From positions 192,001 to 256,000 of the IMG/VR virus record IMGVR_UViG_3300049988_000245: a stretch of DNA of 64,000 nt. One strand, given 5' to 3'. The notes below the pieces were generated by a model. It did not search any database. It had not been told where the DNA came from and worked only from the letters and a program-made list of their open reading frames with translations. This document shows positions 1 through 64,000 of this stretch, piece by piece; the stretch's first letter is position 1, and each line of letters opens with the position of its first letter. This DNA is from a virus (lineage: Duplodnaviria; Caudoviricetes). A program made the translations under genes and the position numbers.

Positions 1-45
1 AGTCCCCCGAGGAGGCGTACGCGCTGATCCGCTAGAGAGGCCCCT

Positions 46-306
46 ATGCCTATGACGATCGCCGATCGCGTCCACAACATCGGCAAGAATATCGAGCGGG
101 CCTATAGTCCAACTTCGTCCGAATTCCACCACATGCGGATAGAAGCGACGAAGCGTGCGGGGCTCTATCATGTCGAGGTCAAGGACTTCCGGGCTGTTAT
201 CGATTGGCTCAAGGCCAATGGATACCCGGATTACACGTTTTCGATGGACGATTTTTGGTTCGATGATCCCAACTTGGCGCTCGAAATCAAGATGAGGTTC
301 GGATGA
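46..306 (+). CDS. small protein, 'FKLRW' paralogue family
   Basis: 86 aa; IDWLKANG...FWFDDPNLALEIKMRFG; ATGA overlap with next ORF. Confidence 0.75.
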   Translation: MPMTIADRVHNIGKNIERAYSPTSSEFHHMRIEATKRAGLYHVEVKDFRAVIDWLKANGYPDYTFSMDDFWFDDPNLALEIKMRFG

Positions 307-572
307 CACCGAAAGAGATCATTGAGCAGATCAACGTGGAGGTCCGGCGTAATACCGGCAAGACCGCGCTGCATCCAGAGAATCGCGAGACCATTCGGAG
401 AATGGCGTCTGAGCGTGGGCTCTATAGATTCGAGCCCATCGATACGGAAGATGTCATGGACATCATCGCTTGGATCGAGGTGAACGGAAATCCCCCGTAC
501 GTGTTCTCGTCCCTCGACTGGTGGTTCGAAGACCCGGAACCGGCCAAACAGCTTCGGATGCTTTTTGGTTGA
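303..572 (+). CDS. small protein, 'FKLRW' paralogue family (tandem paralogue of 46..306)
   Basis: 89 aa; shares RGLY..WI..NG.P.Y.F....WWF.D with 46..306. Confidence 0.75.
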   Translation: MTPKEIIEQINVEVRRNTGKTALHPENRETIRRMASERGLYRFEPIDTEDVMDIIAWIEVNGNPPYVFSSLDWWFEDPEPAKQLRMLFG

Positions 573-578
573 TAAATA
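572..578 (+). promoter_or_regulatory. T4-like late promoter core (ATAAATA)
   Basis: ATAAATA 5 nt before ATG 584; the same motif recurs before many structural genes. Confidence 0.6.
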
Positions 579-583
579 AGTGT

Positions 584-940
584 ATGGATATTCGCCAAAT
601 CATCAATCTCGCAGAGGGCCTAAGCGACCCTGCTTATCAAACAATCGTAGAATTTAAGAACTGGTTCAGAGATTCGCGTCTGGACGATTTCGTAGTGATA
701 GATATAGATCATCGCGGAACGCATGTAGTCGCCGTGACCGATCTCGATGTCCCATCGGGAAGCGGCGATCATCACGTGGTGACTGATATCCTATATAAGT
801 TGTGCTTACTTGCGTCCCGGCATAAGACAATGCTGGTGATTGAATCTGATATTGACGCGATCGAAGGTTTCAATATCTCCATGTGGGCTCAAGACCATGG
901 ATTCGAAATGGCCGGTGGCAAGTTAGTCCGTCAGCCGTAA
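584..940 (+). CDS. hypothetical protein, possibly degenerate GNAT fold; MDIRQIINLAE N-terminus
   Basis: ATG 584 after late promoter (track starts at 470); C-terminal LCLLASRHKTMLV...WAQDHGF resembles the GNAT at 31451. Confidence 0.6.
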   Translation: MDIRQIINLAEGLSDPAYQTIVEFKNWFRDSRLDDFVVIDIDHRGTHVVAVTDLDVPSGSGDHHVVTDILYKLCLLASRHKTMLVIESDIDAIEGFNISMWAQDHGFEMAGGKLVRQP

Positions 941-984
941 ATTAAATTTCGACAAATCATGGCCCGAGATTTTATCTTCGGGTC

Positions 985-1383
985 ATGGCAAAGTATATCA
1001 ACGCAACCAACGCGCAGAATAGATTCTCGCTCAACGTAGAGAATCTGGTCTCTAAACTCCACGGAACCTCCGCGCCGGTGGAAGATGCTGTGTATTCGGC
1101 CAAGGTCGATTACGCTGCCCGGACGATCACCTATACGGTCGCCGATATCCAGGGTGGCGTGACCGAAAGATTCTTCGACCATCTTGAGCAAGACCCGATC
1201 CTGACCGTGCGCCTGCGCATGTATCGGCACGGGATGACCGAGGTCGATTACGTCAAGCGGTTCTATGGTGGGCGGATCACCTCACGTTCGGTCAATCTGA
1301 CGTTCGACGAGCCCGGCATGGCCATGCACCGGGTCGTGCTGTCGTTCGAAAGCTCGGAAGTCGAGTCCTTCCTCGGCCAATGA
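985..1383 (+). CDS. hypothetical protein (possible tail-tube-like fold)
   Basis: 132 aa, beta-strand-rich pattern; ATGA overlap with next ORF; function tentative. Confidence 0.55.
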   Translation: MAKYINATNAQNRFSLNVENLVSKLHGTSAPVEDAVYSAKVDYAARTITYTVADIQGGVTERFFDHLEQDPILTVRLRMYRHGMTEVDYVKRFYGGRITSRSVNLTFDEPGMAMHRVVLSFESSEVESFLGQ

Positions 1384-1685
1384 TCTCCTACATCTACGTG
1401 ATCGCCGCGCGCCGCGAAGGCCCGTGCAAGATCGGCCTCTCGCTCACCCCGGAGAAGCGCCTGCGCAAACTCCAGACCGGGCATCCGGAACGGCTCCACC
1501 TGTTCCACCAGATGGAGGTGGATACGCCCAAGGTGGCCCTGTTGGAGCGGATCATCCACAAGACCGTACGGTATCGCCGCACCCAGGGGGAATGGTTCAA
1601 TCTCTCCGTTGAAGACGCTGTGGGAGAAGTTGAGTTTGCTCTAATCCGTTACGGAGATGAGGTCAACCTCCGCAACTTCCTCTAA
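1380..1685 (+). CDS. T5orf172/MUG113-type GIY-YIG-like protein
   Basis: YIYVI...CKIGLS.TPEKRLRKLQTGHP...LERIIH...GEWF signature. Confidence 0.8.
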   Translation: MISYIYVIAARREGPCKIGLSLTPEKRLRKLQTGHPERLHLFHQMEVDTPKVALLERIIHKTVRYRRTQGEWFNLSVEDAVGEVEFALIRYGDEVNLRNFL

Positions 1686-1687
1686 CA

Positions 1688-1694
1688 ATAAATA
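1688..1694 (+). promoter_or_regulatory. T4-like late promoter core
   Basis: ATAAATA in AT-rich gap upstream of GGAG RBS and GTG 1723. Confidence 0.6.
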
Positions 1695-1722
1695 GATTTA
1701 AAGTATTGCTGGAGAATTCTGC

Positions 1723-3456
1723 GTGTCTTTCCTTAATGATATGTTTGGCGGTGCTCGCTCGCCCATGTTGCTCGAAGCGGCCAACTACGCTGACATGTTT
1801 TCCGATGTGGCGCGAGCCCTGAAGCAGCGTTCACCCCTGGTGGACAAGGCGATCGACGAAGCCCGTCACGTTCTGAAGAAGAACGACCGGGTCGTGTGGT
1901 ATCTCAAGCTCTGGAAGGTCGGATTCGTCTGCGCGATGGCGAACAAGCTCCCAACGGGATTCGTCCAGCGTATCGTATCGGATTATGCCCGCCGTGCCGG
2001 GTGGTCGGAGCACGAAGCGAAGACGTTCGGATGGGAGGTGTTCAACGATTCCACCTTGATGGGTCAGTTCCAGCACTACCTGTCCCTGTCTTGCCCGGAG
2101 ATTCAGAACCGAACTTTTCGCCACGAGACGCCAGATCGGATTCTTCACGATTTCGCCAAGGCGGAGAAGGCATGGCAGTCCGAGGTGGACGAGTCGTTCG
2201 AGGATTCGACCGCACATGAGCTTATCCGGTTCCCCAACGGCCTCGCATGGTTCGACCTGAAGCGCCCCACGGATGAGCAGGAAGGCCGCGCCATGGGCCA
2301 CGGAGGCAACTCCCACCGCCACGGCAGCACCGACACGATCCTGTCGCTCCGCCACGTCATCGACCACGGCAACACCCGTCTGCACAAGCCCGTCCTGACG
2401 TTCGTGCTGGACGAGCATGGTCTTCTCGGCGAGATGAAGGGCAAGTTCAACGGCAAGCCCGAGCGCCAGTATCACAATGAGATCGTTGCGCTTTTACAAT
2501 CGCCGATCGTTCACGGTATCAAGGGCGGCGGCTACAAGGCGGAGAACAACTTCCGCGTGGAAGACCTTGATGAGGAGACTCGTGGGGGTCTGATAGATGC
2601 CAAGCCCGAGCTTGGCGGTCTCTATGCGCTCTACCACAAGTACGGAATCCACGATAAGCGGGTTGTCGCCACCCTGGAGGAGCGCCTTCAGGCCGAGAAC
2701 ATCCGCCCGCCGATGATGCGTGTGGATGCACACGGGGACATCACCCTGCAAATCTGGCCCGATCTGGAGAAGTTTGCTGAGCATGCGGATGACGGAATCG
2801 TTGTTGGAATCATCGACATCTTGAACGGTGACCATGACCACTTCGCGGTGATAGACGATCTTGACGATCATGAAGTGATCTCAATTATTTCTGCCCTAAA
2901 TCCCCGCGACTACGCCAAGCTCATGCGAACCCTTCAGGTCCGTGCGGTCGCTGTAACCGATCCGCAATTCCACCGCGCAATGTCCTTGGCTTGCCAGCGT
3001 ATTCGGGCAACCCCATTTTTTGGCATACTGATCGAGGCGGCCAACGAATCCCTTGATGTAACCAAGCATCATCAGGATATTCAGGCTCGTTTGAATGAGT
3101 ACGTAGCCGCTGACTGGTCTTTCGGACACACGCACCAATGGATTGATGTCAAAGACTCAAAAAGCAAGATCGAACTCAAGATTCGAGCGGAAGACCTTGT
3201 CAGCATGGTAACGGCTCCGGATGATGATCATGATGACTACATTCATGCGCTTCATGACATACGTGAGCTTGATTGGGGAACAATTGATTCTCACGTCACT
3301 GCCGAGAATCGTAGAGAGGCTGGACTTTCATCAGAGATTTCATATGATGCAAAGCACAACCTAGAATCGGATACGTTCTTTGCTGAACTTCTTTCTGAAT
3401 CTCTTCTTAACTACGAGCACGCGGGTGCGACTTTTATGAAGAAAGCCGGTCTCTGA
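1723..3456 (+). CDS. large hypothetical protein, putative head-internal protein with PcfJ-like segment
   Basis: 577 aa; N-terminal MLLEAA; EGRAMGH..D.ILSLR...EMKGKFNGKP segment. Confidence 0.7.
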   Translation: MSFLNDMFGGARSPMLLEAANYADMFSDVARALKQRSPLVDKAIDEARHVLKKNDRVVWYLKLWKVGFVCAMANKLPTGFVQRIVSDYARRAGWSEHEAKTFGWEVFNDSTLMGQFQHYLSLSCPEIQNRTFRHETPDRILHDFAKAEKAWQSEVDESFEDSTAHELIRFPNGLAWFDLKRPTDEQEGRAMGHGGNSHRHGSTDTILSLRHVIDHGNTRLHKPVLTFVLDEHGLLGEMKGKFNGKPERQYHNEIVALLQSPIVHGIKGGGYKAENNFRVEDLDEETRGGLIDAKPELGGLYALYHKYGIHDKRVVATLEERLQAENIRPPMMRVDAHGDITLQIWPDLEKFAEHADDGIVVGIIDILNGDHDHFAVIDDLDDHEVISIISALNPRDYAKLMRTLQVRAVAVTDPQFHRAMSLACQRIRATPFFGILIEAANESLDVTKHHQDIQARLNEYVAADWSFGHTHQWIDVKDSKSKIELKIRAEDLVSMVTAPDDDHDDYIHALHDIRELDWGTIDSHVTAENRREAGLSSEISYDAKHNLESDTFFAELLSESLLNYEHAGATFMKKAGL

Positions 3457-3539
3457 TCTGATGGCCCACCAAATGAGCGTTTGACCAAATTGGTTGTACC
3501 AATTATGGTTAACGCTCTGGGGGGCCAGAAGGACGAATC

Positions 3540-3788
3540 ATGACCGATCCAAGGGCCGTGCTGCGCCGCAAGGTCCGCCTGTATGATGCCGACGACTTTT
3601 TCTGGGACGGTACGGTTACGGAGGTCGATGAGACCGCTCTAACCGCACAGGTCGATTACGGCGACTGGATTCAGATGTATCCGATTTCCGATTTGAAAAC
3701 CGTCTGGACAGAGGATGGCTCCTACGAGTGCGTATTGGTACCCCAGAGTTTTGGAACAGTGGTATCCGACTATCGCGAAACGATTTGA
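3540..3788 (+). CDS. hypothetical protein (SH3-like beta pattern)
   Basis: 82 aa with AAGGA RBS. Confidence 0.6.
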   Translation: MTDPRAVLRRKVRLYDADDFFWDGTVTEVDETALTAQVDYGDWIQMYPISDLKTVWTEDGSYECVLVPQSFGTVVSDYRETI

Positions 3789-3812
3789 CAAACTAACGAT
3801 TCGGTGTACTCT
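3785..3812 (+). promoter_or_regulatory. sigma70-like early promoter
   Basis: TTGACA-N16(...TCGGTG)-TACTCT upstream of rIIA. Confidence 0.65.
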
Positions 3813-3841
3813 GATGCGATCAACGGCATTTGAGAGGCACC

Positions 3842-6010
3842 ATGAGCGTATTAGTTCAGCCCAGCACCGAGACCACGGCCGAGCGTAAATTCGGTATGGT
3901 TCAGTCGGGCAAGGGATTCCGGATTCTCTCCTCGACCCTTTACTCGGACAAGGCGTTCGCGATGATTCGCGAAATCCTGTCCAACGCGTTCGATGCCCAC
4001 AACGCGATCGACAAGGGCGACATCCCGTTCCACGTGCACCTGCCGTCTAAGACCGAGCCGTTCTGGGCAGTTCGAGATTTCGGTCCCGGCCTGTCTGATG
4101 AGGATATGGGTCGTATCTACACGGTCTATTTCGAATCCACTAAGGCCCGCCATTCGAAGAAGTTCGCCGGGCAGCTAGGTCTCGGCACCAAAGCGCCGCT
4201 CGCCTTCACCGAGTCGTTCGTCGTCGTCTCGTTCCACAACGGCAAGAAGCGCACCTACACGATCTTCTTCGACTCCGACGACAATCCGACCCTGTCGCCG
4301 CCCCTGGTCACCCAGACCGACGAGCCCAACGGAATCGAGGTGATCGTCAAGGTCGCCCCTGAGGACTTCAAAGAAGTCATCGACAAAACCAGCAAGGCAC
4401 TGTCCTACTACGATCCCATGCCGATCATCACGAACGCCCCCGCCAATTTCCGTCCGGGTCCACCCGATGCAGTGTTCCAGGGCGAGGACTTCGCTCTGAC
4501 CATGCGCGGGCGCGGCTCTCTATACGGATACACGTCCAATCCGGCACGCGCCGTAATGGGCCGAGTGATCTACCCGATCAAGGCCGATATGGTGCCGGGG
4601 CTGACCGAGACCCAGCAGATGCTGCTGGACCAGCCCTTCGACATCCGCTTCCCCATGGGGACGCTCGATTTCGTGCCGAGCCGTGAGGAACTGTCCTACG
4701 ACCGCAACATCACCATTCCGGGAATCAAGAAGGCCGTCGCCAAGCTGGAGCGCGATATCATCGAGGCTCTCACGGTCAAGCTTGCCCCGGCAGAGACCGA
4801 AATGAAGGCCCGTCAGGTGTTTGCCTCGCTCGACGAGAAGGTCCGCACCATCGCGCATAAGCTCGGAGGCGTCCCCTGGAACGGTCTGAATATCGCTGAG
4901 ACGTTCTTCCCCATCAAGGTGCCGAAGGGCGTCACCATCACCTCGTACGAGGCTCGCTCGCGCGGCGTTTCCCGCGATACGAAACAGGCTGGGATGGTCG
5001 CTTGCATCCCCCTGACCAACACCTTCGTATTCGACAACGATCGGGAGAAGTCCAGCGTCCACGGGATGCACGCGTATTGCCGGGACACGCTCGACCGCTA
5101 CAGTGACCGCAAGGGTCCGTACTTCCTGCTGGAGGGAGACGCAAAGAGCCGCGCCGCAATCCTAAAGCGGATCGAGGGGGTCGATACGGGGCCGACCAGC
5201 AAATTCATCCACGAAGTGGCCCGACGCTCCGTATCGGCGAAGAAGGTCTACAACGGCAAGCTCGATAAGGATCACATGCGTGACACGTATGTGAATATGG
5301 AGTTGGGCGGTTTCTACGTGCTGATCGTGAACAACGAACTGTCTCCGGCGGCCCGCTACAACAAGGATCAGTGGGAGAGCGCGCACCGTGCGGCGGTCCA
5401 AGCCAAGCTGTTCGATCGCAATGATCAGGTCGTCGCGGTTCCAGCGTCCCTGTCCAAGCAGTTCGTGAACCATCCGAAGTGGAAGGACTTTTACTTCGGG
5501 ATGCGAGAGCGTGCGATCGAGCGGATCAATGAGACCAAGCCGGAGCAGGGCATCGCAAATTTCAATGCCCTCAGTGCGGTGAAATTCAGTGACCGCGACG
5601 ACTACCGGAACGATGCGACCCGAGTGATCGAAGGGCTTGCCAACGTGCTGGGCAAGGATCACCCGTTCGCGAAGTTCCACAAAAAGATCGTCGCCACCCG
5701 TGACTCCGCCTACGGTGCTGTCCACGATGCGAAGTTGCTGTCCCATCAGTTCGGGATCGACCTGACCCTGCCGAAGCCTAACTACGACTTCGCCGGGGTC
5801 TGGAGCGGCCTGATCAAGCAGTACCCAATGGTCACCGTGCTGCTCGATCTCGGCATCAACATGTACGATGATGATCTGGTCGAAAAGGTCATGGCCAAGG
5901 TCCGGGAATACGTGGAACTCGTCGATGGAAAGAAGGTCGTCGTCCTCTCGCCGCCGATCGCGACCAAGCGGGCCGATCGGATCGACAAGCGCCGGGCGTC
6001 CGGTCGCTAA
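3842..6010 (+). CDS. rIIA: rIIA-like protector protein (GHKL ATPase N-terminus)
   Basis: 722 aa; LYSDK..MIREILSNAFDAH, VRDFGPGLS, ESTK, GQLGLGTK motifs; PSREELSY; GAGG RBS before ATG 3842. Confidence 0.88.
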   Translation: MSVLVQPSTETTAERKFGMVQSGKGFRILSSTLYSDKAFAMIREILSNAFDAHNAIDKGDIPFHVHLPSKTEPFWAVRDFGPGLSDEDMGRIYTVYFESTKARHSKKFAGQLGLGTKAPLAFTESFVVVSFHNGKKRTYTIFFDSDDNPTLSPPLVTQTDEPNGIEVIVKVAPEDFKEVIDKTSKALSYYDPMPIITNAPANFRPGPPDAVFQGEDFALTMRGRGSLYGYTSNPARAVMGRVIYPIKADMVPGLTETQQMLLDQPFDIRFPMGTLDFVPSREELSYDRNITIPGIKKAVAKLERDIIEALTVKLAPAETEMKARQVFASLDEKVRTIAHKLGGVPWNGLNIAETFFPIKVPKGVTITSYEARSRGVSRDTKQAGMVACIPLTNTFVFDNDREKSSVHGMHAYCRDTLDRYSDRKGPYFLLEGDAKSRAAILKRIEGVDTGPTSKFIHEVARRSVSAKKVYNGKLDKDHMRDTYVNMELGGFYVLIVNNELSPAARYNKDQWESAHRAAVQAKLFDRNDQVVAVPASLSKQFVNHPKWKDFYFGMRERAIERINETKPEQGIANFNALSAVKFSDRDDYRNDATRVIEGLANVLGKDHPFAKFHKKIVATRDSAYGAVHDAKLLSHQFGIDLTLPKPNYDFAGVWSGLIKQYPMVTVLLDLGINMYDDDLVEKVMAKVREYVELVDGKKVVVLSPPIATKRADRIDKRRASGR

Positions 6011-6034
6011 AACAAATCGTCAAGACTAAGGGGC

Positions 6035-6325
6035 ATGACGTACGATGGAGTATTAACTACTTCAGAGGATGTCATGCCCCTTAAAGTTACCCATGAAGAA
6101 CGCAATGCCGAGGCCATTCGTATCGCAAAGACTTTCCGTGGGTCGCCCGGCCAGACTCTGGTTGCCGTTCTTGGAGCACTCGGCGCAGAAATCGGAAACG
6201 CCTCTCACCTTGACGCGATCTGGGCCGAGTACTACGCCTCGCAGGCTAGTGCGGAGAATGCTCGCTTGACCTCTGAGATCGCTCGCCTGGAAGGGTCGCT
6301 CGCTGACTACGAGAACAAGTTCTGA
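6035..6325 (+). CDS. hypothetical protein with C-terminal coiled coil
   Basis: 96 aa (alternative ATG 6074 with GAGG RBS). Confidence 0.55.
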   Translation: MTYDGVLTTSEDVMPLKVTHEERNAEAIRIAKTFRGSPGQTLVAVLGALGAEIGNASHLDAIWAEYYASQASAENARLTSEIARLEGSLADYENKF

Positions 6326-6338
6326 CCTGCATCAGACA

Positions 6339-6590
6339 TTGATGATCTACCCCGATGCCCCGGCCGCGCATCGGGAGGTCTTACCCGGCGAGTACGTCAT
6401 CACGGGTATCTCGGCGAAGTGGGAGCAGATTCGCATGGCCGGATACCTGAACTTCACAGTCCGTAGTGCTCAGATGGATATCGTCTGTACCATGGGGATG
6501 GATTTCGAATCCCTCCCTGACTGGTATCAGGAGGTCGTACGCAGCGTCATGCGGCCGGGAGCCGCCATCATCCGTCTGGACAAGCCGTAG
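6339..6590 (+). CDS. hypothetical protein
   Basis: 83 aa filling the gap after 6325; phage-like codon usage. Confidence 0.5.
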   Translation: MMIYPDAPAAHREVLPGEYVITGISAKWEQIRMAGYLNFTVRSAQMDIVCTMGMDFESLPDWYQEVVRSVMRPGAAIIRLDKP

Positions 6591-6595
6591 TCGTC

Positions 6596-6832
6596 CTAGC
6601 ACCACCTGAGGCGAAATGCGAAGGCATCGGCTTCTTCACGGATGAAGATCGACCACGAAAAGGCGTACCAACGGGTGCTATCGATCCCAAATTGTTGTTC
6701 ACACCATTCGTAGGCTTGATCGAAAGTTGCGATCTGGGCTTGTATTTCTTTATCGTCGGCAAAATCGATACAATCATGGTAGAACGACCAACGCGAACCT
6801 GAGTTTATAAAATTAAACTTCAAGGTCTCCAT
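6596..6832 (-). CDS. small protein, 'FKLRW' paralogue family
   Basis: YEWCEQQFG...IFIREEADAFAFRLRWC. Confidence 0.8.
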   Translation of the reverse strand: METLKFNFINSGSRWSFYHDCIDFADDKEIQAQIATFDQAYEWCEQQFGIDSTRWYAFSWSIFIREEADAFAFRLRWC

Positions 6833-6883
6833 CTTCGTCGATGCTCTTCTTCGAGGAATCGAAATTCTTATCCATGGGCGTAT

Positions 6884-7183
6884 TTAGCGCCTGAGTAGGC
6901 TTAACACGGTCATGTCGCGATCGAACTCATCCCGGCTCCCCCGGAGCGTTGCCGAGTACGAGTGCCCACCATCCGAGTGATAATCACAGATCATGGAAAA
7001 CTCATAGGGTGAGTGCACCGGAGTTCCACGGGTGATTCGCCACGTCAGGCCGTCCGGAAACATGTCGTGCCGATTCTGGATGAACAAACCCTGGTAGTCG
7101 TACCATCCATGCTCAAGCTTTTGGACGAGCATGAGTAGGGATTCGGTCAACTCATAGGGGGCTATCGAGTAAAGGGTCCCCAT
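6884..7183 (-). CDS. hypothetical protein, second small family (C-terminal G-x4-F-x2-D-L/M)
   Basis: ATG 7183 overlapping upstream TGA; ends ATLRGSRDEFDRDMTVLSLLRR. Confidence 0.65.
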   Translation of the reverse strand: MGTLYSIAPYELTESLLMLVQKLEHGWYDYQGLFIQNRHDMFPDGLTWRITRGTPVHSPYEFSMICDYHSDGGHSYSATLRGSRDEFDRDMTVLSLLRR

Positions 7184-7572
7184 CAGCGCGGAGTCCGCCG
7201 GGTGTACGTGCCCATACCCTCCCCCAGGGGATCGGAGGCGGGATCGTGGACGTATCCACGCGCGGTCAGGAACGGTACGATTTTCGTCTCCAGCACCTGC
7301 TCCACATATACGCCTCGAATCACAGGGCGTTCGGCCGCGAACCCCTCGCAGAGGTCGAAGAGTTCCCGCATCAGGCCGGTGCGCTGGCGCCGGGCCGTCA
7401 TGTTGGCGATGGTCAGCCAAATCGCGACTTCGCCCTCCGCCATACGCTGACCCAGGCGGAGGTAGGCGTGGAACTGGCTGGCGCGGCCGAACCATGCGGA
7501 TCGCGGGTACCGGAGGTCGTCACGGTCGTACAGGGTGTGCAAACCGGCTTCGATCAGGGTGAGACGGCCCAT
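7183..7572 (-). CDS. GNAT-like acetyltransferase
   Basis: ATG 7572 (TGATG coupling); LTIANM...QRTGLMRELFDLCE...VYVEQVL...FLTARGY. Confidence 0.6.
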   Translation of the reverse strand: MGRLTLIEAGLHTLYDRDDLRYPRSAWFGRASQFHAYLRLGQRMAEGEVAIWLTIANMTARRQRTGLMRELFDLCEGFAAERPVIRGVYVEQVLETKIVPFLTARGYVHDPASDPLGEGMGTYTRRTPR

Positions 7573-7865
7573 CAGCACCACCGGAGGCGAAATTCGAGGG
7601 CCTGGATTTCGTCTCGAATCATCGCCCGTCGTCCCCAGAAGTACCAAGAGAGGTGCTGGTCCTGAAGGTCCCGTTCGGATTTGTATCCATCGGCGGCACA
7701 CACGTTCCCGAAATGCTCCAGGCACCAATCGTACGCCTCCATGATCTGGCGCGGCTCTTCCAGCTTGAACGCGCGATGCTTCGTCGGCGACTCCTCAAAC
7801 GTTGCCACCTCGAACGCTTGGTAGATCAATCCGGCGTGGGTCGTCGGCTTCATCATAATCCACAT
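7572..7865 (-). CDS. small protein, 'FKLRW' paralogue family
   Basis: YDWCLEHFG...AMIRDEIQALEFRLRWC; TGATG coupling at both ends. Confidence 0.8.
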   Translation of the reverse strand: MWIMMKPTTHAGLIYQAFEVATFEESPTKHRAFKLEEPRQIMEAYDWCLEHFGNVCAADGYKSERDLQDQHLSWYFWGRRAMIRDEIQALEFRLRWC

Positions 7866-8104
7866 CAGCACCACCGTAGTCGGAAATCCATCGCGTCAAT
7901 CTCGTCCCGGAAGGCGATCTCCGTTTCCGTGACACGGCACCATCGTCCGCCCCTATGATGCGGCGTCGGCATGCCAAACCGTTCTTTACACCAAGCCACC
8001 GCCTCGGCCACGGCATCTAAGCGGAGGTATTTCCGATCATGAGAAGGGAGGCATTCGAAAACAAAATAGTAGAACCCTTCACGGTCGTAAAAAAGACTGA
8101 ACAT
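7865..8104 (-). CDS. small protein, 'FKLRW' paralogue family
   Basis: VAWCKERFG...IAFRDEIDAMDFRLRWC; TGATG coupling. Confidence 0.8.
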   Translation of the reverse strand: MFSLFYDREGFYYFVFECLPSHDRKYLRLDAVAEAVAWCKERFGMPTPHHRGGRWCRVTETEIAFRDEIDAMDFRLRWC

Positions 8105-8343
8105 CAGACCCACCGGAGCTTGAACATGAAAGCGTCCTGCCGATTGGTCAGATAGACGCGATCAAGCTTGAAATCCCAGCGTTCTTCAAAGTTGGTCACG
8201 AGCCAGTGCATGACCTTGTCGCATTGTTCTACAGTCAGGTACTCCGGACCAGGGTAGTAGAATTGATATGGGAAATCCTCCACCATGAAGTCGTTCATGT
8301 GTGTGCTTAGATCAGCGACGATGAAGCGGACCCCGTCACTCAC
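8104..8343 (-). CDS. small protein, 'FKLRW' paralogue family
   Basis: MHWLVTNFE...VYLTNRQDAFMFKLRWV; GTGA overlap with cca stop. Confidence 0.8.
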   Translation of the reverse strand: MSDGVRFIVADLSTHMNDFMVEDFPYQFYYPGPEYLTVEQCDKVMHWLVTNFEERWDFKLDRVYLTNRQDAFMFKLRWV

Positions 8344-9509
8344 GCGACGGGGGCCTTCTCCAACAACTCCTCACGCGTCATCGTGTAGTCGGAATCCGCC
8401 CACAGATTACGCAGCAGTCCGACCATCTGGCCGACCATCGGCCCCGGCTTGTGACCGGCATCCAGCAGGTCTTGGCCCTTTACGGGGCACTCGGGAATCT
8501 CCCACGCCAACACGTCTCCGTACAGGTACGTGCGGTGCTGCAACAAGGCGAGTTGTGCAACCCAATGACGATCGATCCGATCGAAGGCGAGGTACCTCTT
8601 CAGGTCGGTCATGTCGCGGTATCCCGTGGAGAAATCCACACTGTGTAGATTGTCTGCCAGCCACGCCGCCCGCTTTGCCTCGGCCGTGGAGAACCGCCAC
8701 AGTGTGGACAGCGCACGCACCTGCTCGGGATCGACCGTGAACGCCACCATGATGGCGACCGGGTCCTTCACCACGCCCTCCAGGGCCACCACGTCGCGCC
8801 AGGAGCCGTGTGAGAGCCCGATGTGATGGGCGACGCCCATCCGCATCATCTCGCGCAGCATGTAGCCTCCTGAGGCGCCGACGACGATCTTCGACATCTC
8901 CGACCAGACGCGTTCCTTGGAGATTTTCTTCAGCCCGTGGGCGTTCAGAACCACCGCGTCCACCGTCTCGTCGTCGATCGACATGACGTTGCCGAACCGA
9001 GCCAGGAAACGGAACCACCTCAGGATGCGCAAATAGTCCTCACGCATACGCGCACCCGCATCACCGACGAAGCGAACCACGCCGTTTTCCAGATCGGCCT
9101 TGCCCTCGAAAGGGTCGAACAGGTTGCCGTCGAAATCCATCATCATCGAGTTGATGGTCAGATCGCGACGCATCTGATCGAGTTCCCAATCCCCATGGTA
9201 GGAGACCACGGCGTGGCGCCCATCATGGTCGGTCTCGGTCCGCAGCGACGTAATCTCGAACGGCTCGCCCCCGAGGACCACCGTGATCGTACCGTGCTGG
9301 AGACCCGTGGTGACATAGCGGAAATGATTCTCCGCATAGACCGCCATCTGCTGGTCCGGGGTCGCATCCGTACACAGGTCGATGTCTTTCGGCGTCTGCC
9401 CGCGTAGGGTGTCGCGAACGCACCCACCAACGAGGCGGATGTCGAAGCCAGCCGCCTGAAAGGCAGCGCGGAGAGACAGCAATGCGGGGGTCAAATAAGA
9501 AGGTGCCAT
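8340..9509 (-). CDS. cca: class II tRNA nucleotidyltransferase (CCA-adding enzyme), no HD domain
   Basis: 389 aa; RLVGGCVRD, KDIDLCT, RRDLTINSM, REDYLRILRWFRF, ISKERVWSEM motifs. Confidence 0.93.
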   Translation of the reverse strand: MAPSYLTPALLSLRAAFQAAGFDIRLVGGCVRDTLRGQTPKDIDLCTDATPDQQMAVYAENHFRYVTTGLQHGTITVVLGGEPFEITSLRTETDHDGRHAVVSYHGDWELDQMRRDLTINSMMMDFDGNLFDPFEGKADLENGVVRFVGDAGARMREDYLRILRWFRFLARFGNVMSIDDETVDAVVLNAHGLKKISKERVWSEMSKIVVGASGGYMLREMMRMGVAHHIGLSHGSWRDVVALEGVVKDPVAIMVAFTVDPEQVRALSTLWRFSTAEAKRAAWLADNLHSVDFSTGYRDMTDLKRYLAFDRIDRHWVAQLALLQHRTYLYGDVLAWEIPECPVKGQDLLDAGHKPGPMVGQMVGLLRNLWADSDYTMTREELLEKAPVA

Positions 9510-9515
9510 CCCACA

Positions 9516-9543
9516 AAGATACGTGGAATTGCTAATTAGTCAA
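9516..9543 (-). promoter_or_regulatory. sigma70-like early promoter (probably leaderless cca mRNA)
   Basis: minus strand TTGACT-N16-TATCTT, 6 nt before ATG 9509. Confidence 0.6.
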
Positions 9544-9552
9544 ACCAAAATT

Positions 9553-10776
9553 TTAGAGTCGCAGGAGGTTTGCCACAACATCTGAGATATCGCGGCCTAC
9601 GCGTTGGAACTCAACCGGATTTCCATATTCATCGAACACCGCATGGTCGATCCAGTCGCAAAGCTGATCGCCAATCTGTATCTGGATGCGGCTGGATGGT
9701 TGGGCTACGCTGAGCGCTTCCGTGTTGTTGATGAACACCTCGGATTCGACCGACGTCATGAGGGCGCGAATGTCTCGGTTGAGCAGTTCCGAACGGCACA
9801 TGCTGTAGTGCTTGGCGAAGGATGAGTTCGTGAACGTGATCCGATAGTTCAAATCGAAGCAGCAGATCATGTCCACGCCATTGTCGCGCCGTGCTGCTGC
9901 CTGCTCGGCCGATCGATTCATCTCACTGGTGTCCTTGATCGTCACCAGACGGGCGGGGCGTCCTGCCCAGATGATACGGGTTCCGGTGAAGATCACCGAG
10001 ATGTGGTCGCCGTTGTTGTGCAGCCCCTGGGCGACGAAATGCGTATGGTCGTCGTTCGCCTCGACACGCTCAGCCTCGGAGACATCGAAGAGAATCGCGA
10101 CGGGGCGATTCATAATCTCTTCCGCATCATAGCCGAATAGCCGGGTCACCGCAGGATTCGCAGCAACGATCCGATCGTTCTGCTCGATCAGGATTCCATC
10201 GAACGATGCGTCGAACGCCGACTTGTATCCGCGATTGGCTTTCGAAGATTCCGAAAGGCCGACGATCGGCTCCATATTGCGGATGATCACCAGCATGGAG
10301 GATGACCCGTTGGACCAATCCAGCCGGGTGATCGAGGGTTCGATCCAGAACAAGGCTCCGTTCGGCCGTAGGCCCCTCAGAGGCTTGGGAGAGGTCGGGA
10401 GCCACGCGGAGCTTTCCTCGGCCATCCCCCACAGGGTGGAGGCGTCTGGAACCGCATCCGCACCATGCTGGAACAGATCGCAGACGTTAAGCCCGTTGAT
10501 GTCGGCCCGGCCGAACATCCGTCCTGCTGCGGGATTATACGACTGAACAGTTCCGTCCATCTCGGTCAGGAACAGCGCGTCGTTCATGATCCGCGCGGTA
10601 TGCTCAAACTGACGGATCGAATCATCGAGACGCGCTTTGAGGCAGATCGTTAGGTCTTGTGCCGCGTTGGCAGTCTCGGTAGCCGCCATCAGTAGAGAAT
10701 TTTGACTTACCGACATCAAGGCTTCGAGGTGGTCGTCGCGCTTCTGGCGTGTTTTCCGACTACCCCAACCGAACAT
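9553..10776 (-). CDS. PAS-domain protein (three PAS domains, no output domain)
   Basis: 407 aa; three repeats of D.I...D..G.I...N.A...FGY...E..G..V..L with C-terminal RD/KD motifs; ORF ends right after PAS3. Confidence 0.85.
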   Translation of the reverse strand: MFGWGSRKTRQKRDDHLEALMSVSQNSLLMAATETANAAQDLTICLKARLDDSIRQFEHTARIMNDALFLTEMDGTVQSYNPAAGRMFGRADINGLNVCDLFQHGADAVPDASTLWGMAEESSAWLPTSPKPLRGLRPNGALFWIEPSITRLDWSNGSSSMLVIIRNMEPIVGLSESSKANRGYKSAFDASFDGILIEQNDRIVAANPAVTRLFGYDAEEIMNRPVAILFDVSEAERVEANDDHTHFVAQGLHNNGDHISVIFTGTRIIWAGRPARLVTIKDTSEMNRSAEQAAARRDNGVDMICCFDLNYRITFTNSSFAKHYSMCRSELLNRDIRALMTSVESEVFINNTEALSVAQPSSRIQIQIGDQLCDWIDHAVFDEYGNPVEFQRVGRDISDVVANLLRL

Positions 10777-11021
10777 CAAAATACATCCTTGTACACAGAA
10801 CCGCGTCGAATCTTATTTATCGCACTTGCAGTACAATTGAACCGTTTACAAATTGTAGATGCAGCTTCTAGACTTGCGCGAATCTCACGAACTTGGTCGT
10901 CGGTAAGTCGTCGAAGCGTTGGGCGAATGTCGTTTTTGACCAGTGTTTTTAGAAGAACCGAGATACGTATTTCCAGTCTCGATATGAACGATCCGATATA
11001 TTCCAGAGTAATCCAAAACAA
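10776..11021 (-). CDS. small HTH protein resembling the C-terminal DNA-binding module of HNH homing endonucleases
   Basis: RRLTDDQVREIR...ICKRFNCTASAINKIRRG..YK; AT-rich; TGATG coupling to PAS gene; start uncertain. Confidence 0.55.
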   Translation of the reverse strand: MFWITLEYIGSFISRLEIRISVLLKTLVKNDIRPTLRRLTDDQVREIRASLEAASTICKRFNCTASAINKIRRGSVYKDVF

Positions 11022-11114
11022 AAGCCCTGTAAAATCGAGCTAACGATCTTACAGAGCTTTACAAAGTAATTAAATATTTTTATCGTAGTTAGTACTAATC
11101 TCCATTAAAACCAA

Positions 11115-11378
11115 TTACAACTTTGAACGTATCTCAATTAGGACTAATTTCAGCGAAGTCAAAGCTTCGCCGAGCGTCTTATTGCCGGTGTAATAGTCAT
11201 CAACGATGCGCTCGATTTTCTCATCCTTGCGCTCGACTTCCTTGAGGATTCGGCGGCGGTCGAGGATGAGAAGGCCGATGATAAGGCAGAGGATGGCGAT
11301 CATCGCCTGAGGTCCACCACCGAGAAGCGCGCCGATCAACTTTTCAAAAATAGATTCCAAGGTCGGGGCTCCAGCCAA
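11115..11378 (-). CDS. single-TM membrane protein with coiled-coil tail (holin-like candidate)
   Basis: 87 aa; hydrophobic AMIAILCLIIGLLIL then RRR and a heptad pattern; late promoter upstream. Confidence 0.7.
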   Translation of the reverse strand: MAGAPTLESIFEKLIGALLGGGPQAMIAILCLIIGLLILDRRRILKEVERKDEKIERIVDDYYTGNKTLGEALTSLKLVLIEIRSKL

Positions 11379-11394
11379 TATTATGGGACTGGAG

Positions 11395-11401
11395 TATTTA
11401 T
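11395..11401 (-). promoter_or_regulatory. T4-like late promoter core
   Basis: ATAAATA on minus strand upstream of 11378. Confidence 0.6.
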
Positions 11402-11464
11402 GCCCTGACCTTGGATTTGTTGAGTGCGTACTTTGCTGGCACTTACGTCGAAATCATCGCGGGA

Positions 11465-11836
11465 CTAGAGCCCGGAAGCCCATCGGAACTTGAAGAACAC
11501 TGCCATATCCTCGTCTGCGAAGGAGAATTTCAGCCCCTTCACATCTCGGGTGACACGGACTCCGAGGTCGGTCCATTCGTAGCGCCCGAAGATCGAGTAC
11601 TTTGCCTTGGCGTGTTCTTCGAGCCATTCCCGAATCTCGAACATGACGTCCGAATCTGGAACCTTGATGAGAACGCTGTGCTGGCAGAGATCGGGTCCAA
11701 CTATGTGCGAGACGAGCGCGGCCAGCGCTGGAAACGTCTCCCCGCCCTTCTTCTTCGTGTGAACAGTACCGTTCATCAGGTGGGACCATCGAAGTTTTAT
11801 GTCCGAGATTCCACCATGCGCAACTGCTGCGGCCAT
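11465..11836 (-). CDS. 'FKLRW' paralogue family protein with N-terminal extension
   Basis: ATG 11836 with AAGGA RBS; REWLEEHAK...FSFADEDMAVFFKFRWASGL. Confidence 0.7.
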   Translation of the reverse strand: MAAAVAHGGISDIKLRWSHLMNGTVHTKKKGGETFPALAALVSHIVGPDLCQHSVLIKVPDSDVMFEIREWLEEHAKAKYSIFGRYEWTDLGVRVTRDVKGLKFSFADEDMAVFFKFRWASGL

Positions 11837-11971
11837 CGTTCCTTTCCCGGTGTGCCCCCACACGTCCAAAAGATTTTGGAGCCGCAATTTTAGGTCAACC
11901 GAAAGGAAAATGCCACCCGTAAAAATACGGATTGCGCACCAAAATAGGACATTCTGGTGGGACCGTATAGT

Positions 11972-12691
11972 TTAGATACGAACCACGAGTGCTGAATCAC
12001 TGTCGGTGTGCTGCACAACGTACGCACGATCCATCATGTTTACGCTCCAACCTTGACCGAGTAGCACAGCAATGTTTTGGCCAGCAGCAATGTCGTCCAT
12101 GGACATCGAAATAGCTGCTTCGTTTAGACCTTGCTGAGACATTAATTCGTTTAATTCGCCGAAGCCAACGAACTCGAATTTATGCACTTCGTGACCACCA
12201 CCCAGGGTTAGTACGCCTCGGCTAAGAGACGCAGAAGTGAGATCGCTTGGGTATAGGAAGGTAAGAACTGCCTCTGAGAGGTTGTCCTCCTCGGGGTCGA
12301 TCACTGCTTTACGAACTTCTTCCTCTGAGAACGGAACCAGATCATCATGGCCACGCAGATGCATTTTCCAGTTATCGATGTTCGCCAGCGGAGCGACTTC
12401 TTCTAATAGAGCGGTCACATTTTCTGGGAGCATGTTGTTCTTGAGAAGTTCGATGAACACCATGTAGTAGCCCTGCGCGTCCGGAGCGGGAGAAATCTCC
12501 GTATCGATCAATTCCACGGCGGAGCGTTGAAGGAATCGATTCAGGTCTTCGGCCGCGCCATGTTCGGCGACGTAGAAGGCGATGACGATCGCCTCGTCAT
12601 CAATTTTTGATTCGTACTCGTCCACGGAAATCAATGGAAGAATCAGGTCTTCGAGGTCGCCCCCTCGCATGCCTTCGTACAGATTAGCCAT
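11972..12691 (-). CDS. conserved jumbo-phage hypothetical protein
   Basis: ATG 12691 with GGAGG RBS; DLEDLILPLISVDEYESKI..AIVIAFYV...DLNRFL motif recalled from Rak2-like phages. Confidence 0.75.
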   Translation of the reverse strand: MANLYEGMRGGDLEDLILPLISVDEYESKIDDEAIVIAFYVAEHGAAEDLNRFLQRSAVELIDTEISPAPDAQGYYMVFIELLKNNMLPENVTALLEEVAPLANIDNWKMHLRGHDDLVPFSEEEVRKAVIDPEEDNLSEAVLTFLYPSDLTSASLSRGVLTLGGGHEVHKFEFVGFGELNELMSQQGLNEAAISMSMDDIAAGQNIAVLLGQGWSVNMMDRAYVVQHTDSDSALVVRI

Positions 12692-13277
12692 TCGGAACAC
12701 CTCCCTTAGCCGGAGGCGCGGCCGGTGCCGCTGGAGGGGTGGCCATCGGGTCCCCGCCTGGAGGCTGGTCCATCGGATCGCCGCCCGGATTATTAGGATC
12801 GCCCTGGCTTTCTTCATCGTAGCCAGACTCGTCGTTCATGCCGCCGTCCTGAGCGTCCTGAACGTCTTCCACGTCCACTTCTTCGTCGTAAAAGTCCAAC
12901 TGACCGGCATTGAGTTCAGAAATCAGACGGCGAGGAATCGAGATTCGAACGAGCCAGACCTTCTTGCCCTCTGCATCTACCTCGGCCTCGTCCAAATCTT
13001 TTGTCTCGCCCTTGGGGTCCTCGTGGGCCTTGGAAAAATCCACGCGAACGCCGTGCTTGAGCAAGCGAAGTCCTGCGCGGGGGTCGGGCATCTTCTTGTG
13101 ATCGTACTTGATCGTCATATCGAGCCAATATCGGCGGACCTTAGGTCCCTCGACGATCTCACCGTCAATCCAGTTCTTGAACACGTATACGTCGAGTGAA
13201 TCTAGAACATCTTCCATCTGAATAAGAAGATCGAGCAGATGTGGAGAATCTTCAAGTTTTTCGATATCAGCAGGCAT
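12684..13277 (-). CDS. conserved jumbo-phage hypothetical protein with acidic/Pro-rich tail
   Basis: 197 aa; LDSLDVYVFKNWIDGEIVEGP..RYW...MPDPRAGLRL; late promoter upstream. Confidence 0.78.
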   Translation of the reverse strand: MPADIEKLEDSPHLLDLLIQMEDVLDSLDVYVFKNWIDGEIVEGPKVRRYWLDMTIKYDHKKMPDPRAGLRLLKHGVRVDFSKAHEDPKGETKDLDEAEVDAEGKKVWLVRISIPRRLISELNAGQLDFYDEEVDVEDVQDAQDGGMNDESGYDEESQGDPNNPGGDPMDQPPGGDPMATPPAAPAAPPAKGGVPNG

Positions 13278-13305
13278 GGATTCACATCAGGTTGAATTAC
13301 CTGAG

Positions 13306-13312
13306 TATTTAG
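13306..13312 (-). promoter_or_regulatory. T4-like late promoter core
   Basis: CTAAATA on minus strand upstream of ATG 13277. Confidence 0.55.
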
Positions 13313-13331
13313 TTAGATGTGAATGGACAAT

Positions 13332-13363
13332 AAAAAACGCAGCACCCTGGAAGGTGCTGCGTT
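13332..13363 (-). terminator. Rho-independent terminator
   Basis: AACGCAGCACC/GGTGCTGCGTT stem, 6-nt loop, T-tract on minus strand, downstream of 13389 stop. Confidence 0.8.
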
Positions 13364-13388
13364 AGATAGATTCGTGTGGGATTGTGTA

Positions 13389-14114
13389 TCAGTGGGCGTT
13401 TTGACCGAACGCACGCTCGCGCTGGCGGCGGAAGATCGATGAGTCTGTCTTCGTCGGTGTTACCACGACGTTCTGCATGACCGGCTTGGTTGCCACCATC
13501 GCACGGGGCTTGCGGGTTTTCTGGAGGGGAAGCGGATTCTCAGCGAAGTGTTGGAACAGCCTGTCGATAATGCTGCTGGCTTCTCGGGCCGCAGCAAAAG
13601 CACGCTGTGGCGTTTCGCATGAAATTCCCGAAACAGTGCTTTCTAGCATCTGAAGGGTTGAGCGAATCTGCTCGGATGCAGGAAGAGGCTCTTGGATCGG
13701 GTTTGCGTTGTTCTCGTGGAGATTCAGTTCTTCCACGACGGTGGATTGGGCGGGAATGGTCTCGCGTGGCCAAATCCGGATGTGGGCTTCCCAACGCTCT
13801 GGGGCATATCCCTTGCCCGCGTGGGGAACTGCTTCCATCCAGCCGCCGGTTCGACGCTGGAGAATGTAATAGGGATTTCCGAGAGGGTTCGTGAGGAGAC
13901 TGAGGAGGTGTCCGGCTTGACTGCCTTCGATTGTTGCCTCGGCCCCGCCTCGGCGCTTATCCGTGATTTCGACAACGTCGGAATCATCCCCTCCGATTTT
14001 GTGCACCGGCTTGAAGAAAACAGCGTTGCCTTCGACCTTGATCCGGATACCCACGGCGTCTTCCCCGAGGAAGAACATCTTCACCGCTGGCTTATTGAAG
14101 GTCATCTTAAACAT
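13389..14114 (-). CDS. hypothetical protein
   Basis: 241 aa followed by terminator. Confidence 0.65.
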   Translation of the reverse strand: MFKMTFNKPAVKMFFLGEDAVGIRIKVEGNAVFFKPVHKIGGDDSDVVEITDKRRGGAEATIEGSQAGHLLSLLTNPLGNPYYILQRRTGGWMEAVPHAGKGYAPERWEAHIRIWPRETIPAQSTVVEELNLHENNANPIQEPLPASEQIRSTLQMLESTVSGISCETPQRAFAAAREASSIIDRLFQHFAENPLPLQKTRKPRAMVATKPVMQNVVVTPTKTDSSIFRRQRERAFGQNAH

Positions 14115-14431
14115 GGACTCAGGTACCTTTCAGGTGCGCCCCTAGTTGGTTCGGGGTCGCTTTTCCCTGCTGCAATTTCGTCCATATATGACAAATAATC
14201 GCAATGCAAGCCGATTCCATTTTTTGGTTTACCGAATCTTAAAAATTGTGTCGAGGCGGCTCGCCAAACCCTTGAAAGACCACACAAACTTTGAACGAAT
14301 TTCGTATTATCATGCCATTTTTATTCCCAAACCGCCGTATTTCAGGTTTTAATTCCGAAAGTATTTCATCACATTCGTCAGTAATCGAAGCCCAAAACGG
14401 AAGACACAAAAGGCTTCGGTTGACCATGCGG

Positions 14432-15028
14432 TTAGTTTCCCCCACTGTACCCAAGAGGCCAGCTACCAGTGAAATCATAGGTGGCAATCTCAGGAATCGA
14501 GCTTAGATTGGCCACAGTAGCCTTGTGGTACCACGATGCCTTGTAAATCATGTTGGCCCAGATGCAGCTACACTGGTAGAACTGTGTGAAGCTTGCGTTG
14601 TCGTAGGGTATATCCGTGTTGTTTTGGGCGCGGAACGAGAATCCTGATGGAAGAATATATCCGGTTCCGATAAGAGTCATGATTCCAGTCATATTCGACC
14701 GAGATACGACATCAGAATCGTAATATACTCCGTTGTATAGCCAGCCACCATTCAACTTAGCGTCTCGGTACGTGTTGATGAAGTCTTGCTTGATTCGGAT
14801 CGCGGATGTCACATTAGCCCCCATATAGGGAAGCCACTTATCCACGTCGGCGCGTTCGGATTCGCTTTTTAACGATAGAGTATCGTCGGCATTGAGAGTC
14901 CAATAACAAGAAGGGAATCCCTCGACCTGGGAAAGATCAGGATTGATCAGCCATTCGGCAGGATCAAAATCAGGCGTATTAGCACTTTCGTGATATTCAA
15001 AAGTATTTTTATTTAAAACGCGGGCCAT
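14432..15028 (-). CDS. tail-fibre assembly chaperone-like protein (DUF4376-like)
   Basis: ATG 15028 with AAGGA RBS; RDAKLNGG..YNGVYYDSD..SR.N..G...FRAQNN pattern; last gene of fibre cluster. Confidence 0.65.
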   Translation of the reverse strand: MARVLNKNTFEYHESANTPDFDPAEWLINPDLSQVEGFPSCYWTLNADDTLSLKSESERADVDKWLPYMGANVTSAIRIKQDFINTYRDAKLNGGWLYNGVYYDSDVVSRSNMTGIMTLIGTGYILPSGFSFRAQNNTDIPYDNASFTQFYQCSCIWANMIYKASWYHKATVANLSSIPEIATYDFTGSWPLGYSGGN

Positions 15029-15039
15029 TTTATAATCCT

Positions 15040-15750
15040 TCAAACACTTCGACGTAGTCTGGCTAGAGCATCTCCAAATTTTGGACCAGCAACAATATTT
15101 GTTGCGTTGAATTTGAACGGGCCAACATCAAGTACGCTAGCGCTTGCAGCTAGAGTAGTTGTTCTCGATCCCTCATACATTCCTAAGTTTATAATCAACC
15201 CGAATGTTGCGCAGTCTGCTCCACGTGTAACATATTGGGTCTGAATCTCGTTCGACGACAAAGCACGATTGTAGAGACGAACATCTTCCATCATGCCGTC
15301 AAAAAATTCTGTTGCCGTGGAATTGTTGTAGTCCGCGCCGATCGACATCGGTACGGTACCGGTTAGAACCGCTGCGGTTCTTGCGAAAGTACCCACAACC
15401 GCACCGTTCACGTACACGCGCATATTGGAGCCATCCCAGCTACCCGCGATGTGTGTCCACGTGTTGATTGGCACGCTTCCTCCTGCCACGGTATCGACCG
15501 AGTACGTGGTACCGCCGAGTCCATTAGAGACACCTTTACCCACCATGAGGCGGCAATTGCTCTGATAAACGTCGAGACCGTACACCTCGGTTGCCGTTGA
15601 GGCCGAAGCTACGCGGCTCATGACCCGTTGCATCGTTGCGGTGCTCGATGGATTCACCCAGGCGCAGATGGTCCCGGTTGAGACCACCATAGAGGCGTTG
15701 TAAGGGATTCGTAGATATTGGGACGAGGCACGGGTGAAGAGCAGGGCCAT
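15040..15750 (-). CDS. LamG/concanavalin A-like lectin-fold virion protein
   Basis: TICAWVNP, WTHIAGSWDG..MRVYVNG, FDGMMEDVRLYNRALS..EI motifs. Confidence 0.85.
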   Translation of the reverse strand: MALLFTRASSQYLRIPYNASMVVSTGTICAWVNPSSTATMQRVMSRVASASTATEVYGLDVYQSNCRLMVGKGVSNGLGGTTYSVDTVAGGSVPINTWTHIAGSWDGSNMRVYVNGAVVGTFARTAAVLTGTVPMSIGADYNNSTATEFFDGMMEDVRLYNRALSSNEIQTQYVTRGADCATFGLIINLGMYEGSRTTTLAASASVLDVGPFKFNATNIVAGPKFGDALARLRRSV

Positions 15751-16421
15751 TACGCGAACTCAGCCCCGAGTTCGACCAGATAGAAATCGCCAGAAGAGGT
15801 GTCTGCGGTCGCGCTGCCCTGACGTGTCAATTCGATCTGAGCGAGCGTACCCGTGCTCAAGTTAAGCGAGCTAAGATTGAATGTTTGCGAAAAATACTGA
15901 TAATTCGTGTTCGCAGGAATCGTTAGCGTATTCATCGTGGTGATCGTCCAAGCACCAATAGCAGAGTTATTGGGGACCGTTCTTGTGTGGAGGCGCAAGA
16001 CCACGCCACCTGATGAGGAGGTAGACGCGCCTCGACCCTTCAAGCGGATTGTGATGGTCGAAATCGACGATGGAATTGACATGGCCATGCCAACACCTTC
16101 TTCTGCGGTGTCGTCGAATGCACGAACCGTCAAGGAGGTATTGGTGGGATCGGTGGTTGCCGGAGCAAGACCATTGACGGACCAGTCCGACGTCACGGGG
16201 TTGTCGAACTGATCCGCATAGAATAAACGTGTACGAGGAACAAAGTTCGGAATCTGCCACGCACCGAATTGATACATCTCAAACGTGGACAGGTCGGTGT
16301 TGTAGCGCATCATTCCAGCAACCGGCGATGAGGGTCGCTGAGCCGTCGTGCCCGCCGCAAGCTGAAGGTAACCAGTCGAGTACTGCGTGATGTTACCTGA
16401 GTTCTGATTACCTTCTCTCAT
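15750..16421 (-). CDS. tail-fibre-like structural protein
   Basis: ATG 16421 with AAGGAG RBS; GTTAQRP...GMMRYNT motif; Ser/Thr/Gly-rich. Confidence 0.75.
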   Translation of the reverse strand: MREGNQNSGNITQYSTGYLQLAAGTTAQRPSSPVAGMMRYNTDLSTFEMYQFGAWQIPNFVPRTRLFYADQFDNPVTSDWSVNGLAPATTDPTNTSLTVRAFDDTAEEGVGMAMSIPSSISTITIRLKGRGASTSSSGGVVLRLHTRTVPNNSAIGAWTITTMNTLTIPANTNYQYFSQTFNLSSLNLSTGTLAQIELTRQGSATADTSSGDFYLVELGAEFA

Positions 16422-16429
16422 TTTGCTCC

Positions 16430-17230
16430 TTAGCCGACAGCAATAATGTTCCAAGTACCCGTGAGGGTACCAAATGAAGTAAGATCGATCGTGCTTACTG
16501 TGGTGCTTGTAGCAGTGATATCATCCGGCTGAATCACCTTATTGTTATTGTCGTAAATCGTGATATCGACAAACTGCTGACCAAGGCCGTGCGTGAACGT
16601 GAGCAGGCCAGACGACAAGGTCGCGCTGGTAAACGTCGTGCGCGCTGCCTTCGTAAACCCGGTTACAGCGGCGGAAATCTGCGCGATCGTTGCGCGAACG
16701 TTGTTCGTGCCGTTGTAGACGAGCACCTGATCGGTCGAGGAAACCGAACCAGCGGCGTTCAGACCGGCAACCGACAGTCCGACGACCGGAGACGCCGTAA
16801 CGCCATCACCGTTCGTCAGCGAGATACCCTGCTGGCCTGCTACGGTGGATGCGGTGAACGAGATCGTCTTGTATGTGGCCGCTCCTGAGCGAACGACGAG
16901 ACCAGTGGTGGACAGCGCGTTGATCGAGGCAAGCTCACCCGCCAGGGCAATGTTGATCGTGCCCGAACCCGTGACAGTGGGGTTGCTCACGGATAGTCCG
17001 GTAGATGTCGTCGCCAGGGTAACGCTGGAGACCGTACCGTCGCCAAGTCCGACCGGAAGCCATGCCGGAGTCGAGCCCGAGGTGGCTTCAAATCGATTTG
17101 TGTCCGTGTTGAAGCGCAGCATACCGGCCACGGCTGTCGGACGTTGGGCAGCGGTGCCCTTTGCAATCTGGAATGAGCCCGTGCTGGTCTGAACCGCACT
17201 GCCCGCAATGATAAGTGAACCAACCTGCAT
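16430..17230 (-). CDS. tail-fibre-like structural protein
   Basis: 266 aa; GTAAQRP..AGMLRFNT, GTVSSVTL, C-terminal FTHGLG..V.ITIYDNN domain. Confidence 0.78.
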   Translation of the reverse strand: MQVGSLIIAGSAVQTSTGSFQIAKGTAAQRPTAVAGMLRFNTDTNRFEATSGSTPAWLPVGLGDGTVSSVTLATTSTGLSVSNPTVTGSGTINIALAGELASINALSTTGLVVRSGAATYKTISFTASTVAGQQGISLTNGDGVTASPVVGLSVAGLNAAGSVSSTDQVLVYNGTNNVRATIAQISAAVTGFTKAARTTFTSATLSSGLLTFTHGLGQQFVDITIYDNNNKVIQPDDITATSTTVSTIDLTSFGTLTGTWNIIAVG

Positions 17231-17268
17231 CGAATCGTACTCCTAAGTCAGAGCCACAAGGCTCTAAT

Positions 17269-17514
17269 TTATTTACCGACTACGATGGTCCAGTTCCCAA
17301 CGATGTTTCCAAATGAATTAATGACCAAGTAGATACTATTGCTATCGAGTGATAGAATTCCATCAGGCATAACGAACTCTCGGTCGTTATTGTATATAAT
17401 TACAACCGGAAAATCTTCGTTCAGGTTGTGCTGGATTGTCAACGCCCCACCGTTCAGATCGGAAGAAGTAATACTTCTACGGTATGTTGTCTTGACGGTT
17501 GGGAAATAAGACAT
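17269..17514 (-). CDS. small fibre-tip-like protein paralogous to the C-terminus of 16430..17230
   Basis: LTIQHNLNEDFPVVIIYNND..V.PD...G.W.I vs LTFTHGLGQQFVDITIYDNN..I.PD...GTWNI. Confidence 0.7.
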   Translation of the reverse strand: MSYFPTVKTTYRRSITSSDLNGGALTIQHNLNEDFPVVIIYNNDREFVMPDGILSLDSNSIYLVINSFGNIVGNWTIVVGK

Positions 17515-17551
17515 GCTGCACTCCAGTTAGATATATCGTCTTTGTCTTACT

Positions 17552-18031
17552 TCAGATCACGTGCCACTCAACCCCGTATACCAGGGTTACGGACGAACGA
17601 GCGACTTCAAGGACCATCGACGAATTACCATCGATGGTCTGCCCTGAACCTGCCTGAATAGTGATCGGGGTGCTTGAACTAGCGGCGGCGATCTCATCCT
17701 TAATGATATACTTCTTCCCAAAAGTTCCTTGGGGAAGCTGTACCACGCATGGAGCTTGGCGTAGGCCAAGGTAAAAATCAGAATCCAGCGCATTGTAGTT
17801 GGATGCTGATACAGGTGTACGATGGAAAACTTCACCGGTCAGATCAACCCAATTCGATACACGGAATTGGTATAGCGTGGGAGTCTGTCCGACCTGAACA
17901 TACAGGTCGCCGTTCAAACCGATTTGGTTTGAAATGTTTGGATTCGACTTGCCTTGGAAGATGGTCGGACCACGCTTCCCGATGCTGAAGTTATCAGCCA
18001 TTGTCCCAGCAATGTTTGAACGCACCGTCAT
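17552..18031 (-). CDS. tail-fibre-associated protein
   Basis: ATG 18031; NGDLYVQ, VVQLP..GKKYIIKD...ITIQ..GQTIDG pattern. Confidence 0.65.
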   Translation of the reverse strand: MTVRSNIAGTMADNFSIGKRGPTIFQGKSNPNISNQIGLNGDLYVQVGQTPTLYQFRVSNWVDLTGEVFHRTPVSASNYNALDSDFYLGLRQAPCVVQLPQGTFGKKYIIKDEIAAASSSTPITIQAGSGQTIDGNSSMVLEVARSSVTLVYGVEWHVI

Positions 18032-18057
18032 TCTCAAAGTCCCATGAAAATCTGTAG

Positions 18058-18064
18058 TATTTAA
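18058..18064 (-). promoter_or_regulatory. T4-like late promoter core
   Basis: TTAAATA on minus strand upstream of fibre cluster. Confidence 0.45.
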
Positions 18065-18117
18065 TATTTGATTGTTTGGTAATAAGAAAGGCTACAACCA
18101 TTTATTCAAGTAACTGT

Positions 18118-18546
18118 TTATTTTTGTTCCGTCTCATTGACAATATCGACGATATTCTTCCGCCCAGGAGCAATACCCCCGAATCGAGCGCCCAGGTAAA
18201 GAATCGTCCGGGTGAACACTCCTGTGCCACAGACGATCATCGCTTCCTTGAAGATCGCATCCGCCTGTTTGCGGGTCGGCGCTTGTGGATGAGGCTTGCC
18301 GATATTCAAACGGTGACACAATAGGTCATGGATCACGGCAGCGCGAGAATAGCTTCCCCAAGCAGGGAACATGGCCCATAGAAGTTGTGGAACGCTAGCC
18401 CCATCTGTCTGAAATCCAGCAGGCACGGTGATGTACTGTCCCGAACCCTTATCACCAACTTCATAGGTGAAGTCCTGTTCGATTCTCCACACACGCCAGT
18501 TCAGTGCAACTTCGGTGATTGTCAATTGTGCGGTAAAAGAACTCAT
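18118..18546 (-). CDS. DUF1353-family protein
   Basis: ITVPAGFQTDGASVP...AAVIHDLLC...RKQADAIF.EAM signature. Confidence 0.85.
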   Translation of the reverse strand: MSSFTAQLTITEVALNWRVWRIEQDFTYEVGDKGSGQYITVPAGFQTDGASVPQLLWAMFPAWGSYSRAAVIHDLLCHRLNIGKPHPQAPTRKQADAIFKEAMIVCGTGVFTRTILYLGARFGGIAPGRKNIVDIVNETEQK

Positions 18547-18632
18547 AATATCTCCATTTGGGCAACTTGATTAACCGACAAGATACTCGCTCGATCACGT
18601 CTACGTCATTAAAAAACAGACTTAAACACGCG

Positions 18633-18640
18633 TATAAATA
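18633..18640 (+). promoter_or_regulatory. T4 late promoter consensus TATAAATA
   Basis: exact TATAAATA before GGGAG RBS and ATG 18658. Confidence 0.75.
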
Positions 18641-18657
18641 GACCTAGGGAGATTCAT

Positions 18658-20688
18658 ATGACCAATCCAACGATCGACGTGATGACTTTTAACGCGACCT
18701 ATGTGACTCCATCGAGCGAGATCGCTCGGGTACGCGAAGAGCAGTCTGTCAACCTGTATATTGACGTATCCGAGGTCGGCACCCAGGTGGGATTTGTCGG
18801 GCAAACAACTATCTTTGTTGGAAATGCAGTTTCTCTCGTCGAATCCGTAACAGTTGATGGAATCAACATTCCGTTTTTTCGGCAGTTGACGGATCAGCGC
18901 ATCTATTGGGATATTTCTCACGCTCTAACGCGTAAATCTACTATCGAGGTCACCCTAGGCGATCTGTTGGGTAGCTTCTCTCTCCTCAATGGAACTCTTC
19001 CACCGGGGCTATCGATCACCCCGAAAGGACTGATCACGGGTCGCGTCACAAATATTATCGCACCACCCGCTCCGTATGCATTCACGGTGCGATATAAGAA
19101 TCCAACCCACACACATGATCGACGGTTTGTCATCTATGCGGAGGGGAAAGACTACCCGGCATTCTTCAACCCTGATCAGCTTCAGCCTCAAGAGCGCGAT
19201 GATGAGATGGGGTTTAGTTATCGATCTCTGGGTTCGCTTAGTCGAGGACAAGGCTTCGGTCTTACCCTAGACATTTACGATCCTGACGGGGTCTTGCCGG
19301 GATTCGTTCTACGCAAGGTCACTGGTTTTCGTCCCAACAGTGGTAAGTTTGGGGGCCTTCCGCCTGATCTGGAGATCGTTGGGCAGACTATCCAAGGTGT
19401 AGTCGCCGCCGATGCCTGCCCAGGTAAGTATTTCTTCGAAGTCGTTCTTAATGACTCGGGGCGCGACGGCGCTATCTTCATGATAGAGATTCTACAGCCC
19501 ATCAGTAATACGATCGGGGTAATTCCTCACGTGGTCTGGGATACTCCGGAGGGAGACCTTGGTTCAATCGTAGAGACCGAGCCTTCGCACTTTGACGTGG
19601 TGGCACATTCTGTGAACGCCCCGGCGATCGTTTACGAGCTTGCCCCGTTCTCGGCTCCGCTCCCCACGGGAGTGACAATCAATCCTTTGACCGGCCGTCT
19701 CTACGGGGTCATGCCGTATGTTGTCTCGGACACCGTATTCAGCTTTCGTCTTCGGGCCTCGGCGGGACAGCTATTTGCCGATCGAATCTTCTCGATTACC
19801 GTTCTGGCACACTTTGATCTCGATACGATCCACAATCTCCGCCTGCAAATTCGAACGGCCGATGAGGTCGCCCTGGTTCCACAATACGCTGATTCGATTC
19901 CCCAGGAACTGATCTATCGCAGTGAAGACCCAAACTTTGGCTTCATCCGACATCCTTATGTTTATGTAATCAAGGGAATCGATGGCAGTAAAAACCTCGA
20001 AGAGGCTCTGCGTGGGGATGCAAACGGCCTAGAGATCGTTGGGGGTCAGAAGGACTACCAGAAGCGATTCAAGCTCGTCCTGGGAGAGCATCGTTTTGCT
20101 ACGGCCCGAGATTCGACCGGTAAGGCGATTTACGAAGTTCTTTATCGGGACCTCTACGACCCGATGAAAAAAGCTGGTGGTTTTAACATTACCAACGGCC
20201 TCATCACGTCATCTCCGGTGCGTTGGCCACAGTCTGCATCTACTTCGATGTATTTCTTTCCCCACTCAGTGAAGAATATGCGGTTCGATCTCATCGAAAA
20301 TCTTGGATTTGCGATGATCGACCCCGATTCGAGACGAAATGTCGGTACGGACACTGCCGAACTCATGCCATTGTGGATGAGGTCTGAGCAAGTCAAGGGG
20401 GTTGCCTCCTCCGTCCCCGGCTATAAGGCTGCGTTGTTCCTGGCCTATCTAAAGCCAGGGTCGGCCGCAGCGGTGCAGAAAATCCTCAACGCGGTGACCA
20501 AGGTGGGAACACTAATCACTCCGTGGGGACACGTGTACTATTTTGATAAGTATTTTACCACAGAAACCTCAGTTCTTTATCAGACAATGCTTGATAATCA
20601 GGATGATGAGAGCGCAGAGACCGTCATCGATTCTACGGAAACTGTGTTTGATGAGGTTGACGGTGATGTAGTTAAATATCTGGACTAA
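18658..20688 (+). CDS. virion structural protein with putative Ig (He_PIG-like) domains
   Basis: 676 aa; GTLPPGLSITPKGLITG, LPPDLEI..Q.IQG, LPTGVTINP.TGRLYG repeats; LMPLWMRSEQ motif. Confidence 0.8.
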   Translation: MTNPTIDVMTFNATYVTPSSEIARVREEQSVNLYIDVSEVGTQVGFVGQTTIFVGNAVSLVESVTVDGINIPFFRQLTDQRIYWDISHALTRKSTIEVTLGDLLGSFSLLNGTLPPGLSITPKGLITGRVTNIIAPPAPYAFTVRYKNPTHTHDRRFVIYAEGKDYPAFFNPDQLQPQERDDEMGFSYRSLGSLSRGQGFGLTLDIYDPDGVLPGFVLRKVTGFRPNSGKFGGLPPDLEIVGQTIQGVVAADACPGKYFFEVVLNDSGRDGAIFMIEILQPISNTIGVIPHVVWDTPEGDLGSIVETEPSHFDVVAHSVNAPAIVYELAPFSAPLPTGVTINPLTGRLYGVMPYVVSDTVFSFRLRASAGQLFADRIFSITVLAHFDLDTIHNLRLQIRTADEVALVPQYADSIPQELIYRSEDPNFGFIRHPYVYVIKGIDGSKNLEEALRGDANGLEIVGGQKDYQKRFKLVLGEHRFATARDSTGKAIYEVLYRDLYDPMKKAGGFNITNGLITSSPVRWPQSASTSMYFFPHSVKNMRFDLIENLGFAMIDPDSRRNVGTDTAELMPLWMRSEQVKGVASSVPGYKAALFLAYLKPGSAAAVQKILNAVTKVGTLITPWGHVYYFDKYFTTETSVLYQTMLDNQDDESAETVIDSTETVFDEVDGDVVKYLD

Positions 20689-20704
20689 TTTTTGAGGAAT
20701 TTCA

Positions 20705-22888
20705 ATGAGCATCGATTCCGGACAGGCGCCGACCACGTTTAATGAAAACTACCCGGTCCCTGGTCTGAAGCAGTCCAGTCAGCAGTTCCGTGACAACTTC
20801 AAGATTCTCCGAACTGCGATTGAGAATCTTCAGAACGTTTCACGAGACGAGACGGGAATTCTTGATTTCCAGCTTTACATTTCCCCTGTCACGGGTCGTG
20901 TTACCGCGTCCACCTTCTACGTGGACCCGGCTCAGGTCACGAATCCCGACCGTGGAACGCTAAGCTATCAGAACGATGCGATCTATTACTGGAACGGCAC
21001 CGGCTGGGCTCCTGTGGCCTCAGGAGCCGCATCCCTACCGGGTCCCCAGGGTATCCAGGGTCCGCGCGGCGACAGCGGTCCTGAGGGTCGTCAGGGTCCG
21101 ATCGGTCCCCAGGGCGTCAAGGGAAATCAGGGCGATATCGGTCGTGACGGTTATCCGGGTCCGGCGGGTCCCAAGGGTGACGCTGGCCCGGAAGGGCGTA
21201 AGGGCGAGATTGGCGCGCGCGGCCTTCGCGGATTCGAGGGTCCACGCGGGCCGATCGGCCAGACCGGTCCCAAGGGCGACAAGGGTGATCAGGGCATCCA
21301 GGGTATCCAGGGTGTTCGTGGTGAGCACAATATCCCCTCGGTGCTTGATTTTTTTGATGAGGCCACACGCAACCGCTTCCTCGCGGGAGATTTCTCCGTC
21401 GATGTGACCGCAGGGGTCCAGGCGGCATTGGATTCAGGAAAGAACCTCTTCTTCCCCGCAGGTAAATATCGCCTCACCAGCGGCCTTAAGGCCACGCATC
21501 CGGGCCAGTATCTCTATGGCTGCGGCGGCCCGACCGTAAACGGCAATGCGACTGAGGCGGGAATCGGTACGTTCTTTATGATCTCGTACGACTATGACGT
21601 CGGGTACGCCGTGATGACGCTTGTCAATTCCTGCGGAATGTTCGGCTTCACCTGGGACTTTCAGCAGCCGGACGCTGCCCCCAATGGCGGCCCGCTGGAG
21701 CGCAACCACCTCAAGGTGTACCCGCCCGCCCTCGATATCTCGGATGCGCAGAACGTCCTCCTCGATAATATCGAGTTCCGCCGCTCCTCGATCGGCCTTA
21801 AGGCGCACGGCAACTGCGGTGGCCTGCGCATCGGCATGATTCGAGACGGTTCACTTCAAACGGGCCTCGACCTTGAATTCACTAATCCCCAGAGTGAGCG
21901 TCGCTCGGTGATCATCGATACGTGGGAGCATTGGCATTGGGGCATGGCGGATCGCCCGGCCCTCCAGGCGGTTCACGATGATGGTATCACGGATGCAATT
22001 TCGATCGGCCCCTATATCGGCGCGGTTTCGTTTACAAATCTGCTGATCCTGCGCGCTCGATACCGCCATAACTCAGGTGCAAACAACAATCCAACACAGA
22101 TCGCCAACCTCGATCTGCGCGGTTACCGGGCAACTCTCGACCTAATCTCTGGCTATGTCGATGTCGGCACGTTTACTTGCGTGAATCTACTCAATCCGGC
22201 ATTGTCCAACACGGGTGGTATGATCCGAGTCGATAATGTGAATCTGAATGGCCGCATGAATAATGTGGCGCTTGTGCGCCAGATTGAGGGGTCCACTTCG
22301 ATCACATCTGGTCTTATGAACATTGACGGCAACACCGTAGGCGCGGACCTGACTGGTGGTTACTTGAATCTGAACGGCGTACATTTCCAGTGCGGCCAGA
22401 ACAGCCGCAGCGTCGCAATGGTTCGCCAGACGGGTCCGGGCGGTCGTCTCACCATGACGAACTGCTATCCCGACGATCGTGGTTCGGCTGGAGGTGCGTT
22501 CCCCGCGTTCATCCAGATCGAGCGCGACGATCATCACGTCATCATGAATAATCGCTTCCTTTCATGGAGATTCGAAACGCCTCTTCTGGAAAGGTTTGGA
22601 ATCTATGGGCCGAACGGGAGCATCAACAATGGTATCGACGATAAGGGTCACTACCACGGTAAAGTGATCAAGCGTTACATGGGCGGTACGTTCAACGCAG
22701 ATGGCTTCGCGGTCCTCTATCCGGAGATTTCCGGTCTCGCGGGTAAGGTCAACAACATTTCGGTGTTCGCCTCTCACCCGGAAGGTGGTCTATACCCGGC
22801 AAGCATCCGTCGTTTCGATAACGATTACATCTACCTTGAAGGTCCGAAGAGTATCGGATTTGTTTGCTGGATCGAGTACATCGAGTAA
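20705..22888 (+). CDS. tailspike/tail fibre: virion anchor + collagen-like linker + pectate-lyase-like beta-helix
   Basis: 727 aa; NYPVPG...SQQFRDNF N-terminus; 32 Gly-X-Y triplets; [23 protein letters not shown]. Confidence 0.85.
21041..21328 (+). repeat. collagen-like Gly-X-Y coding repeat (32 triplets)
   Basis: GPQ GIQ GPR ... GVR GEH, counted directly. Confidence 0.95.
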
Positions 22889-22954
22889 GAAATTGAGTTA
22901 CTGTTAAAATGTAGGGTAAGGTGTTCTCAATTCATTTTGAGGACACCTTATTTT

Positions 22955-23353
22955 ATGTCTAAGACTGCATTTGAGAAGCTTTGGGACTTTCATACCGCTT
23001 TTGGTCAGGTTCGGACCACCACTCCGGGTCTGCCCAGCGCTGACGTGCGCAAGCTCCGCCGGAATCTGCTTCGCGAGGAGTGGAACGAGTACATGGATGG
23101 GGAAGAGAACGACGATCTCGTCGAGGTCGCGGATGCCCTGATCGACATCATCTACATTGCCTTGGGAACCGGCGTCAGCTACGGCCTGCCCATGGATGAG
23201 CTTTTCGAGGAAGTTCACCGTTCGAACATGTCGAAGCTCGGCGAGGACGGCAAGCCCGTCTATCGCGAGGACGGTAAGGTCATGAAGGGACCCAACTACA
23301 GCAAGCCTGATCTGGCCTCTATCGTGGCTCGGCGTATCGCCAACGCTAAATAA
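22955..23353 (+). CDS. MazG-like/PRA-PH nucleotide pyrophosphohydrolase
   Basis: LLREEWNEY, EVADALIDIIY, FEEVHRSNMSK..DGKP..REDGKVMKG. Confidence 0.88.
   Translation: MSKTAFEKLWDFHTAFGQVRTTTPGLPSADVRKLRRNLLREEWNEYMDGEENDDLVEVADALIDIIYIALGTGVSYGLPMDELFEEVHRSNMSKLGEDGKPVYREDGKVMKGPNYSKPDLASIVARRIANAK
23346..23352 (+). promoter_or_regulatory. T4-like late promoter core
   Basis: CTAAATA overlapping the stop codon, upstream of GAGG RBS and ATG 23382. Confidence 0.5.
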
Positions 23354-23381
23354 GGGTGTAGTTTACTATGAGGGCCACCCC

Positions 23382-23732
23382 ATGTTTTCATTTGATGGAT
23401 TCGATCCTGCTCTGATGAGTGACGACGAATTGCTTCATAAGACCACGGACCTGCACGCGAAACTCGTGTTCGCTGGCCGATTCGGTTCTGCCGACATGAT
23501 TGGTGGCCTTCAGCGACTCCTTGAGGTGGTGGAGTTCGAACGAGCCCAACGGGTCATGCGGACCTTCGCACGGGATCGCGACTTGAGCACGCACGACGTG
23601 ATTGAGAGCGACCCCGATCTGGCCGCAGCCGGACGCGATCAGGCCGAACCGCAGCGCGGCGGTAAGATCATTCCGCAGAAGAAACCCCGCCCGATCGTTA
23701 CGGTCTCCAGCCGCCCTACCTCGGATATTTGA
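23382..23732 (+). CDS. hypothetical protein
   Basis: 116 aa with GAGG RBS. Confidence 0.7.
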   Translation: MFSFDGFDPALMSDDELLHKTTDLHAKLVFAGRFGSADMIGGLQRLLEVVEFERAQRVMRTFARDRDLSTHDVIESDPDLAAAGRDQAEPQRGGKIIPQKKPRPIVTVSSRPTSDI

Positions 23733-23740
23733 GAAGAACC

Positions 23741-24427
23741 ATGTCAGACATCATTGAAGACGACGACGAAGACGCCCTCTACATCTCGTTCACAATGGAT
23801 ACGAAGATGATGCGTCTGAACGAAGAGACGTTTGTCCCCTCCAAGATTTCCATTCGAGCGGATGTCAATCCGGAAGAGGAGATGTCGGAATCAGAAATCA
23901 CCTTGGCGCTGTCGAAGATTCGCTTTTTCTATGAGAACATCGTCTCCAAGTGCATCGCGTTCTCCTACGACAACGAACATGCGATCGAGATTCTGATCAA
24001 CGAAGAGGGCAAGAATCGCACCGGAAACATCCTCATGATGACGCCGGGCGAGCCGACCGACGAGATGATGGCGACCCTCTTCCAGGCGAAGATGGAAGCA
24101 CTGTCCGACCACAAGATCAGCTTCAATCTGGTCGAGGTGAAGTCGGATAACCCGCATGGGCTCTCGTTCGTATTCGTCGGCGATGCAAGCCGAATGCTTC
24201 CTGATATCGAAAGCTGGATCGGAAAGCGTTCGTTCTTCACGCAGCCGTGGTGGAACCGCGACGACGCCTCGACGCTCGACGTCATCCCGCCGCCGGACGC
24301 TGATCTGACCCAGAAGCCAGCCTGGGCGTTCTCACTCAATCCGATCATGGGTGCGAAGACCGACTCAACTGTGATTCTTCGCCCGAGCTTCAAGCCGACC
24401 GTAATCGAAGGCGGCAAGCCGGTCTAA
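23741..24427 (+). CDS. conserved jumbo-phage hypothetical protein
   Basis: 228 aa; WWNRDDAST.D motif; precedes DnaE fragment. Confidence 0.72.
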   Translation: MSDIIEDDDEDALYISFTMDTKMMRLNEETFVPSKISIRADVNPEEEMSESEITLALSKIRFFYENIVSKCIAFSYDNEHAIEILINEEGKNRTGNILMMTPGEPTDEMMATLFQAKMEALSDHKISFNLVEVKSDNPHGLSFVFVGDASRMLPDIESWIGKRSFFTQPWWNRDDASTLDVIPPPDADLTQKPAWAFSLNPIMGAKTDSTVILRPSFKPTVIEGGKPV

Positions 24428-24468
24428 AATATTGAACTCCTGCTCATGCCCTCGGTACTATCCAGGGT

Positions 24469-24990
24469 ATGAGCAGAACAGTTGATCCGTGGGGACGGGT
24501 TGTCCTCGATATCGGTGACCTCACCGAAATTCTCTATTCCGGCCTGAAAACCGATGACGTGTACGTGGCCGAAGGCGACGAGACTGCGCGGTTCAATGCG
24601 CTTTGTCGGGCCTGGGATCGGCCACAGTACGCTTTGCGGGTCCCGGAGGCCCCAGAGCACTCTCCCGAACAGGAGCACGCCACACGCGCCTCCCAATGGC
24701 TGGTCTGTGAGGAGCTACGCGGGATGAACGTGCGCGACTTTCTCATCAGCGCGTGTGCGACCGATGCTCAGCGGGAGCGGGTGAACGCGGAAATGGACCT
24801 TTATGAGGAACGCGAACTCGAACCCCTGCTTCAGACGATGATCTGTCTGGTCGAGCATTTCCGGGCGAACAAGGTGGTCTGGGGTGTCGGTCGTGGTTCG
24901 TCCGTGGCCAGCTACGTCCTCTACATGATCGGGATTCACAAAATCGATTCGATGAAGTACGGCCTGGAGATCGGGGAATTCCTGAAATGA
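24469..24990 (+). CDS. DNA polymerase III alpha (DnaE)-like fragment
   Basis: 173 aa; RVNAEMDLY...WGVGRGSSVASYVLYMIGIHKIDSMKYGL..EFLK is the DnaE palm GRGS segment; no PHP domain or PDxD motif. Confidence 0.85.
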   Translation: MSRTVDPWGRVVLDIGDLTEILYSGLKTDDVYVAEGDETARFNALCRAWDRPQYALRVPEAPEHSPEQEHATRASQWLVCEELRGMNVRDFLISACATDAQRERVNAEMDLYEERELEPLLQTMICLVEHFRANKVVWGVGRGSSVASYVLYMIGIHKIDSMKYGLEIGEFLK

Positions 24991-25301
24991 TCACGCATCG
25001 CGAGGTTCGCGTGACCATCACGGAGAAGACATATGATCCCGAGGATGGTGGCCCCGTGTTTATCCTCCGCGTAGGATTGTCCCGCCGCCGGGGGTTCAGT
25101 ACGATTCTGTACGAGAATTTAGAGGAACGGGATTCTGCGTCGATCTCCCCCGCGATACGGGATTGGTGCGTCGAACAATGGGCGGGGGAAGAGTTCTCCT
25201 TCAATCCGTTCGATGATGAAGAGGTGTGGGTCCGGAGCTTTGCCCAGGCGATGGCGTTCAAGCTGAGGTGGGACGGGAAACACGCCAGTGCTGGAACTTA
25301 A
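24987..25301 (+). CDS. small protein, 'FKLRW' paralogue family
   Basis: RDWCVEQWAG...VWVRSFAQAMAFKLRWDG; ATGA overlap with dnaE fragment. Confidence 0.8.
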   Translation: MITHREVRVTITEKTYDPEDGGPVFILRVGLSRRRGFSTILYENLEERDSASISPAIRDWCVEQWAGEEFSFNPFDDEEVWVRSFAQAMAFKLRWDGKHASAGT

Positions 25302-25575
25302 GATCGTTATCCACGAGAAGGTCGCACCCGGATCGTTCCCGATCGAGGTTCGCCTTGATCTGACGGACGAATTCTTTATCAAATCCGGGTGGAGAAACAC
25401 CATCCATGCTCAGCAACACATGACCGATTGGTGTCGCGAACGCTGGGGCAAGACCACGGGCGAGACCTATACGCTCGAAGAGGCCCGATGGATGTTTGTC
25501 GGTAAGCGGTTCTACGTCCGCACCGAGGCCCAGGCGATCGAGTTGAAGATGCGGTGGCACGGGGCGACGCCGTGA
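25288..25575 (+). CDS. small protein, 'FKLRW' paralogue family
   Basis: TDWCRERWG...FYVRTEAQAIELKMRWHG. Confidence 0.8.
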   Translation: MLELKIVIHEKVAPGSFPIEVRLDLTDEFFIKSGWRNTIHAQQHMTDWCRERWGKTTGETYTLEEARWMFVGKRFYVRTEAQAIELKMRWHGATP

Positions 25576-25826
25576 TCGTCGTTCTTACGATCGAACAGCC
25601 TGAATCGACCGAGTTGATTTTCAGCCATAGCGGGAGTTTCAAGCATGGCTTGAACGCACAGAACCGCCGTGACATTCAAGATTGGTGCATCCATCAGTGG
25701 GGATTACCAACTCGGGATAGTGGCTGGGAAATCCACTATGCCGATGGGTACATATTTGTGCGTACGTCCGACCGCTCCGCCGGAATTAACGCGAAGATGC
25801 GTTGGCACGGCGTGTTGGACGACTAG
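25572..25826 (+). CDS. small protein, 'FKLRW' paralogue family
   Basis: GTGA overlap; QDWCIHQWG...IFVRTSDRSAGINAKMRWHG. Confidence 0.75.
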   Translation: MIVVLTIEQPESTELIFSHSGSFKHGLNAQNRRDIQDWCIHQWGLPTRDSGWEIHYADGYIFVRTSDRSAGINAKMRWHGVLDD

Positions 25827-26488
25827 GTCGGCTTGGATACTCCGGCGATCATCTTGATCGTCATCAGCCCGGTCACAGGAACACTCTCCTCGAACGAGAG
25901 TAGGTCGGCATCCTCGCCTCGGAAGATGATCCAGTTCTTCCCCCGCAGGATCAGGTGGCAGGCTGAGGTCATGCGGGTCCGGTCAACGTACATGATCCCG
26001 GACCGCTTCGGCATGCTTTCCAGAAGCTCGATGAACTCCTGGCGCAATTCCTCAGTATCAAAATAATACCACGAGCCGCGCTCGGGGAATGCCCCGATGT
26101 CCCCCGGCCGAGCATCGCTTTTAAGCGTGTAGGTCCGACCCTTGTAGACACGATCCTTGCCCTTGTCGGAAACGAACTTCAGGATTCGCTTCTCCTCGTA
26201 CGGGCTCATGTAATAGGTCGAGAGACCGACCCACCCTTTGCGGTGGAGCTTCCACGACTTGGTGCGGTTGTGCTCGTCCTCACCCGAGGGTGTGATGGTG
26301 TGCCAGTCCAGCCAGACCTCGCTGATCCACTTCAGCCGTCCCTTAGGCCCGGTGAAATTGTTCACCTTGGGTTTGGGGATATTAATGCCGATGGTGTATC
26401 TCAAGCCCCAATACTGATGTTCTGGCGGCAGCGTGACCGGCTGGGGCTCGTACCGAAGAGATTCCAACTTTGGTGCACGATATTCCAT
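25823..26488 (-). CDS. hypothetical protein
   Basis: 221 aa; ATG directly after TAA of 26489..26731. Confidence 0.65.
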   Translation of the reverse strand: MEYRAPKLESLRYEPQPVTLPPEHQYWGLRYTIGINIPKPKVNNFTGPKGRLKWISEVWLDWHTITPSGEDEHNRTKSWKLHRKGWVGLSTYYMSPYEEKRILKFVSDKGKDRVYKGRTYTLKSDARPGDIGAFPERGSWYYFDTEELRQEFIELLESMPKRSGIMYVDRTRMTSACHLILRGKNWIIFRGEDADLLSFEESVPVTGLMTIKMIAGVSKPT

Positions 26489-26731
26489 TTACCACCATCG
26501 GAGTTTAAAATTAACCACATCCTGCTCTTCACGAAACAGGATGAAATAGGTCTGATGGCTCACGTCCCAATAGGGTGTCGCGCGATCAACCAGAAACTCG
26601 CGACACCATACGTGAATCTCTGGGTAAAAATCAACCTCCTGCGAGAGAATCGTTCGACCAGAATTTTGGAACTTGGGGATACCAAAGAATCTTGCCGCCT
26701 GCTCACGTGTGAGTTTAAGCTTTATGATCAC
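26489..26731 (-). CDS. small protein, 'FKLRW' paralogue family
   Basis: HVWCREFL...ILFREEQDVVNFKLRWW. Confidence 0.8.
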   Translation of the reverse strand: MIIKLKLTREQAARFFGIPKFQNSGRTILSQEVDFYPEIHVWCREFLVDRATPYWDVSHQTYFILFREEQDVVNFKLRWW

Positions 26732-26744
26732 CGAGATATGTCCT

Positions 26745-26796
26745 CTAAATATTGAATTGCGCCTAACATCGTCTATTATCTACGCATATTATTTAG
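26745..26796. promoter_or_regulatory. pair of late-promoter cores, one per strand
   Basis: CTAAATA at 26745-51 (+) and CTAAATA at 26790-96 (-) between divergent genes 26731(-) and 26809(+). Confidence 0.5.
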
Positions 26797-26808
26797 CGGA
26801 CAATTTTC

Positions 26809-27108
26809 ATGGCCGAAGTCATTCGATTCAAATCCAAGAGCCATGCTCGGGACCTCGCGCTTCAGAAGCTCGCCCACCGTGTGCTGATCCACCTGATCGT
26901 TTCGTTCTATGATCGCGGGATCATGGACGTGCCGATCCAGGCGTACGTGAAAGAAATGACCAGCGCGCTGATCGCGGACGGGCACGCCTATGATCCGGTG
27001 GTGCTGGATTCTCTCGGGACCGACATCAACATTCTGAAGCGTCTCGAAGCCATGCTGATCAAGACGCTGGTCGAGCGCGGCCAGCTTCCGCCAGATTTCA
27101 AGGCTTGA
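26809..27108 (+). CDS. hypothetical protein
   Basis: 99 aa, phage-like codon usage. Confidence 0.65.
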   Translation: MAEVIRFKSKSHARDLALQKLAHRVLIHLIVSFYDRGIMDVPIQAYVKEMTSALIADGHAYDPVVLDSLGTDINILKRLEAMLIKTLVERGQLPPDFKA

Positions 27109-27132
27109 CTATCTAACGTTTAGCTGTACATT
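27105..27132 (+). promoter_or_regulatory. sigma70-like early promoter (probably leaderless)
   Basis: TTGACT-N16-TACATT, 6 nt before ATG 27139. Confidence 0.65.
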
Positions 27133-27138
27133 GAGGGG

Positions 27139-27456
27139 ATGGCGAACCCGTATAAGCGCACCTCCACCCCGACGATCACCTACGTGGGCGAGTACGGCCA
27201 CGAGTCGTGCTTTCGTATTCACCTGCTGAAGGAAGAGGGGCTGAACGCGCTCCTGTTCCGGGGCGAGATCGCCGAGCATCTTCTGAAAGAGATGGTCGCC
27301 CACCGCCTGGGTAATTCGATCCGTGGGGTAGAGCTACCCGACAATCCAAAGAAGGCCGACTTCTTCCTGATGATCGACCGGTCTGAGATTCGGACATTCA
27401 CCAGTCGGTTCGAGGTGTCCGGGTACAGCCCCGATCTGGCCGGGGAGAGCGTCTGA
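27139..27456 (+). CDS. hypothetical protein
   Basis: 105 aa; TGATG coupling to next ORF. Confidence 0.65.
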   Translation: MANPYKRTSTPTITYVGEYGHESCFRIHLLKEEGLNALLFRGEIAEHLLKEMVAHRLGNSIRGVELPDNPKKADFFLMIDRSEIRTFTSRFEVSGYSPDLAGESV

Positions 27457-27782
27457 TGGCACCATGGATAAAGCCGCTACCGAGGAAAGTACCTGATCCG
27501 ATTCAACAATACGATCTCGTCTACGATTTCTATGAAACGCGTAGTCTCGATCAGAGGTCAGATGTCGTCCGGGCGTTTCTTGACTACGAATACATGTTCA
27601 TGCCAACACGACACGACGGATATTATTGGTCTCTCAGGATTTATCAGAGAGGTGTGCTGCTCAATCCAGCAATCCTATGGTGCAACGAACGCCTCGAAGG
27701 GACCAATTGGGTCCGGAAAGGCGAATGGATTTTCGTCCGTAACGAGATATCGGCGTTCGAGTTCAGGATGCGTTGGTGCTGA
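27456..27782 (+). CDS. small protein, 'FKLRW' paralogue family
   Basis: ILWCNERLEG.NW...IFVRNEISAFEFRMRWC. Confidence 0.8.
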   Translation: MAPWIKPLPRKVPDPIQQYDLVYDFYETRSLDQRSDVVRAFLDYEYMFMPTRHDGYYWSLRIYQRGVLLNPAILWCNERLEGTNWVRKGEWIFVRNEISAFEFRMRWC

Positions 27783-28236
27783 CCGGGGTGACACTGAACT
27801 CTAGCTCGCCATCCCCCTGCTTGTACGCGGTCTGGTAGCCTACGGCGGCGGCGCGCCCACTGAGGGCCTGTGCCATGCGCACGTACAGTGCACCCTTGCC
27901 GAGAACGTCCGATCCAACGAATGTCAGTAGGTCTGGGCGCTTTTGCTTCAGGAACTCTTCGATCCCCTGGACGACCACGGACAGCACCTTGACCGCCGAG
28001 TTGCGGGAAATCCCGGTGTTGCCGCAGATGGAAAGCTTCTTCTCCGTCGCATACGCTTGGGTGACGGAGAAGAACACTTCCCAATGGGTTGGATCGTTCT
28101 CGGCGTCCACGGTCTCGTTATCGAAGACCAGCCGGAATGGAATCCCCTCTAGGGTGAAGTGCGCTTCCATGCGGGCGCGATTTGATACGACCCAGGCCAG
28201 CTTAGCATTCGAGTCAAAGAGTTCGAGCAGGATCAT
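27763..28236 (-). CDS. hypothetical protein, putative head-internal (MILLELFD N-terminus)
   Basis: 157 aa; KVLSVVVQGIEEFLKQKRPDLLTF...LYVRM; ATGA overlap with SWIM gene. Confidence 0.7.
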   Translation of the reverse strand: MILLELFDSNAKLAWVVSNRARMEAHFTLEGIPFRLVFDNETVDAENDPTHWEVFFSVTQAYATEKKLSICGNTGISRNSAVKVLSVVVQGIEEFLKQKRPDLLTFVGSDVLGKGALYVRMAQALSGRAAAVGYQTAYKQGDGELEFSVTPVSTNAS

Positions 28237-28814
28237 AGTCCGCTCCCACTTTGGTCGCGGCCACGCTGAGCCTTGATCATGCTGGCCATATCACCAAGGT
28301 GGAACGGCAGCACCTTGAGCGTGCGGATCAGATGCTTGCAGGCGATCCCCTTAAGCTGGGGGTTGCGGATGTGCGGGTAGCGATCCTCGTGGTAGATTGA
28401 GGCGTCCATCTGGTCGAGGATGTAATTGAATCCCCAGAACGTGAACGATGGGCAGTGGCAGTGAAGCTTGATGTCGCCGCCCCAGAGGAGCAGGCGCGCA
28501 GCTTCGTTCGCGTTGATCGACGGATCGTTGACCTGCTCGTCCCAATTGTTCCACTGAACGTACGTCTCCCAACCATTGTACTTGTTGGGGACGAAGAACT
28601 TCATGATGTTCGCCTTCGTGGTCACGTACTTGACGTGGGGAATCAGTGGTGCCCAATCGCGGAACGGGAGCTTGGCGTTCGTCGCACCTGCGACGCCGTT
28701 CGGCACGATTTCCTGCATCAGGTCTTTATAGTGAAGTTCGTCGAGGCGAGCGGGGACCTCGTCGCAGAAATAGCGCGCGGTGCTGCAATGAGCGTGTTCT
28801 GGGTGGCTGCACAT
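28233..28814 (-). CDS. SWIM zinc-finger protein
   Basis: DIKLHCHCPSF.FWG...GIACKHL (CxC...CxH); ATG 28814 just downstream of a late promoter. Confidence 0.8.
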   Translation of the reverse strand: MCSHPEHAHCSTARYFCDEVPARLDELHYKDLMQEIVPNGVAGATNAKLPFRDWAPLIPHVKYVTTKANIMKFFVPNKYNGWETYVQWNNWDEQVNDPSINANEAARLLLWGGDIKLHCHCPSFTFWGFNYILDQMDASIYHEDRYPHIRNPQLKGIACKHLIRTLKVLPFHLGDMASMIKAQRGRDQSGSGL

Positions 28815-29247
28815 GAGCTTATTTAGGAAAAAGGGCAAGACGATTCCCGGATTGTTCAACCGGTATCGCCGCAAGCAAGGAAAAGGCACGCCGCTGTTCT
28901 GGACCTGCGATAAGAAACTGTTCCACTACAGTGGAATCGACCAGTTCGATCATCACCTGTTCGACGCCTTTATCACGTATAAAGCGCCTCATTGCTTCGA
29001 GTGGGGAGCAGATTCTCCGAGCACCCTTTACATGCCGGTTCTCGATTGGATTCGAGAACACATGCAAGGCCGGGCGCTGTTCTCGTACGATCCAATGATC
29101 CTCAGCGGGTACATCCTGCTGGAACATCCCGACGACGCGTTTGACTTCCGGATGCGATTCTCTGAACCTCAAAGGGTCCTGCCGGACAAGAACGTGCAGG
29201 TGGAGGCGAAGCGGATCGTTGAGAAGTACGGGCTTGACGTACTATAG
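28813..29247 (+). CDS. 'FKLRW' paralogue family protein with N- and C-terminal extensions
   Basis: LDWIREHMQG...ILLEHPDDAFDFRMRF. Confidence 0.72.
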   Translation: MSLFRKKGKTIPGLFNRYRRKQGKGTPLFWTCDKKLFHYSGIDQFDHHLFDAFITYKAPHCFEWGADSPSTLYMPVLDWIREHMQGRALFSYDPMILSGYILLEHPDDAFDFRMRFSEPQRVLPDKNVQVEAKRIVEKYGLDVL

Positions 29248-29261
29248 ATTTGGTGTACATT
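29234..29261 (+). promoter_or_regulatory. sigma70-like early promoter
   Basis: TTGACG-N16(...TTGGTG)-TACATT. Confidence 0.7.
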
Positions 29262-29289
29262 GAGGAAATCAGCGACGAGGAGATACGAG

Positions 29290-30513
29290 ATGCACGAGTT
29301 CCGCACCCTCTTCCAGATTCCCGCCGATAACCTCGCCGTTTTCGAGGACAAGCTGGCCAAGCTGTCCAAACGTTCGGTCAAGATGGGCTGCGGCGAAATC
29401 CTCCCCTTCATCGCCTCGAACGAACTCAAGGATTTCGGCGACCACGGTAAGGTCCGGGTGTACAACGTCCACCTGCTCTGCGATCAGCCGAAGCTCGACG
29501 GCTGGGTGTTTGCCGCCCGCCTCGACCACTCCCAGGAGACCGGCACGATCGTTCGCTCGGTCCCGAACTTCGACCGTGAGATTCCGGCGAAGTACCGTGA
29601 TGCCGCTCCGCACTGCGATCACTGCAAGGTCCGTCGTTACCGCCGCGACAGCTACATCGTCTGCAACGAGGTGACCGGCGATTTCGCTCAGGTCGGCTCC
29701 ACCTGCCTCGCCGATTTCATGGGCCACGATGCGTACAAGGTCGCTCGGCTGGCCGAGTACCTGACCTGCGCTGGCGAGTATGCCCGCCTGGGTGAGCAGT
29801 TCATCGGTGGCGACCGCCGCTTCATCGACATGGAGGATTTCCTCAACAGCGCGGCCGGTGCCGTGCGGATGTACGGCTGGGTTTCGACCAAGTTCGCCCG
29901 CGAGTATGGGAATGTTGCTACACGTGACCACGCCGAGGGCAACACCTTCCGGGTTCCGGGCAAGGGTGGCTACTTCACCTGCAACGGTCAGTACGCGTTC
30001 TACGAGCCCACAGACGAGGACAAGGCGTTCGCCGCCGCTGCCGTGGCCTACGTGATGGCGTTCAACGAGAAGACCACCCTGAGCGAGTACGAGAGCAACG
30101 TGCTGGTTCTCGCCCGGTCGGTCTCGATCGAGTACCGCCACGCCGGTTTGGCCGCCTCGATCGTCGGCATCTACTGGCTCCACCTCAACCGCGAGGCCCT
30201 TCGCAAGGCCAAGCAGGGCAAGGGCGAGAGCGCCCATGTGGGTCAGCCGGGCGACAAGGTCGATTTCGGGGCCGCCCGCGTGACCTCGGCCCGCCCGACC
30301 GAGACCGACTTTGGCATGACCTACATCTACCGGTTCGTTACCGAGGAGGGCAACATCGTGGTGTGGTTCGCCTCGAAGAGCCAGCAGATGGCTCAGGGTG
30401 ACACTGTGATGCTCACCGCGAAGGTGAAGAAGCACGACGCCTACAACGGCACAAAGCAGACCGTGGTCACCCACGCGAAGTTCACCCTGGTCGCGCAGCA
30501 GCAGGCTGCGTGA
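29290..30513 (+). CDS. conserved phage protein with Zn-ribbon (CDHC...C...C) and C-terminal OB-fold-like domain
   Basis: ATG 29290 with GAGGAG RBS; CDHCKVRRYRRDSYIV, QVGSTCL, HVGQPGDK...TAKVKKH..YNG.KQT. Confidence 0.8.
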   Translation: MHEFRTLFQIPADNLAVFEDKLAKLSKRSVKMGCGEILPFIASNELKDFGDHGKVRVYNVHLLCDQPKLDGWVFAARLDHSQETGTIVRSVPNFDREIPAKYRDAAPHCDHCKVRRYRRDSYIVCNEVTGDFAQVGSTCLADFMGHDAYKVARLAEYLTCAGEYARLGEQFIGGDRRFIDMEDFLNSAAGAVRMYGWVSTKFAREYGNVATRDHAEGNTFRVPGKGGYFTCNGQYAFYEPTDEDKAFAAAAVAYVMAFNEKTTLSEYESNVLVLARSVSIEYRHAGLAASIVGIYWLHLNREALRKAKQGKGESAHVGQPGDKVDFGAARVTSARPTETDFGMTYIYRFVTEEGNIVVWFASKSQQMAQGDTVMLTAKVKKHDAYNGTKQTVVTHAKFTLVAQQQAA

Positions 30514-30544
30514 CCCCAATCCACCTAAGCGTGCGGAGAGACCC

Positions 30545-30712
30545 ATGGCAGTGACCCAGCGTGACAAAGACGATTTCGCCGGATATCTCCGGAACTGCAC
30601 GGACCGTCAGGTTCAGGGCGTGTACGATAAGGAACGGGCCGCAAACCGCCGCGCCTACGCGAACCTTGCGGTCGCCGAAGCGAGCCGTCGCGGCATTCAG
30701 TTGGACCGCTGA
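30545..30712 (+). CDS. small hypothetical protein (55 aa, missing from ORF track)
   Basis: MAVTQRDKDDFAGYLRNCTDRQVQGVYDKERAANRRAYANLAVAEASRRGIQLDR; GGAGA RBS; TGATG coupling to 30712. Confidence 0.7.
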   Translation: MAVTQRDKDDFAGYLRNCTDRQVQGVYDKERAANRRAYANLAVAEASRRGIQLDR

Positions 30713-31116
30713 TGCGCATCGACTTCAGCGATCTCGGCAACATCTGCACGCATATCTGCCAGAAAGCGAACTACCAGACGATCGGGGGCACACAGCAATG
30801 GGTCTCTTCGATCGAGGGTTTCGCCGTCCGTATCTCGTTCGGTAACCGTCAGGATCGGTGGATGCTGGCACTGGACGATGTCGCGATTGCGTTCACGCTC
30901 GATGTGGTCGTAACCCCCGAGGGCAACCCAGCCGAACGTGGTCTCGTGCGGTTCGGGGTGACATGGGGTGAGGCACGCGATTGCGTTTATTGGGGTGATC
31001 CGACTAAGGTTCAGGCGACCTTAGTTATGATGAAGATGCTCACCCCGAACGCGAGCGCGAATGAACACACCTACGCAGACTTCGCCGAAGCACGTGATCA
31101 CCCCAACGTTGAATGA
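30712..31116 (+). CDS. hypothetical protein, second small family
   Basis: MRIDFSDL...VYWGDPTKVQATLVMMKM. Confidence 0.62.
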   Translation: MRIDFSDLGNICTHICQKANYQTIGGTQQWVSSIEGFAVRISFGNRQDRWMLALDDVAIAFTLDVVVTPEGNPAERGLVRFGVTWGEARDCVYWGDPTKVQATLVMMKMLTPNASANEHTYADFAEARDHPNVE

Positions 31117-31462
31117 GATCAGGGAACTGACGCGCGAGCACTTCGACTACCGAATCAACCTGCATCGAGAGATGAATGTGGATTACCACTCCCAGAAACA
31201 ACTCTGGGCCGAACTACGCAGCGAAATTCTACGCTGGTGTCGAGACAGATTCGGACCCGGTGCGCTCGGAATTGCGGTGAATCGTGATGAACCGGGCTTC
31301 CTGAAGTATCAGACGCAGTTCGTGAATCCGGAGATTGCCCGGTTCGAGTACGACATGGATGCGGGCTGGATATCGCGCGGATGGATGTTTTGGTTCAAGG
31401 ACGAAAACGCCGCGTTCGAGTTCAAGATGCGCTGGAAAGGCATGCGGGTCCTACCGGGGTAG
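31061..31462 (+). CDS. 'FKLRW' paralogue family protein
   Basis: LRWCRDRFG...FWFKDENAAFEFKMRWKG; start uncertain. Confidence 0.78.
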   Translation: MNTPTQTSPKHVITPTLNEIRELTREHFDYRINLHREMNVDYHSQKQLWAELRSEILRWCRDRFGPGALGIAVNRDEPGFLKYQTQFVNPEIARFEYDMDAGWISRGWMFWFKDENAAFEFKMRWKGMRVLPG

Positions 31463-31771
31463 CCGCATCATTCGACTGCGCAGGTAGCGGTCCCGCTCCG
31501 GGCCGGTGTTGCGGACGAATCCGTGGCGCTCATAGAACACGCTCAGGCGCTCCGTGGGCGGCGTCAGCACGATCCGGTATCCGAACTCGTCCGCGAGCCC
31601 ACACAGGGCTCTCAGGGCCTCTGAGCCGCGTCCCTGACCCTCCTGGCCCCGATAGACCGACATCATTTGGAGGTGGAGGTCGCCGTCTACGAGCGCGAGG
31701 GTGAGCACGAACAGCCCCAGGCGCTCGCATGTCTCGTCGCACCATTCGTCGATCCGCAGTGGGGTTAGCAT
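31451..31771 (-). CDS. GNAT-family acetyltransferase-like protein
   Basis: ATG 31771 overlapping endonuclease stop; GQGRGSEALRALC..AD..G..I.L...L..FYERHGF. Confidence 0.75.
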   Translation of the reverse strand: MLTPLRIDEWCDETCERLGLFVLTLALVDGDLHLQMMSVYRGQEGQGRGSEALRALCGLADEFGYRIVLTPPTERLSVFYERHGFVRNTGPERDRYLRSRMMRLPR

Positions 31772-32454
31772 GCGTCGTAAAGGGTCCAGAACTTCAGTGG
31801 GGATACGCCGTGCTTCTTGCTCACGTAAGCAAATACGGGCGCAAGCTCTTTTTTCGTCATCAGATGAATTCTCTGGGGGCATGCTGCGATTTTACGATGG
31901 TCGTTATCGGTCAGAAATCCTTTGATTTCAACGATTCCGAATTCGGTTTGAAAATCTGGGTAGTAACGCCTCAATTTTCCTGAAGAATCGTGATACTCAA
32001 ACCATCCGTCGTAGCGAGATACTTGGATGCCATGGTCAAAGCAATAGATTAGATACGCAAGCTCATACGTGCTATCACACCATATTCCGCGATATCGACC
32101 TTTCTTTCCTCGGCCCGACCCATGTCTCTTCCCTCCCAGGCCCTTACAGGTTCGAAGTGAATTCTTGACTCGAAGTTGGTGCAGACAATCCACTGAACAT
32201 GTTTTCACACGGTTATGACCAACACCTCTATATCTGGGTACCGGAGTATCGCATATAACGCATCGGCGCGGATTCGCGTCATATTCTTCCTGAGTCTTCG
32301 TACCTGCGATGGCACCCTTACGGTGTTTTAGTTGCCATTCCCGAGCTTTAGATTTAAAAGATTCGTCACGAGGGCCACGTGAATTTGCACAAACTCTTGA
32401 GCAAAACGTTCCAGGCTTCTTATGTGATGATGAACACTTAGGGCAATACTTCAT
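31765..32454 (-). mobile_element. free-standing homing-type endonuclease (Zn fingers + PD-(D/E)xK)
   Basis: 229 aa; CPKC..FCSRVC, CVIC..TCSVDC, GRGKKGRYRGIWCDSTYE, YYPDF...VEIKG; lower GC; beside tRNA. Confidence 0.8.
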
Positions 32455-32459
32455 TACCC

Positions 32460-32466
32460 TATTTAT
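32460..32466 (-). promoter_or_regulatory. T4-like late promoter core
   Basis: ATAAATA 5 nt upstream of endonuclease ATG. Confidence 0.6.
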
Positions 32467-32538
32467 GAATCAACCCGTAAACCTGGGTTCGATTTTATCT
32501 TGCGTCTTCTCTGTAAAATTGGTAGACCATTTTTTAAC

Positions 32539-32614
32539 GCTCCCTTCGTCTAGCGGTTAGGACATTCCCCTTTCACGGGAAAGATCAGGGGTTCGAATCC
32601 CCTAGGGAGCGCCA
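32539..32614 (+). tRNA. tRNA-Glu (anticodon TTC) with encoded CCA
   Basis: 76 nt; acceptor GCTCCCT/AGGGAGC, anticodon arm TTCCC-CTTTCAC-GGGAA, T-arm AGGGG-TTCGAAT-CCCCT, 3' GCCA. Confidence 0.97.
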
Positions 32615-32617
32615 ATT

Positions 32618-32908
32618 ATGACTAGAGTTCCCGGCGGTGCTTTTCTGATGTTCCCCTACCAGTCATCGGTCGTGCACTCAGTAGTGGGGGCGGAGACCCG
32701 TAGGGAAATCAAGCTCCATCTTCCCCACACCGTGAACAGCATGGCCGAGTACCGCTACGCTTCCGCTTGGTGCGTAGAACACCTGGGTCCGGGCGTCCTT
32801 TACGGCGATCAACCCTACGATTACACCCGCCGTTGGGCCAGGGTGGGGACGACCATGCATTTCCGCTGCCCCGATGATGCGTTCGCGTATAAGATGCGCT
32901 GGGGTTGA
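32618..32908 (+). CDS. small protein, 'FKLRW' paralogue family
   Basis: SAWCVEHLG...RWARVG..MHFRCPDDAFAYKMRWG. Confidence 0.8.
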   Translation: MTRVPGGAFLMFPYQSSVVHSVVGAETRREIKLHLPHTVNSMAEYRYASAWCVEHLGPGVLYGDQPYDYTRRWARVGTTMHFRCPDDAFAYKMRWG

Positions 32909-32918
32909 GGGAACGGAC

Positions 32919-33431
32919 ATGTACGGATTGACGCCAGGGGTGTTCCGCTTTCGCGACGACACGCTGGACGCGTTCGAGGTCTACGAGACCATCGAAGGGG
33001 CGTGGCTGGCAGCGTTCTACGAGTACCACGCGGAGCGGGTGGACCGCGACGGCATCATTCTCGATGTGACCAAAGGCGGGTTGTCCACAGGTCATTTGTT
33101 CATGTCGGAGAGCATGGCCGATCGAAGAGATCGGTACAGGCGCTGGGACGAAAGCTCGCTCTTCGACAAAGCCGCGCTCGACCTCTGCCGGACGATTGAC
33201 GCGGAAATTCTGCGCGATCTTGTCAATCACGTCCTGCAAGAGAGACGGTCGAACGCAGGTGATCCGGCTCACAACAAGATCATCGAGACCACCGCGATCC
33301 CCATGGGGATGCTCTCCAGTTTCGACAGGACGACCCCTGACGGGCTTCTCGCACATGAGCAGATGCTGCGCACGTTCAACGCCCCAGGGCCTCAGGCGGC
33401 CCGCTTGCGCGGCCTTGGGCTGATCCTGTGA
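32919..33431 (+). CDS. hypothetical protein
   Basis: ATG 32919 with GAGG RBS; 170 aa; GTGA overlap with next ORF. Confidence 0.65.
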   Translation: MYGLTPGVFRFRDDTLDAFEVYETIEGAWLAAFYEYHAERVDRDGIILDVTKGGLSTGHLFMSESMADRRDRYRRWDESSLFDKAALDLCRTIDAEILRDLVNHVLQERRSNAGDPAHNKIIETTAIPMGMLSSFDRTTPDGLLAHEQMLRTFNAPGPQAARLRGLGLIL

Positions 33432-33667
33432 GGACGCACTTCCATAGCGACGCCGTGGTCCTCGACGGCGATTGGGAAGGTCAATCTTTCCCGCACCGCT
33501 TCATCATGCTTGGACTTGCTCAGCGTCGTGGATGGTCGAAGGGCGTAGAGGCGTGGCTTTCCGAGCATGTCGGCGCGCACGAGGATCAATGGGTCACCAA
33601 CAGCATGGGTGACGTGTTTATCAAGGACGATGCGGCGGCCTTCGCCTTCAAAATGCGGTGGTGCTGA
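33428..33667 (+). CDS. small protein, 'FKLRW' paralogue family
   Basis: EAWLSEHVG...QW..NSMGDVFIKDDAAAFAFKMRWC. Confidence 0.8.
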   Translation: MRTHFHSDAVVLDGDWEGQSFPHRFIMLGLAQRRGWSKGVEAWLSEHVGAHEDQWVTNSMGDVFIKDDAAAFAFKMRWC

Positions 33668-33668
33668 A

Positions 33669-33899
33669 ATGCGCCGGGCTTACGCTCATGCGCCCAGCTT
33701 AAGCAAACCGGGCGAAATTCTATTCCTCTACGTCGCCGCCGATACGTCGAGGCTCGAAATTGAGGCACGGATTTGGTGCGCCGAGAACATCGGTGAGAAC
33801 GGCGTGAAGTGGACGTTCAACGACCTCGGCGACATCATCATCTACATGGAGGACGGCTTCAGCGATGCCGCCTTCGCGTTCAAGCTCCGCTGGTGCTGA
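33669..33899 (+). CDS. small protein, 'FKLRW' paralogue family (tandem paralogue of 33428)
   Basis: RIWCAENIG..KW.FNDLGDIIIYMED..SDAAFAFKLRWC. Confidence 0.8.
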   Translation: MRRAYAHAPSLSKPGEILFLYVAADTSRLEIEARIWCAENIGENGVKWTFNDLGDIIIYMEDGFSDAAFAFKLRWC

Positions 33900-34002
33900 G
33901 ACGGATTTTCAAAGCGAGCGCCCTTGACAGACCTGTTGTTAACCACTCTTTTAGAGTGAACCCGATAAGCGGCAGAGACCGTAGGGAAACAGGAGAAGTC
34001 AG

Positions 34003-34956
34003 ATGCAAACCAATACCGCTCAAACCGGAACGCTCCCGCTGGTTTCGCCCGCCAGCGAGCCGATGGTTCGTCAGCGCAATCGCCCGACCACGATGGACCT
34101 GAGCCCGGCCGCGAGCTTGCGGAAGATCGAAGCCTCGATCGCGACCCCGCCCTCCACATCGATCGTCTTCACGATCCATCCGGAGAATGCGAAGCATATC
34201 TTGGAGACCTACAACAAGGGCAATCGCTCCAAGAAGCCGGTCAAGATCAAGCAGTACGCCCAGGCGCTGATCAATGGGGAATGGGAACTGACCGGCGAGA
34301 CGATCAAGTTCTCCGATCTCGGTCGTCTCCTCGACGGCCAGAACCGTTTGTTCGCATGTGTCGAGGCGAACGTGCCGTTCACCACCCATGTGGTCTTCGG
34401 CGTGGCCGACCGGGCGTTCTCAAAGATGGATCAGGGCCGTATCCGCTCAGGCGGCGACGTGCTACAGATCGCCGGTTACAACGACACGAACAACCTCTCG
34501 GCGGCCTGTCGGTGGCTCTACCTGATCGACACCGGCCGTCCGAAGTCGCGTGAGAGCCTGGAGCCCACCCAGGTTCTGAAGCTACTCGACACCAAGTACG
34601 GAGACCTGCCGGAATTCCTGAAGGTCGCCGGGCGCATCTATGCGACCCATCGCCAGCCCAAGGGTCTGATGGCCGCCCTGTTCTATCTGTTCGACAAGGC
34701 CAACCCGACGAAGGCCGCCGAATGGGCCATGCTGTGGGAGAACGGTACGGTGAACGCGAAGTCCCGTTCGATCACGGCGGTGAACAAGCGGCTCGCCGAC
34801 ATCAAGTCGTACTCATCCGGTCGGGTCCACGACACCGCACGGGCGGCCATGTTGGTGATTGCCTGGAACGCCTTCGTGACCAAGAAGGGCGCGGTGACCA
34901 GAGAAGAACTGCTCTGGGATATCCAGAACGATGACTTCCCGGTGATCCAGGGTTGA
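34003..34956 (+). CDS. ParB/Srx-like N-terminal domain protein
   Basis: 317 aa; NR....IKQYAQAL..GEW..TGETIKF...G.LLDGQNRL.A motif. Confidence 0.75.
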   Translation: MQTNTAQTGTLPLVSPASEPMVRQRNRPTTMDLSPAASLRKIEASIATPPSTSIVFTIHPENAKHILETYNKGNRSKKPVKIKQYAQALINGEWELTGETIKFSDLGRLLDGQNRLFACVEANVPFTTHVVFGVADRAFSKMDQGRIRSGGDVLQIAGYNDTNNLSAACRWLYLIDTGRPKSRESLEPTQVLKLLDTKYGDLPEFLKVAGRIYATHRQPKGLMAALFYLFDKANPTKAAEWAMLWENGTVNAKSRSITAVNKRLADIKSYSSGRVHDTARAAMLVIAWNAFVTKKGAVTREELLWDIQNDDFPVIQG

Positions 34957-34963
34957 ACCATTC

Positions 34964-34988
34964 GAAGGGGCCGAAAGGCCCCTTCTTC
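34964..34988. terminator. hairpin terminator between convergent genes
   Basis: GAAGGGGCC-GAAA-GGCCCCTTC 9-bp stem followed by TTC. Confidence 0.75.
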
Positions 34989-35337
34989 ACATCATGGCGA
35001 GGCGGGCCACCAAAAGGTCATTGCGGAAATCATCCTCGCTTCCTTTGAGGAGCGCATAGATGTCGCTTCCAAAGTAAACGTCCTTGAAGAATACCGTCCA
35101 TGTCGGGCCGATCATGCGCGTAGTTTTCCAGAACATCTGAATCTTGAACTGGCTGTTCAAGATGGATACTTCTATGATCTTCTGCGGTATACAACCGGAT
35201 GAATAAGATTCGCGATTATTCCATAAGAGATTGGTGACCGTCAGGAGTTCGACTCGCGACAGCGTAATGCTCTCGTACTCGCCGGATTGCTCAGCGGAAT
35301 CCCAGCTTGAGCATGACGAGATCGGATCGGAAAGCAT
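34987..35337 (-). CDS. hypothetical protein, second small family
   Basis: ends LLKGSEDDFRNDLLVARLAMM; start uncertain. Confidence 0.6.
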   Translation of the reverse strand: MLSDPISSCSSWDSAEQSGEYESITLSRVELLTVTNLLWNNRESYSSGCIPQKIIEVSILNSQFKIQMFWKTTRMIGPTWTVFFKDVYFGSDIYALLKGSEDDFRNDLLVARLAMM

Positions 35338-35593
35338 CTTCGTCACCCTCAAACCGCAGTTTCGCGATTCCTTCGATGATGTCCGGATAGGCCGGGTCCT
35401 CACGGAACCGCCACACGCCATCGACGCGGGTAAACGTGTATCCGACTTTGGCAACCCCTTCCACGTCGATGTCCATACCCATGACGGTCACGCGACGCAT
35501 AGCGGTTACCAGTGGTATTTCCGTCGCACAGAGCATTGTGCCGAGCGTTTTCAGTTCGTCCATAGTCAGGTCGATCAGTCGCATCAGAGCCAC
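35291..35593 (-). CDS. hypothetical protein, second small family
   Basis: IDLTMDELKTL...LRFEGDEDAFRSDLVMLKLG. Confidence 0.68.
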   Translation of the reverse strand: MALMRLIDLTMDELKTLGTMLCATEIPLVTAMRRVTVMGMDIDVEGVAKVGYTFTRVDGVWRFREDPAYPDIIEGIAKLRFEGDEDAFRSDLVMLKLGFR

Positions 35594-35958
35594 CTCAGTT
35601 TGAACGCCATATAGTCGGCCTCCGATCGAAACCCATAGGATACGTCGGACGGCGTCTGCGTATCATGAAGGGATTTCTCGATCCATTCGATGACCTCGGA
35701 ATCAGACATCTCACCGGCCTCGAACATCTCAACAACTTTTTGGCGGAAGCTTGGGTGATCGTTGAAGAACTCGACCATCTCGAATTCGTTCAGGTTGAGC
35801 CAATCGACAAACTCAGGGCGATACGCCTTTAGGGATTGTTCCCGCAGATTCAGCGTATGGTGGACGGGAAACTCCGGGACCCCACCCGTACGAACGCGGC
35901 GGATCGGATGGGGTTCGACCACGTCCAGCGCCATAGGATTGGCAGTGACGAAGATCAT
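35584..35958 (-). CDS. 'FKLRW' paralogue family protein with internal insertion
   Basis: VDWLNLN...YGFRSEADYMAFKLRWL. Confidence 0.75.
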   Translation of the reverse strand: MIFVTANPMALDVVEPHPIRRVRTGGVPEFPVHHTLNLREQSLKAYRPEFVDWLNLNEFEMVEFFNDHPSFRQKVVEMFEAGEMSDSEVIEWIEKSLHDTQTPSDVSYGFRSEADYMAFKLRWL

Positions 35959-35976
35959 GGTCGGGTCCCGCGCAAG

Positions 35977-36570
35977 TTACTCGGTTTCGTCCGGGGTGTC
36001 CCTGCGGGCTTCGTTGGGGTCAGTGCCGATATACTTCTTGTAGCCGTCGATCCAGTTTTCCATGAAAATCGCCTGAGCATCGACAAGACCGACCTGATCC
36101 GCGCAGACGAGGCGCTTCATACGGACCTCCAGGCGGTCCTTATGATGAGCGTTCCACAGCCCCTGATAGGCTTGCGGAAATAGATTCTGCGGATCGTTAG
36201 CGCCCCCGAGGAGAAGCGGAACAAGATGGTCGATCTCACAGCCCTGTTCGGTGTTGCACCAGAGATCACGCTTGCTCGTCATCCCATAGAACCGGCGTAC
36301 CGCTTCCTTCGTCGAATCAGGCACATTGCGGACGCGACCTGTGCGGAAATTCTTGTCGCACAGTTCAGCCTTGGTCACTCCGGGGCGCACCATTCCAGGG
36401 GTGATGGTGCGATCCGGCAGTGCGCCTGGATTGACCGTGGGTGCGGTGATTTCCTTGCTCCGGCGGTACTCATTGTTAAAATGCAACGCGAAATATGTCC
36501 CGGCGGCGACGGCGGAACAAAATAGCAGGAGCAAAATCAGAGGGAGGTAATCGTCGATTTTACGCTTCAT
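35977..36570 (-). CDS. membrane-anchored HNH-type nuclease
   Basis: N-terminal LPLILLLLFCSAVAAG; CEIDHLVPLLLGGANDPQNLFPQ...NAHHKDRLE. Confidence 0.78.
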   Translation of the reverse strand: MKRKIDDYLPLILLLLFCSAVAAGTYFALHFNNEYRRSKEITAPTVNPGALPDRTITPGMVRPGVTKAELCDKNFRTGRVRNVPDSTKEAVRRFYGMTSKRDLWCNTEQGCEIDHLVPLLLGGANDPQNLFPQAYQGLWNAHHKDRLEVRMKRLVCADQVGLVDAQAIFMENWIDGYKKYIGTDPNEARRDTPDETE

Positions 36571-36575
36571 GGGGT

Positions 36576-36604
36576 ATGATATTCATTCAATGAGAGCTAA
36601 GCAA
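36576..36604 (-). promoter_or_regulatory. sigma70-like promoter (probably leaderless)
   Basis: TTGCTT-N17-TATCAT, 5 nt before ATG 36570. Confidence 0.5.
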
Positions 36605-36608
36605 ATTA

Positions 36609-45170: not shown

Positions 45171-45470
45171 ATGAGTTGGGCGACCCACTACATCGCCAAG
45201 CTTCAGCAGGGTGAGACCGTACAATTTCGGCCCCGTGGGGGCTCGATGAAGGGAAAGGTCGCCTCGGGTGCCCTCTGCACGGTCGAACCCCTCCAGGGGC
45301 CGCCCCAGGTGGATGACGTGGTGCTCTGCCGGGTCAAGGGGGCGCAGTACCTCCATCTGGTCAAGGCCATCCAGGGGGAGCGCTTTCAGATCGGCAACAA
45401 CATCGGCGGGATCAACGGTTGGATCGGGATCAATGCGATCTACGGACGGCTAATCCGCGTCGAAGCCTGA
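45171..45470 (+). CDS. peptidase S24/S26-like small protein
   Basis: FRPRGGSM...DDVVLCRVKG..YLHLVKA...IGNN. Confidence 0.65.
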   Translation: MSWATHYIAKLQQGETVQFRPRGGSMKGKVASGALCTVEPLQGPPQVDDVVLCRVKGAQYLHLVKAIQGERFQIGNNIGGINGWIGINAIYGRLIRVEA

Positions 45471-45471
45471 C

Positions 45472-45499
45472 TTGACTTACTCCCTAATTGGTGTACATT
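45472..45499 (+). promoter_or_regulatory. sigma70-like early promoter
   Basis: TTGACT-N16(...TTGGTG)-TACATT. Confidence 0.72.
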
Positions 45500-45525
45500 G
45501 GTGACATCAATGCAGGAGAGCAACC

Positions 45526-45903
45526 ATGTCGGACACCCTCATCAGCAAGATCATGAACACGAGCCCCCGCCGGATCGATACCACGGTCGGCCAGACGATC
45601 TGGCAGCAGCTTGGTGGTCGTCGCTTCTCCATCATGACTGGTGCGAAGGACATCGCTTTCCACGATAACGGTATCTCGTTCAAAATCGGCCGTAACAGCA
45701 CGGCGACCAACCGGGTGTCGATCACCCTCGATCCCTCCGACACCTACATAGTCGAGTTCCAGAAGGTCTCGTTCCCTCGGGTGAATACGAAGGGCGAGTT
45801 CGTCGATGGCAAGGTGAAGGTGCTTCACAAGGCCGAGGACATCTACTGCGACATGCTGCGTGACTGCTTCACCAACTTCACCGGGCTGTACACGAGCTTC
45901 TGA
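45526..45903 (+). CDS. conserved phage hypothetical protein
   Basis: AGGAG RBS; TIWQQLGG.RF..MTGAK...LD.SDTY.VEF...DIY.DML...F...TGLYT. Confidence 0.78.
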   Translation: MSDTLISKIMNTSPRRIDTTVGQTIWQQLGGRRFSIMTGAKDIAFHDNGISFKIGRNSTATNRVSITLDPSDTYIVEFQKVSFPRVNTKGEFVDGKVKVLHKAEDIYCDMLRDCFTNFTGLYTSF

Positions 45904-45934
45904 ACGTCGGTTATTCACTCAGGGGGAGCGTAGC

Positions 45935-46207
45935 ATGCCGGATTGGTTCTCGACCCAGGAAGAGTTGGACGAAGCCATCCGCGATATCAAGGCGCTCTCC
46001 CCGGCCACGCGCAAGGTTCTGGCCAAGGCAATCGAGACCCAGGGGTATCAGGTCTCCAGAATCTCACCCGGTGCAAGAATATTGGAAGACTTAGGTTTCA
46101 TCTTTATAAAAGACCTCAGCAGCTTTGGCAGTGAATGCACGTTAACCCCATCATTGTGGGGTGAAGAAGCCTACGGTGCGTTTGAGGACTTGAAAGGAAA
46201 AAAGTAA
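45935..46207 (+). CDS. hypothetical protein (winged-helix-like)
   Basis: ATG 45935 with GGAG RBS; 90 aa. Confidence 0.6.
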   Translation: MPDWFSTQEELDEAIRDIKALSPATRKVLAKAIETQGYQVSRISPGARILEDLGFIFIKDLSSFGSECTLTPSLWGEEAYGAFEDLKGKK

Positions 46208-46208
46208 A

Positions 46209-46580
46209 ATGGCCTATTTGGGATGGGAATTAAATGAGTCAGACCGGAATCGTCTGCTCGCGCTATTTCCGCCGAAATACCCGGACGTGGTGGCCCATCA
46301 CATCACGGGTCAGTTCGGCGTTTCCGAGGACACTCCGCCGCCTGAGCCCGCGACGTTCGTCGTTGTTGGGATAACCGAGGATCGCGGCCTTCTCCAGACC
46401 CTGGTGGTGTCCGTGAACGGCAACACGACCCGTCCGGACGGCGAGACCTATCACGTCACGTGGTCGCTCGACCGTGCCGCTGGTGCGAAGCCGAAGGATT
46501 CGAAGACGGCAATCAAGCGCCTCGGCTATACCGTAACCGAGCGCGTCCCGTTCCAGGCGGAGCCGAAGACTTTCTCGTAA
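46209..46580 (+). CDS. 2H phosphoesterase-like protein (cyclic phosphodiesterase type)
   Basis: two H-x-T motifs (AHHITG, YHVTWS). Confidence 0.75.
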   Translation: MAYLGWELNESDRNRLLALFPPKYPDVVAHHITGQFGVSEDTPPPEPATFVVVGITEDRGLLQTLVVSVNGNTTRPDGETYHVTWSLDRAAGAKPKDSKTAIKRLGYTVTERVPFQAEPKTFS

Positions 46581-46616
46581 GGCTCAACGCCTCGCGCCTC
46601 GTCCTGCTCGGGGCGC

Positions 46617-46829
46617 TCATCTGGGGTCACCGCATACGCGCGCGGTCATCCTTGGACCCGACCCAAGGATGACCGGGACAACCCCGCGCTTTGAATACGC
46701 CTTAATCGCACGGTTGACCGAATGGAGTTCGTCCATAGTCCCGGCGAGAAGCTGTTGCTGTTCGATCGCAAGCGACCGCAGGTCCGCACGCCGCTGCTGC
46801 AACTCTGCGAGAACATTCTGATCGGTCAT
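46617..46829 (-). CDS. small coiled-coil hypothetical protein
   Basis: 70 aa. Confidence 0.45.
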   Translation of the reverse strand: MTDQNVLAELQQRRADLRSLAIEQQQLLAGTMDELHSVNRAIKAYSKRGVVPVILGSGPRMTARVCGDPR

Positions 46830-46897
46830 GGCCGCATCAACCCTGGTGGATCACTTTAGGTCGCGAATCTGCGCCAAAAAGTCAACCACGGAAAGGG

Positions 46898-47239
46898 TTA
46901 AGATTTTCTTCCATTCGGATGAAAGCTGTCGCATAGCCGCGTCATGACGAAGCGTTGCTCAAACGCGTCAATGAATCCCCCCTCGCTATAGCGTTCCAGT
47001 TCCTCGATCGTCGTTTCTCGATAGCCCTCGTCCTGCTTGGTCGCGACCAAGCGGTTCCATCCCCGCCGATCTTTTTCCGGGGGCTTCTTGAACGTCAGCA
47101 TGGGTCCGTTCGAGGTCTCGCGCCTACCCCAGAACGTGTACTTCACGTCCGGATTGCTGCGCAGGTGGAAGTACCCCCAAACCTTGTCTGAGTTGCCATC
47201 CGTACAGTGACCAACAAAATCGATCGAATAATCCGCCAT
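46898..47239 (-). CDS. WGR-domain-like protein
   Basis: SDKVWG...YTFWGRR...K..EGY. Confidence 0.7.
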   Translation of the reverse strand: MADYSIDFVGHCTDGNSDKVWGYFHLRSNPDVKYTFWGRRETSNGPMLTFKKPPEKDRRGWNRLVATKQDEGYRETTIEELERYSEGGFIDAFEQRFVMTRLCDSFHPNGRKS

Positions 47240-47264
47240 CGAAAGCTCCAGAAATAACGCCCGG

Positions 47265-47293
47265 ATTATGCGCTATTTTCGACGATTTGTCAA
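47265..47293 (-). promoter_or_regulatory. sigma70-like promoter
   Basis: TTGACA-N17-CATAAT upstream of WGR gene. Confidence 0.6.
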
Positions 47294-47340
47294 ATCGCGA
47301 TAGATCGGATTGTTTAATTAAGGTGGGATTTATAGTCGGA

Positions 47341-47347
47341 CTAAATA
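47341..47347 (+). promoter_or_regulatory. T4-like late promoter core of the baseplate operon
   Basis: CTAAATA upstream of AAGGA RBS and ATG 47375. Confidence 0.55.
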
Positions 47348-47374
47348 TGAGGAGATATTTAAGGAAATCATTTC

Positions 47375-47761
47375 ATGGCTGTTCCAACAACATACAAGGG
47401 CTTTAGCACGCAGGGTGCGGAACGCACTCGCCGCTGGACCCGGTTTGATGTTGAATTGGTCAAGACTGATCTTCTTAACCACTTCCATACGCGTATCGGT
47501 GAGCGCGTAATGCGGCCGGAATTCGGTTGCCGCATCTGGGACTACATGAATGAGCCGTTGACTCCGGCTCTTCGTCAAATGGTTATCGACGACGCGGTCA
47601 GAATCATTCAGAGTGATCCTCGTGTGTCTCTACGTACTGTCAACCTATTTGATTTCGAAAACGGCTTGAGAATCGAAATTCTAGTGGATTTTGTAGGTCT
47701 CGCCGAAAATCAATCTTTTTACATCGATTTTGAGAATCGTCAGAACGGCGGCGCGCTATGA
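47375..47761 (+). CDS. baseplate protein, T4 gp25-like
   Basis: DVELVKTDLLNHFHTRIGERVMRPEFGCRIWDYMNEP...IIQSDPRV. Confidence 0.9.
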   Translation: MAVPTTYKGFSTQGAERTRRWTRFDVELVKTDLLNHFHTRIGERVMRPEFGCRIWDYMNEPLTPALRQMVIDDAVRIIQSDPRVSLRTVNLFDFENGLRIEILVDFVGLAENQSFYIDFENRQNGGAL

Positions 47762-48438
47762 TGTTCCATGTCTATGAATTAGCTGACCCTACTGATGGGT
47801 CAGTGTTCTATGTCGGAAAAGGAAACGCTCGAAGAAAGCGTCTCAACGACCATATTCGACAGGGAGAACGTTTGATCGAAGGTAAATCTGTAAAGAATAG
47901 GATTTTAGCCGGTACGATCCGAGGCATCTTGGAGAAGGGTCTAGCGCCACTTTTCAATGTAATTTTTGAGTCAGAGGACGAAAACTTAATTCTGGCAATC
48001 GAAGTAGAATTAATCGCGAAATATGGTAGAATAAACACTGGTACCGGATGTCTTTCGAATCTTACTAATGGCGCTGAGGGCGCATGCGGCCTTAGGCATA
48101 CTGAAGAAAGCAAGTTAGCGATCGGTCGCGCAAGTAAAAGCAGAAAAATGTCAGATGCTGCAAGAGAGAAAATCCGAGTAGCGGCTACAGGCCGATCTCA
48201 CACTTTCGAATCGAAGCAGAAAATTGGCGAAAGATCGAAGTCACGAATTGTTAGTGAAGAAACTAAACTGAAGATATCTATAGCTGGTAAGGGGCGAGTG
48301 CTTAGCGAAGTAACTCGTTCCCGTATATCAGAAAGCAAAAAGGGTTCTAAGAACCCCCGATTCGGCAACTCTGAAAAGCTTAGTCAAAGTCACAGAGATG
48401 CAATTAAAATTTCTTGGATTGCTCGGAGAACAAAATGA
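47758..48438 (+). mobile_element. free-standing GIY-YIG homing endonuclease with NUMOD3-like repeats
   Basis: HVYELADP..GSVFYVGKG...R, E..LIAKYGR...G.L.NLT.G.EG, repeated HT.ESK.KI/SEETK.KIS; low GC. Confidence 0.88.
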
Positions 48439-51400
48439 GTCAGAGTGTGCGGCAGTCGGAGCTTTTTGCCGGTCAGGATTGGCAGGTGCTCTATAGAGCA
48501 TTCACCCAGATCAACTTCAATGCGTCTGACCCGGCTTCGATCAACGAAGCCCTGCGTAATTACATTCGTTCAAACTATGCGGAAGATTTCTCCGACTGGA
48601 TCGAATCGTCTGAGTTTATTGCGATCGTTGATCTGCTCTCGTACCTCGCTGGTACTCTGGCATTCAAGACCGACATCAACGCGCGCGAGAACTTTCTTGA
48701 GTCTGCTGAGGCTCGTGAGTCGATCCTGCGTTTGGCCCGCTTTCTCTCGTACAATCCGCGCCGCAATTATCCCGCCCGTGGCCTACTCAAGATTCAGGGC
48801 ATCCGCACGGATGACGACGTGTACGATTCGTCTGGTAACAACCTCCAGAATCGTCTCCTTACGTGGAACAACTCCGATGATCCGGATTGGTTCGAGCGCT
48901 TCGCTCTCGTCTTGAATTCGGCGTTCGTTTCCTCGCACCAGTTTGGCGCGCCGCTGAAGTCGGCCATCCTTGGTAGCGTCCGGACGCAGCTTTACCGGCT
49001 GAACGCACGATTCGGTGACTGTAACCTCGGATTCAACGCGAACGTCTCCGGCACCAATATGCCGTTCGAAATCTACAATCTCGATTTCGACGAGACCACC
49101 GGGTTCAACGAGCGTGCGCCGAATCTCGATTCGGCCATGCACTGCCTCTACCGTGCGGATGGTAATGGCGCAGATTCACCCAATACGGGCTTCTTCATGG
49201 GTTTCCGCCAGGGCACGCTTGCCTATGCGGAGACTACGATCTCACAGCCAACCGAGAATCAGGTGATTGACCTGAGCGTGGACAATATTAACGAGACCGA
49301 CGTATGGGTTCAGACGCTCAACGCGGACAACTCCCTACGTATCGATTGGACCAAGGTCCCGGCGATCTTCTCCGATAACATCACATTTAACTCGATCTCC
49401 CCGGACATCCGCTCGATCTACTCCGTGGTGACCCGAGACCGTGATCAGGTTAGCTTGCGCTTCTCCGATGGTCGATTCGGCGCCGCGCCGGTTGGTAAAA
49501 TGCGCTTCTGGTACCGTACTTCAAACGGTTACCAGTATCAGATTCGTACCTCCGACATGCAGGGGGTCACCGTTGCGATCCCATATCTGAATCGTCGCGG
49601 CATCCGTAAGACGATCACCCTCGTGTTGAGCCTGGAAGAGGCTGTGGCGAATGCCGCGACCCGTGAGACGGAAGAGCAGATTCGTCTTCGTGCGCCCCAG
49701 CTTTACGCGACCCAGGGTCGTATGGTCTCGGGCGAGGACTACAACACGTTCGCGCTCAAATCGAATCAGGCGACTAAGATCAAGGCGGTCAACCGCATCT
49801 ATTCGGGTCACTCCCGCTTCCTCGATCTAAACGATCCGACCGGCTCGTATCAGGACGTGAGTATGTTCTCCGACGACGGCCTATTCTACAAGGAACGGGT
49901 TAAGAATTATGCGGAAGTTCCGCTCACCGAGAACAAAACTCCCTCGGAGTTGACCACACTGTTCGTTCAGCCTGCGATGAAGCTGGTCGAAACCTACAAC
50001 GTGATTCAGGACTACATGATGCGTCAGGCCCGTTCGGGTCAGATTTCCATCCCGGCGGGTCTTGCTTGGATCAAGGCAACGGATAGCCTGTTTTCATCCA
50101 CCGGATGGTTCAACCAGGGCACACCGTTCCTGCGTGTCGGCTCAACCCTTCTGGTTCGGACCGGTCAGACCCAGCGTTGGGTCACGATCACGGCTGTTCG
50201 CGATGATCCCACACAGAGCGTCGAAGAGGGCGTCGAGGGACCCGTCACGTTGGCCGAGCCGATCGATTCTGGTTCGATCATCGTCGGCTGCGTCCCGTCG
50301 TTTTCCTCAACGATCCCGTCCGCCGTGATCGAGCAAATTCAGTCCCGAATCCTGACGTCAATCGGCTTCACGCTGTGGTACGATTACAACCCGCTGGATC
50401 AGCGTAGCTTCTGGTCGCTCCGCAACGCTGAGAACATCGACACGCAGCCCCAGGTGGTCGGTTCGGCCATCAAGGTATTCTCGTGCGAGTATCTGGCCGA
50501 TGCGATCTGGCGCTTCACCTCGCCGGGCCTGCGCTACACGTTCGAATCGATCAAGAACGTGCGCTTCTACTTCGATGGCGCCAAGGCGGTGGACTACTCG
50601 ACCGGCCAGACCCACTTTGACCGGATCAAGATTCTCAAGTACAACACTGACCTTCTCTCGGGTCTTGGTCTCGGCCGCGATTACGAACTCGCGGTCACCA
50701 AAACGATCACTTATTCGGACGGTTACGCCGATCCCCGCCGCGTCGCGGTGGAGTTCATCGACACCGATGGCGATGGGGTGCCGGATGATCCGGATACCTA
50801 CTACCGCGTAGTCGATCACTTTGCCCAGAACACCCTCCTGTTCTGGCAGCAGGACGCCGAAGGTCTGTACGCACCGTTCAACAACATGTGGGTGTATGAG
50901 CAGGAGACCGATCGGGTTAACTCCGGTGCCCCGCTGGGTACTGCCGCGTTTCAGATCAGTGGCGTCTCCCCAGAGACGTTCTGGTACAAGGGCGCCCAGG
51001 GTTGGGTTCAGCAGTTCCGCCTGTTCCGGTTTGCCCGTGGCCGTGGCTCGAATACCGCCGCGAAGTGGTTCGCAGGTGGCGGCACGGGTATCCCGACCCC
51101 AAAGGGCTCCTTGGTGAATTTCCAATGGAAGCATTACGCGCCGTCTGATCATCGTGTGGACCCGTCGAAGACAAACATCATCGACATGTTCATCCTCACG
51201 ACGGAGTACGATTTTCTTGTTCGCGAGTGGATCAGACAGGGTGCGGACCCGCTCAACCTGCCTGTAGCGCCGACTGAGCTTGAGCTTCGCACGACCTTCG
51301 GTCAGTACGAATCATTCAAGATGTTCTCTGACGAGATCGTTTGGCGCCCGGTTAAATACAAGTACCTATTCGGTACTGGTGCAGAGGACGCATTGAAGGC

Positions 51401-51728
51401 AACCTTCAAGGTGGTCAAGCTCCCGAACTCAAATATTTCGGACGGTGAGATTAAGGCGTACGTTGCCCGTGCGATCAACGCCTATTTTGCATCTGACTTC
51501 TGGGACTTTGGCGAAACCTTCTACTTTACCGAATTGGCCGCATACGTTCATCAGCAGCTATCCACCTCGATCGCCTCGATAGTCATCGTGCCGCGTGTCC
51601 AGAATGGATCGTTCGGTGATGGAATTGAAATCCGCTGCCGCCCTGATGAGATTTTCATTTCGACCGCTCAGGTCAACGATGTTACGATCATCGACTCTAA
51701 CACTCCGACGAATTTGAGAATGCGATAA
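48435..51728 (+). CDS. baseplate wedge protein, T4 gp6-like (jumbo-phage type)
   Basis: 1097 aa; DWQVLY..F..INF...NY.EDFSDWIESSEFIA..DLL.YL...NARENFL..AE.RES, RMVSGEDYN, WDFGETFYFTEL. Confidence 0.88.
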   Translation: MSQSVRQSELFAGQDWQVLYRAFTQINFNASDPASINEALRNYIRSNYAEDFSDWIESSEFIAIVDLLSYLAGTLAFKTDINARENFLESAEARESILRLARFLSYNPRRNYPARGLLKIQGIRTDDDVYDSSGNNLQNRLLTWNNSDDPDWFERFALVLNSAFVSSHQFGAPLKSAILGSVRTQLYRLNARFGDCNLGFNANVSGTNMPFEIYNLDFDETTGFNERAPNLDSAMHCLYRADGNGADSPNTGFFMGFRQGTLAYAETTISQPTENQVIDLSVDNINETDVWVQTLNADNSLRIDWTKVPAIFSDNITFNSISPDIRSIYSVVTRDRDQVSLRFSDGRFGAAPVGKMRFWYRTSNGYQYQIRTSDMQGVTVAIPYLNRRGIRKTITLVLSLEEAVANAATRETEEQIRLRAPQLYATQGRMVSGEDYNTFALKSNQATKIKAVNRIYSGHSRFLDLNDPTGSYQDVSMFSDDGLFYKERVKNYAEVPLTENKTPSELTTLFVQPAMKLVETYNVIQDYMMRQARSGQISIPAGLAWIKATDSLFSSTGWFNQGTPFLRVGSTLLVRTGQTQRWVTITAVRDDPTQSVEEGVEGPVTLAEPIDSGSIIVGCVPSFSSTIPSAVIEQIQSRILTSIGFTLWYDYNPLDQRSFWSLRNAENIDTQPQVVGSAIKVFSCEYLADAIWRFTSPGLRYTFESIKNVRFYFDGAKAVDYSTGQTHFDRIKILKYNTDLLSGLGLGRDYELAVTKTITYSDGYADPRRVAVEFIDTDGDGVPDDPDTYYRVVDHFAQNTLLFWQQDAEGLYAPFNNMWVYEQETDRVNSGAPLGTAAFQISGVSPETFWYKGAQGWVQQFRLFRFARGRGSNTAAKWFAGGGTGIPTPKGSLVNFQWKHYAPSDHRVDPSKTNIIDMFILTTEYDFLVREWIRQGADPLNLPVAPTELELRTTFGQYESFKMFSDEIVWRPVKYKYLFGTGAEDALKATFKVVKLPNSNISDGEIKAYVARAINAYFASDFWDFGETFYFTELAAYVHQQLSTSIASIVIVPRVQNGSFGDGIEIRCRPDEIFISTAQVNDVTIIDSNTPTNLRMR

Positions 51729-51729
51729 T

Positions 51730-54700
51730 ATGGACAAGCGTCGTTTTATTCAGCAGCTTCCTGAAGTACACAACACCGAGACTCTGAAGAAGTTCTTCGG
51801 GGCCACGGTGGACCAGATTTTCCAGCCGGGTTCTTCGGAGCAGCTTAGCGGATACATCGGTTCGAAGCCTGCATACTTTGATTCGGAGAAGGATTTTTAC
51901 CTGACCGAGCCAACAGCGATTCGTGCCGCGTATCAGTTCGATCCTGCCATGGTGTCCCAGGCGGAAAACGGCGACGTTACGAACATTCTCACGTACGACG
52001 ACTTTATGGCGTATCTCCGGGCTGAGAACGCGATCACCGTCGATCACGACCGCATGTTCGGCGACACCTCCTACGGATGGGTGCCACCGGTCGATCTGGA
52101 TAAGCTCGGAAACTATCGGCAGTATTACTGGTTCGGTGATCAGCCAAACCTCCTACCTCCGGTGGTGCTCAGCGTGAGCAACACCACGTATACCGCTGAC
52201 GGCCAGACCCACATCTTCGAGATGCCCTCCGCGATCGATGGCGTGTCGGCCGATCGCGAGACCCCGGCGGTGTTCGTCGATGGCCTTCCCGTGGAGATGC
52301 AGGTTGTCGGCCAGTCGGTCGCGCTCGTCGAGACCCCTGGTGCGGGCGCGTCCATCTGCGTGTTCCGTTACGCCGATCTTACGGCGGTGCTCGACGGGCA
52401 GGTAAACATCGATCCGCGCCTGTTTAATCCGGCCCTACCGATGGATCGTCTAACCTCGAACATGCGCCTACGACTGGAGGACGGTATCGCGTTCTTCCAG
52501 GGCTTCGGGCGCATGCCGTACGAGACCGTCTTCATCAAGATTCCCCGCCTGTGCCAGGAACGCTTCCAAGTGCCCTGGGACGAGTACACACGCCCGTCTG
52601 ACTTCTTCGTGGAAGGTGTTGGCTCGCGCATCGTCGTGGCGCCCTACCCCGCGCGTATGACGTACAAGGAGCATGACGCAACCTACACGGTGATCAACCG
52701 CCGTGACATCGCCCGTTCGCCCTGGGTGGTGAACAACTTCTGGGTCCACGAATCCGCATTTCGTTGGGCCGAGAAGAGCTTCCCGTCGCGTCGCGCCAAG
52801 CGCCCGATCGTGGAATTCCTGCCCAACCTCGAACTCATGAACTACGGGCTCCGTCCACTGGAGACCATCACTGGCACCCTCACGGGTGATCCCATGTACG
52901 TGCCGATCCTGCTCGACAAAGTCGATGCGACGAAGGGCATTTCCGATTGGGACGTGTACCCGTTCGACACCGAGACGTACGAGTCCAGCGGCATTCGCCC
53001 GATCCCGCTGATACAGACCAACGGCAAACTCGTCGGCCAGCTTTTCGTCGATGGCGGCAAGATGCTGAACTTCGGCGACCGTATCCTCGTGATTCAGAAC
53101 AGCTACCCCGAGCTTAGCGGGTCGATCCTGCGCGTCCGTCTCGGTACGCAGCCGATCACCGTAACCCTGCCCGATGGGACCACTCAGACGCAGACGCAAA
53201 GCGTGCTTGTGCTGGTTCCGGAGAAGGCCGCGATCCCCGGCGATACCGTTCGTCTGGAGCGCGGGCGCCTCGTCCCCTGGGATAAGGCCGCAGGCACGGA
53301 AAACTGGTTCATCTCTCACAACGGCAGCGACCGCCTGCCTTGGGAATTTCTGTCCGAGGCCGTCGAGTACCATTTTGATGGCACCGAAGGCGGAGACGGG
53401 TCCCTGTGGCGTGAGTCCCAGGCGCCGCATGCAGACCGTCGCGAGCCGCAGTTCGCTCTCTACACAGACGAGAAAGTGCGTTTGGACCGCCTACCCAATG
53501 GATCGTTCCTCGGCAACCGTCTGTTTGGCTACACCCCGGCGAACGAAGAGACGGGCCGTCTCGACGCCGCCCTTGGTCAGTACGTGATCTATGATTCGAA
53601 GGATGCGATTCAGTTCCGCTTCGATCAGGCAACCGAGCGCTACACCGCGAACGGTCAGCCCGTTGTGGGCTTCCAGTACTATCGCGTGTACGGACAGAAC
53701 GGTCAGCCTGATACCTACTCGAACTCCTGGCACGTCACGGGGGAGCGTTCGCACCAGACCCTCACCAACGGGCTATTTTCGACCCCTCAGAATCTCGTGG
53801 CCAACCCGAACAACGAAGAGGTCTCTACCGTATCGCGTCGCGACTGGCTTGAGAACTTCGCCAACGTGTTCATCCGCCAGGAGGGCTTTACCGGCTCCCC
53901 CTACAACATCAACAACTGGCGCGATTCCGCCCAGACCCCCGGCCTCGGCTTCAACGGCCCGGTCTGGCAGATGGGCCACGACTACGCGGTGGGTGATACC
54001 TGTAAGCACCTCAACAAGGTCTATCGCTGCACGCAAGCGCACACATCTAGTATTAGCTTCGACGTGCGCTATTGGGCGATTCGCCCGACCCACCAGATCG
54101 TGCAGAACAAGTCACCGCTTCTACGCACGATGCTGCTCGCCTCGGACAAGCGTTTCGACTACCTCGACGCGGTTCGCTACCTCGATGCCGAATATGCTCG
54201 ATTCCGCAACAAGTTCCGTGCTCAGACGATCGAAGTCCGTCGTACCGGCCAGTTGACCGATGCGAACGACCACGATGTATGGGTTGAGACGATTCTCAAC
54301 AATCTCAAGTTCACCAAGACGAACGACTTCCCGTTCTCGCTCTCCAGCATGGCGGGCGGTCAGTACTTCATTCCGCCAACTGCCGCTCAGATGGGCCTGC
54401 TCAACACATACGAGCCCACCTACGAGTACGATGACACCTATACTCCGGCGGCCCTGTTCCTGCGCGGCCATGACGGTTCACGCACGCCCGTGGTGGGCTC
54501 GTTCGAGGACGACATCCTGCTTGCCCTTGAGCGCCGTATCTGGGTGAACATCGTGCCGCAGTTCAAGTCCGAAGCCAAGCGCCCGTTCGACTTCTTTGGC
54601 CTGATCGACGGGCGAAACCGTGGTGACGGGAACGGCGACGAGACCAGTGCGGGTGATCCGAACCCGTGTGATAACGATCCGAATCCAATTGAAACCGGCC

Positions 54701-57700
54701 GCACTACCTATTCTCTGGCCGAAGTTGTGCGCGTCTACACGCCAGTCTTCCTGCGCTACGCTCAATTGAACGGGATCGATTACCGTTCGCACAAGGACTA
54801 CGTTGGCACTGATCCGTTTACGTTCAACTACCGGGACGAGAAGGATCGCGACGGAACCAAGATGCCGGGCAACTGGCGTGCAATCTACCGCTACTATTAC
54901 GACACCGATCGTCCTCATGCCTGCCCTTGGGAGATGCTTGGGTTTGGCCAGAAGCCGGTTTGGTGGGATGTGGAGTACGGTGTTGCCCCCTACACGAGCG
55001 GCAACGTCGCGATGTGGGAAGACCTCCGCGATGGGCGTATCCGCCAGGGCGTCCGCGCGGGCATCGACCCGCTATTCGTCCGCCCCGATCTGTTCGACGT
55101 CCTTCCGGTGACCGAGGATGGTCGCCTGCGTGATCCGTTGCAGATCGGTATCTTCGCCCAGGCCCCGTCCCCGGAGCTTGCCGCGCGTGATTGGCTCGTC
55201 GGTGATGGCGGCCCCGGTGAGCAGTTTTGGATGAACTCTGCGAGCTACCCGTTCGCGAAGTCTCAGATCGGCTACCTCCTACGCCCGGCCGAGTGGATCG
55301 AGGTAAATTGGGATTCGGAGTACTTCCGCTTCCTCGAAGATGGGCAGGCCATCAATACGCGTTCACACAACCGCACTCGTGCGGCCGAGAACGTCGTTCA
55401 CGGCGAGACCATCGACGCCCGCGCGGGAACGCGCTTTGCCATCCTCGGCGTGCAGCAGTGGGTCTCCGACCTTATGGCGTCGCGCGCGCAGTCACCGTCC
55501 CTGCTGGGTTCGGCCCTGCGTCGCATGCGCGTCCAGATGATGCACAAGATGGCTGGATTCACCAAGGCGGATAACCTGCGCGTGTTTGCGGACAACTTCG
55601 GGATCATCCCGGAGGAGGACGTGAGCGTGATCCTGCATAATTCTCCGCCAATCCGCGAATCCGTCTACTCCGGTGTGATCATCGAATGGACCGGTGACGG
55701 CTATCAGGTGATCGGCTACGACACGGTCAAGGAAGGCTTCTGCATCAATAAGGGCGACGAGACCTCGAAGCCCATCACGATCTCCCTTGGCGATGAGCCA
55801 CAGGTTTACGAGTGGCATTCGGGAATCTACTATGCGCTCAACACGCTGGTGGATTATCGCGGCTCGACCTACCGGGCGATTCTCGCGCATACCGCCTCGG
55901 CCGTGTTCGACGAGGAGTTCTGGACCCCCGAGCCGATCCGCCGGACCCGTTTTCCCAAGGTAACGGTATTCTCGCGCGGCGAAGGCACACTCACGTACGT
56001 ACCCTACTCGACCGTGTTTAAGACCTTGCAGGACGTGGCCTCGTTCCTGTGGGACTATGGTCGCGCGCTCGAAGACGACGGATTCGTGTTCGACTACATC
56101 GATCCGAAGACCGGCGATGTGGTCAATTGGGAACAGGCGATTCGCGAATTCCTGGCGTGGGCACAGACCGATTGGCAACCCGGAAACTTCATCGCACTCT
56201 CACCGGGTGCGAGCCAGTTGAAGTACATCACCAAGCACGGTGTGGTGTACAATGTCGAAGAGACCTCCAACGGCATCTATGGGCTGCTGAACCGCACAGG
56301 TACGCCGCTCCCGACCCGTCAGACCTTCGTTTCGCGTCTCGACGAAGAGACCAAGGTGATCACGATCTCGAACGATCTGTTCTGTGCGCGTCTGCGCGTG
56401 GGTGAGATCGAGCACATCGTGTTGTTCTCGAACAAGACTATCTTTGGCGATGTCATCTATGCGCCGCTTCTGAATCTGCGTCAGTCTCGCCTGCGCCTCC
56501 TGGGTATGCGGACGAAGAATTGGACCGGTCGTCTCGATGCGCCCGGCTACATGGTCGAAGGAAACACGACGCAGCCGAACTTCTGGCGCGCGGCCGAAAA
56601 CCTTCGAACGATGTTCGACGTGGAAGGCTCGGAGGATCGTGACCTTCGTGACTTCTCCCGCCACCTCCTGGGATACCAGAAGCGCCCGTATCTGGACAAC
56701 CTGCTGGTCTCCGAGACTGAGCAGTTCGAGTTCTACCAGGGCATGATCAAGCAGAAGGGCACGCCCGGTTCGTTTGAGAAGCTGACCCGTTCGCAGTTGA
56801 TCGACCGTCAGTCGGACCTCGCATTCCTTGAGGAATGGGGATTCAACGTCGGTCGCTTCGGTGCGGTAGACAAGAGCCGCCGCGTATCGTTCATGCTCAC
56901 CAGAACGGATATGCGCTCGAATCCACAGTTGATCGAGTTCGGTCGTGACAACCAGTTCGACGCGATCGTTGGTCTCCCCGATGATTCGTCCCGTTGGGTG
57001 GAGAAGCCCGCAAACGTAAATCAGGTGTTCCCAGAGCGTCAGCTTATCGTTGACGTGTCCGGTTCGGGCTCGCCCATCACCCGTCCGTACGCGCGCGATC
57101 TCCACACGTCCGGTCCCGTGCGGATCAGCGAAATCACCCACACGATTGCGAACCCGGCACTCGCCGACAAGCTGTTCACCGATGTGACCGCGCGAGGCGA
57201 CGAATTCTCTCCGAACGATCGCATCTGGGTGTATGAACTCGGGTTGTCCGAGCGTCGCTGGAGTGTTTTCCGGTTCGATCTCGTGGGCAAGAACGAGGCA
57301 ACCCCGCTGGTGGCCGTCGAGGCAATGGACGCGGGTGACGACAACACGCCGTTCTCCGGCCTGACCCGTTTGACCTTCCTCCAGTTCCACGGCCTCGACG
57401 AGGGCGATATCGGAAGCCTACTCCTGATTCCAAACTCCATCAGTGGAGATTCGGATGTGGAAGGATTCCATCAGATCATCGCGATCGAAGACGCCTACTC
57501 GATTGTCATCCCGTATGCGATTGATCCGAATTACAACTACAAGCAGCCATTCTGCATGGTTCTGCGCTCAGTTCGATTCCGCACGATTGCGGATCGGAAT
57601 CTGTTCGATACCAAGTACGGTTTCGTCGCGGGCGAACTCGCCTACGTCGATCATGTGCCGGGCTTCGCCGGTTGGGTGGTGTTCCGCTACGACGGTTCGG

Positions 57701-60700
57701 CATTCAACCTGTACCGGCAGCAGCCCCCGCGCATCGACTCCGATCGCCTGCGCAACACCCTGATCTATGACCTCAACACGAAGGTCACCGATGCGTCCCT
57801 TCAGGCGCAGCCGCTGAGCTATGACGAATTCACCGTCGTTGATCCAATCTCCGGTAACGTCTCGGGTGAGGCTGAGCGGGAAATCACCTTCCGGGTGGAT
57901 TACGACCCGGCACAGTACATCGAGCTTTCTGAACAGTGGGGCGCATCGCACGTCGGTGAACTCTGGTGGGACACGCTGACCTCCATCTTCCTCGATACCA
58001 GCACGGATATCGTGACGACCACGGATGATCCGCGTCGCCTTGAGCGCGAGATGACCTACCGCTCGCAGAATTGGGGCAAGGTCGCTCCGGGTTGCTCCGT
58101 CGATGTCTACGAGTGGACCCGTTCGTTCGACCCGCCCACGGCCGAGCAACTGGTTCGTAACCGCACGACTGATTTCACGTTTTTCAACGAGTTCGATCCG
58201 GCTCTGAACAAGATCGTCGTGGCCTACTACTTCTGGGTCCGTAATCCCACGGTGACCCCGAACGTGAAGGGTCGTTCGCTCTCGGCCGCCCAGGTGGCCA
58301 AGATGATCGAGGACCCGCGCGCGGCGGATGTCGCCTGGATCGCCCCGATCGCCCCCAACGCGATGCTCCTTTGCAACGCGGAGGAATTCCTCAACGACAC
58401 CGGCACGGTAGTGCAGTTCGAACTCACTGATGACGCCTATGATGGCGTTAACCATGAGCAGTTCGCGCTCGTCCGCAAGGGCGACCCGGATAGCCTGCCG
58501 CCGAAGCCGCTCCTCACGACGCTGCGCAACTCCATCACGGAGTTCGACGACTTCATTCGTCCGGTGCCGGAAGGTGGCCTCGGTGCGTTCGGTTCGGTTG
58601 GGGCAACCCGTCGTTCGCGTCGCACGATGATCGCCAATGGTCGCTCGGGTGTGCTCGCTGCGCGCCAGTCGTTCATCACCAAGCTGAATGAAATTCTTGG
58701 GCGTTCTCCGCTGCTCGTGGATCAGCCGTCCGCGCTGGAAGAGCTTACCCTGGAATCCCCCGTGTACGAGAAGCTGATCTGGAATCAGCCGCCCGGCACG
58801 GATTGGATCGACGTGCCGCCGCGCGGCTCGTATGACTTCGTCGTCAACGGCCTCGAAGAGCGCCGCGTCCTCCTTACGACGGCGGAATACCTTGCCGCGT
58901 GCGGATTCTCCGGATGGGATACGTTCAAGTACGACACCACCGGCTGGGATTACGACTTCGGCGTGACCGTGGCGGACCTCGCCAAGAACCGCCTGCCGCG
59001 CGTGCTCATGACCAATTACACGGCCGAGCAGCCCGGTTGGAGCATCTGGGAGGGCAAGGTCTCGGTTCGCGGCCCAACCCCGCAGACGGTTATCACGATC
59101 ACCGATACGCCGCTGTCCAACATCGGTCCGATTGCCCGCGACGACGCGTTCTCGGTCACCTCGGGCCAGTCGTGGACCCTAACGGCTGCGTCGCTGTCGA
59201 ACAACGATACCGATCAAGACAACGACATCCTCACGGTGGTCAGCGTTGGACCGGCCCCAGAAGGCTCAGGCGTGGTCACTCAGGTGGCGCCCGGCACGTG
59301 GCTGTACCAGAGCGCCCCCGATGTGATCGGACGCGTCCTGATCCCCTACGTGGTCGCTGACGGCAAGGGTGGCGTGGCAAGCGCATACGCGATCTTCACC
59401 CTGACTCCGCCGGAGGTGATCAAGGCGGTCCAAGACACCTACTCAGCCGAAGTGAACACTCCTCTGGTGATTCGCGTTTCCGACCTGCTTGCGAACGATA
59501 TCGGTGATGACATCGTAGTGGTGTCGGTGACCCAGCCGTTGAACGGTGGATTCGTGACGTTCGAGAACAGTGCGGTTGTCTACAATCCTCCGGTCAATTC
59601 GCCGGAAACGGATGACCTATTCACCTACACGATTCGGTCCGCCTCCGGCCGTCTCTCGAACACCACGGTTCTCGTCACCTTGGCGGCGTCTCGGATCGCT
59701 GCGGCAGATGACTACACCGCGACCAACTACGGCGCGACCCTCACGATTCCCTACACGACCATCCTCGCCAACGATTCCGGCGAAGGTATCGTGGTGGATT
59801 CGATCGGGGTGCCCCTGTATGGCGCCGCCGTCATGCGCGATGATGGAATTCGCTATACCGCTCCGGCGGTGAAGACTACGGGTGATCGAATCAACCCGGT
59901 AGCCGATGCGATCCCCTACACGATTCGTGACAAGTTCAACCAGACGACCTCCGCCAAGGTGGTGATCAGCTTTATCAGGCCGCGCATCGAAGCGTTCAAG
60001 GATGAGACCTCGGTCAATTATGGGGCCAAGACCAATGTGGGGTTCTCCACAATCCTGTCGAACGACGTGGGCCAAAACATCATCGTAACCGGTATCTCGA
60101 AGGCTCCCGCGTATGGGACAGCCCGGATGACACCGGTCGGCATCGAGTATATCGCTCCGGCGTACTCGATCAAGGATGGGTTTACACCTGTAAGTGACGT
60201 GCTCAAGTATACAATCGTCGATCCTTTCGGTCAGACTTCTGAGGCTGAGATTCGTTTCAACTTCACTTCGCCCCCACGGATCAATGCGGCTGACGACGAG
60301 TACACGATCAATTACGGTGCCTCGCTCAACCTCCCCGCAAATTCCGTCATGGCAAACGACGCAGGGCGCGACATCCGTATCACCGCGATCGGTCAAGCCC
60401 GCTATGGCGTGGCTACGCTGACGGATACGGGAATCTCATACGTGGCTCCAGCATTCAGTCCAGCCGGTAATCCCCCAAGCGACACCTTCACCTATTCGAT
60501 CGCCGACACGTTCGGTCAGACCGCTCAGGCGTCAATTGTCGTGAACTTCCTGCGCCCGGCTGGTATCAAGGCAAACGACGACTACTTCAGCGTAGTTCGC
60601 AAAAGTCGAAGTGTTATTCAAGCAAACGATGACGTTCTCATCCTCGGAAACGTAGTTGGGCAGGGTCGTCGTGGCACGAAGGTGGTTCACGGCAGCGATA

Positions 60701-61221
60701 CAGCTTCCAGTGTAATTAGCGGGAACACGCTAACGGTGCTCGGTGTAACTTGTGAGTTTAATCCAGAGTCTAACCTTAGTTCTGCACTGAGTGCGTTTAA
60801 TAGTAGCTTTGATGCGATTCAGGAAGGTCTATTCATGCTGATCACTAACGATCAGGACTTGGAGATTTTTGATCCGTCGCTTCCTGGCTCTGTTAGCCTT
60901 GTGATTCGAGCCCCGGTTCCGCCTACTGGATCATTGCCTGCGGACCTATTCGGAGCTACCGTGACCACAACGGAAACTTCTTTGCCAAGCTCAGTCGAGT
61001 TTACGTATGATCAGTTAATGGAGAACGATACGCATACATTGCCAATCGAAGTAATCTCGGTAGGTGTCGAGGGCTTGCGAATGTTCCCCTTGCCTAACGG
61101 GCGTGGTTACCGCTATGTTGGACTTGGATATCAAGAGGCGTTTACCTTCCCGTATACGATTCGCGATACGTCCGGAGCAACATCTACGGCGAACGTTACG
61201 ATCTATCCCGGTCTAGGTTAA
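51730..61221 (+). CDS. giant baseplate/virion structural protein (gp7-like jumbo-phage type) ending in an Ig-like repeat array
   Basis: 3163 aa; TLKKFFGATVDQIF, QFEFYQGMIKQKGT, EEWGF.VG.FG, YFWV; two CBM5/12-like motifs; C-terminal Big_9/cadherin-like repeats. Confidence 0.85.
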   Translation: MDKRRFIQQLPEVHNTETLKKFFGATVDQIFQPGSSEQLSGYIGSKPAYFDSEKDFYLTEPTAIRAAYQFDPAMVSQAENGDVTNILTYDDFMAYLRAENAITVDHDRMFGDTSYGWVPPVDLDKLGNYRQYYWFGDQPNLLPPVVLSVSNTTYTADGQTHIFEMPSAIDGVSADRETPAVFVDGLPVEMQVVGQSVALVETPGAGASICVFRYADLTAVLDGQVNIDPRLFNPALPMDRLTSNMRLRLEDGIAFFQGFGRMPYETVFIKIPRLCQERFQVPWDEYTRPSDFFVEGVGSRIVVAPYPARMTYKEHDATYTVINRRDIARSPWVVNNFWVHESAFRWAEKSFPSRRAKRPIVEFLPNLELMNYGLRPLETITGTLTGDPMYVPILLDKVDATKGISDWDVYPFDTETYESSGIRPIPLIQTNGKLVGQLFVDGGKMLNFGDRILVIQNSYPELSGSILRVRLGTQPITVTLPDGTTQTQTQSVLVLVPEKAAIPGDTVRLERGRLVPWDKAAGTENWFISHNGSDRLPWEFLSEAVEYHFDGTEGGDGSLWRESQAPHADRREPQFALYTDEKVRLDRLPNGSFLGNRLFGYTPANEETGRLDAALGQYVIYDSKDAIQFRFDQATERYTANGQPVVGFQYYRVYGQNGQPDTYSNSWHVTGERSHQTLTNGLFSTPQNLVANPNNEEVSTVSRRDWLENFANVFIRQEGFTGSPYNINNWRDSAQTPGLGFNGPVWQMGHDYAVGDTCKHLNKVYRCTQAHTSSISFDVRYWAIRPTHQIVQNKSPLLRTMLLASDKRFDYLDAVRYLDAEYARFRNKFRAQTIEVRRTGQLTDANDHDVWVETILNNLKFTKTNDFPFSLSSMAGGQYFIPPTAAQMGLLNTYEPTYEYDDTYTPAALFLRGHDGSRTPVVGSFEDDILLALERRIWVNIVPQFKSEAKRPFDFFGLIDGRNRGDGNGDETSAGDPNPCDNDPNPIETGRTTYSLAEVVRVYTPVFLRYAQLNGIDYRSHKDYVGTDPFTFNYRDEKDRDGTKMPGNWRAIYRYYYDTDRPHACPWEMLGFGQKPVWWDVEYGVAPYTSGNVAMWEDLRDGRIRQGVRAGIDPLFVRPDLFDVLPVTEDGRLRDPLQIGIFAQAPSPELAARDWLVGDGGPGEQFWMNSASYPFAKSQIGYLLRPAEWIEVNWDSEYFRFLEDGQAINTRSHNRTRAAENVVHGETIDARAGTRFAILGVQQWVSDLMASRAQSPSLLGSALRRMRVQMMHKMAGFTKADNLRVFADNFGIIPEEDVSVILHNSPPIRESVYSGVIIEWTGDGYQVIGYDTVKEGFCINKGDETSKPITISLGDEPQVYEWHSGIYYALNTLVDYRGSTYRAILAHTASAVFDEEFWTPEPIRRTRFPKVTVFSRGEGTLTYVPYSTVFKTLQDVASFLWDYGRALEDDGFVFDYIDPKTGDVVNWEQAIREFLAWAQTDWQPGNFIALSPGASQLKYITKHGVVYNVEETSNGIYGLLNRTGTPLPTRQTFVSRLDEETKVITISNDLFCARLRVGEIEHIVLFSNKTIFGDVIYAPLLNLRQSRLRLLGMRTKNWTGRLDAPGYMVEGNTTQPNFWRAAENLRTMFDVEGSEDRDLRDFSRHLLGYQKRPYLDNLLVSETEQFEFYQGMIKQKGTPGSFEKLTRSQLIDRQSDLAFLEEWGFNVGRFGAVDKSRRVSFMLTRTDMRSNPQLIEFGRDNQFDAIVGLPDDSSRWVEKPANVNQVFPERQLIVDVSGSGSPITRPYARDLHTSGPVRISEITHTIANPALADKLFTDVTARGDEFSPNDRIWVYELGLSERRWSVFRFDLVGKNEATPLVAVEAMDAGDDNTPFSGLTRLTFLQFHGLDEGDIGSLLLIPNSISGDSDVEGFHQIIAIEDAYSIVIPYAIDPNYNYKQPFCMVLRSVRFRTIADRNLFDTKYGFVAGELAYVDHVPGFAGWVVFRYDGSAFNLYRQQPPRIDSDRLRNTLIYDLNTKVTDASLQAQPLSYDEFTVVDPISGNVSGEAEREITFRVDYDPAQYIELSEQWGASHVGELWWDTLTSIFLDTSTDIVTTTDDPRRLEREMTYRSQNWGKVAPGCSVDVYEWTRSFDPPTAEQLVRNRTTDFTFFNEFDPALNKIVVAYYFWVRNPTVTPNVKGRSLSAAQVAKMIEDPRAADVAWIAPIAPNAMLLCNAEEFLNDTGTVVQFELTDDAYDGVNHEQFALVRKGDPDSLPPKPLLTTLRNSITEFDDFIRPVPEGGLGAFGSVGATRRSRRTMIANGRSGVLAARQSFITKLNEILGRSPLLVDQPSALEELTLESPVYEKLIWNQPPGTDWIDVPPRGSYDFVVNGLEERRVLLTTAEYLAACGFSGWDTFKYDTTGWDYDFGVTVADLAKNRLPRVLMTNYTAEQPGWSIWEGKVSVRGPTPQTVITITDTPLSNIGPIARDDAFSVTSGQSWTLTAASLSNNDTDQDNDILTVVSVGPAPEGSGVVTQVAPGTWLYQSAPDVIGRVLIPYVVADGKGGVASAYAIFTLTPPEVIKAVQDTYSAEVNTPLVIRVSDLLANDIGDDIVVVSVTQPLNGGFVTFENSAVVYNPPVNSPETDDLFTYTIRSASGRLSNTTVLVTLAASRIAAADDYTATNYGATLTIPYTTILANDSGEGIVVDSIGVPLYGAAVMRDDGIRYTAPAVKTTGDRINPVADAIPYTIRDKFNQTTSAKVVISFIRPRIEAFKDETSVNYGAKTNVGFSTILSNDVGQNIIVTGISKAPAYGTARMTPVGIEYIAPAYSIKDGFTPVSDVLKYTIVDPFGQTSEAEIRFNFTSPPRINAADDEYTINYGASLNLPANSVMANDAGRDIRITAIGQARYGVATLTDTGISYVAPAFSPAGNPPSDTFTYSIADTFGQTAQASIVVNFLRPAGIKANDDYFSVVRKSRSVIQANDDVLILGNVVGQGRRGTKVVHGSDTASSVISGNTLTVLGVTCEFNPESNLSSALSAFNSSFDAIQEGLFMLITNDQDLEIFDPSLPGSVSLVIRAPVPPTGSLPADLFGATVTTTETSLPSSVEFTYDQLMENDTHTLPIEVISVGVEGLRMFPLPNGRGYRYVGLGYQEAFTFPYTIRDTSGATSTANVTIYPGLG
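59131..61218 (+). repeat. six Ig-like/cadherin-like (Big_9-type) repeats, the sixth interrupted
   Basis: I.A.DD...LANDxG...YTI.D..G..S.A.V units starting at 59131, 59419, 59695, 59986, 60280, 60565. Confidence 0.85.
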
Positions 61222-61226
61222 AAGAA

Positions 61227-61252
61227 AACTGGTGGGTTTGGCCCCACCAGTT
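61227..61252. terminator. hairpin terminator after the giant gene
   Basis: AACTGGTGGG / CCCACCAGTT 10-bp stem, 6-nt loop, AT-rich flanks. Confidence 0.75.
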
Positions 61253-61264
61253 ATATGATTCCGC

Positions 61265-61320
61265 AGTCAATCATAGTATTTTAGATGGGCTTAAATCCCA
61301 TCATAAATACTATGATTACT
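61265..61320. promoter_or_regulatory. long inverted repeat containing a late-promoter core (ATAAATA 61303-09)
   Basis: arms AATCATAGTATTT-TA-GATGGG / CCCATC-AT-AAATACTATGATT, 7-nt loop. Confidence 0.7.
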
Positions 61321-61335
61321 GTTTCGGAGTTATAA

Positions 61336-64000
61336 ATGGCTACGTACGACCCGTCGAATGCTGTGGTTCAGGCTGTGGCGCTCAATGGAAATAATATTTC
61401 ATTGACGGCGACCTCCGTGTCTGCGGCAACGCAGTCCGTCAAAAACACCACGGCGAACGTGATTCTACCTTATACGACCACGGTGGTGTCGGACGAGGAG
61501 TTGCGAATCTCCCAGCAGTATGACGTAGAGGTTCCGGATCGGGCGTCTCTTATCCTCAAAGCAGCGGATAAAACCTACAATATTGGTCAGCGTATTCTTG
61601 TTCGAAACGATGAGCGCCTGAATGGTTTCTGGTCTATTTGGGTCTACGCGCCCGATGCCGAGACGGCGGATTCAAACGGCCTCGTGTTTGAGGATGTGCA
61701 GACCTTTCGGACCTCGGACTTCTTCGACGTAGTTGATTGGTATGCGGAAGGTTACAGCGCGGCCCAGCCGCCAGCATTGTCTTATCAGACCGTAGAATCT
61801 CGAAATCTTAGTGAAGGACCAAACCCGGTTAACACGTGGGTGCAAGTCAACGACGACGCTGGTGCCTGGGCTTGGTATGCGTTTGAGAACGGCGCTTGGA
61901 TTCTTGTCGCGCGCGAAAAAAGTACAATTCAGTTCAAGAAAGATTTCTATGATCCAGACCGCGTTGTATACGGGGTCGAAACACGTGATGTCTCAACGAT
62001 TAACAACCGAGACGGCTCTTGGGAGCTTCGTGCACTATTCAATGCACTAAAGACGACCGTGCTGAGTACGTCGCAGATCAACGAGTTGTTCTTCTCGATG
62101 CTGCACTTCATCCACTCGCAGCAGGATCAGGTCGATTGGGCGTTCAAGACCAGCTTCCTGTCGGTGATCGGCTACAACGAACACCTCGCACAGACGCCGA
62201 TCCAGGCTTACGACACGACTCAGAACCTGCTCGACTACATCGACGAGGTCAAGCCGTACCGGGTGAAGACGCGTGACTTCAAGCGCATTCTGACGCCTCC
62301 AACGGATCAGCTAAATGCCCACGCTACGGACTTCGATCGCCCGCAGTACCTTGATCCAGCAACGAACGCATATCGTCGTCTTTCTTTCCTAAATCAAGAC
62401 CTGCCGCTAGTACGAAGCACCTCTCCGTGGAAGGACTGGTTTGCCAACTATACAAAGACGGATCACGACAACCCGGCCTCGACCAATTTCAACCCGGTTC
62501 GAAATTTCCGGATTAAGATTCTTTTCGATCGTATCGACCCTGAGTCGATCCCGTTCAATTCAGGCGGCGGCTGGGATATCCCGCCGTGGGATGTGCTCGG
62601 CTGGGATGGCGACGAAAGCAATTTTGAGACTGGCGGTGGTGCCCAGGCACGTATTCTGGCCTATTATGAGCCAACCCTCGGGATGATCGGGAAAGAGCCC
62701 GAGGAACTTATGGCGGGCATGGGATTCCGTGGCGTGTCCACGGATGGTCTAGACCTACTTGTATATCCGGACGATGCTAGTGAATGGGATGTTCGCCCGT
62801 ACGATACGGTCGGCACGGACCTTCGAATTACAAAGGATAAGGACAATACAATCGACGGCTACCAAGGCTCTAAAATCGAAGTCACGATGAATGATGACTC
62901 CGAATATTATGGCCTGCGCGATCCTTATCACGAGAAGGGTCATCCGGAAGAATTAATCCCCGTCCAAGGAAACGAGGCAGTCACCTTAGTCGTCCACACG
63001 GAATGGTCTATTGGTGCACCCAACCACTTTGTCACCCATCTTGCGACGAAGAAGGTTCGCCGCAACACTGTTCGGATTCCATTCCATGGAATTGCCTCTA
63101 CTGCCTCGGCCGTGATGGTTTTCATCGACGGGCGCTGCGGAGTCGAAGGCCCGGACTACTCGGTAAATCTCTCCGATGGGTACGTGGATGTGGTTCTCCC
63201 TCGTCAGCGTCCAGAATACGTCATGGTGCACGCGTTTGGCGCGGGCGGTAACGCTCGGATCATCGAGCAGGTTTTTACCCAGGCGGACGGTTTGACGGGG
63301 ACGTACGAACTCGCCAGAGACCCCGTAGGATCGGTAGAATTGACCCTGGACGGCAAAGTCCTCGATCGCGGGCAGTTCGACGTGTCCGGGCGTGCCGTGA
63401 CGCTCCACGAGCTTCCTGCGAAGGGCGTGCCTGTTCTGATTCTTTCGTTCGACGCACCGGTCGGTCAAACCCCGGCAACCCATGTCATCCATGAGGTGCT
63501 GGCATACGATCCGGGCCAGTCCTGGGCTCTTGCCCATCTTACCCAAGTGGGCAGTCCAGTCGATCACATGGGAACGATCGTCAATGTGGACGGATACCGA
63601 CTGGCGCCACCGATCACCAGCCAAAATATCATCGTATCTCAGCGTCAGTTCGTAAGTTTCCACCTGATAAGCGACGTGCAGAATCTTTCAATTTGGCTTG
63701 ACGGTGTTCCGTATAATCAGACGATCACCACGATCGATCGTTCAGTTCTTGATCCACAGGATACCACACTTCCTGTCGGTATCTATGTGGTGGACGACGA
63801 ATTGTTCGTAAACGATCCGGATGCGGTGGGAAAGATTATGCTTTCCGTACTGTTTGAGAATCATGACTACGAGATCGTCAATAGCATTTTGCAGATCACA
63901 AAGCCGCTTAAATCAACGGCAAGGATCGTGACAACATCTTTCCAGAATGCCGAGTATATGGGTGTTGAGACGTACGTTTTCTCGGGTAACGGTCGAGGAA
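61336..64000 (+). CDS. giant baseplate/virion protein, second part (partial; runs off window; missing from ORF track)
   Basis: GGAG RBS, ATG 61336; I translated frame +1 to the end with no stop (888 codons); VVDWYAEGY, QVDWAFKTSFL, LLDYIDEVKPYRVKTRDF. Confidence 0.85.
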   Translation, partial: MATYDPSNAVVQAVALNGNNISLTATSVSAATQSVKNTTANVILPYTTTVVSDEELRISQQYDVEVPDRASLILKAADKTYNIGQRILVRNDERLNGFWSIWVYAPDAETADSNGLVFEDVQTFRTSDFFDVVDWYAEGYSAAQPPALSYQTVESRNLSEGPNPVNTWVQVNDDAGAWAWYAFENGAWILVAREKSTIQFKKDFYDPDRVVYGVETRDVSTINNRDGSWELRALFNALKTTVLSTSQINELFFSMLHFIHSQQDQVDWAFKTSFLSVIGYNEHLAQTPIQAYDTTQNLLDYIDEVKPYRVKTRDFKRILTPPTDQLNAHATDFDRPQYLDPATNAYRRLSFLNQDLPLVRSTSPWKDWFANYTKTDHDNPASTNFNPVRNFRIKILFDRIDPESIPFNSGGGWDIPPWDVLGWDGDESNFETGGGAQARILAYYEPTLGMIGKEPEELMAGMGFRGVSTDGLDLLVYPDDASEWDVRPYDTVGTDLRITKDKDNTIDGYQGSKIEVTMNDDSEYYGLRDPYHEKGHPEELIPVQGNEAVTLVVHTEWSIGAPNHFVTHLATKKVRRNTVRIPFHGIASTASAVMVFIDGRCGVEGPDYSVNLSDGYVDVVLPRQRPEYVMVHAFGAGGNARIIEQVFTQADGLTGTYELARDPVGSVELTLDGKVLDRGQFDVSGRAVTLHELPAKGVPVLILSFDAPVGQTPATHVIHEVLAYDPGQSWALAHLTQVGSPVDHMGTIVNVDGYRLAPPITSQNIIVSQRQFVSFHLISDVQNLSIWLDGVPYNQTITTIDRSVLDPQDTTLPVGIYVVDDELFVNDPDAVGKIMLSVLFENHDYEIVNSILQITKPLKSTARIVTTSFQNAEYMGVETYVFSGNGRG

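Follow-up and report, generated by a model that had tools for sequence, protein, structure and literature searches.

What could a protein made of PAS domains, but lacking any output domain, report to when it is encoded beside a small membrane protein in a giant phage? Bacteria use PAS domains more than any other intracellular sensor, and almost always fused to an output. The locus that raises the question lies on the minus strand of a 64,000-nt stretch of a caudoviricete record (IMGVR_UViG_3300049988_000245, positions 192,001 to 256,000; hereafter the window), where a small membrane-protein ORF (11115-11378), an 81-codon “HTH” ORF (10776-11021) and a PAS ORF (9553-10779, 407/408 aa) were called. 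We consider it probable that the first and the last of these make up a late module of two genes, conserved in Atu_ph07/Phosso-like giant phages, namely a membrane-tethered, output-less PAS sensor pair whose members would bind each other.

The stretch gave no megablast match to isolated phages, its G+C content is 49-62% (2-kb windows) and no paralogue of either gene was detected in the 266-kb record. No description of the pair was found in the literature searched, including that on jumbo phages with PAS domains, and the PAS protein is not discussed in the Atu_ph07 genome paper, the Sinorhizobium AP-J-162 paper or a jumbo-phage comparative review.

Table 1. Positions of the features of the locus within the window
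Feature	Position	Strand	Remarks
Late-promoter-like ATAAATA	11395..11401	-	35 nt 5' of likely small-gene start
81-aa bitopic membrane-protein gene (likely start)	11115..11360	-	alternative TTG start at 11378 = 87 aa
Terminator-like hairpin	11021..11060	-	17 pairs, then TGTTTTGG; 3' of small gene
GIY-YIG homing endonuclease remnant (by sequence)	10776..11016	-	deletion junction 10945/10946
Second ATAAATA	10814..10820	-	within endonuclease remnant, 38 nt before PAS start
PAS-only protein gene, 407 aa	9553..10776	-	Pfam, AF2, Foldseek
N-terminal long helix of PAS protein, residues 6-65	10582..10761	-	AF2; proposed docking region
PAS1, residues 67-167	10276..10578	-	AF2, family profile match
PAS2, residues 194-282	9931..10197	-	AF2; best Pfam stretch 194-286
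PAS3, residues 303-396	9589..9870	-	AF2; invariant polar cluster

The two proteins

For the small gene, the TTG at 11360 is the most likely start; it is preceded by GGAG 9 nt upstream and has an equivalent in nearly all relatives, and the product would then count 81 aa. The first-pass annotation had proposed an 87-aa TM/coiled-coil protein, of which the single membrane pass and the helical C-terminal part stand and the length probably does not. The layout comprises a short N-terminal helix, GGGP, one TM helix, DRRR and a predicted cytoplasmic helical hairpin with a DDYYxGN turn, and the AF2 model (pLDDT 88) places helices at residues 7-20, 23-63 and 69-86. Fold searches with this model returned non-specific helical matches only. 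The family consists of 172 clusters (50% identity), almost all of 78-105 aa, and among the 172 cluster representatives there was no fusion to PAS or to anything else. Family members have a single hydrophobic segment, and 98.8% of 167 show a positive-inside bias; K+R is 0.62 before the TM segment and 4.32 after it, from which the C-terminal hairpin is predicted to be cytoplasmic.

The PAS gene starts at ATG 10776. Its 407-aa product is built as described earlier, from a long helix at the N-terminus and three PAS domains; Pfam and structure searches gave no match to a kinase, a GGDEF or a DNA-binding domain. The Pfam match to PAS_9 reached 86.8 bits (cut-off 27; E 1.4e-24), followed by PAS_8 (48 bits), PAS_4 (46.2 bits) and PAS (45.1 bits). 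In the AF2 model (pLDDT 82.5), three PAS-fold units, mostly at 83-92, each show a five-stranded antiparallel sheet flanked by helices, and only 11 residues remain between PAS3 and the protein end. Foldseek matched the model with a probability of 1.00 to DosP, PpsR, FixL and LOV-PAS, the tandem PAS domains of DosP and PpsR aligning over 370-385 columns (E 1e-15 to 1e-16). Compared with solved structures, the family profile had 24 matches, with MmoS, DosP and FixL as the nearest PAS domains and MmoS as the best (E 1.7e-9, profile positions 70-243). The pattern xLWxxxxxxxxW in the F-alpha region is common to the PAS protein and MmoS; the similarity to this FAD-PAS protein is general, and no cofactor or ligand motif was established in the phage protein.

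The PAS protein begins with a conserved MF(W/G) and a Lys/Arg-rich segment, an aromatic-basic start found family-wide, and continues into the helix of residues 6-65, where S24, Q25, L28, A31, A32, A36, A39, T43, L50 and T60 are invariant. A search with this helix alone, of limited sensitivity, recovered family members and no other domain context. PAS3 carries an invariant polar cluster (R363, Q365, W375, D377, H378, E389, Q391, R392, R395) and is missing from relatives with one or two PAS domains; the PAS number varies from one to four, and the N-terminal helix and the first PAS were retained in all tested loci. The family has 31 close members, with the Phosso homologue 25% identical and the Atu_ph07 homologue differing only by an extra PAS-sized segment. 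The latter, gp49, carries an automatic “histidine kinase” label. Judged by domain content this label is wrong, since Pfam revealed neither HisKA/DHp nor HATPase_c in the window protein or in the domains of the 31 members, and a sensor histidine kinase was rejected. Both genes are under strong purifying selection: dN/dS is 0.02 for the small gene (compared with L007, a relative of 92% identity) and 0.06 (0.058) for the PAS gene, at dS of about 0.8-0.9.

PpsR, DosP, NifL and MmoS (4hh2, 9bgv, 9qq6, 3ewk) resemble the phage protein in having several canonical PAS domains with helical linkers between them, and NifL and PpsR signal by protein-protein contact, as we propose here. Each of the four has an output or effector (HTH, EAL/GGDEF, kinase-like), whereas the phage protein has none; it differs furthermore by its family-specific 60-residue N-terminal helix and by being always encoded with a small membrane protein.

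Gene order, promoters and linkage

The locus had initially been read as a single late operon in which one late promoter served all three ORFs. An ATAAATA is indeed present upstream of the small gene at a position shared with relatives: (A/C)TAAATA occupies the matching site in 7-8 of them, including Phosso, Atu_ph07, L003, L005, L007, L008 and L010. ATAAATA has eight copies in the window against 2.2 expected and precedes the starts of many other window genes. The single operon did not hold, given the terminator-like hairpin after the small gene and the second ATAAATA before the PAS gene. This second copy is kept in L007; L003, L008 and L020 have ATAAATA between terminator and PAS gene, and matching hairpins with T-runs occur at the equivalent site in L003, L007, L008 and L020. 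We infer from their likeness to T4-type late promoters that the motifs before the small and the PAS genes may act as such. With a terminator and separate putative promoters between the genes in the subclade of the window, strict co-translation would not be required.

The earlier proposal that the membrane protein and the PAS protein constitute a unit was borne out by synteny. The two genes are adjacent and co-oriented in every testable locus, about 40 altogether, and mostly translationally coupled. The set comprised Phosso, Atu_ph07, the five loci L003, L005, L007, L008 and L010, loci from IMG/VR (23/23 adjacent), distant small-protein subfamilies and further loci (7/7); scans relied on narrower small-protein alignments, the broad ones being too diverse. 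Among 39 distinct pairs, 28 have genes that overlap, usually by 1-4 nt, or are separated by at most 15 nt. Insertions between the genes are the homing endonuclease (window and L007) and an 838-nt insert in L016. Phages with the pair are represented by records of about 420-610 kb and by many shorter contig fragments. A host is recorded for only two members; the others were recovered from a variety of metagenomes, and their G+C content spans a wide range.

Two further patterns were considered and rejected. Linkage to rIIA/rIIB, present in L005 and L010 and in a loose form in the window, was dropped as a clue because Phosso and Atu_ph07 lack it. In the long-variant subfamilies, the cytoplasmic helix of the small protein and the N-terminus of the PAS protein were compared for matched changes in length, and the pattern was inconsistent.

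Possible functions of the pair

In the arrangement that we propose, the small protein would sit in the inner membrane with its N-terminus outside, one TM helix and the C-terminal hairpin in the cytoplasm, where the hairpin would dock with the N-terminal helix of the PAS protein. Late in infection, docking would keep the PAS array, probably as a dimer, on the cytoplasmic face of the membrane. The topology fits the membrane tether suggested previously, with a predicted cytoplasmic hairpin on one side and an aromatic-basic N-terminus followed by a long helix on the other. The PAS domains may read a cytoplasmic or membrane-proximal cue, which could be a ligand, redox state or a protein, and since the protein has no enzymatic or DNA-binding output, the signal would be relayed by protein-protein contact. 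The most likely target would be the small membrane protein itself, with its holin-like layout. Such a pairing of an output-less PAS array with a small membrane protein would imply sensing late in infection and action at the membrane.

What this action might be is a more speculative matter, and the pair may concern lysis. Our leading guess, though one that we hold to be less likely than not, is a sensor-gated lysis-timing device; its more specific form, with the 81-aa protein as a holin or holin regulator of Atu_ph07-like phages and the PAS array as a cytoplasmic antiholin-like gate reading energy, redox or metabolite state in the dying cell, we regard as doubtful. If true, Atu_ph07-like phages would time lysis by means of a PAS sensor without a kinase or transcription factor. 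Cultured representatives are Atu_ph07 (gp48/gp49) and Phosso.

The lysis system of Atu_ph07 is unknown according to its genome paper (PMC6102473). A T-type holin (PF11031, Phage_holin_T) was found neither in the present genome nor in Phosso, Atu_ph07 and two IMG/VR genomes rated 100% complete. The language-model clusters nearest to the small protein were “Holin” (0.92) and Holin_BhlA (0.89), and weak sub-threshold matches pointed to BhlA/UviB-type and Rz-like families. PF10960 was matched at E 0.0057-0.05 in two of 55 family members, below the family threshold, and gave no match in the genome at E<=1; the small protein had no significant match to any holin family. With BhlA/UviB-type holin-like proteins (PF10960, phrog_2429) and Rz-type i-spanins it shares a size of about 80-90 aa, an N-terminal TM segment and a charged helical or coiled part, a resemblance that may be architectural only. 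It also fits the traits of the holin class (late-looking, at least one TM segment, charged predicted cytoplasmic end), which are common to many non-holins. Also against a holin step are the conservation of the cytoplasmic part, which goes far beyond what holin tails usually show, and the presence of gp48 in the Atu_ph07 virion preparation, which could point to a structural role instead.

A candidate endolysin, M15-like by sequence motif, is encoded at 68268-68687 of the genome, about 135 kb from the pair, and no TM ORF lies beside it, which likewise counts against a holin step. In T4, the holin gene is not linked to that of the endolysin, so linkage is not obligatory. The T4 holin T and the antiholins RI and RIII of lysis inhibition offer an analogy, without homology, for a late small membrane protein set by a separate soluble partner; holin T has the opposite topology to the small protein and a large periplasmic domain, and the T4 antiholins have no PAS domains. 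Another phage-encoded PAS protein, VqmA-Phage of vibriophage VP882, is a PAS and HTH quorum-sensing receptor (PMC8284805). It is a DNA-binding transcription factor of a temperate phage, whereas the protein studied here lacks a DNA-binding domain, is encoded by a late-looking gene and has an obligatory membrane partner. In the case of VqmA-Phage, a host-derived signal was reportedly fed into the lysis decision. The Atu_ph07 phage group has been reported as lytic (PMC6102473).

Other roles were weighed against the membrane-tethered sensor pair. Quite unlikely, in our opinion, is a part in virion assembly, with the small protein as a virion-associated or membrane assembly factor and the PAS protein as its chaperone or an assembly regulator. 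This reading draws on the detection of Atu_ph07 gp48 (9.11 kDa) by ESI-MS/MS, with three peptides and 37% coverage (PMC6102473, Table S5), inside the virion-protein cluster CDS 31-76, and on the genes of the virion structural family phrog_13138 (E 1.9e-43), which with their neighbours directly precede the pair in the window and in 18 related loci. The Atu_ph07 preparation was, however, purified with PEG only and held ribonucleotide reductase, a RecA-like protein, SSB and terminase, so that gp48 could be a contaminant, as an abundant late membrane protein; gp49 was not detected in it. Moreover, in Phosso and Atu_ph07 the pair forms a separate divergent unit, lying more than 190 kb from the homologue of the structural protein seen in the window, and the PAS domains are of the canonical sensor type. 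Still harder to credit is that the two genes merely lie side by side, each with a job of its own (say, one a plain holin and the other a cytoplasmic sensor unrelated to it), which we regard as extremely unlikely. The terminator and separate promoter motifs in the subclade of the window and the tolerated insertions would suit it, but even at identities as low as about 25-35% the pairs stay adjacent and co-oriented, most loci have overlapping stop and start codons, and conservation does not extend to the genes that flank the pair in Phosso, Atu_ph07 and the window.

The first-pass annotation had also offered a dominant-negative decoy of host PAS kinases. As such a decoy, the PAS-only protein would heterodimerise with the PAS domains of a host kinase such as DivL, CckA or PleC and block or rewire it, the small protein serving for localisation. 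PAS domains commonly dimerise, the protein has no output of any kind, and the conserved polar patch of PAS3 could, to judge from strand periodicity, be a protein interface; PAS-only proteins acting on kinases in trans exist in alphaproteobacteria. The results nevertheless disfavour a decoy, and we hold it to be very unlikely: outside the family, the closest protein, a histidine kinase, shares just 24% identity (E 5.5e-4), none of the 24 solved-structure matches is a DivL, CckA or PleC chain, and the family is old and phage-specific with a variable number of PAS domains. It is, furthermore, always tied to the membrane protein, from Atu_ph07 with 37.1% G+C (PMC6102473) to the more GC-rich window. 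Given the diverse metagenomes and the wide range of G+C, the target of a decoy would not be one particular host kinase.

A homing endonuclease remnant between the genes

The “HTH” ORF had been placed in the late operon by the earlier reading; as a part of the sensor design it is not supported. An 81-codon frame with an HTH-like C-terminus does exist, but it is not an independent gene: its sequence identifies it as a GIY-YIG homing endonuclease with an internal deletion, and it has no part in the module. What is left are the first ~24 codons (MDYSGIYRIVHIETGNTYLGSSKN) and, fused to them in another frame, the last ~50, which form the HTH DNA-binding end; the ORF as called is the frame that reads through the junction. 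It had no match in Pfam and aligned with positions 158-230 of 261 of the endonuclease family phrog_6156 (E 0.002). L007 has an intact 256-aa GIY-YIG + NUMOD3 gene at the equivalent site. Aligned with it, the window lacks 530 internal nt, which include the linker and the remainder of the catalytic domain. We therefore regard it as a remnant and not an enzyme, because its ends are out of frame, 530 nt are deleted and the start codon is mutated from ATG to TTG.

The GIY-YIG motif and the C-terminal HTH of homing endonucleases of T4-like phages (I-TevI/Seg type; PF01541 + NUMOD3) are also present in the remnant and, as in those elements, the insertion lies between two conserved genes. Unlike those enzymes, the window copy has no complete in-frame catalytic domain. 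This case illustrates that debris of a selfish element can be mistaken for a regulator at a first reading.

The deletion is recent. Near-identical phages in silage metagenomes retain the deleted part, and the remnant attests to a presence/deletion polymorphism that is still live in natural populations. In the silage run X4, contigs diverge from the window exactly at 10945/10946 and encode VHQRINSHRY, matching the L007 enzyme, and in the run X1 a second allele with 620 other letters was observed.

The small membrane-protein gene and its PAS partner

The gene of a small single-TM protein and the PAS gene downstream of it represent an obligatory gene partnership. The uncultured giant phage studied here (record of 265,895 nt, estimated to be 57% complete) occurs in leaf and silage metagenomes; among isolated phages, Sinorhizobium phage Phosso (469 kb) and Agrobacterium phage Atu_ph07 (490 kb) are closest to it. 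In both isolates the PAS gene comes immediately after the gene of an 81-aa homologue, with overlaps of 1 and 4 nt, and the pair is flanked by unrelated, divergently oriented genes. The same arrangement was present in metagenomic contigs of relatives (L003, L005, L007, L008 and L010). Scanning of IMG/VR returned 25 loci with a small-protein alignment, on phage contigs of up to 608 kb; wherever downstream DNA was available (23/23), the next same-strand gene matched the PAS profile from the N-terminal helix on. Helix-plus-PAS proteins likewise follow the small gene at seven further IMG/VR loci, and also in subfamilies whose small proteins are distantly related (profile E 1e-9 to 1e-5). The two genes overlap or are separated by no more than 15 nt in 28 of 39 distinct pairs. 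Linkage of the two genes, as proposed in the first-pass annotation, was thus retained in the relatives checked, and on the strength of this synteny it is very unlikely that the two proteins work independently.

Features of the locus and the candidate endolysin
Feature	Coordinates	Strand	Remarks
CCA-adding tRNA nucleotidyltransferase	8340-9509	-	PolyA_pol head domain E 3.5e-31; phrog_2244 E 8e-61
PAS ORF	9553-10779	-	408 aa
"HTH ORF"	10776-11021	-	81 aa
Small-protein ORF	11115-11378	-	87 aa counted from TTG
Upstream gene of the pair	11465-11887	-	140 aa; flanks phrog_13138 gene
Virion structural protein family gene	11972-12817	-	281 aa; phrog_13138, E 1.9e-43; upstream of small gene
Upstream gene of the pair	12684-13277	-	197 aa; flanks phrog_13138 gene
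Candidate endolysin	G000:C1:68268-68687	+	139 aa; M15/VanY label from sequence motif

The small protein had been described as an 87-aa TM/coiled-coil protein; its single TM segment and helical nature stand, while a product of 81 aa is likelier, as nearly all relatives have this length and GGAG lies 9 nt upstream of a TTG at 11360. Its model (pLDDT 88) starts with a short helix; a second helix of 41 residues crosses the membrane and continues into the cytoplasm, and after a conserved DDYYxGN turn a last helix folds back. All 167 family members analysed have exactly one hydrophobic segment, with 0.62 Lys+Arg within 15 residues before it vs 4.32 after it (bias in 98.8% of members), so that the C-terminal hairpin is predicted to be cytoplasmic by the positive-inside rule. 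The exhaustive profile search delineated 172 clusters (50% identity), nearly all of them 78-105 aa long and none fused to a PAS protein. No curated family matched the small protein. Weak, sub-threshold matches were to BhlA/UviB-type holin-like proteins, Rz-like spanins, DivIC and ATP synthase b, all "TM plus coiled-coil" types, and the language-model search placed clusters named "Holin" and Holin_BhlA nearby; the BhlA/UviB, Rz-like and language-model holin matches are leads only. Between the window and L007, the closest relative, dN/dS is 0.02 for the small gene (amino-acid identity 98.8%, dS 0.81) and 0.058 for the PAS gene.

The PAS protein gave a PAS_9 match of 86.8 bits and matches to three further PAS models, with no other domain above the Pfam threshold. 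Its AlphaFold2 model, built from 22 family members (mean pLDDT 82.5), comprises a single long helix (residues 6-65), three helix-joined PAS units (67-167, 194-282 and 303-396) and a tail of 11 residues. Foldseek aligned this model with the tandem-PAS proteins DosP and PpsR over about 370-385 columns (E 1e-15 to 1e-16), and among solved structures the family profile matched the MmoS sensor best (E 1.7e-9), followed by DosP and FixL. Together, these results confirm the earlier reading of three PAS domains without output. Relatives begin with MF(W/G/F) and 4-7 Lys/Arg, and the true start is therefore the ATG at 10776 (407 aa). Conservation is highest in the N-terminal helix (invariant S24, Q25, L28, A31, A32, A36, A39, T43, L50 and T60) and in the final strands of PAS3 (R363, Q365, W375, D377, H378, E389, Q391, R392 and R395). 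Family members carry one (about 176-190 aa), two (about 285-310 aa), three (about 400 aa) or four (about 540-560 aa) PAS domains, the N-helix and first PAS domain being present in every version.

Taken singly, the parts are of familiar types (PAS domains, a bitopic helical protein, a GIY-YIG element). We found no description, in the literature searched, of an obligate pair of an output-less PAS array and an 81-aa membrane protein that is conserved throughout a giant-phage clade, and PAS goes unmentioned in a comparative review of jumbo phages. VqmA of VP882, the best-known phage PAS sensor, differs in acting as a transcription factor. The two cultured phages offer a clear experimental path for the pair.

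A homing endonuclease remnant between the two genes

The "HTH ORF", previously considered as part of the module, is a dead homing endonuclease and no regulator. The match of its 81-codon frame to an endonuclease PHROG is weak and falls on the C-terminal third of the latter, and an overlapping second frame (10885-11016, MDYSGIYRIVHIETGNTYLGSSKN) carries a GIY-YIG motif. At the same site between the two genes, L007, whose PAS protein is 92% identical to that of the window, has an intact 256-aa GIY-YIG + NUMOD3 gene. Aligned to it, the window lacks 530 internal nt, which left the retained ends in different frames, and the ATG start is changed to TTG.

Alignment of metagenome contigs to this region revealed near-identical phages in a silage run (X4) that diverge at exactly 10945/10946 into sequence encoding VHQRINSHRY, the continuation of the L007 endonuclease, and a second allele in the probable source sample (X1), with 620 other letters replacing 165. 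The endonuclease is therefore subject to presence/deletion polymorphism in natural populations (10898-11146, runs X1 and X4), and its deletion is recent; the low dN/dS of 0.09 in the retained HTH codons (dS about 1) fits this. Contig depths in X1 were about 30 for the remnant form and about 15 for the 620-letter allele. It should be added that in L016, a 517-kb IMG/VR phage, an 838-nt insert (3665-4504) with an opposite-strand ORF of about 250 aa parts the two genes; the spacer may be a recurrent insertion site.

Expression signals and possible role

ATAAATA, which forms the core of T4 late promoters, was found eight times in the window vs 2.2 expected, and the relaxed form (A/C/T)TAAATA precedes many gene starts. 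The late promoter proposed for the small gene was borne out as a motif 30-45 nt upstream, kept in seven relatives, Phosso and Atu_ph07 among them; judging from sequence, such motifs presumably act as promoters. The proposed single operon gives way to two late-type units, since, in the window's subclade, the small gene is succeeded by a terminator-like hairpin (11021-11060 in the window) and the PAS gene comes with its own ATAAATA, located in a short spacer in L003, L008 and L020 and within the 3'-terminal part of the endonuclease gene in the window (10814-10820) and L007. The translationally coupled pair is the ancestral state. A gp55-like sigma factor is reported for Atu_ph07 (PMC6102473).

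One partner is a membrane anchor whose helical hairpin is predicted to lie in the cytoplasm; the other has no domains but PAS, behind a long helix and an N-terminus in which a basic and aromatic character is conserved. Late-type signals precede both genes. We suggest that docking of the hairpin with the N-helix would hold the PAS array against the cytoplasmic side of the membrane, where the array would relay a sensed cue via protein contact. Lysis timing is the leading specific guess for what is controlled, albeit a doubtful one: it leads because the small protein is laid out like a holin, complete relatives lack a recognisable holin and the genome paper of Atu_ph07 calls the lysis system of this phage unknown (PMC6102473). 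Within the genome of the window phage, PF10960 and the T4 holin T family gave no match, and no membrane-protein ORF adjoins the candidate endolysin. Against lysis timing, the small protein has no holin family match, its cytoplasmic part is unusually strongly conserved and the pair is not linked to the candidate endolysin.

Two observations suggest a role in the virion or in assembly: the Atu_ph07 small protein, gp48 (9.11 kDa; 3 peptides, 37% coverage), was detected by mass spectrometry of PEG-purified phage, and in one subclade the pair lies in a neighbourhood of structural genes. However, this preparation was crude, its list also holding clearly non-structural proteins, and Phosso and Atu_ph07 lack such a neighbourhood; the PAS protein gp49 is absent from the list that includes gp48 (PMC6102473, Table S5). 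Action as a decoy of PAS kinases of the host, the other role formerly offered, is unlikely: the PAS family is old within phages and distant from kinase-bearing, cellular-type proteins (24% identity, E 5.5e-4), its PAS number varies, and it is always tied to the membrane anchor.

Genes surrounding the pair

The 140-aa, 281-aa (phrog_13138) and 197-aa genes precede the pair in 10-18 related loci, as a larger syntenic block of one subclade. The nucleotidyltransferase gene lies directly downstream of the PAS gene, a position kept in L003, L007, L008 and L012. A 726-aa protein (3830-6010, + strand) with a weak GHKL ATPase match is probably rIIA-like; its positional counterpart in L005 and L010 adjoins a gene with a Phage_T4_rIIB match. 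The rII pair adjoins the PAS module in some relatives, Phosso and Atu_ph07 not being among them. In L007, an ART-PolyVal (ADP-ribosyltransferase-like) gene (10168-11040) is located a few genes downstream of the module, within a run of small genes common to the window and L007 alone. In Atu_ph07, gp053 (L002:7058-9394, 778 aa), a neighbour of the pair annotated as a hypothetical protein, has a Zeta-toxin/AAA_33 kinase-like domain (E 1.5e-14).

Follow-up and report, generated by a model that had tools for sequence, protein, structure and literature searches.

A giant phage baseplate gene probably divided by an old fission, with an Ig-like array ending its N-terminal half

Introduction

Giant baseplate proteins of 3000–4900 residues are a hallmark of the RaK2-, PA5oct-, and Atu_ph07-like jumbo phages and have barely been described. 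In the papers on Atu_ph07 and AP-J-162, the giant protein is named only as a "structural protein" (PMC6102473, PMC11242549). As the original prediction had stated for related jumbo phages, the protein is one continuous chain in Phosso (4555 aa), Atu_ph07 (4449 aa), RaK2 (3326 aa), GAP32 (3341 aa), and PA5oct (3857 aa), and the database record of the PA5oct protein notes its detection by virion mass spectrometry ("ESI-MS/MS"). In all five phages, the giant gene follows a gene for a gp6-like baseplate wedge subunit. A search of one literature library returned no paper joining gene fission, bacteriophage, and baseplate.

Ig-like domains occur on phage virions, for example in T4 Hoc, where they extend structural proteins and supposedly bind surface carbohydrates weakly. 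Fraser and colleagues are said to have surveyed such domains on phage tail and head proteins.

Described here is a stretch of 64,000 nucleotides of phage DNA (the window) in which the counterpart of the giant gene occupies two open reading frames, ORF A and ORF B. These are probably the products of an old fission of one giant baseplate protein, the halves of which would still assemble and in which the Ig array at the end of ORF A would form a fibre.

Results

ORF A and ORF B match consecutive parts of one giant protein

All features of the window described below lie on the + strand. ORF A (51730–61221, 3163 aa) starts at 51730, abutting the stop (51728) of an upstream gene for a gp6-like baseplate wedge subunit (48414–51728, 1104 aa; phrog_10646 "baseplate wedge subunit," E = 0, and phrog_219). 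ORF B begins at 61336, runs to the end of the window at 64000, and encodes 1240 aa in the full contig, with 1059 nt lying outside the window; the two ORFs are in one frame (61336 − 51730 = 9606 = 3 × 3202). The conserved part of ORF A (51730–59052, aa 1–2441) represents the N-terminal and middle parts of the giant protein, contains two CBM_5_12 modules (Pfam, 49.8 bits), and ends with a junction module, M1. ORF B, representing the C-terminal part, consists of a lineage-specific leader (aa 1–45), a second junction module, M2, and a core that carries the motifs VDWYAEGY, VDWAFKTSFL, and LDYIDEVKPYR.

Both ORFs match PHROG 10938, ORF A at profile positions 665–2131 (1095 bits, E = 0) and ORF B at positions 2253–2483 (149–150 bits, E about 1e-43). 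In BLASTP and tblastn comparisons, the conserved part of ORF A is collinear with Phosso residues 28–1693 and 3170–3490 and with RaK2 residues 604–2141, and ORF B is collinear with Phosso residues 3640–4047. Matches to the two ORFs follow each other in this order in giant proteins of the RaK2/PA5oct/Atu_ph07/Phosso type, the single chains of Phosso, Atu_ph07, RaK2, GAP32, and PA5oct all being collinear with the pair. Those of the RaK2/PA5oct/Atu_ph07 type also share the position after the gp6-like gene, the CBM_5_12 modules, and the core motifs VDWYAxGY, DWAFKTSFL, and VKPY(R/H). Homologues longer than 2170 aa numbered 255, of which 120 were retrieved, and the N terminus of ORF A is also carried by 112 of these 120 long metagenomic proteins; a search of IMG/VR by ORF B peptide patterns found no close relatives.

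The cut falls between two homologous junction modules

Module M1 (58828–59052, aa 2367–2441 of ORF A; SYDFVV...RVLMTN...GWSIWE, with a W/D-rich insert) was delimited by alignments and hhalign, and M2 occupies nt 61504–61647 (aa 57–104 of ORF B). The motifs on which the original prediction had drawn are all where it had placed them, in and around M1 (SYDFVVNGLEER at 58828, RVLMTN at 58999, GWSIW at 59035), in M2 (QYDVEVPDRAS at 61516, RILVRN at 61591, GFWSIW at 61624), and further along ORF B (VDWAFKTSFL at 62131, LDYIDEVKPYR at 62230). The likeness that it had noticed between the two modules is weak when the single sequences are compared (BLAST, E = 5) and reaches significance when their profiles are (hhalign, probability 96.7%, E 3.5e-10, 47 columns), and no M1/M2 repeat is present at the DNA level. 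It had also described the module as duplicated at an Ig-repeat insertion; duplication by the insertion was not borne out, as M1 and M2 stand side by side in every examined relative uncut at this place: they adjoin in one chain in P0011, P0013, P0053–P0057, and a group of homologues cut at a different site, S2. The region from the AARxSF helix to VDWYAxGY holds two junction modules in the clade of the window phage, one in Phosso and Atu_ph07, none in PA5oct, and an unrelated insert in RaK2.

A model of P0011 shows a strand-helix-hairpin arrangement in both modules. The model of the M1–M2 junction (pLDDT 72.9) had no Foldseek match in the PDB at E ≤ 0.001, the only resemblances being to small domains, the collagen XVIII trimerisation domain among them. 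To judge from the profile comparisons, the two modules are small homologous domains whose tandem arrangement predates the cut, which falls precisely in the linker between them. Homologues P0011 and P0013 run straight through this point, with ORF A residues 1988–2441 corresponding to P0011 125–602 and ORF B residues 46–1226 resuming beside that match at P0011 608–1766. In the nearest fused forms (P0053–P0057), M1, linker, and M2 are likewise unbroken and the Big_9 tail described below is missing; P0013 itself has a significant Big_9 repeat at its start, where P0011 has a fragment of one that falls below threshold.

ORF A ends in an Ig-like array that diverges toward its tip

The predicted switch of ORF A from baseplate-type to Ig-type sequence was found at aa 2442–2456 (nt 59053–59095). 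The resulting Ig tail (59053–61218, aa 2442–3163; Pfam Big_9, Cadherin_4, and Cadherin_5) comprises Big_9 repeats R1–R5 (nt 59095–60534, from a repeat map), a divergent tip insert (about 60565–60957), and a last Big_9-like repeat (about 60958–61203). Pfam assigned Big_9 (PF17963) to five stretches at 131.3 bits against a gathering cut-off of 23.6, with the last repeat sub-threshold, and a custom HMM recovered five strong and two weak repeats; the six repeats counted originally were about right. The tip gave only sub-threshold Big_9 in Pfam and uninformative results in an ESM Atlas feature search (≤0.83), and the tail contains no DNA-level tandem repeats. Outside phages, the tail is closest to bacterial tandem-95 / cadherin-like adhesins, with identities of about 30% (~25–35% over several repeats). 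Identity to the nearest relative is 77% in the core, 53% in R1–R2, 36–41% in R3–R5, and 26–27% in the tip; the Ig tail thus diverges increasingly toward the tip, like a fibre. By analogy, the tail with its variable tip is a candidate host-recognition element with an adhesin role.

The same boundary, within a few residues, is found in the relatives L004, L005, and L009, and P0174 has the same N-half architecture, so that no fewer than four contigs besides the window share the cut. Tails in these same-cut relatives measure about 490–740 aa, with tips barely alignable to that of the window. Proteins having this cut are only 37–54% identical, which marks the event as old. Two-gene homologues sharing the boundary had been named beforehand as counting against fission; they do exist as these nearest relatives (L004, L005, and L009), and deeper comparisons still point to fission. 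In L004, L005, and L009, between one and three additional genes, free-standing and opening with Big_9 repeats, lie between the halves, whereas the window phage has none.

These free-standing genes bear on the order of events, as their opening repeats resemble those of ORF A. Insertion of a cassette may itself have made the cut. Alternatively, the gene may have been cut first at the linker by one or more separate adhesin genes, as in the group cut at S2, the first Big_9 gene being fused to the N half later through loss of its start and of the preceding stop, in which case the tail was not the cause of the cut. A state of this kind is seen in L013 and L015, where the N half ends just past the conserved part and is overlapped by 4–8 nt by an Ig-like gene (He_PIG, with faint Big_9 in L015), one small change from fusion. 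However, all four N halves known for the window's cut site (window, P0172, P0174, and P0178) already carry an in-frame Big_9 array from the same linker residue, and no intermediate with a short N half was found at that site. This order of events is considered doubtful, although it deserves serious weight.

Split forms are nested among fused forms

The analysis used a tree of 167 proteins, rooted on RaK2/GAP32, and a quick tree of its subtree, on which an AU test was run. The backbone of the 167-protein tree consists of fused forms (120/167), with all outgroups fused and the split forms nested within fused clades. Together with the consecutive matches to one PHROG profile, this backbone bears out the gene fission originally proposed. 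The 47 split homologues (682–2170 aa) include a clade of 27, of which 25 are cut at S2 and two further upstream, and the window falls in a four-member clade of split forms (SH-aLRT 99). Forms cut at the window's site make up two subgroups that neither tree joins as sisters, P0011 and P0013 being placed between them (SH-aLRT 85–90). Descent of all six of these forms from one event is thus not rejected, but no more than that (AU p = 0.19). Cut sites in different lineages are of three mutually exclusive kinds, each lineage being continuous across the others' cuts, and the giant protein has thus been cut independently elsewhere, in further lineages and at no fewer than two additional sites.

The abundance of split forms would be expected if the two-gene state were ancestral and the single giant genes of cultured jumbo phages had arisen by fusion. 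That polarity is improbable, given the fused outgroups and backbone with nested split forms, and given that the nearest fused relatives keep a short linker with no scar; in addition, a split ancestor would need many more events because the three cut sites are mutually exclusive.

Both junctions are supported by independent contigs

The original prediction had called for a check of the assembly. Independent leaf and silage metagenome contigs from other studies, one of them from a strain about 1% divergent, bridge 58500–59609 and 61179–61660 with no indel or joint, which excludes mis-assembly at both junctions as far as assemblies can show. Strain variants in low-depth contigs were synonymous and nonsynonymous in ratios of 14:1 in R1–R5 and 9:1 at the start of ORF B, and in the tip three were synonymous and nine nonsynonymous. 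An artefact or decay (mis-assembly, sequencing error, or a recent nonsense mutation leading to a pseudogene) might be suspected in a metagenome contig judged 57% complete, as repeats can mislead assemblers, but is scarcely credible in view of the bridging contigs, the mostly synonymous variation in both ORFs, the lack of DNA tandem repeats in the tail, the recurrence of the layout in relatives as distant as those above, and the in-frame stops and conserved expression signals of the spacer.

The spacer carries putative signals for separate expression

ORF A and ORF B are separated by a 114-nt spacer, and three in-frame stops precede ORF B, counting as the first the TAA of ORF A itself (61219–61221). 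Next is a G+C-rich, terminator-like hairpin (61227–61252; 10-bp stem, 6-nt loop), equivalents of which follow the N-half genes in L004 and L005; the single strain variant within it, at 61241, lies in the loop. A long imperfect hairpin (palindrome I1, 61257–61333) was identified by RNA folding, in which the segment 61216–61345 gave an MFE of −55.8 kcal/mol (z −8.3), and it is kept in L004, L009, and L005 (76% of cells paired, versus 34–53% when slid). The 3' arm of this hairpin carries the late-promoter-like octamer CATAAATA (61302–61309), 34 nt before the ATG of ORF B, and a GGAG ribosome-binding site (61326–61329) is paired with its outer stem. The consensus octamer of T4-type late promoters is TATAAATA, and either TATAAATA or CATAAATA stands 20–35 nt upstream of several other gene starts in the same genome. 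L004 and L009 have a promoter-like CATAAATACTATGAT, together with an inverted repeat, ahead of their C half; in L005 the form is weaker (GATAAATATTATAC).

A terminator followed by a new late promoter had been predicted here. As for the promoter, the promoter-like element and the GGAG are kept in relatives; as for the terminator, the hairpin is there, but on the + strand it is followed by only a weak T-run, and it was on the − strand that the scanner called it. With its promoter-like element and the preceding terminator-like hairpin, ORF B is inferred to be expressed independently, the two halves being made as separate polypeptides. Neither its leader (aa 1–60) nor the leaders of relatives matched a Pfam family, which gives no support to an origin of the leader as an Ig-domain remnant.

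Rejoining of the halves in expression, by read-through, T4 gene 60-type hopping, or protein splicing, would be favored by the common frame and by the hairpin close after the stop, but has next to nothing to recommend it against three in-frame stops over 114 nt, the lack of a matching landing codon around the start of ORF B, the one to three complete genes that part the halves in relatives and, in L014, a gene on the opposite strand, the conserved ribosome-binding site and promoter-like element of ORF B itself, and the lack of an intein family match in Pfam.

The two halves are predicted to dock

Complex prediction for ORF A residues 2275–2450 with ORF B residues 40–400 gave an ipSAE of 0.83, compared with 0.00 for the best of three controls, and the runs agreed in at least 62% of contacts, with partner pLDDT values of at least 67. 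Of 80 solved complexes, 58 attained this ipSAE mark, as did 2 of 110 mismatched pairs; the calibration is only rough because the custom alignments contain fused relatives. The prediction supports the view that the halves still dock.

Searched with phmmer against all PDB chains, neither ORF had a sequence homologue among solved structures. The model of ORF A residues 1–450 (pLDDT 75.6) contains as its only match an Ig-like sandwich at 147–253 (Z up to 6.5; Foldseek, VIA-align), and no match to T4 gp7 was found either among the PDB chains by sequence or by the fold of these residues. The putative baseplate identity of the giant protein rests on synteny and on the annotations of relatives.

Discussion

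The observations are best accommodated by an old fission at an exposed linker. The ancestral chain would have held M1 and M2 in tandem, joined by an exposed Pro-, Gly-, and Asp-rich linker of ~20–30 residues. In an ancestor common to the window phage and a few relatives, an adhesin-type Big_9 array ending in a stop would have come to lie in frame after M1, and what remained of the gene, beginning with the final linker residues and M2, would have gained a new short leader, a ribosome-binding site, and an element resembling a T4-type late promoter. The two polypeptides would still assemble as one unit, since the helical segment preceding M1 (ORF A 2305–2350) is predicted to pack on the ORF B core at 120–138 and 190–258, with the cut linker ends adjacent. 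From that surface point the Ig array would leave the baseplate as a fibre of ~720 residues, its distal end set free by chain termination, and the distal tip, which varies fastest, probably contacts the host surface. Other linkers would have been cut independently in other lineages, each time beside Ig-like or adhesin-like genes.

A wider reading is put forward tentatively. The linkers may be recurrent landing sites for host-range cassettes, with cutting as the means of obtaining a free, fast-evolving tip, and the long hairpin may hide the C-half ribosome-binding site in read-through RNA, such that the C half is translated from its own transcript only. If so, the amounts of the two halves would be uncoupled, and the family would amount to a set of split-protein experiments made by nature, with three or more viable places to cut a protein of more than 3000 residues.

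More generally, the giant protein can be viewed as blocks joined by exposed linkers, which appear to have taken up Ig-type adhesin modules repeatedly, and as a chain that tolerates cutting at several of them. For structural biologists, the cuts suggest natural domain boundaries for expressing pieces, together with a predicted docking interface. For annotators, "missing" halves of such genes may sit one to four genes downstream.

The giant protein is reminiscent of T4 gp7 in being encoded after gp25-like and gp6-like genes (L007), with annotated neighbors that are wedge subunits, but it is three to four times larger and has no sequence match to solved chains. Bacterial giant adhesins of the tandem-95 / Big_9 / Cadherin_4/5 type are secreted or located on the cell surface, whereas the array described here is a C-terminal extension of a phage baseplate protein. 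Like T4 Hoc and other virion Ig domains, it consists of Ig-fold modules appended to a structural protein; in contrast to these, it is long (five to seven domains plus a tip), appears to sit on the baseplate, is apparently tied to gene fission, and is neither an in-line domain nor a frameshift extension. Finally, the known giant proteins (RaK2 ORF070, PA5oct gp355, and Atu_ph07 gp180) are single polypeptides without a Big_9 tail, whereas the window phage encodes its counterpart in two genes.

The giant baseplate gene is split into two open reading frames

The viral contig that contains the window is 265,895 bp long, with an estimated completeness of 57%. ORF A, the N half of a giant baseplate protein (51730–61221, + strand, 3163 aa), begins where the stop of a gp6-like baseplate wedge gene (1104 aa; phrog_10646, E = 0) abuts its start. 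ORF B, the C half, starts at 61336 on the same strand and in A's frame, continues past the window end and comprises 1240 aa in the full contig; the 114-nt spacer between them contains three stops when read in frame. A 226-aa ORF matching homing-endonuclease PHROGs (47758–48438; phrog_314, E 1e-15) is located immediately 5′ of the wedge gene, within the baseplate module. The conserved part of A carries two chitin-binding type 3 modules (Pfam CBM_5_12; 53965–54050 and near 55870, A residues 746–773 and ∼1381), which are common to many fused relatives, i.e., those encoding a single uncut chain. From approximately residue 2455, Pfam detected Big_9, Cadherin_4, and Cadherin_5 Ig repeats, Big_9 scoring 131 bits over five stretches (cut-off 23.6). 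A custom HMM resolved this Ig tail into five strong repeats (aa 2456–2556, 2566–2650, 2653–2744, 2755–2837, and 2853–2935; R1–R5), a divergent segment (aa 2946–3076; 60565–60957), and a last, weaker repeat (aa 3077–3158). The motifs quoted in the original prediction were all located where it had placed them.

To address the concern that the A/B junctions were mis-assembled, positions 58500–61900 were compared with contigs of four public runs (leaf and silage metagenomes from three studies), one of these runs possibly being that of the source sample. The switch into Ig sequence is covered by a ∼1% divergent contig from silage (58500–59609), and contigs of two other runs extend from ORF A through its stop and the spacer into ORF B (61039–61340 and 61179–61660); no indel or joint was seen in the contigs compared over this interval. 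Strain differences were 14 synonymous versus 1 non-synonymous in R1–R5 and 9 versus 1 near the ORF B start, and the only difference in the spacer affects the loop of the first hairpin. Because contigs bridge both junctions without an indel and the differences are mostly synonymous, mis-assembly, recent decay, and sequencing error are ruled out to the extent that assemblies allow.

Fission is the probable derived state

ORFs A and B correspond to positions 665–2131 and 2253–2483 of one profile (phrog_10938, 3324 positions), and 88 phage records were matched by both halves alike. In Phosso, Atu_ph07, RaK2, GAP32, and PA5oct, the A and B matches fall inside one annotated gene of 3326–4555 codons, which comes after the wedge gene. 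Searching a large protein collection with the first 415 conserved residues of B gave 255 homologues that exceed 2170 aa, and A's N-terminal 450 residues are also present in 112 of the 120 long homologues retrieved from this set. A 167-protein tree of B's conserved core, with RaK2/GAP32 as the root, has a backbone of 120 fused proteins with the split forms nested inside. The window's B clusters with the metagenomic homologues P0006, P0008, and P0009 (SH-aLRT 99), with fused P0053, P0055, and P0056 among the next-nearest neighbors of this clade. Because fused forms constitute the backbone and split forms are nested among them, fission is, as judged from sequence, the derived state. Alignment to RaK2, GAP32, and Atu_ph07, in each of which the protein is continuous, thus upholds the gene fission of the original prediction.

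The family is cut at several sites

Homologues of B were seen in length classes, and cuts occur at three sites (S1–S3). At S3, the window's boundary, the C half begins 10–99 residues before the second junction module (M2) in three contigs (L004, L005, and L009), with one to three further genes, each starting with Big_9 repeats, between the halves. The upstream gene of L004 and L005 is an N half with terminal Big_9 repeats, the N half of L009 is off the end of a short contig, and P0174 is a fourth N half with the S3 architecture. Homologues divided at the same boundary had been named as evidence against a fission; they do exist in these three contigs, and the split is not private to the window phage. 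At S1, L006 and L007 are cut upstream of the window's site (∼A 1930–1988), and their C-gene products, P0011 and P0013, are continuous across the window's cut: A 1988–2441 aligns with P0011 125–602, and B 46–1226 with P0011 608–1766. A Big_9 repeat at the start is significant in P0013 and a sub-threshold fragment in P0011. Phosso (L001:1084–14751) and Atu_ph07 (L002:1036–14385) carry an in-frame insert of ∼1480 aa consisting of Gly-rich repeats between A 1756 and 1964, the position of the L006 and L007 cut; in-frame inserts and fissions are thus alternatives at this site. At S2 (∼A 2275–2285; a clade of 25 proteins), the genes between the halves are He_PIG, Gly_rich_2, or opposite-strand Adhesin_E-like, an example of the last being L014:9132–9878 on a contig of ∼170 kb.

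Every lineage is uncut at the others' sites, which is by far most simply explained by one ancestral gene that underwent fission several times independently. At least eight state changes are forced by the starred branches of the tree; some of these changes may be truncated gene calls. P0011 and P0013 were placed between the two S3 subgroups in both trees (SH-aLRT 85–90), and a single S3 clade was not rejected by the AU test (p = 0.19). A further C-half homologue, P0040 (1656 aa), is recorded on a 1,136,180-bp contig, which would be a phage genome of very large size or bacterial DNA carrying such a gene.

The cut falls between two older junction modules

The modules flanking the cut, M1 (A 2367–2441) and M2 (B 57–104), are homologous by profile–profile comparison (hhalign probability 96.7%, E 3.5e-10, 47 columns); pairwise BLAST gave almost nothing (E = 5), and a search for a DNA repeat between them found none left. 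In every relative uncut here (P0011, P0013, fused P0053–P0057, and the whole S2 group), M1 and M2 stand in tandem in one chain, joined by a short Pro/Gly/Asp-rich linker. The window's A keeps the linker start (SVRGPTPQ) and B the linker end (EELRISQ, before QYDVEV); the cut therefore lies exactly within the linker. Family-wide, the AARxSF helix and VDWYAxGY are separated by a variable stretch, with two modules in the window phage's wider clade as compared to one in Phosso and Atu_ph07, none in PA5oct, and an unrelated insert in RaK2. The tandem in uncut relatives and the varying module number thus make the duplication older than the cut: the duplicated module of the original prediction is real, but was not made by the split. 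The modeled P0011 junction (pLDDT 72.9) shows a strand-helix-hairpin layout in both modules; a PDB search returned no convincing match.

The halves are predicted to dock, leaving a free Ig fiber

The predicted complex of A 2275–2450 and B 40–400 reached an ipSAE of 0.83, the best of three controls reaching 0.00. Among 80 solved complexes, 58 attained this ipSAE mark, as did 2 among 110 mismatched pairs; the calibration holds only roughly for a prediction from alignments including fused relatives. Runs agreed in at least 62% of contacts, with partner pLDDT of at least 67. Sequence search found no related solved structure, which makes it unlikely that the prediction reproduces a known complex. 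In the model, helices of A 2305–2350 pack on B 120–138 and 190–258, and the cut ends (A 2438–2445 and B 50–62) are in contact, the geometry expected from opening a surface linker within a single folded unit. The halves would then still form one folded unit, and the Ig tail (A aa 2442–3163) would exit the baseplate at the cut as a free-ended fiber. Identity to the nearest relative is 77% in the core, 53% in R1–R2, 36–41% in R3–R5, and 26–27% at the tip; variants relative to the silage-metagenome strain in aa 2969–3087 are 3 synonymous versus 9 non-synonymous, and G+C of the tip segment is 0.49–0.51 versus 0.56 for the genome. These features are compatible with a fiber with a host-contacting tip, and the tip (60565–60957) is a candidate host-range determinant. 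The nearest non-phage relatives of the repeats are bacterial tandem-95/cadherin-like giant adhesins (∼30% identity), and the Ig tail may be termed an adhesin by analogy only.

Two orders of events may be considered. Insertion of the cassette may have caused the cut. Alternatively, the cut may have come first, with a Big_9 gene joined to the N half afterwards; the adhesin-like genes of S2 contigs overlap the N-half stop by 4–8 nt, one step from fusion, but the array is already in frame in all four known S3 N halves.

The spacer carries conserved putative expression signals

The TAA of ORF A is followed by a hairpin (61227–61252; 10-bp stem, weak T-run on the + strand), and similar hairpins follow the N halves of L004 and L005. 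Farther downstream is a long imperfect hairpin (61257–61333). A late-promoter-like CATAAATA (61302–61309) is part of its 3′ arm, and ORF B's ribosome-binding site, GGAG (61326–61329), is base-paired in the outer stem; the folding energy of both hairpins together is −55.8 kcal/mol (z −8.3). Elsewhere in the genome, TATAAATA or CATAAATA precedes several gene starts by 20–35 nt. L004 and L009 conserve the nucleotide sequence of the CATAAATACTATGAT...GGAG block and of its upstream complementary arm, and L005 does so less strongly, even though the proteins of these relatives are just 37–54% identical. Across four sequences, pairing is retained in 76% of cells versus 34–53% in slid controls, and six pairs of the long hairpin change on both sides, in a small sample with the structure derived from the window itself. 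Co-occurring relatives are represented by contigs in public runs X2 and X3 that match the promoter block (61251–61330) and diverge upstream, one of them with another terminator hairpin; the same leaf samples therefore contain several members of the phage group. The long hairpin looks like a T4-style arrangement, in which read-through RNA would be translationally silent.

Comparison with known systems

Ig decoration of phage particles is already known, as is the family of the giant baseplate protein. Its proposed identity with T4 gp7 is based on gene order only. The Atu_ph07 and AP-J-162 papers name the giant protein merely “structural protein” (PMC6102473, PMC11242549), and a literature search on gene fission in phage baseplates returned no match. 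An account of recurrent, site-specific fission of the PHROG 10938 family coupled to Ig/adhesin modules appears to be new, as does that of a pre-existing M1–M2 pair framing one cut.
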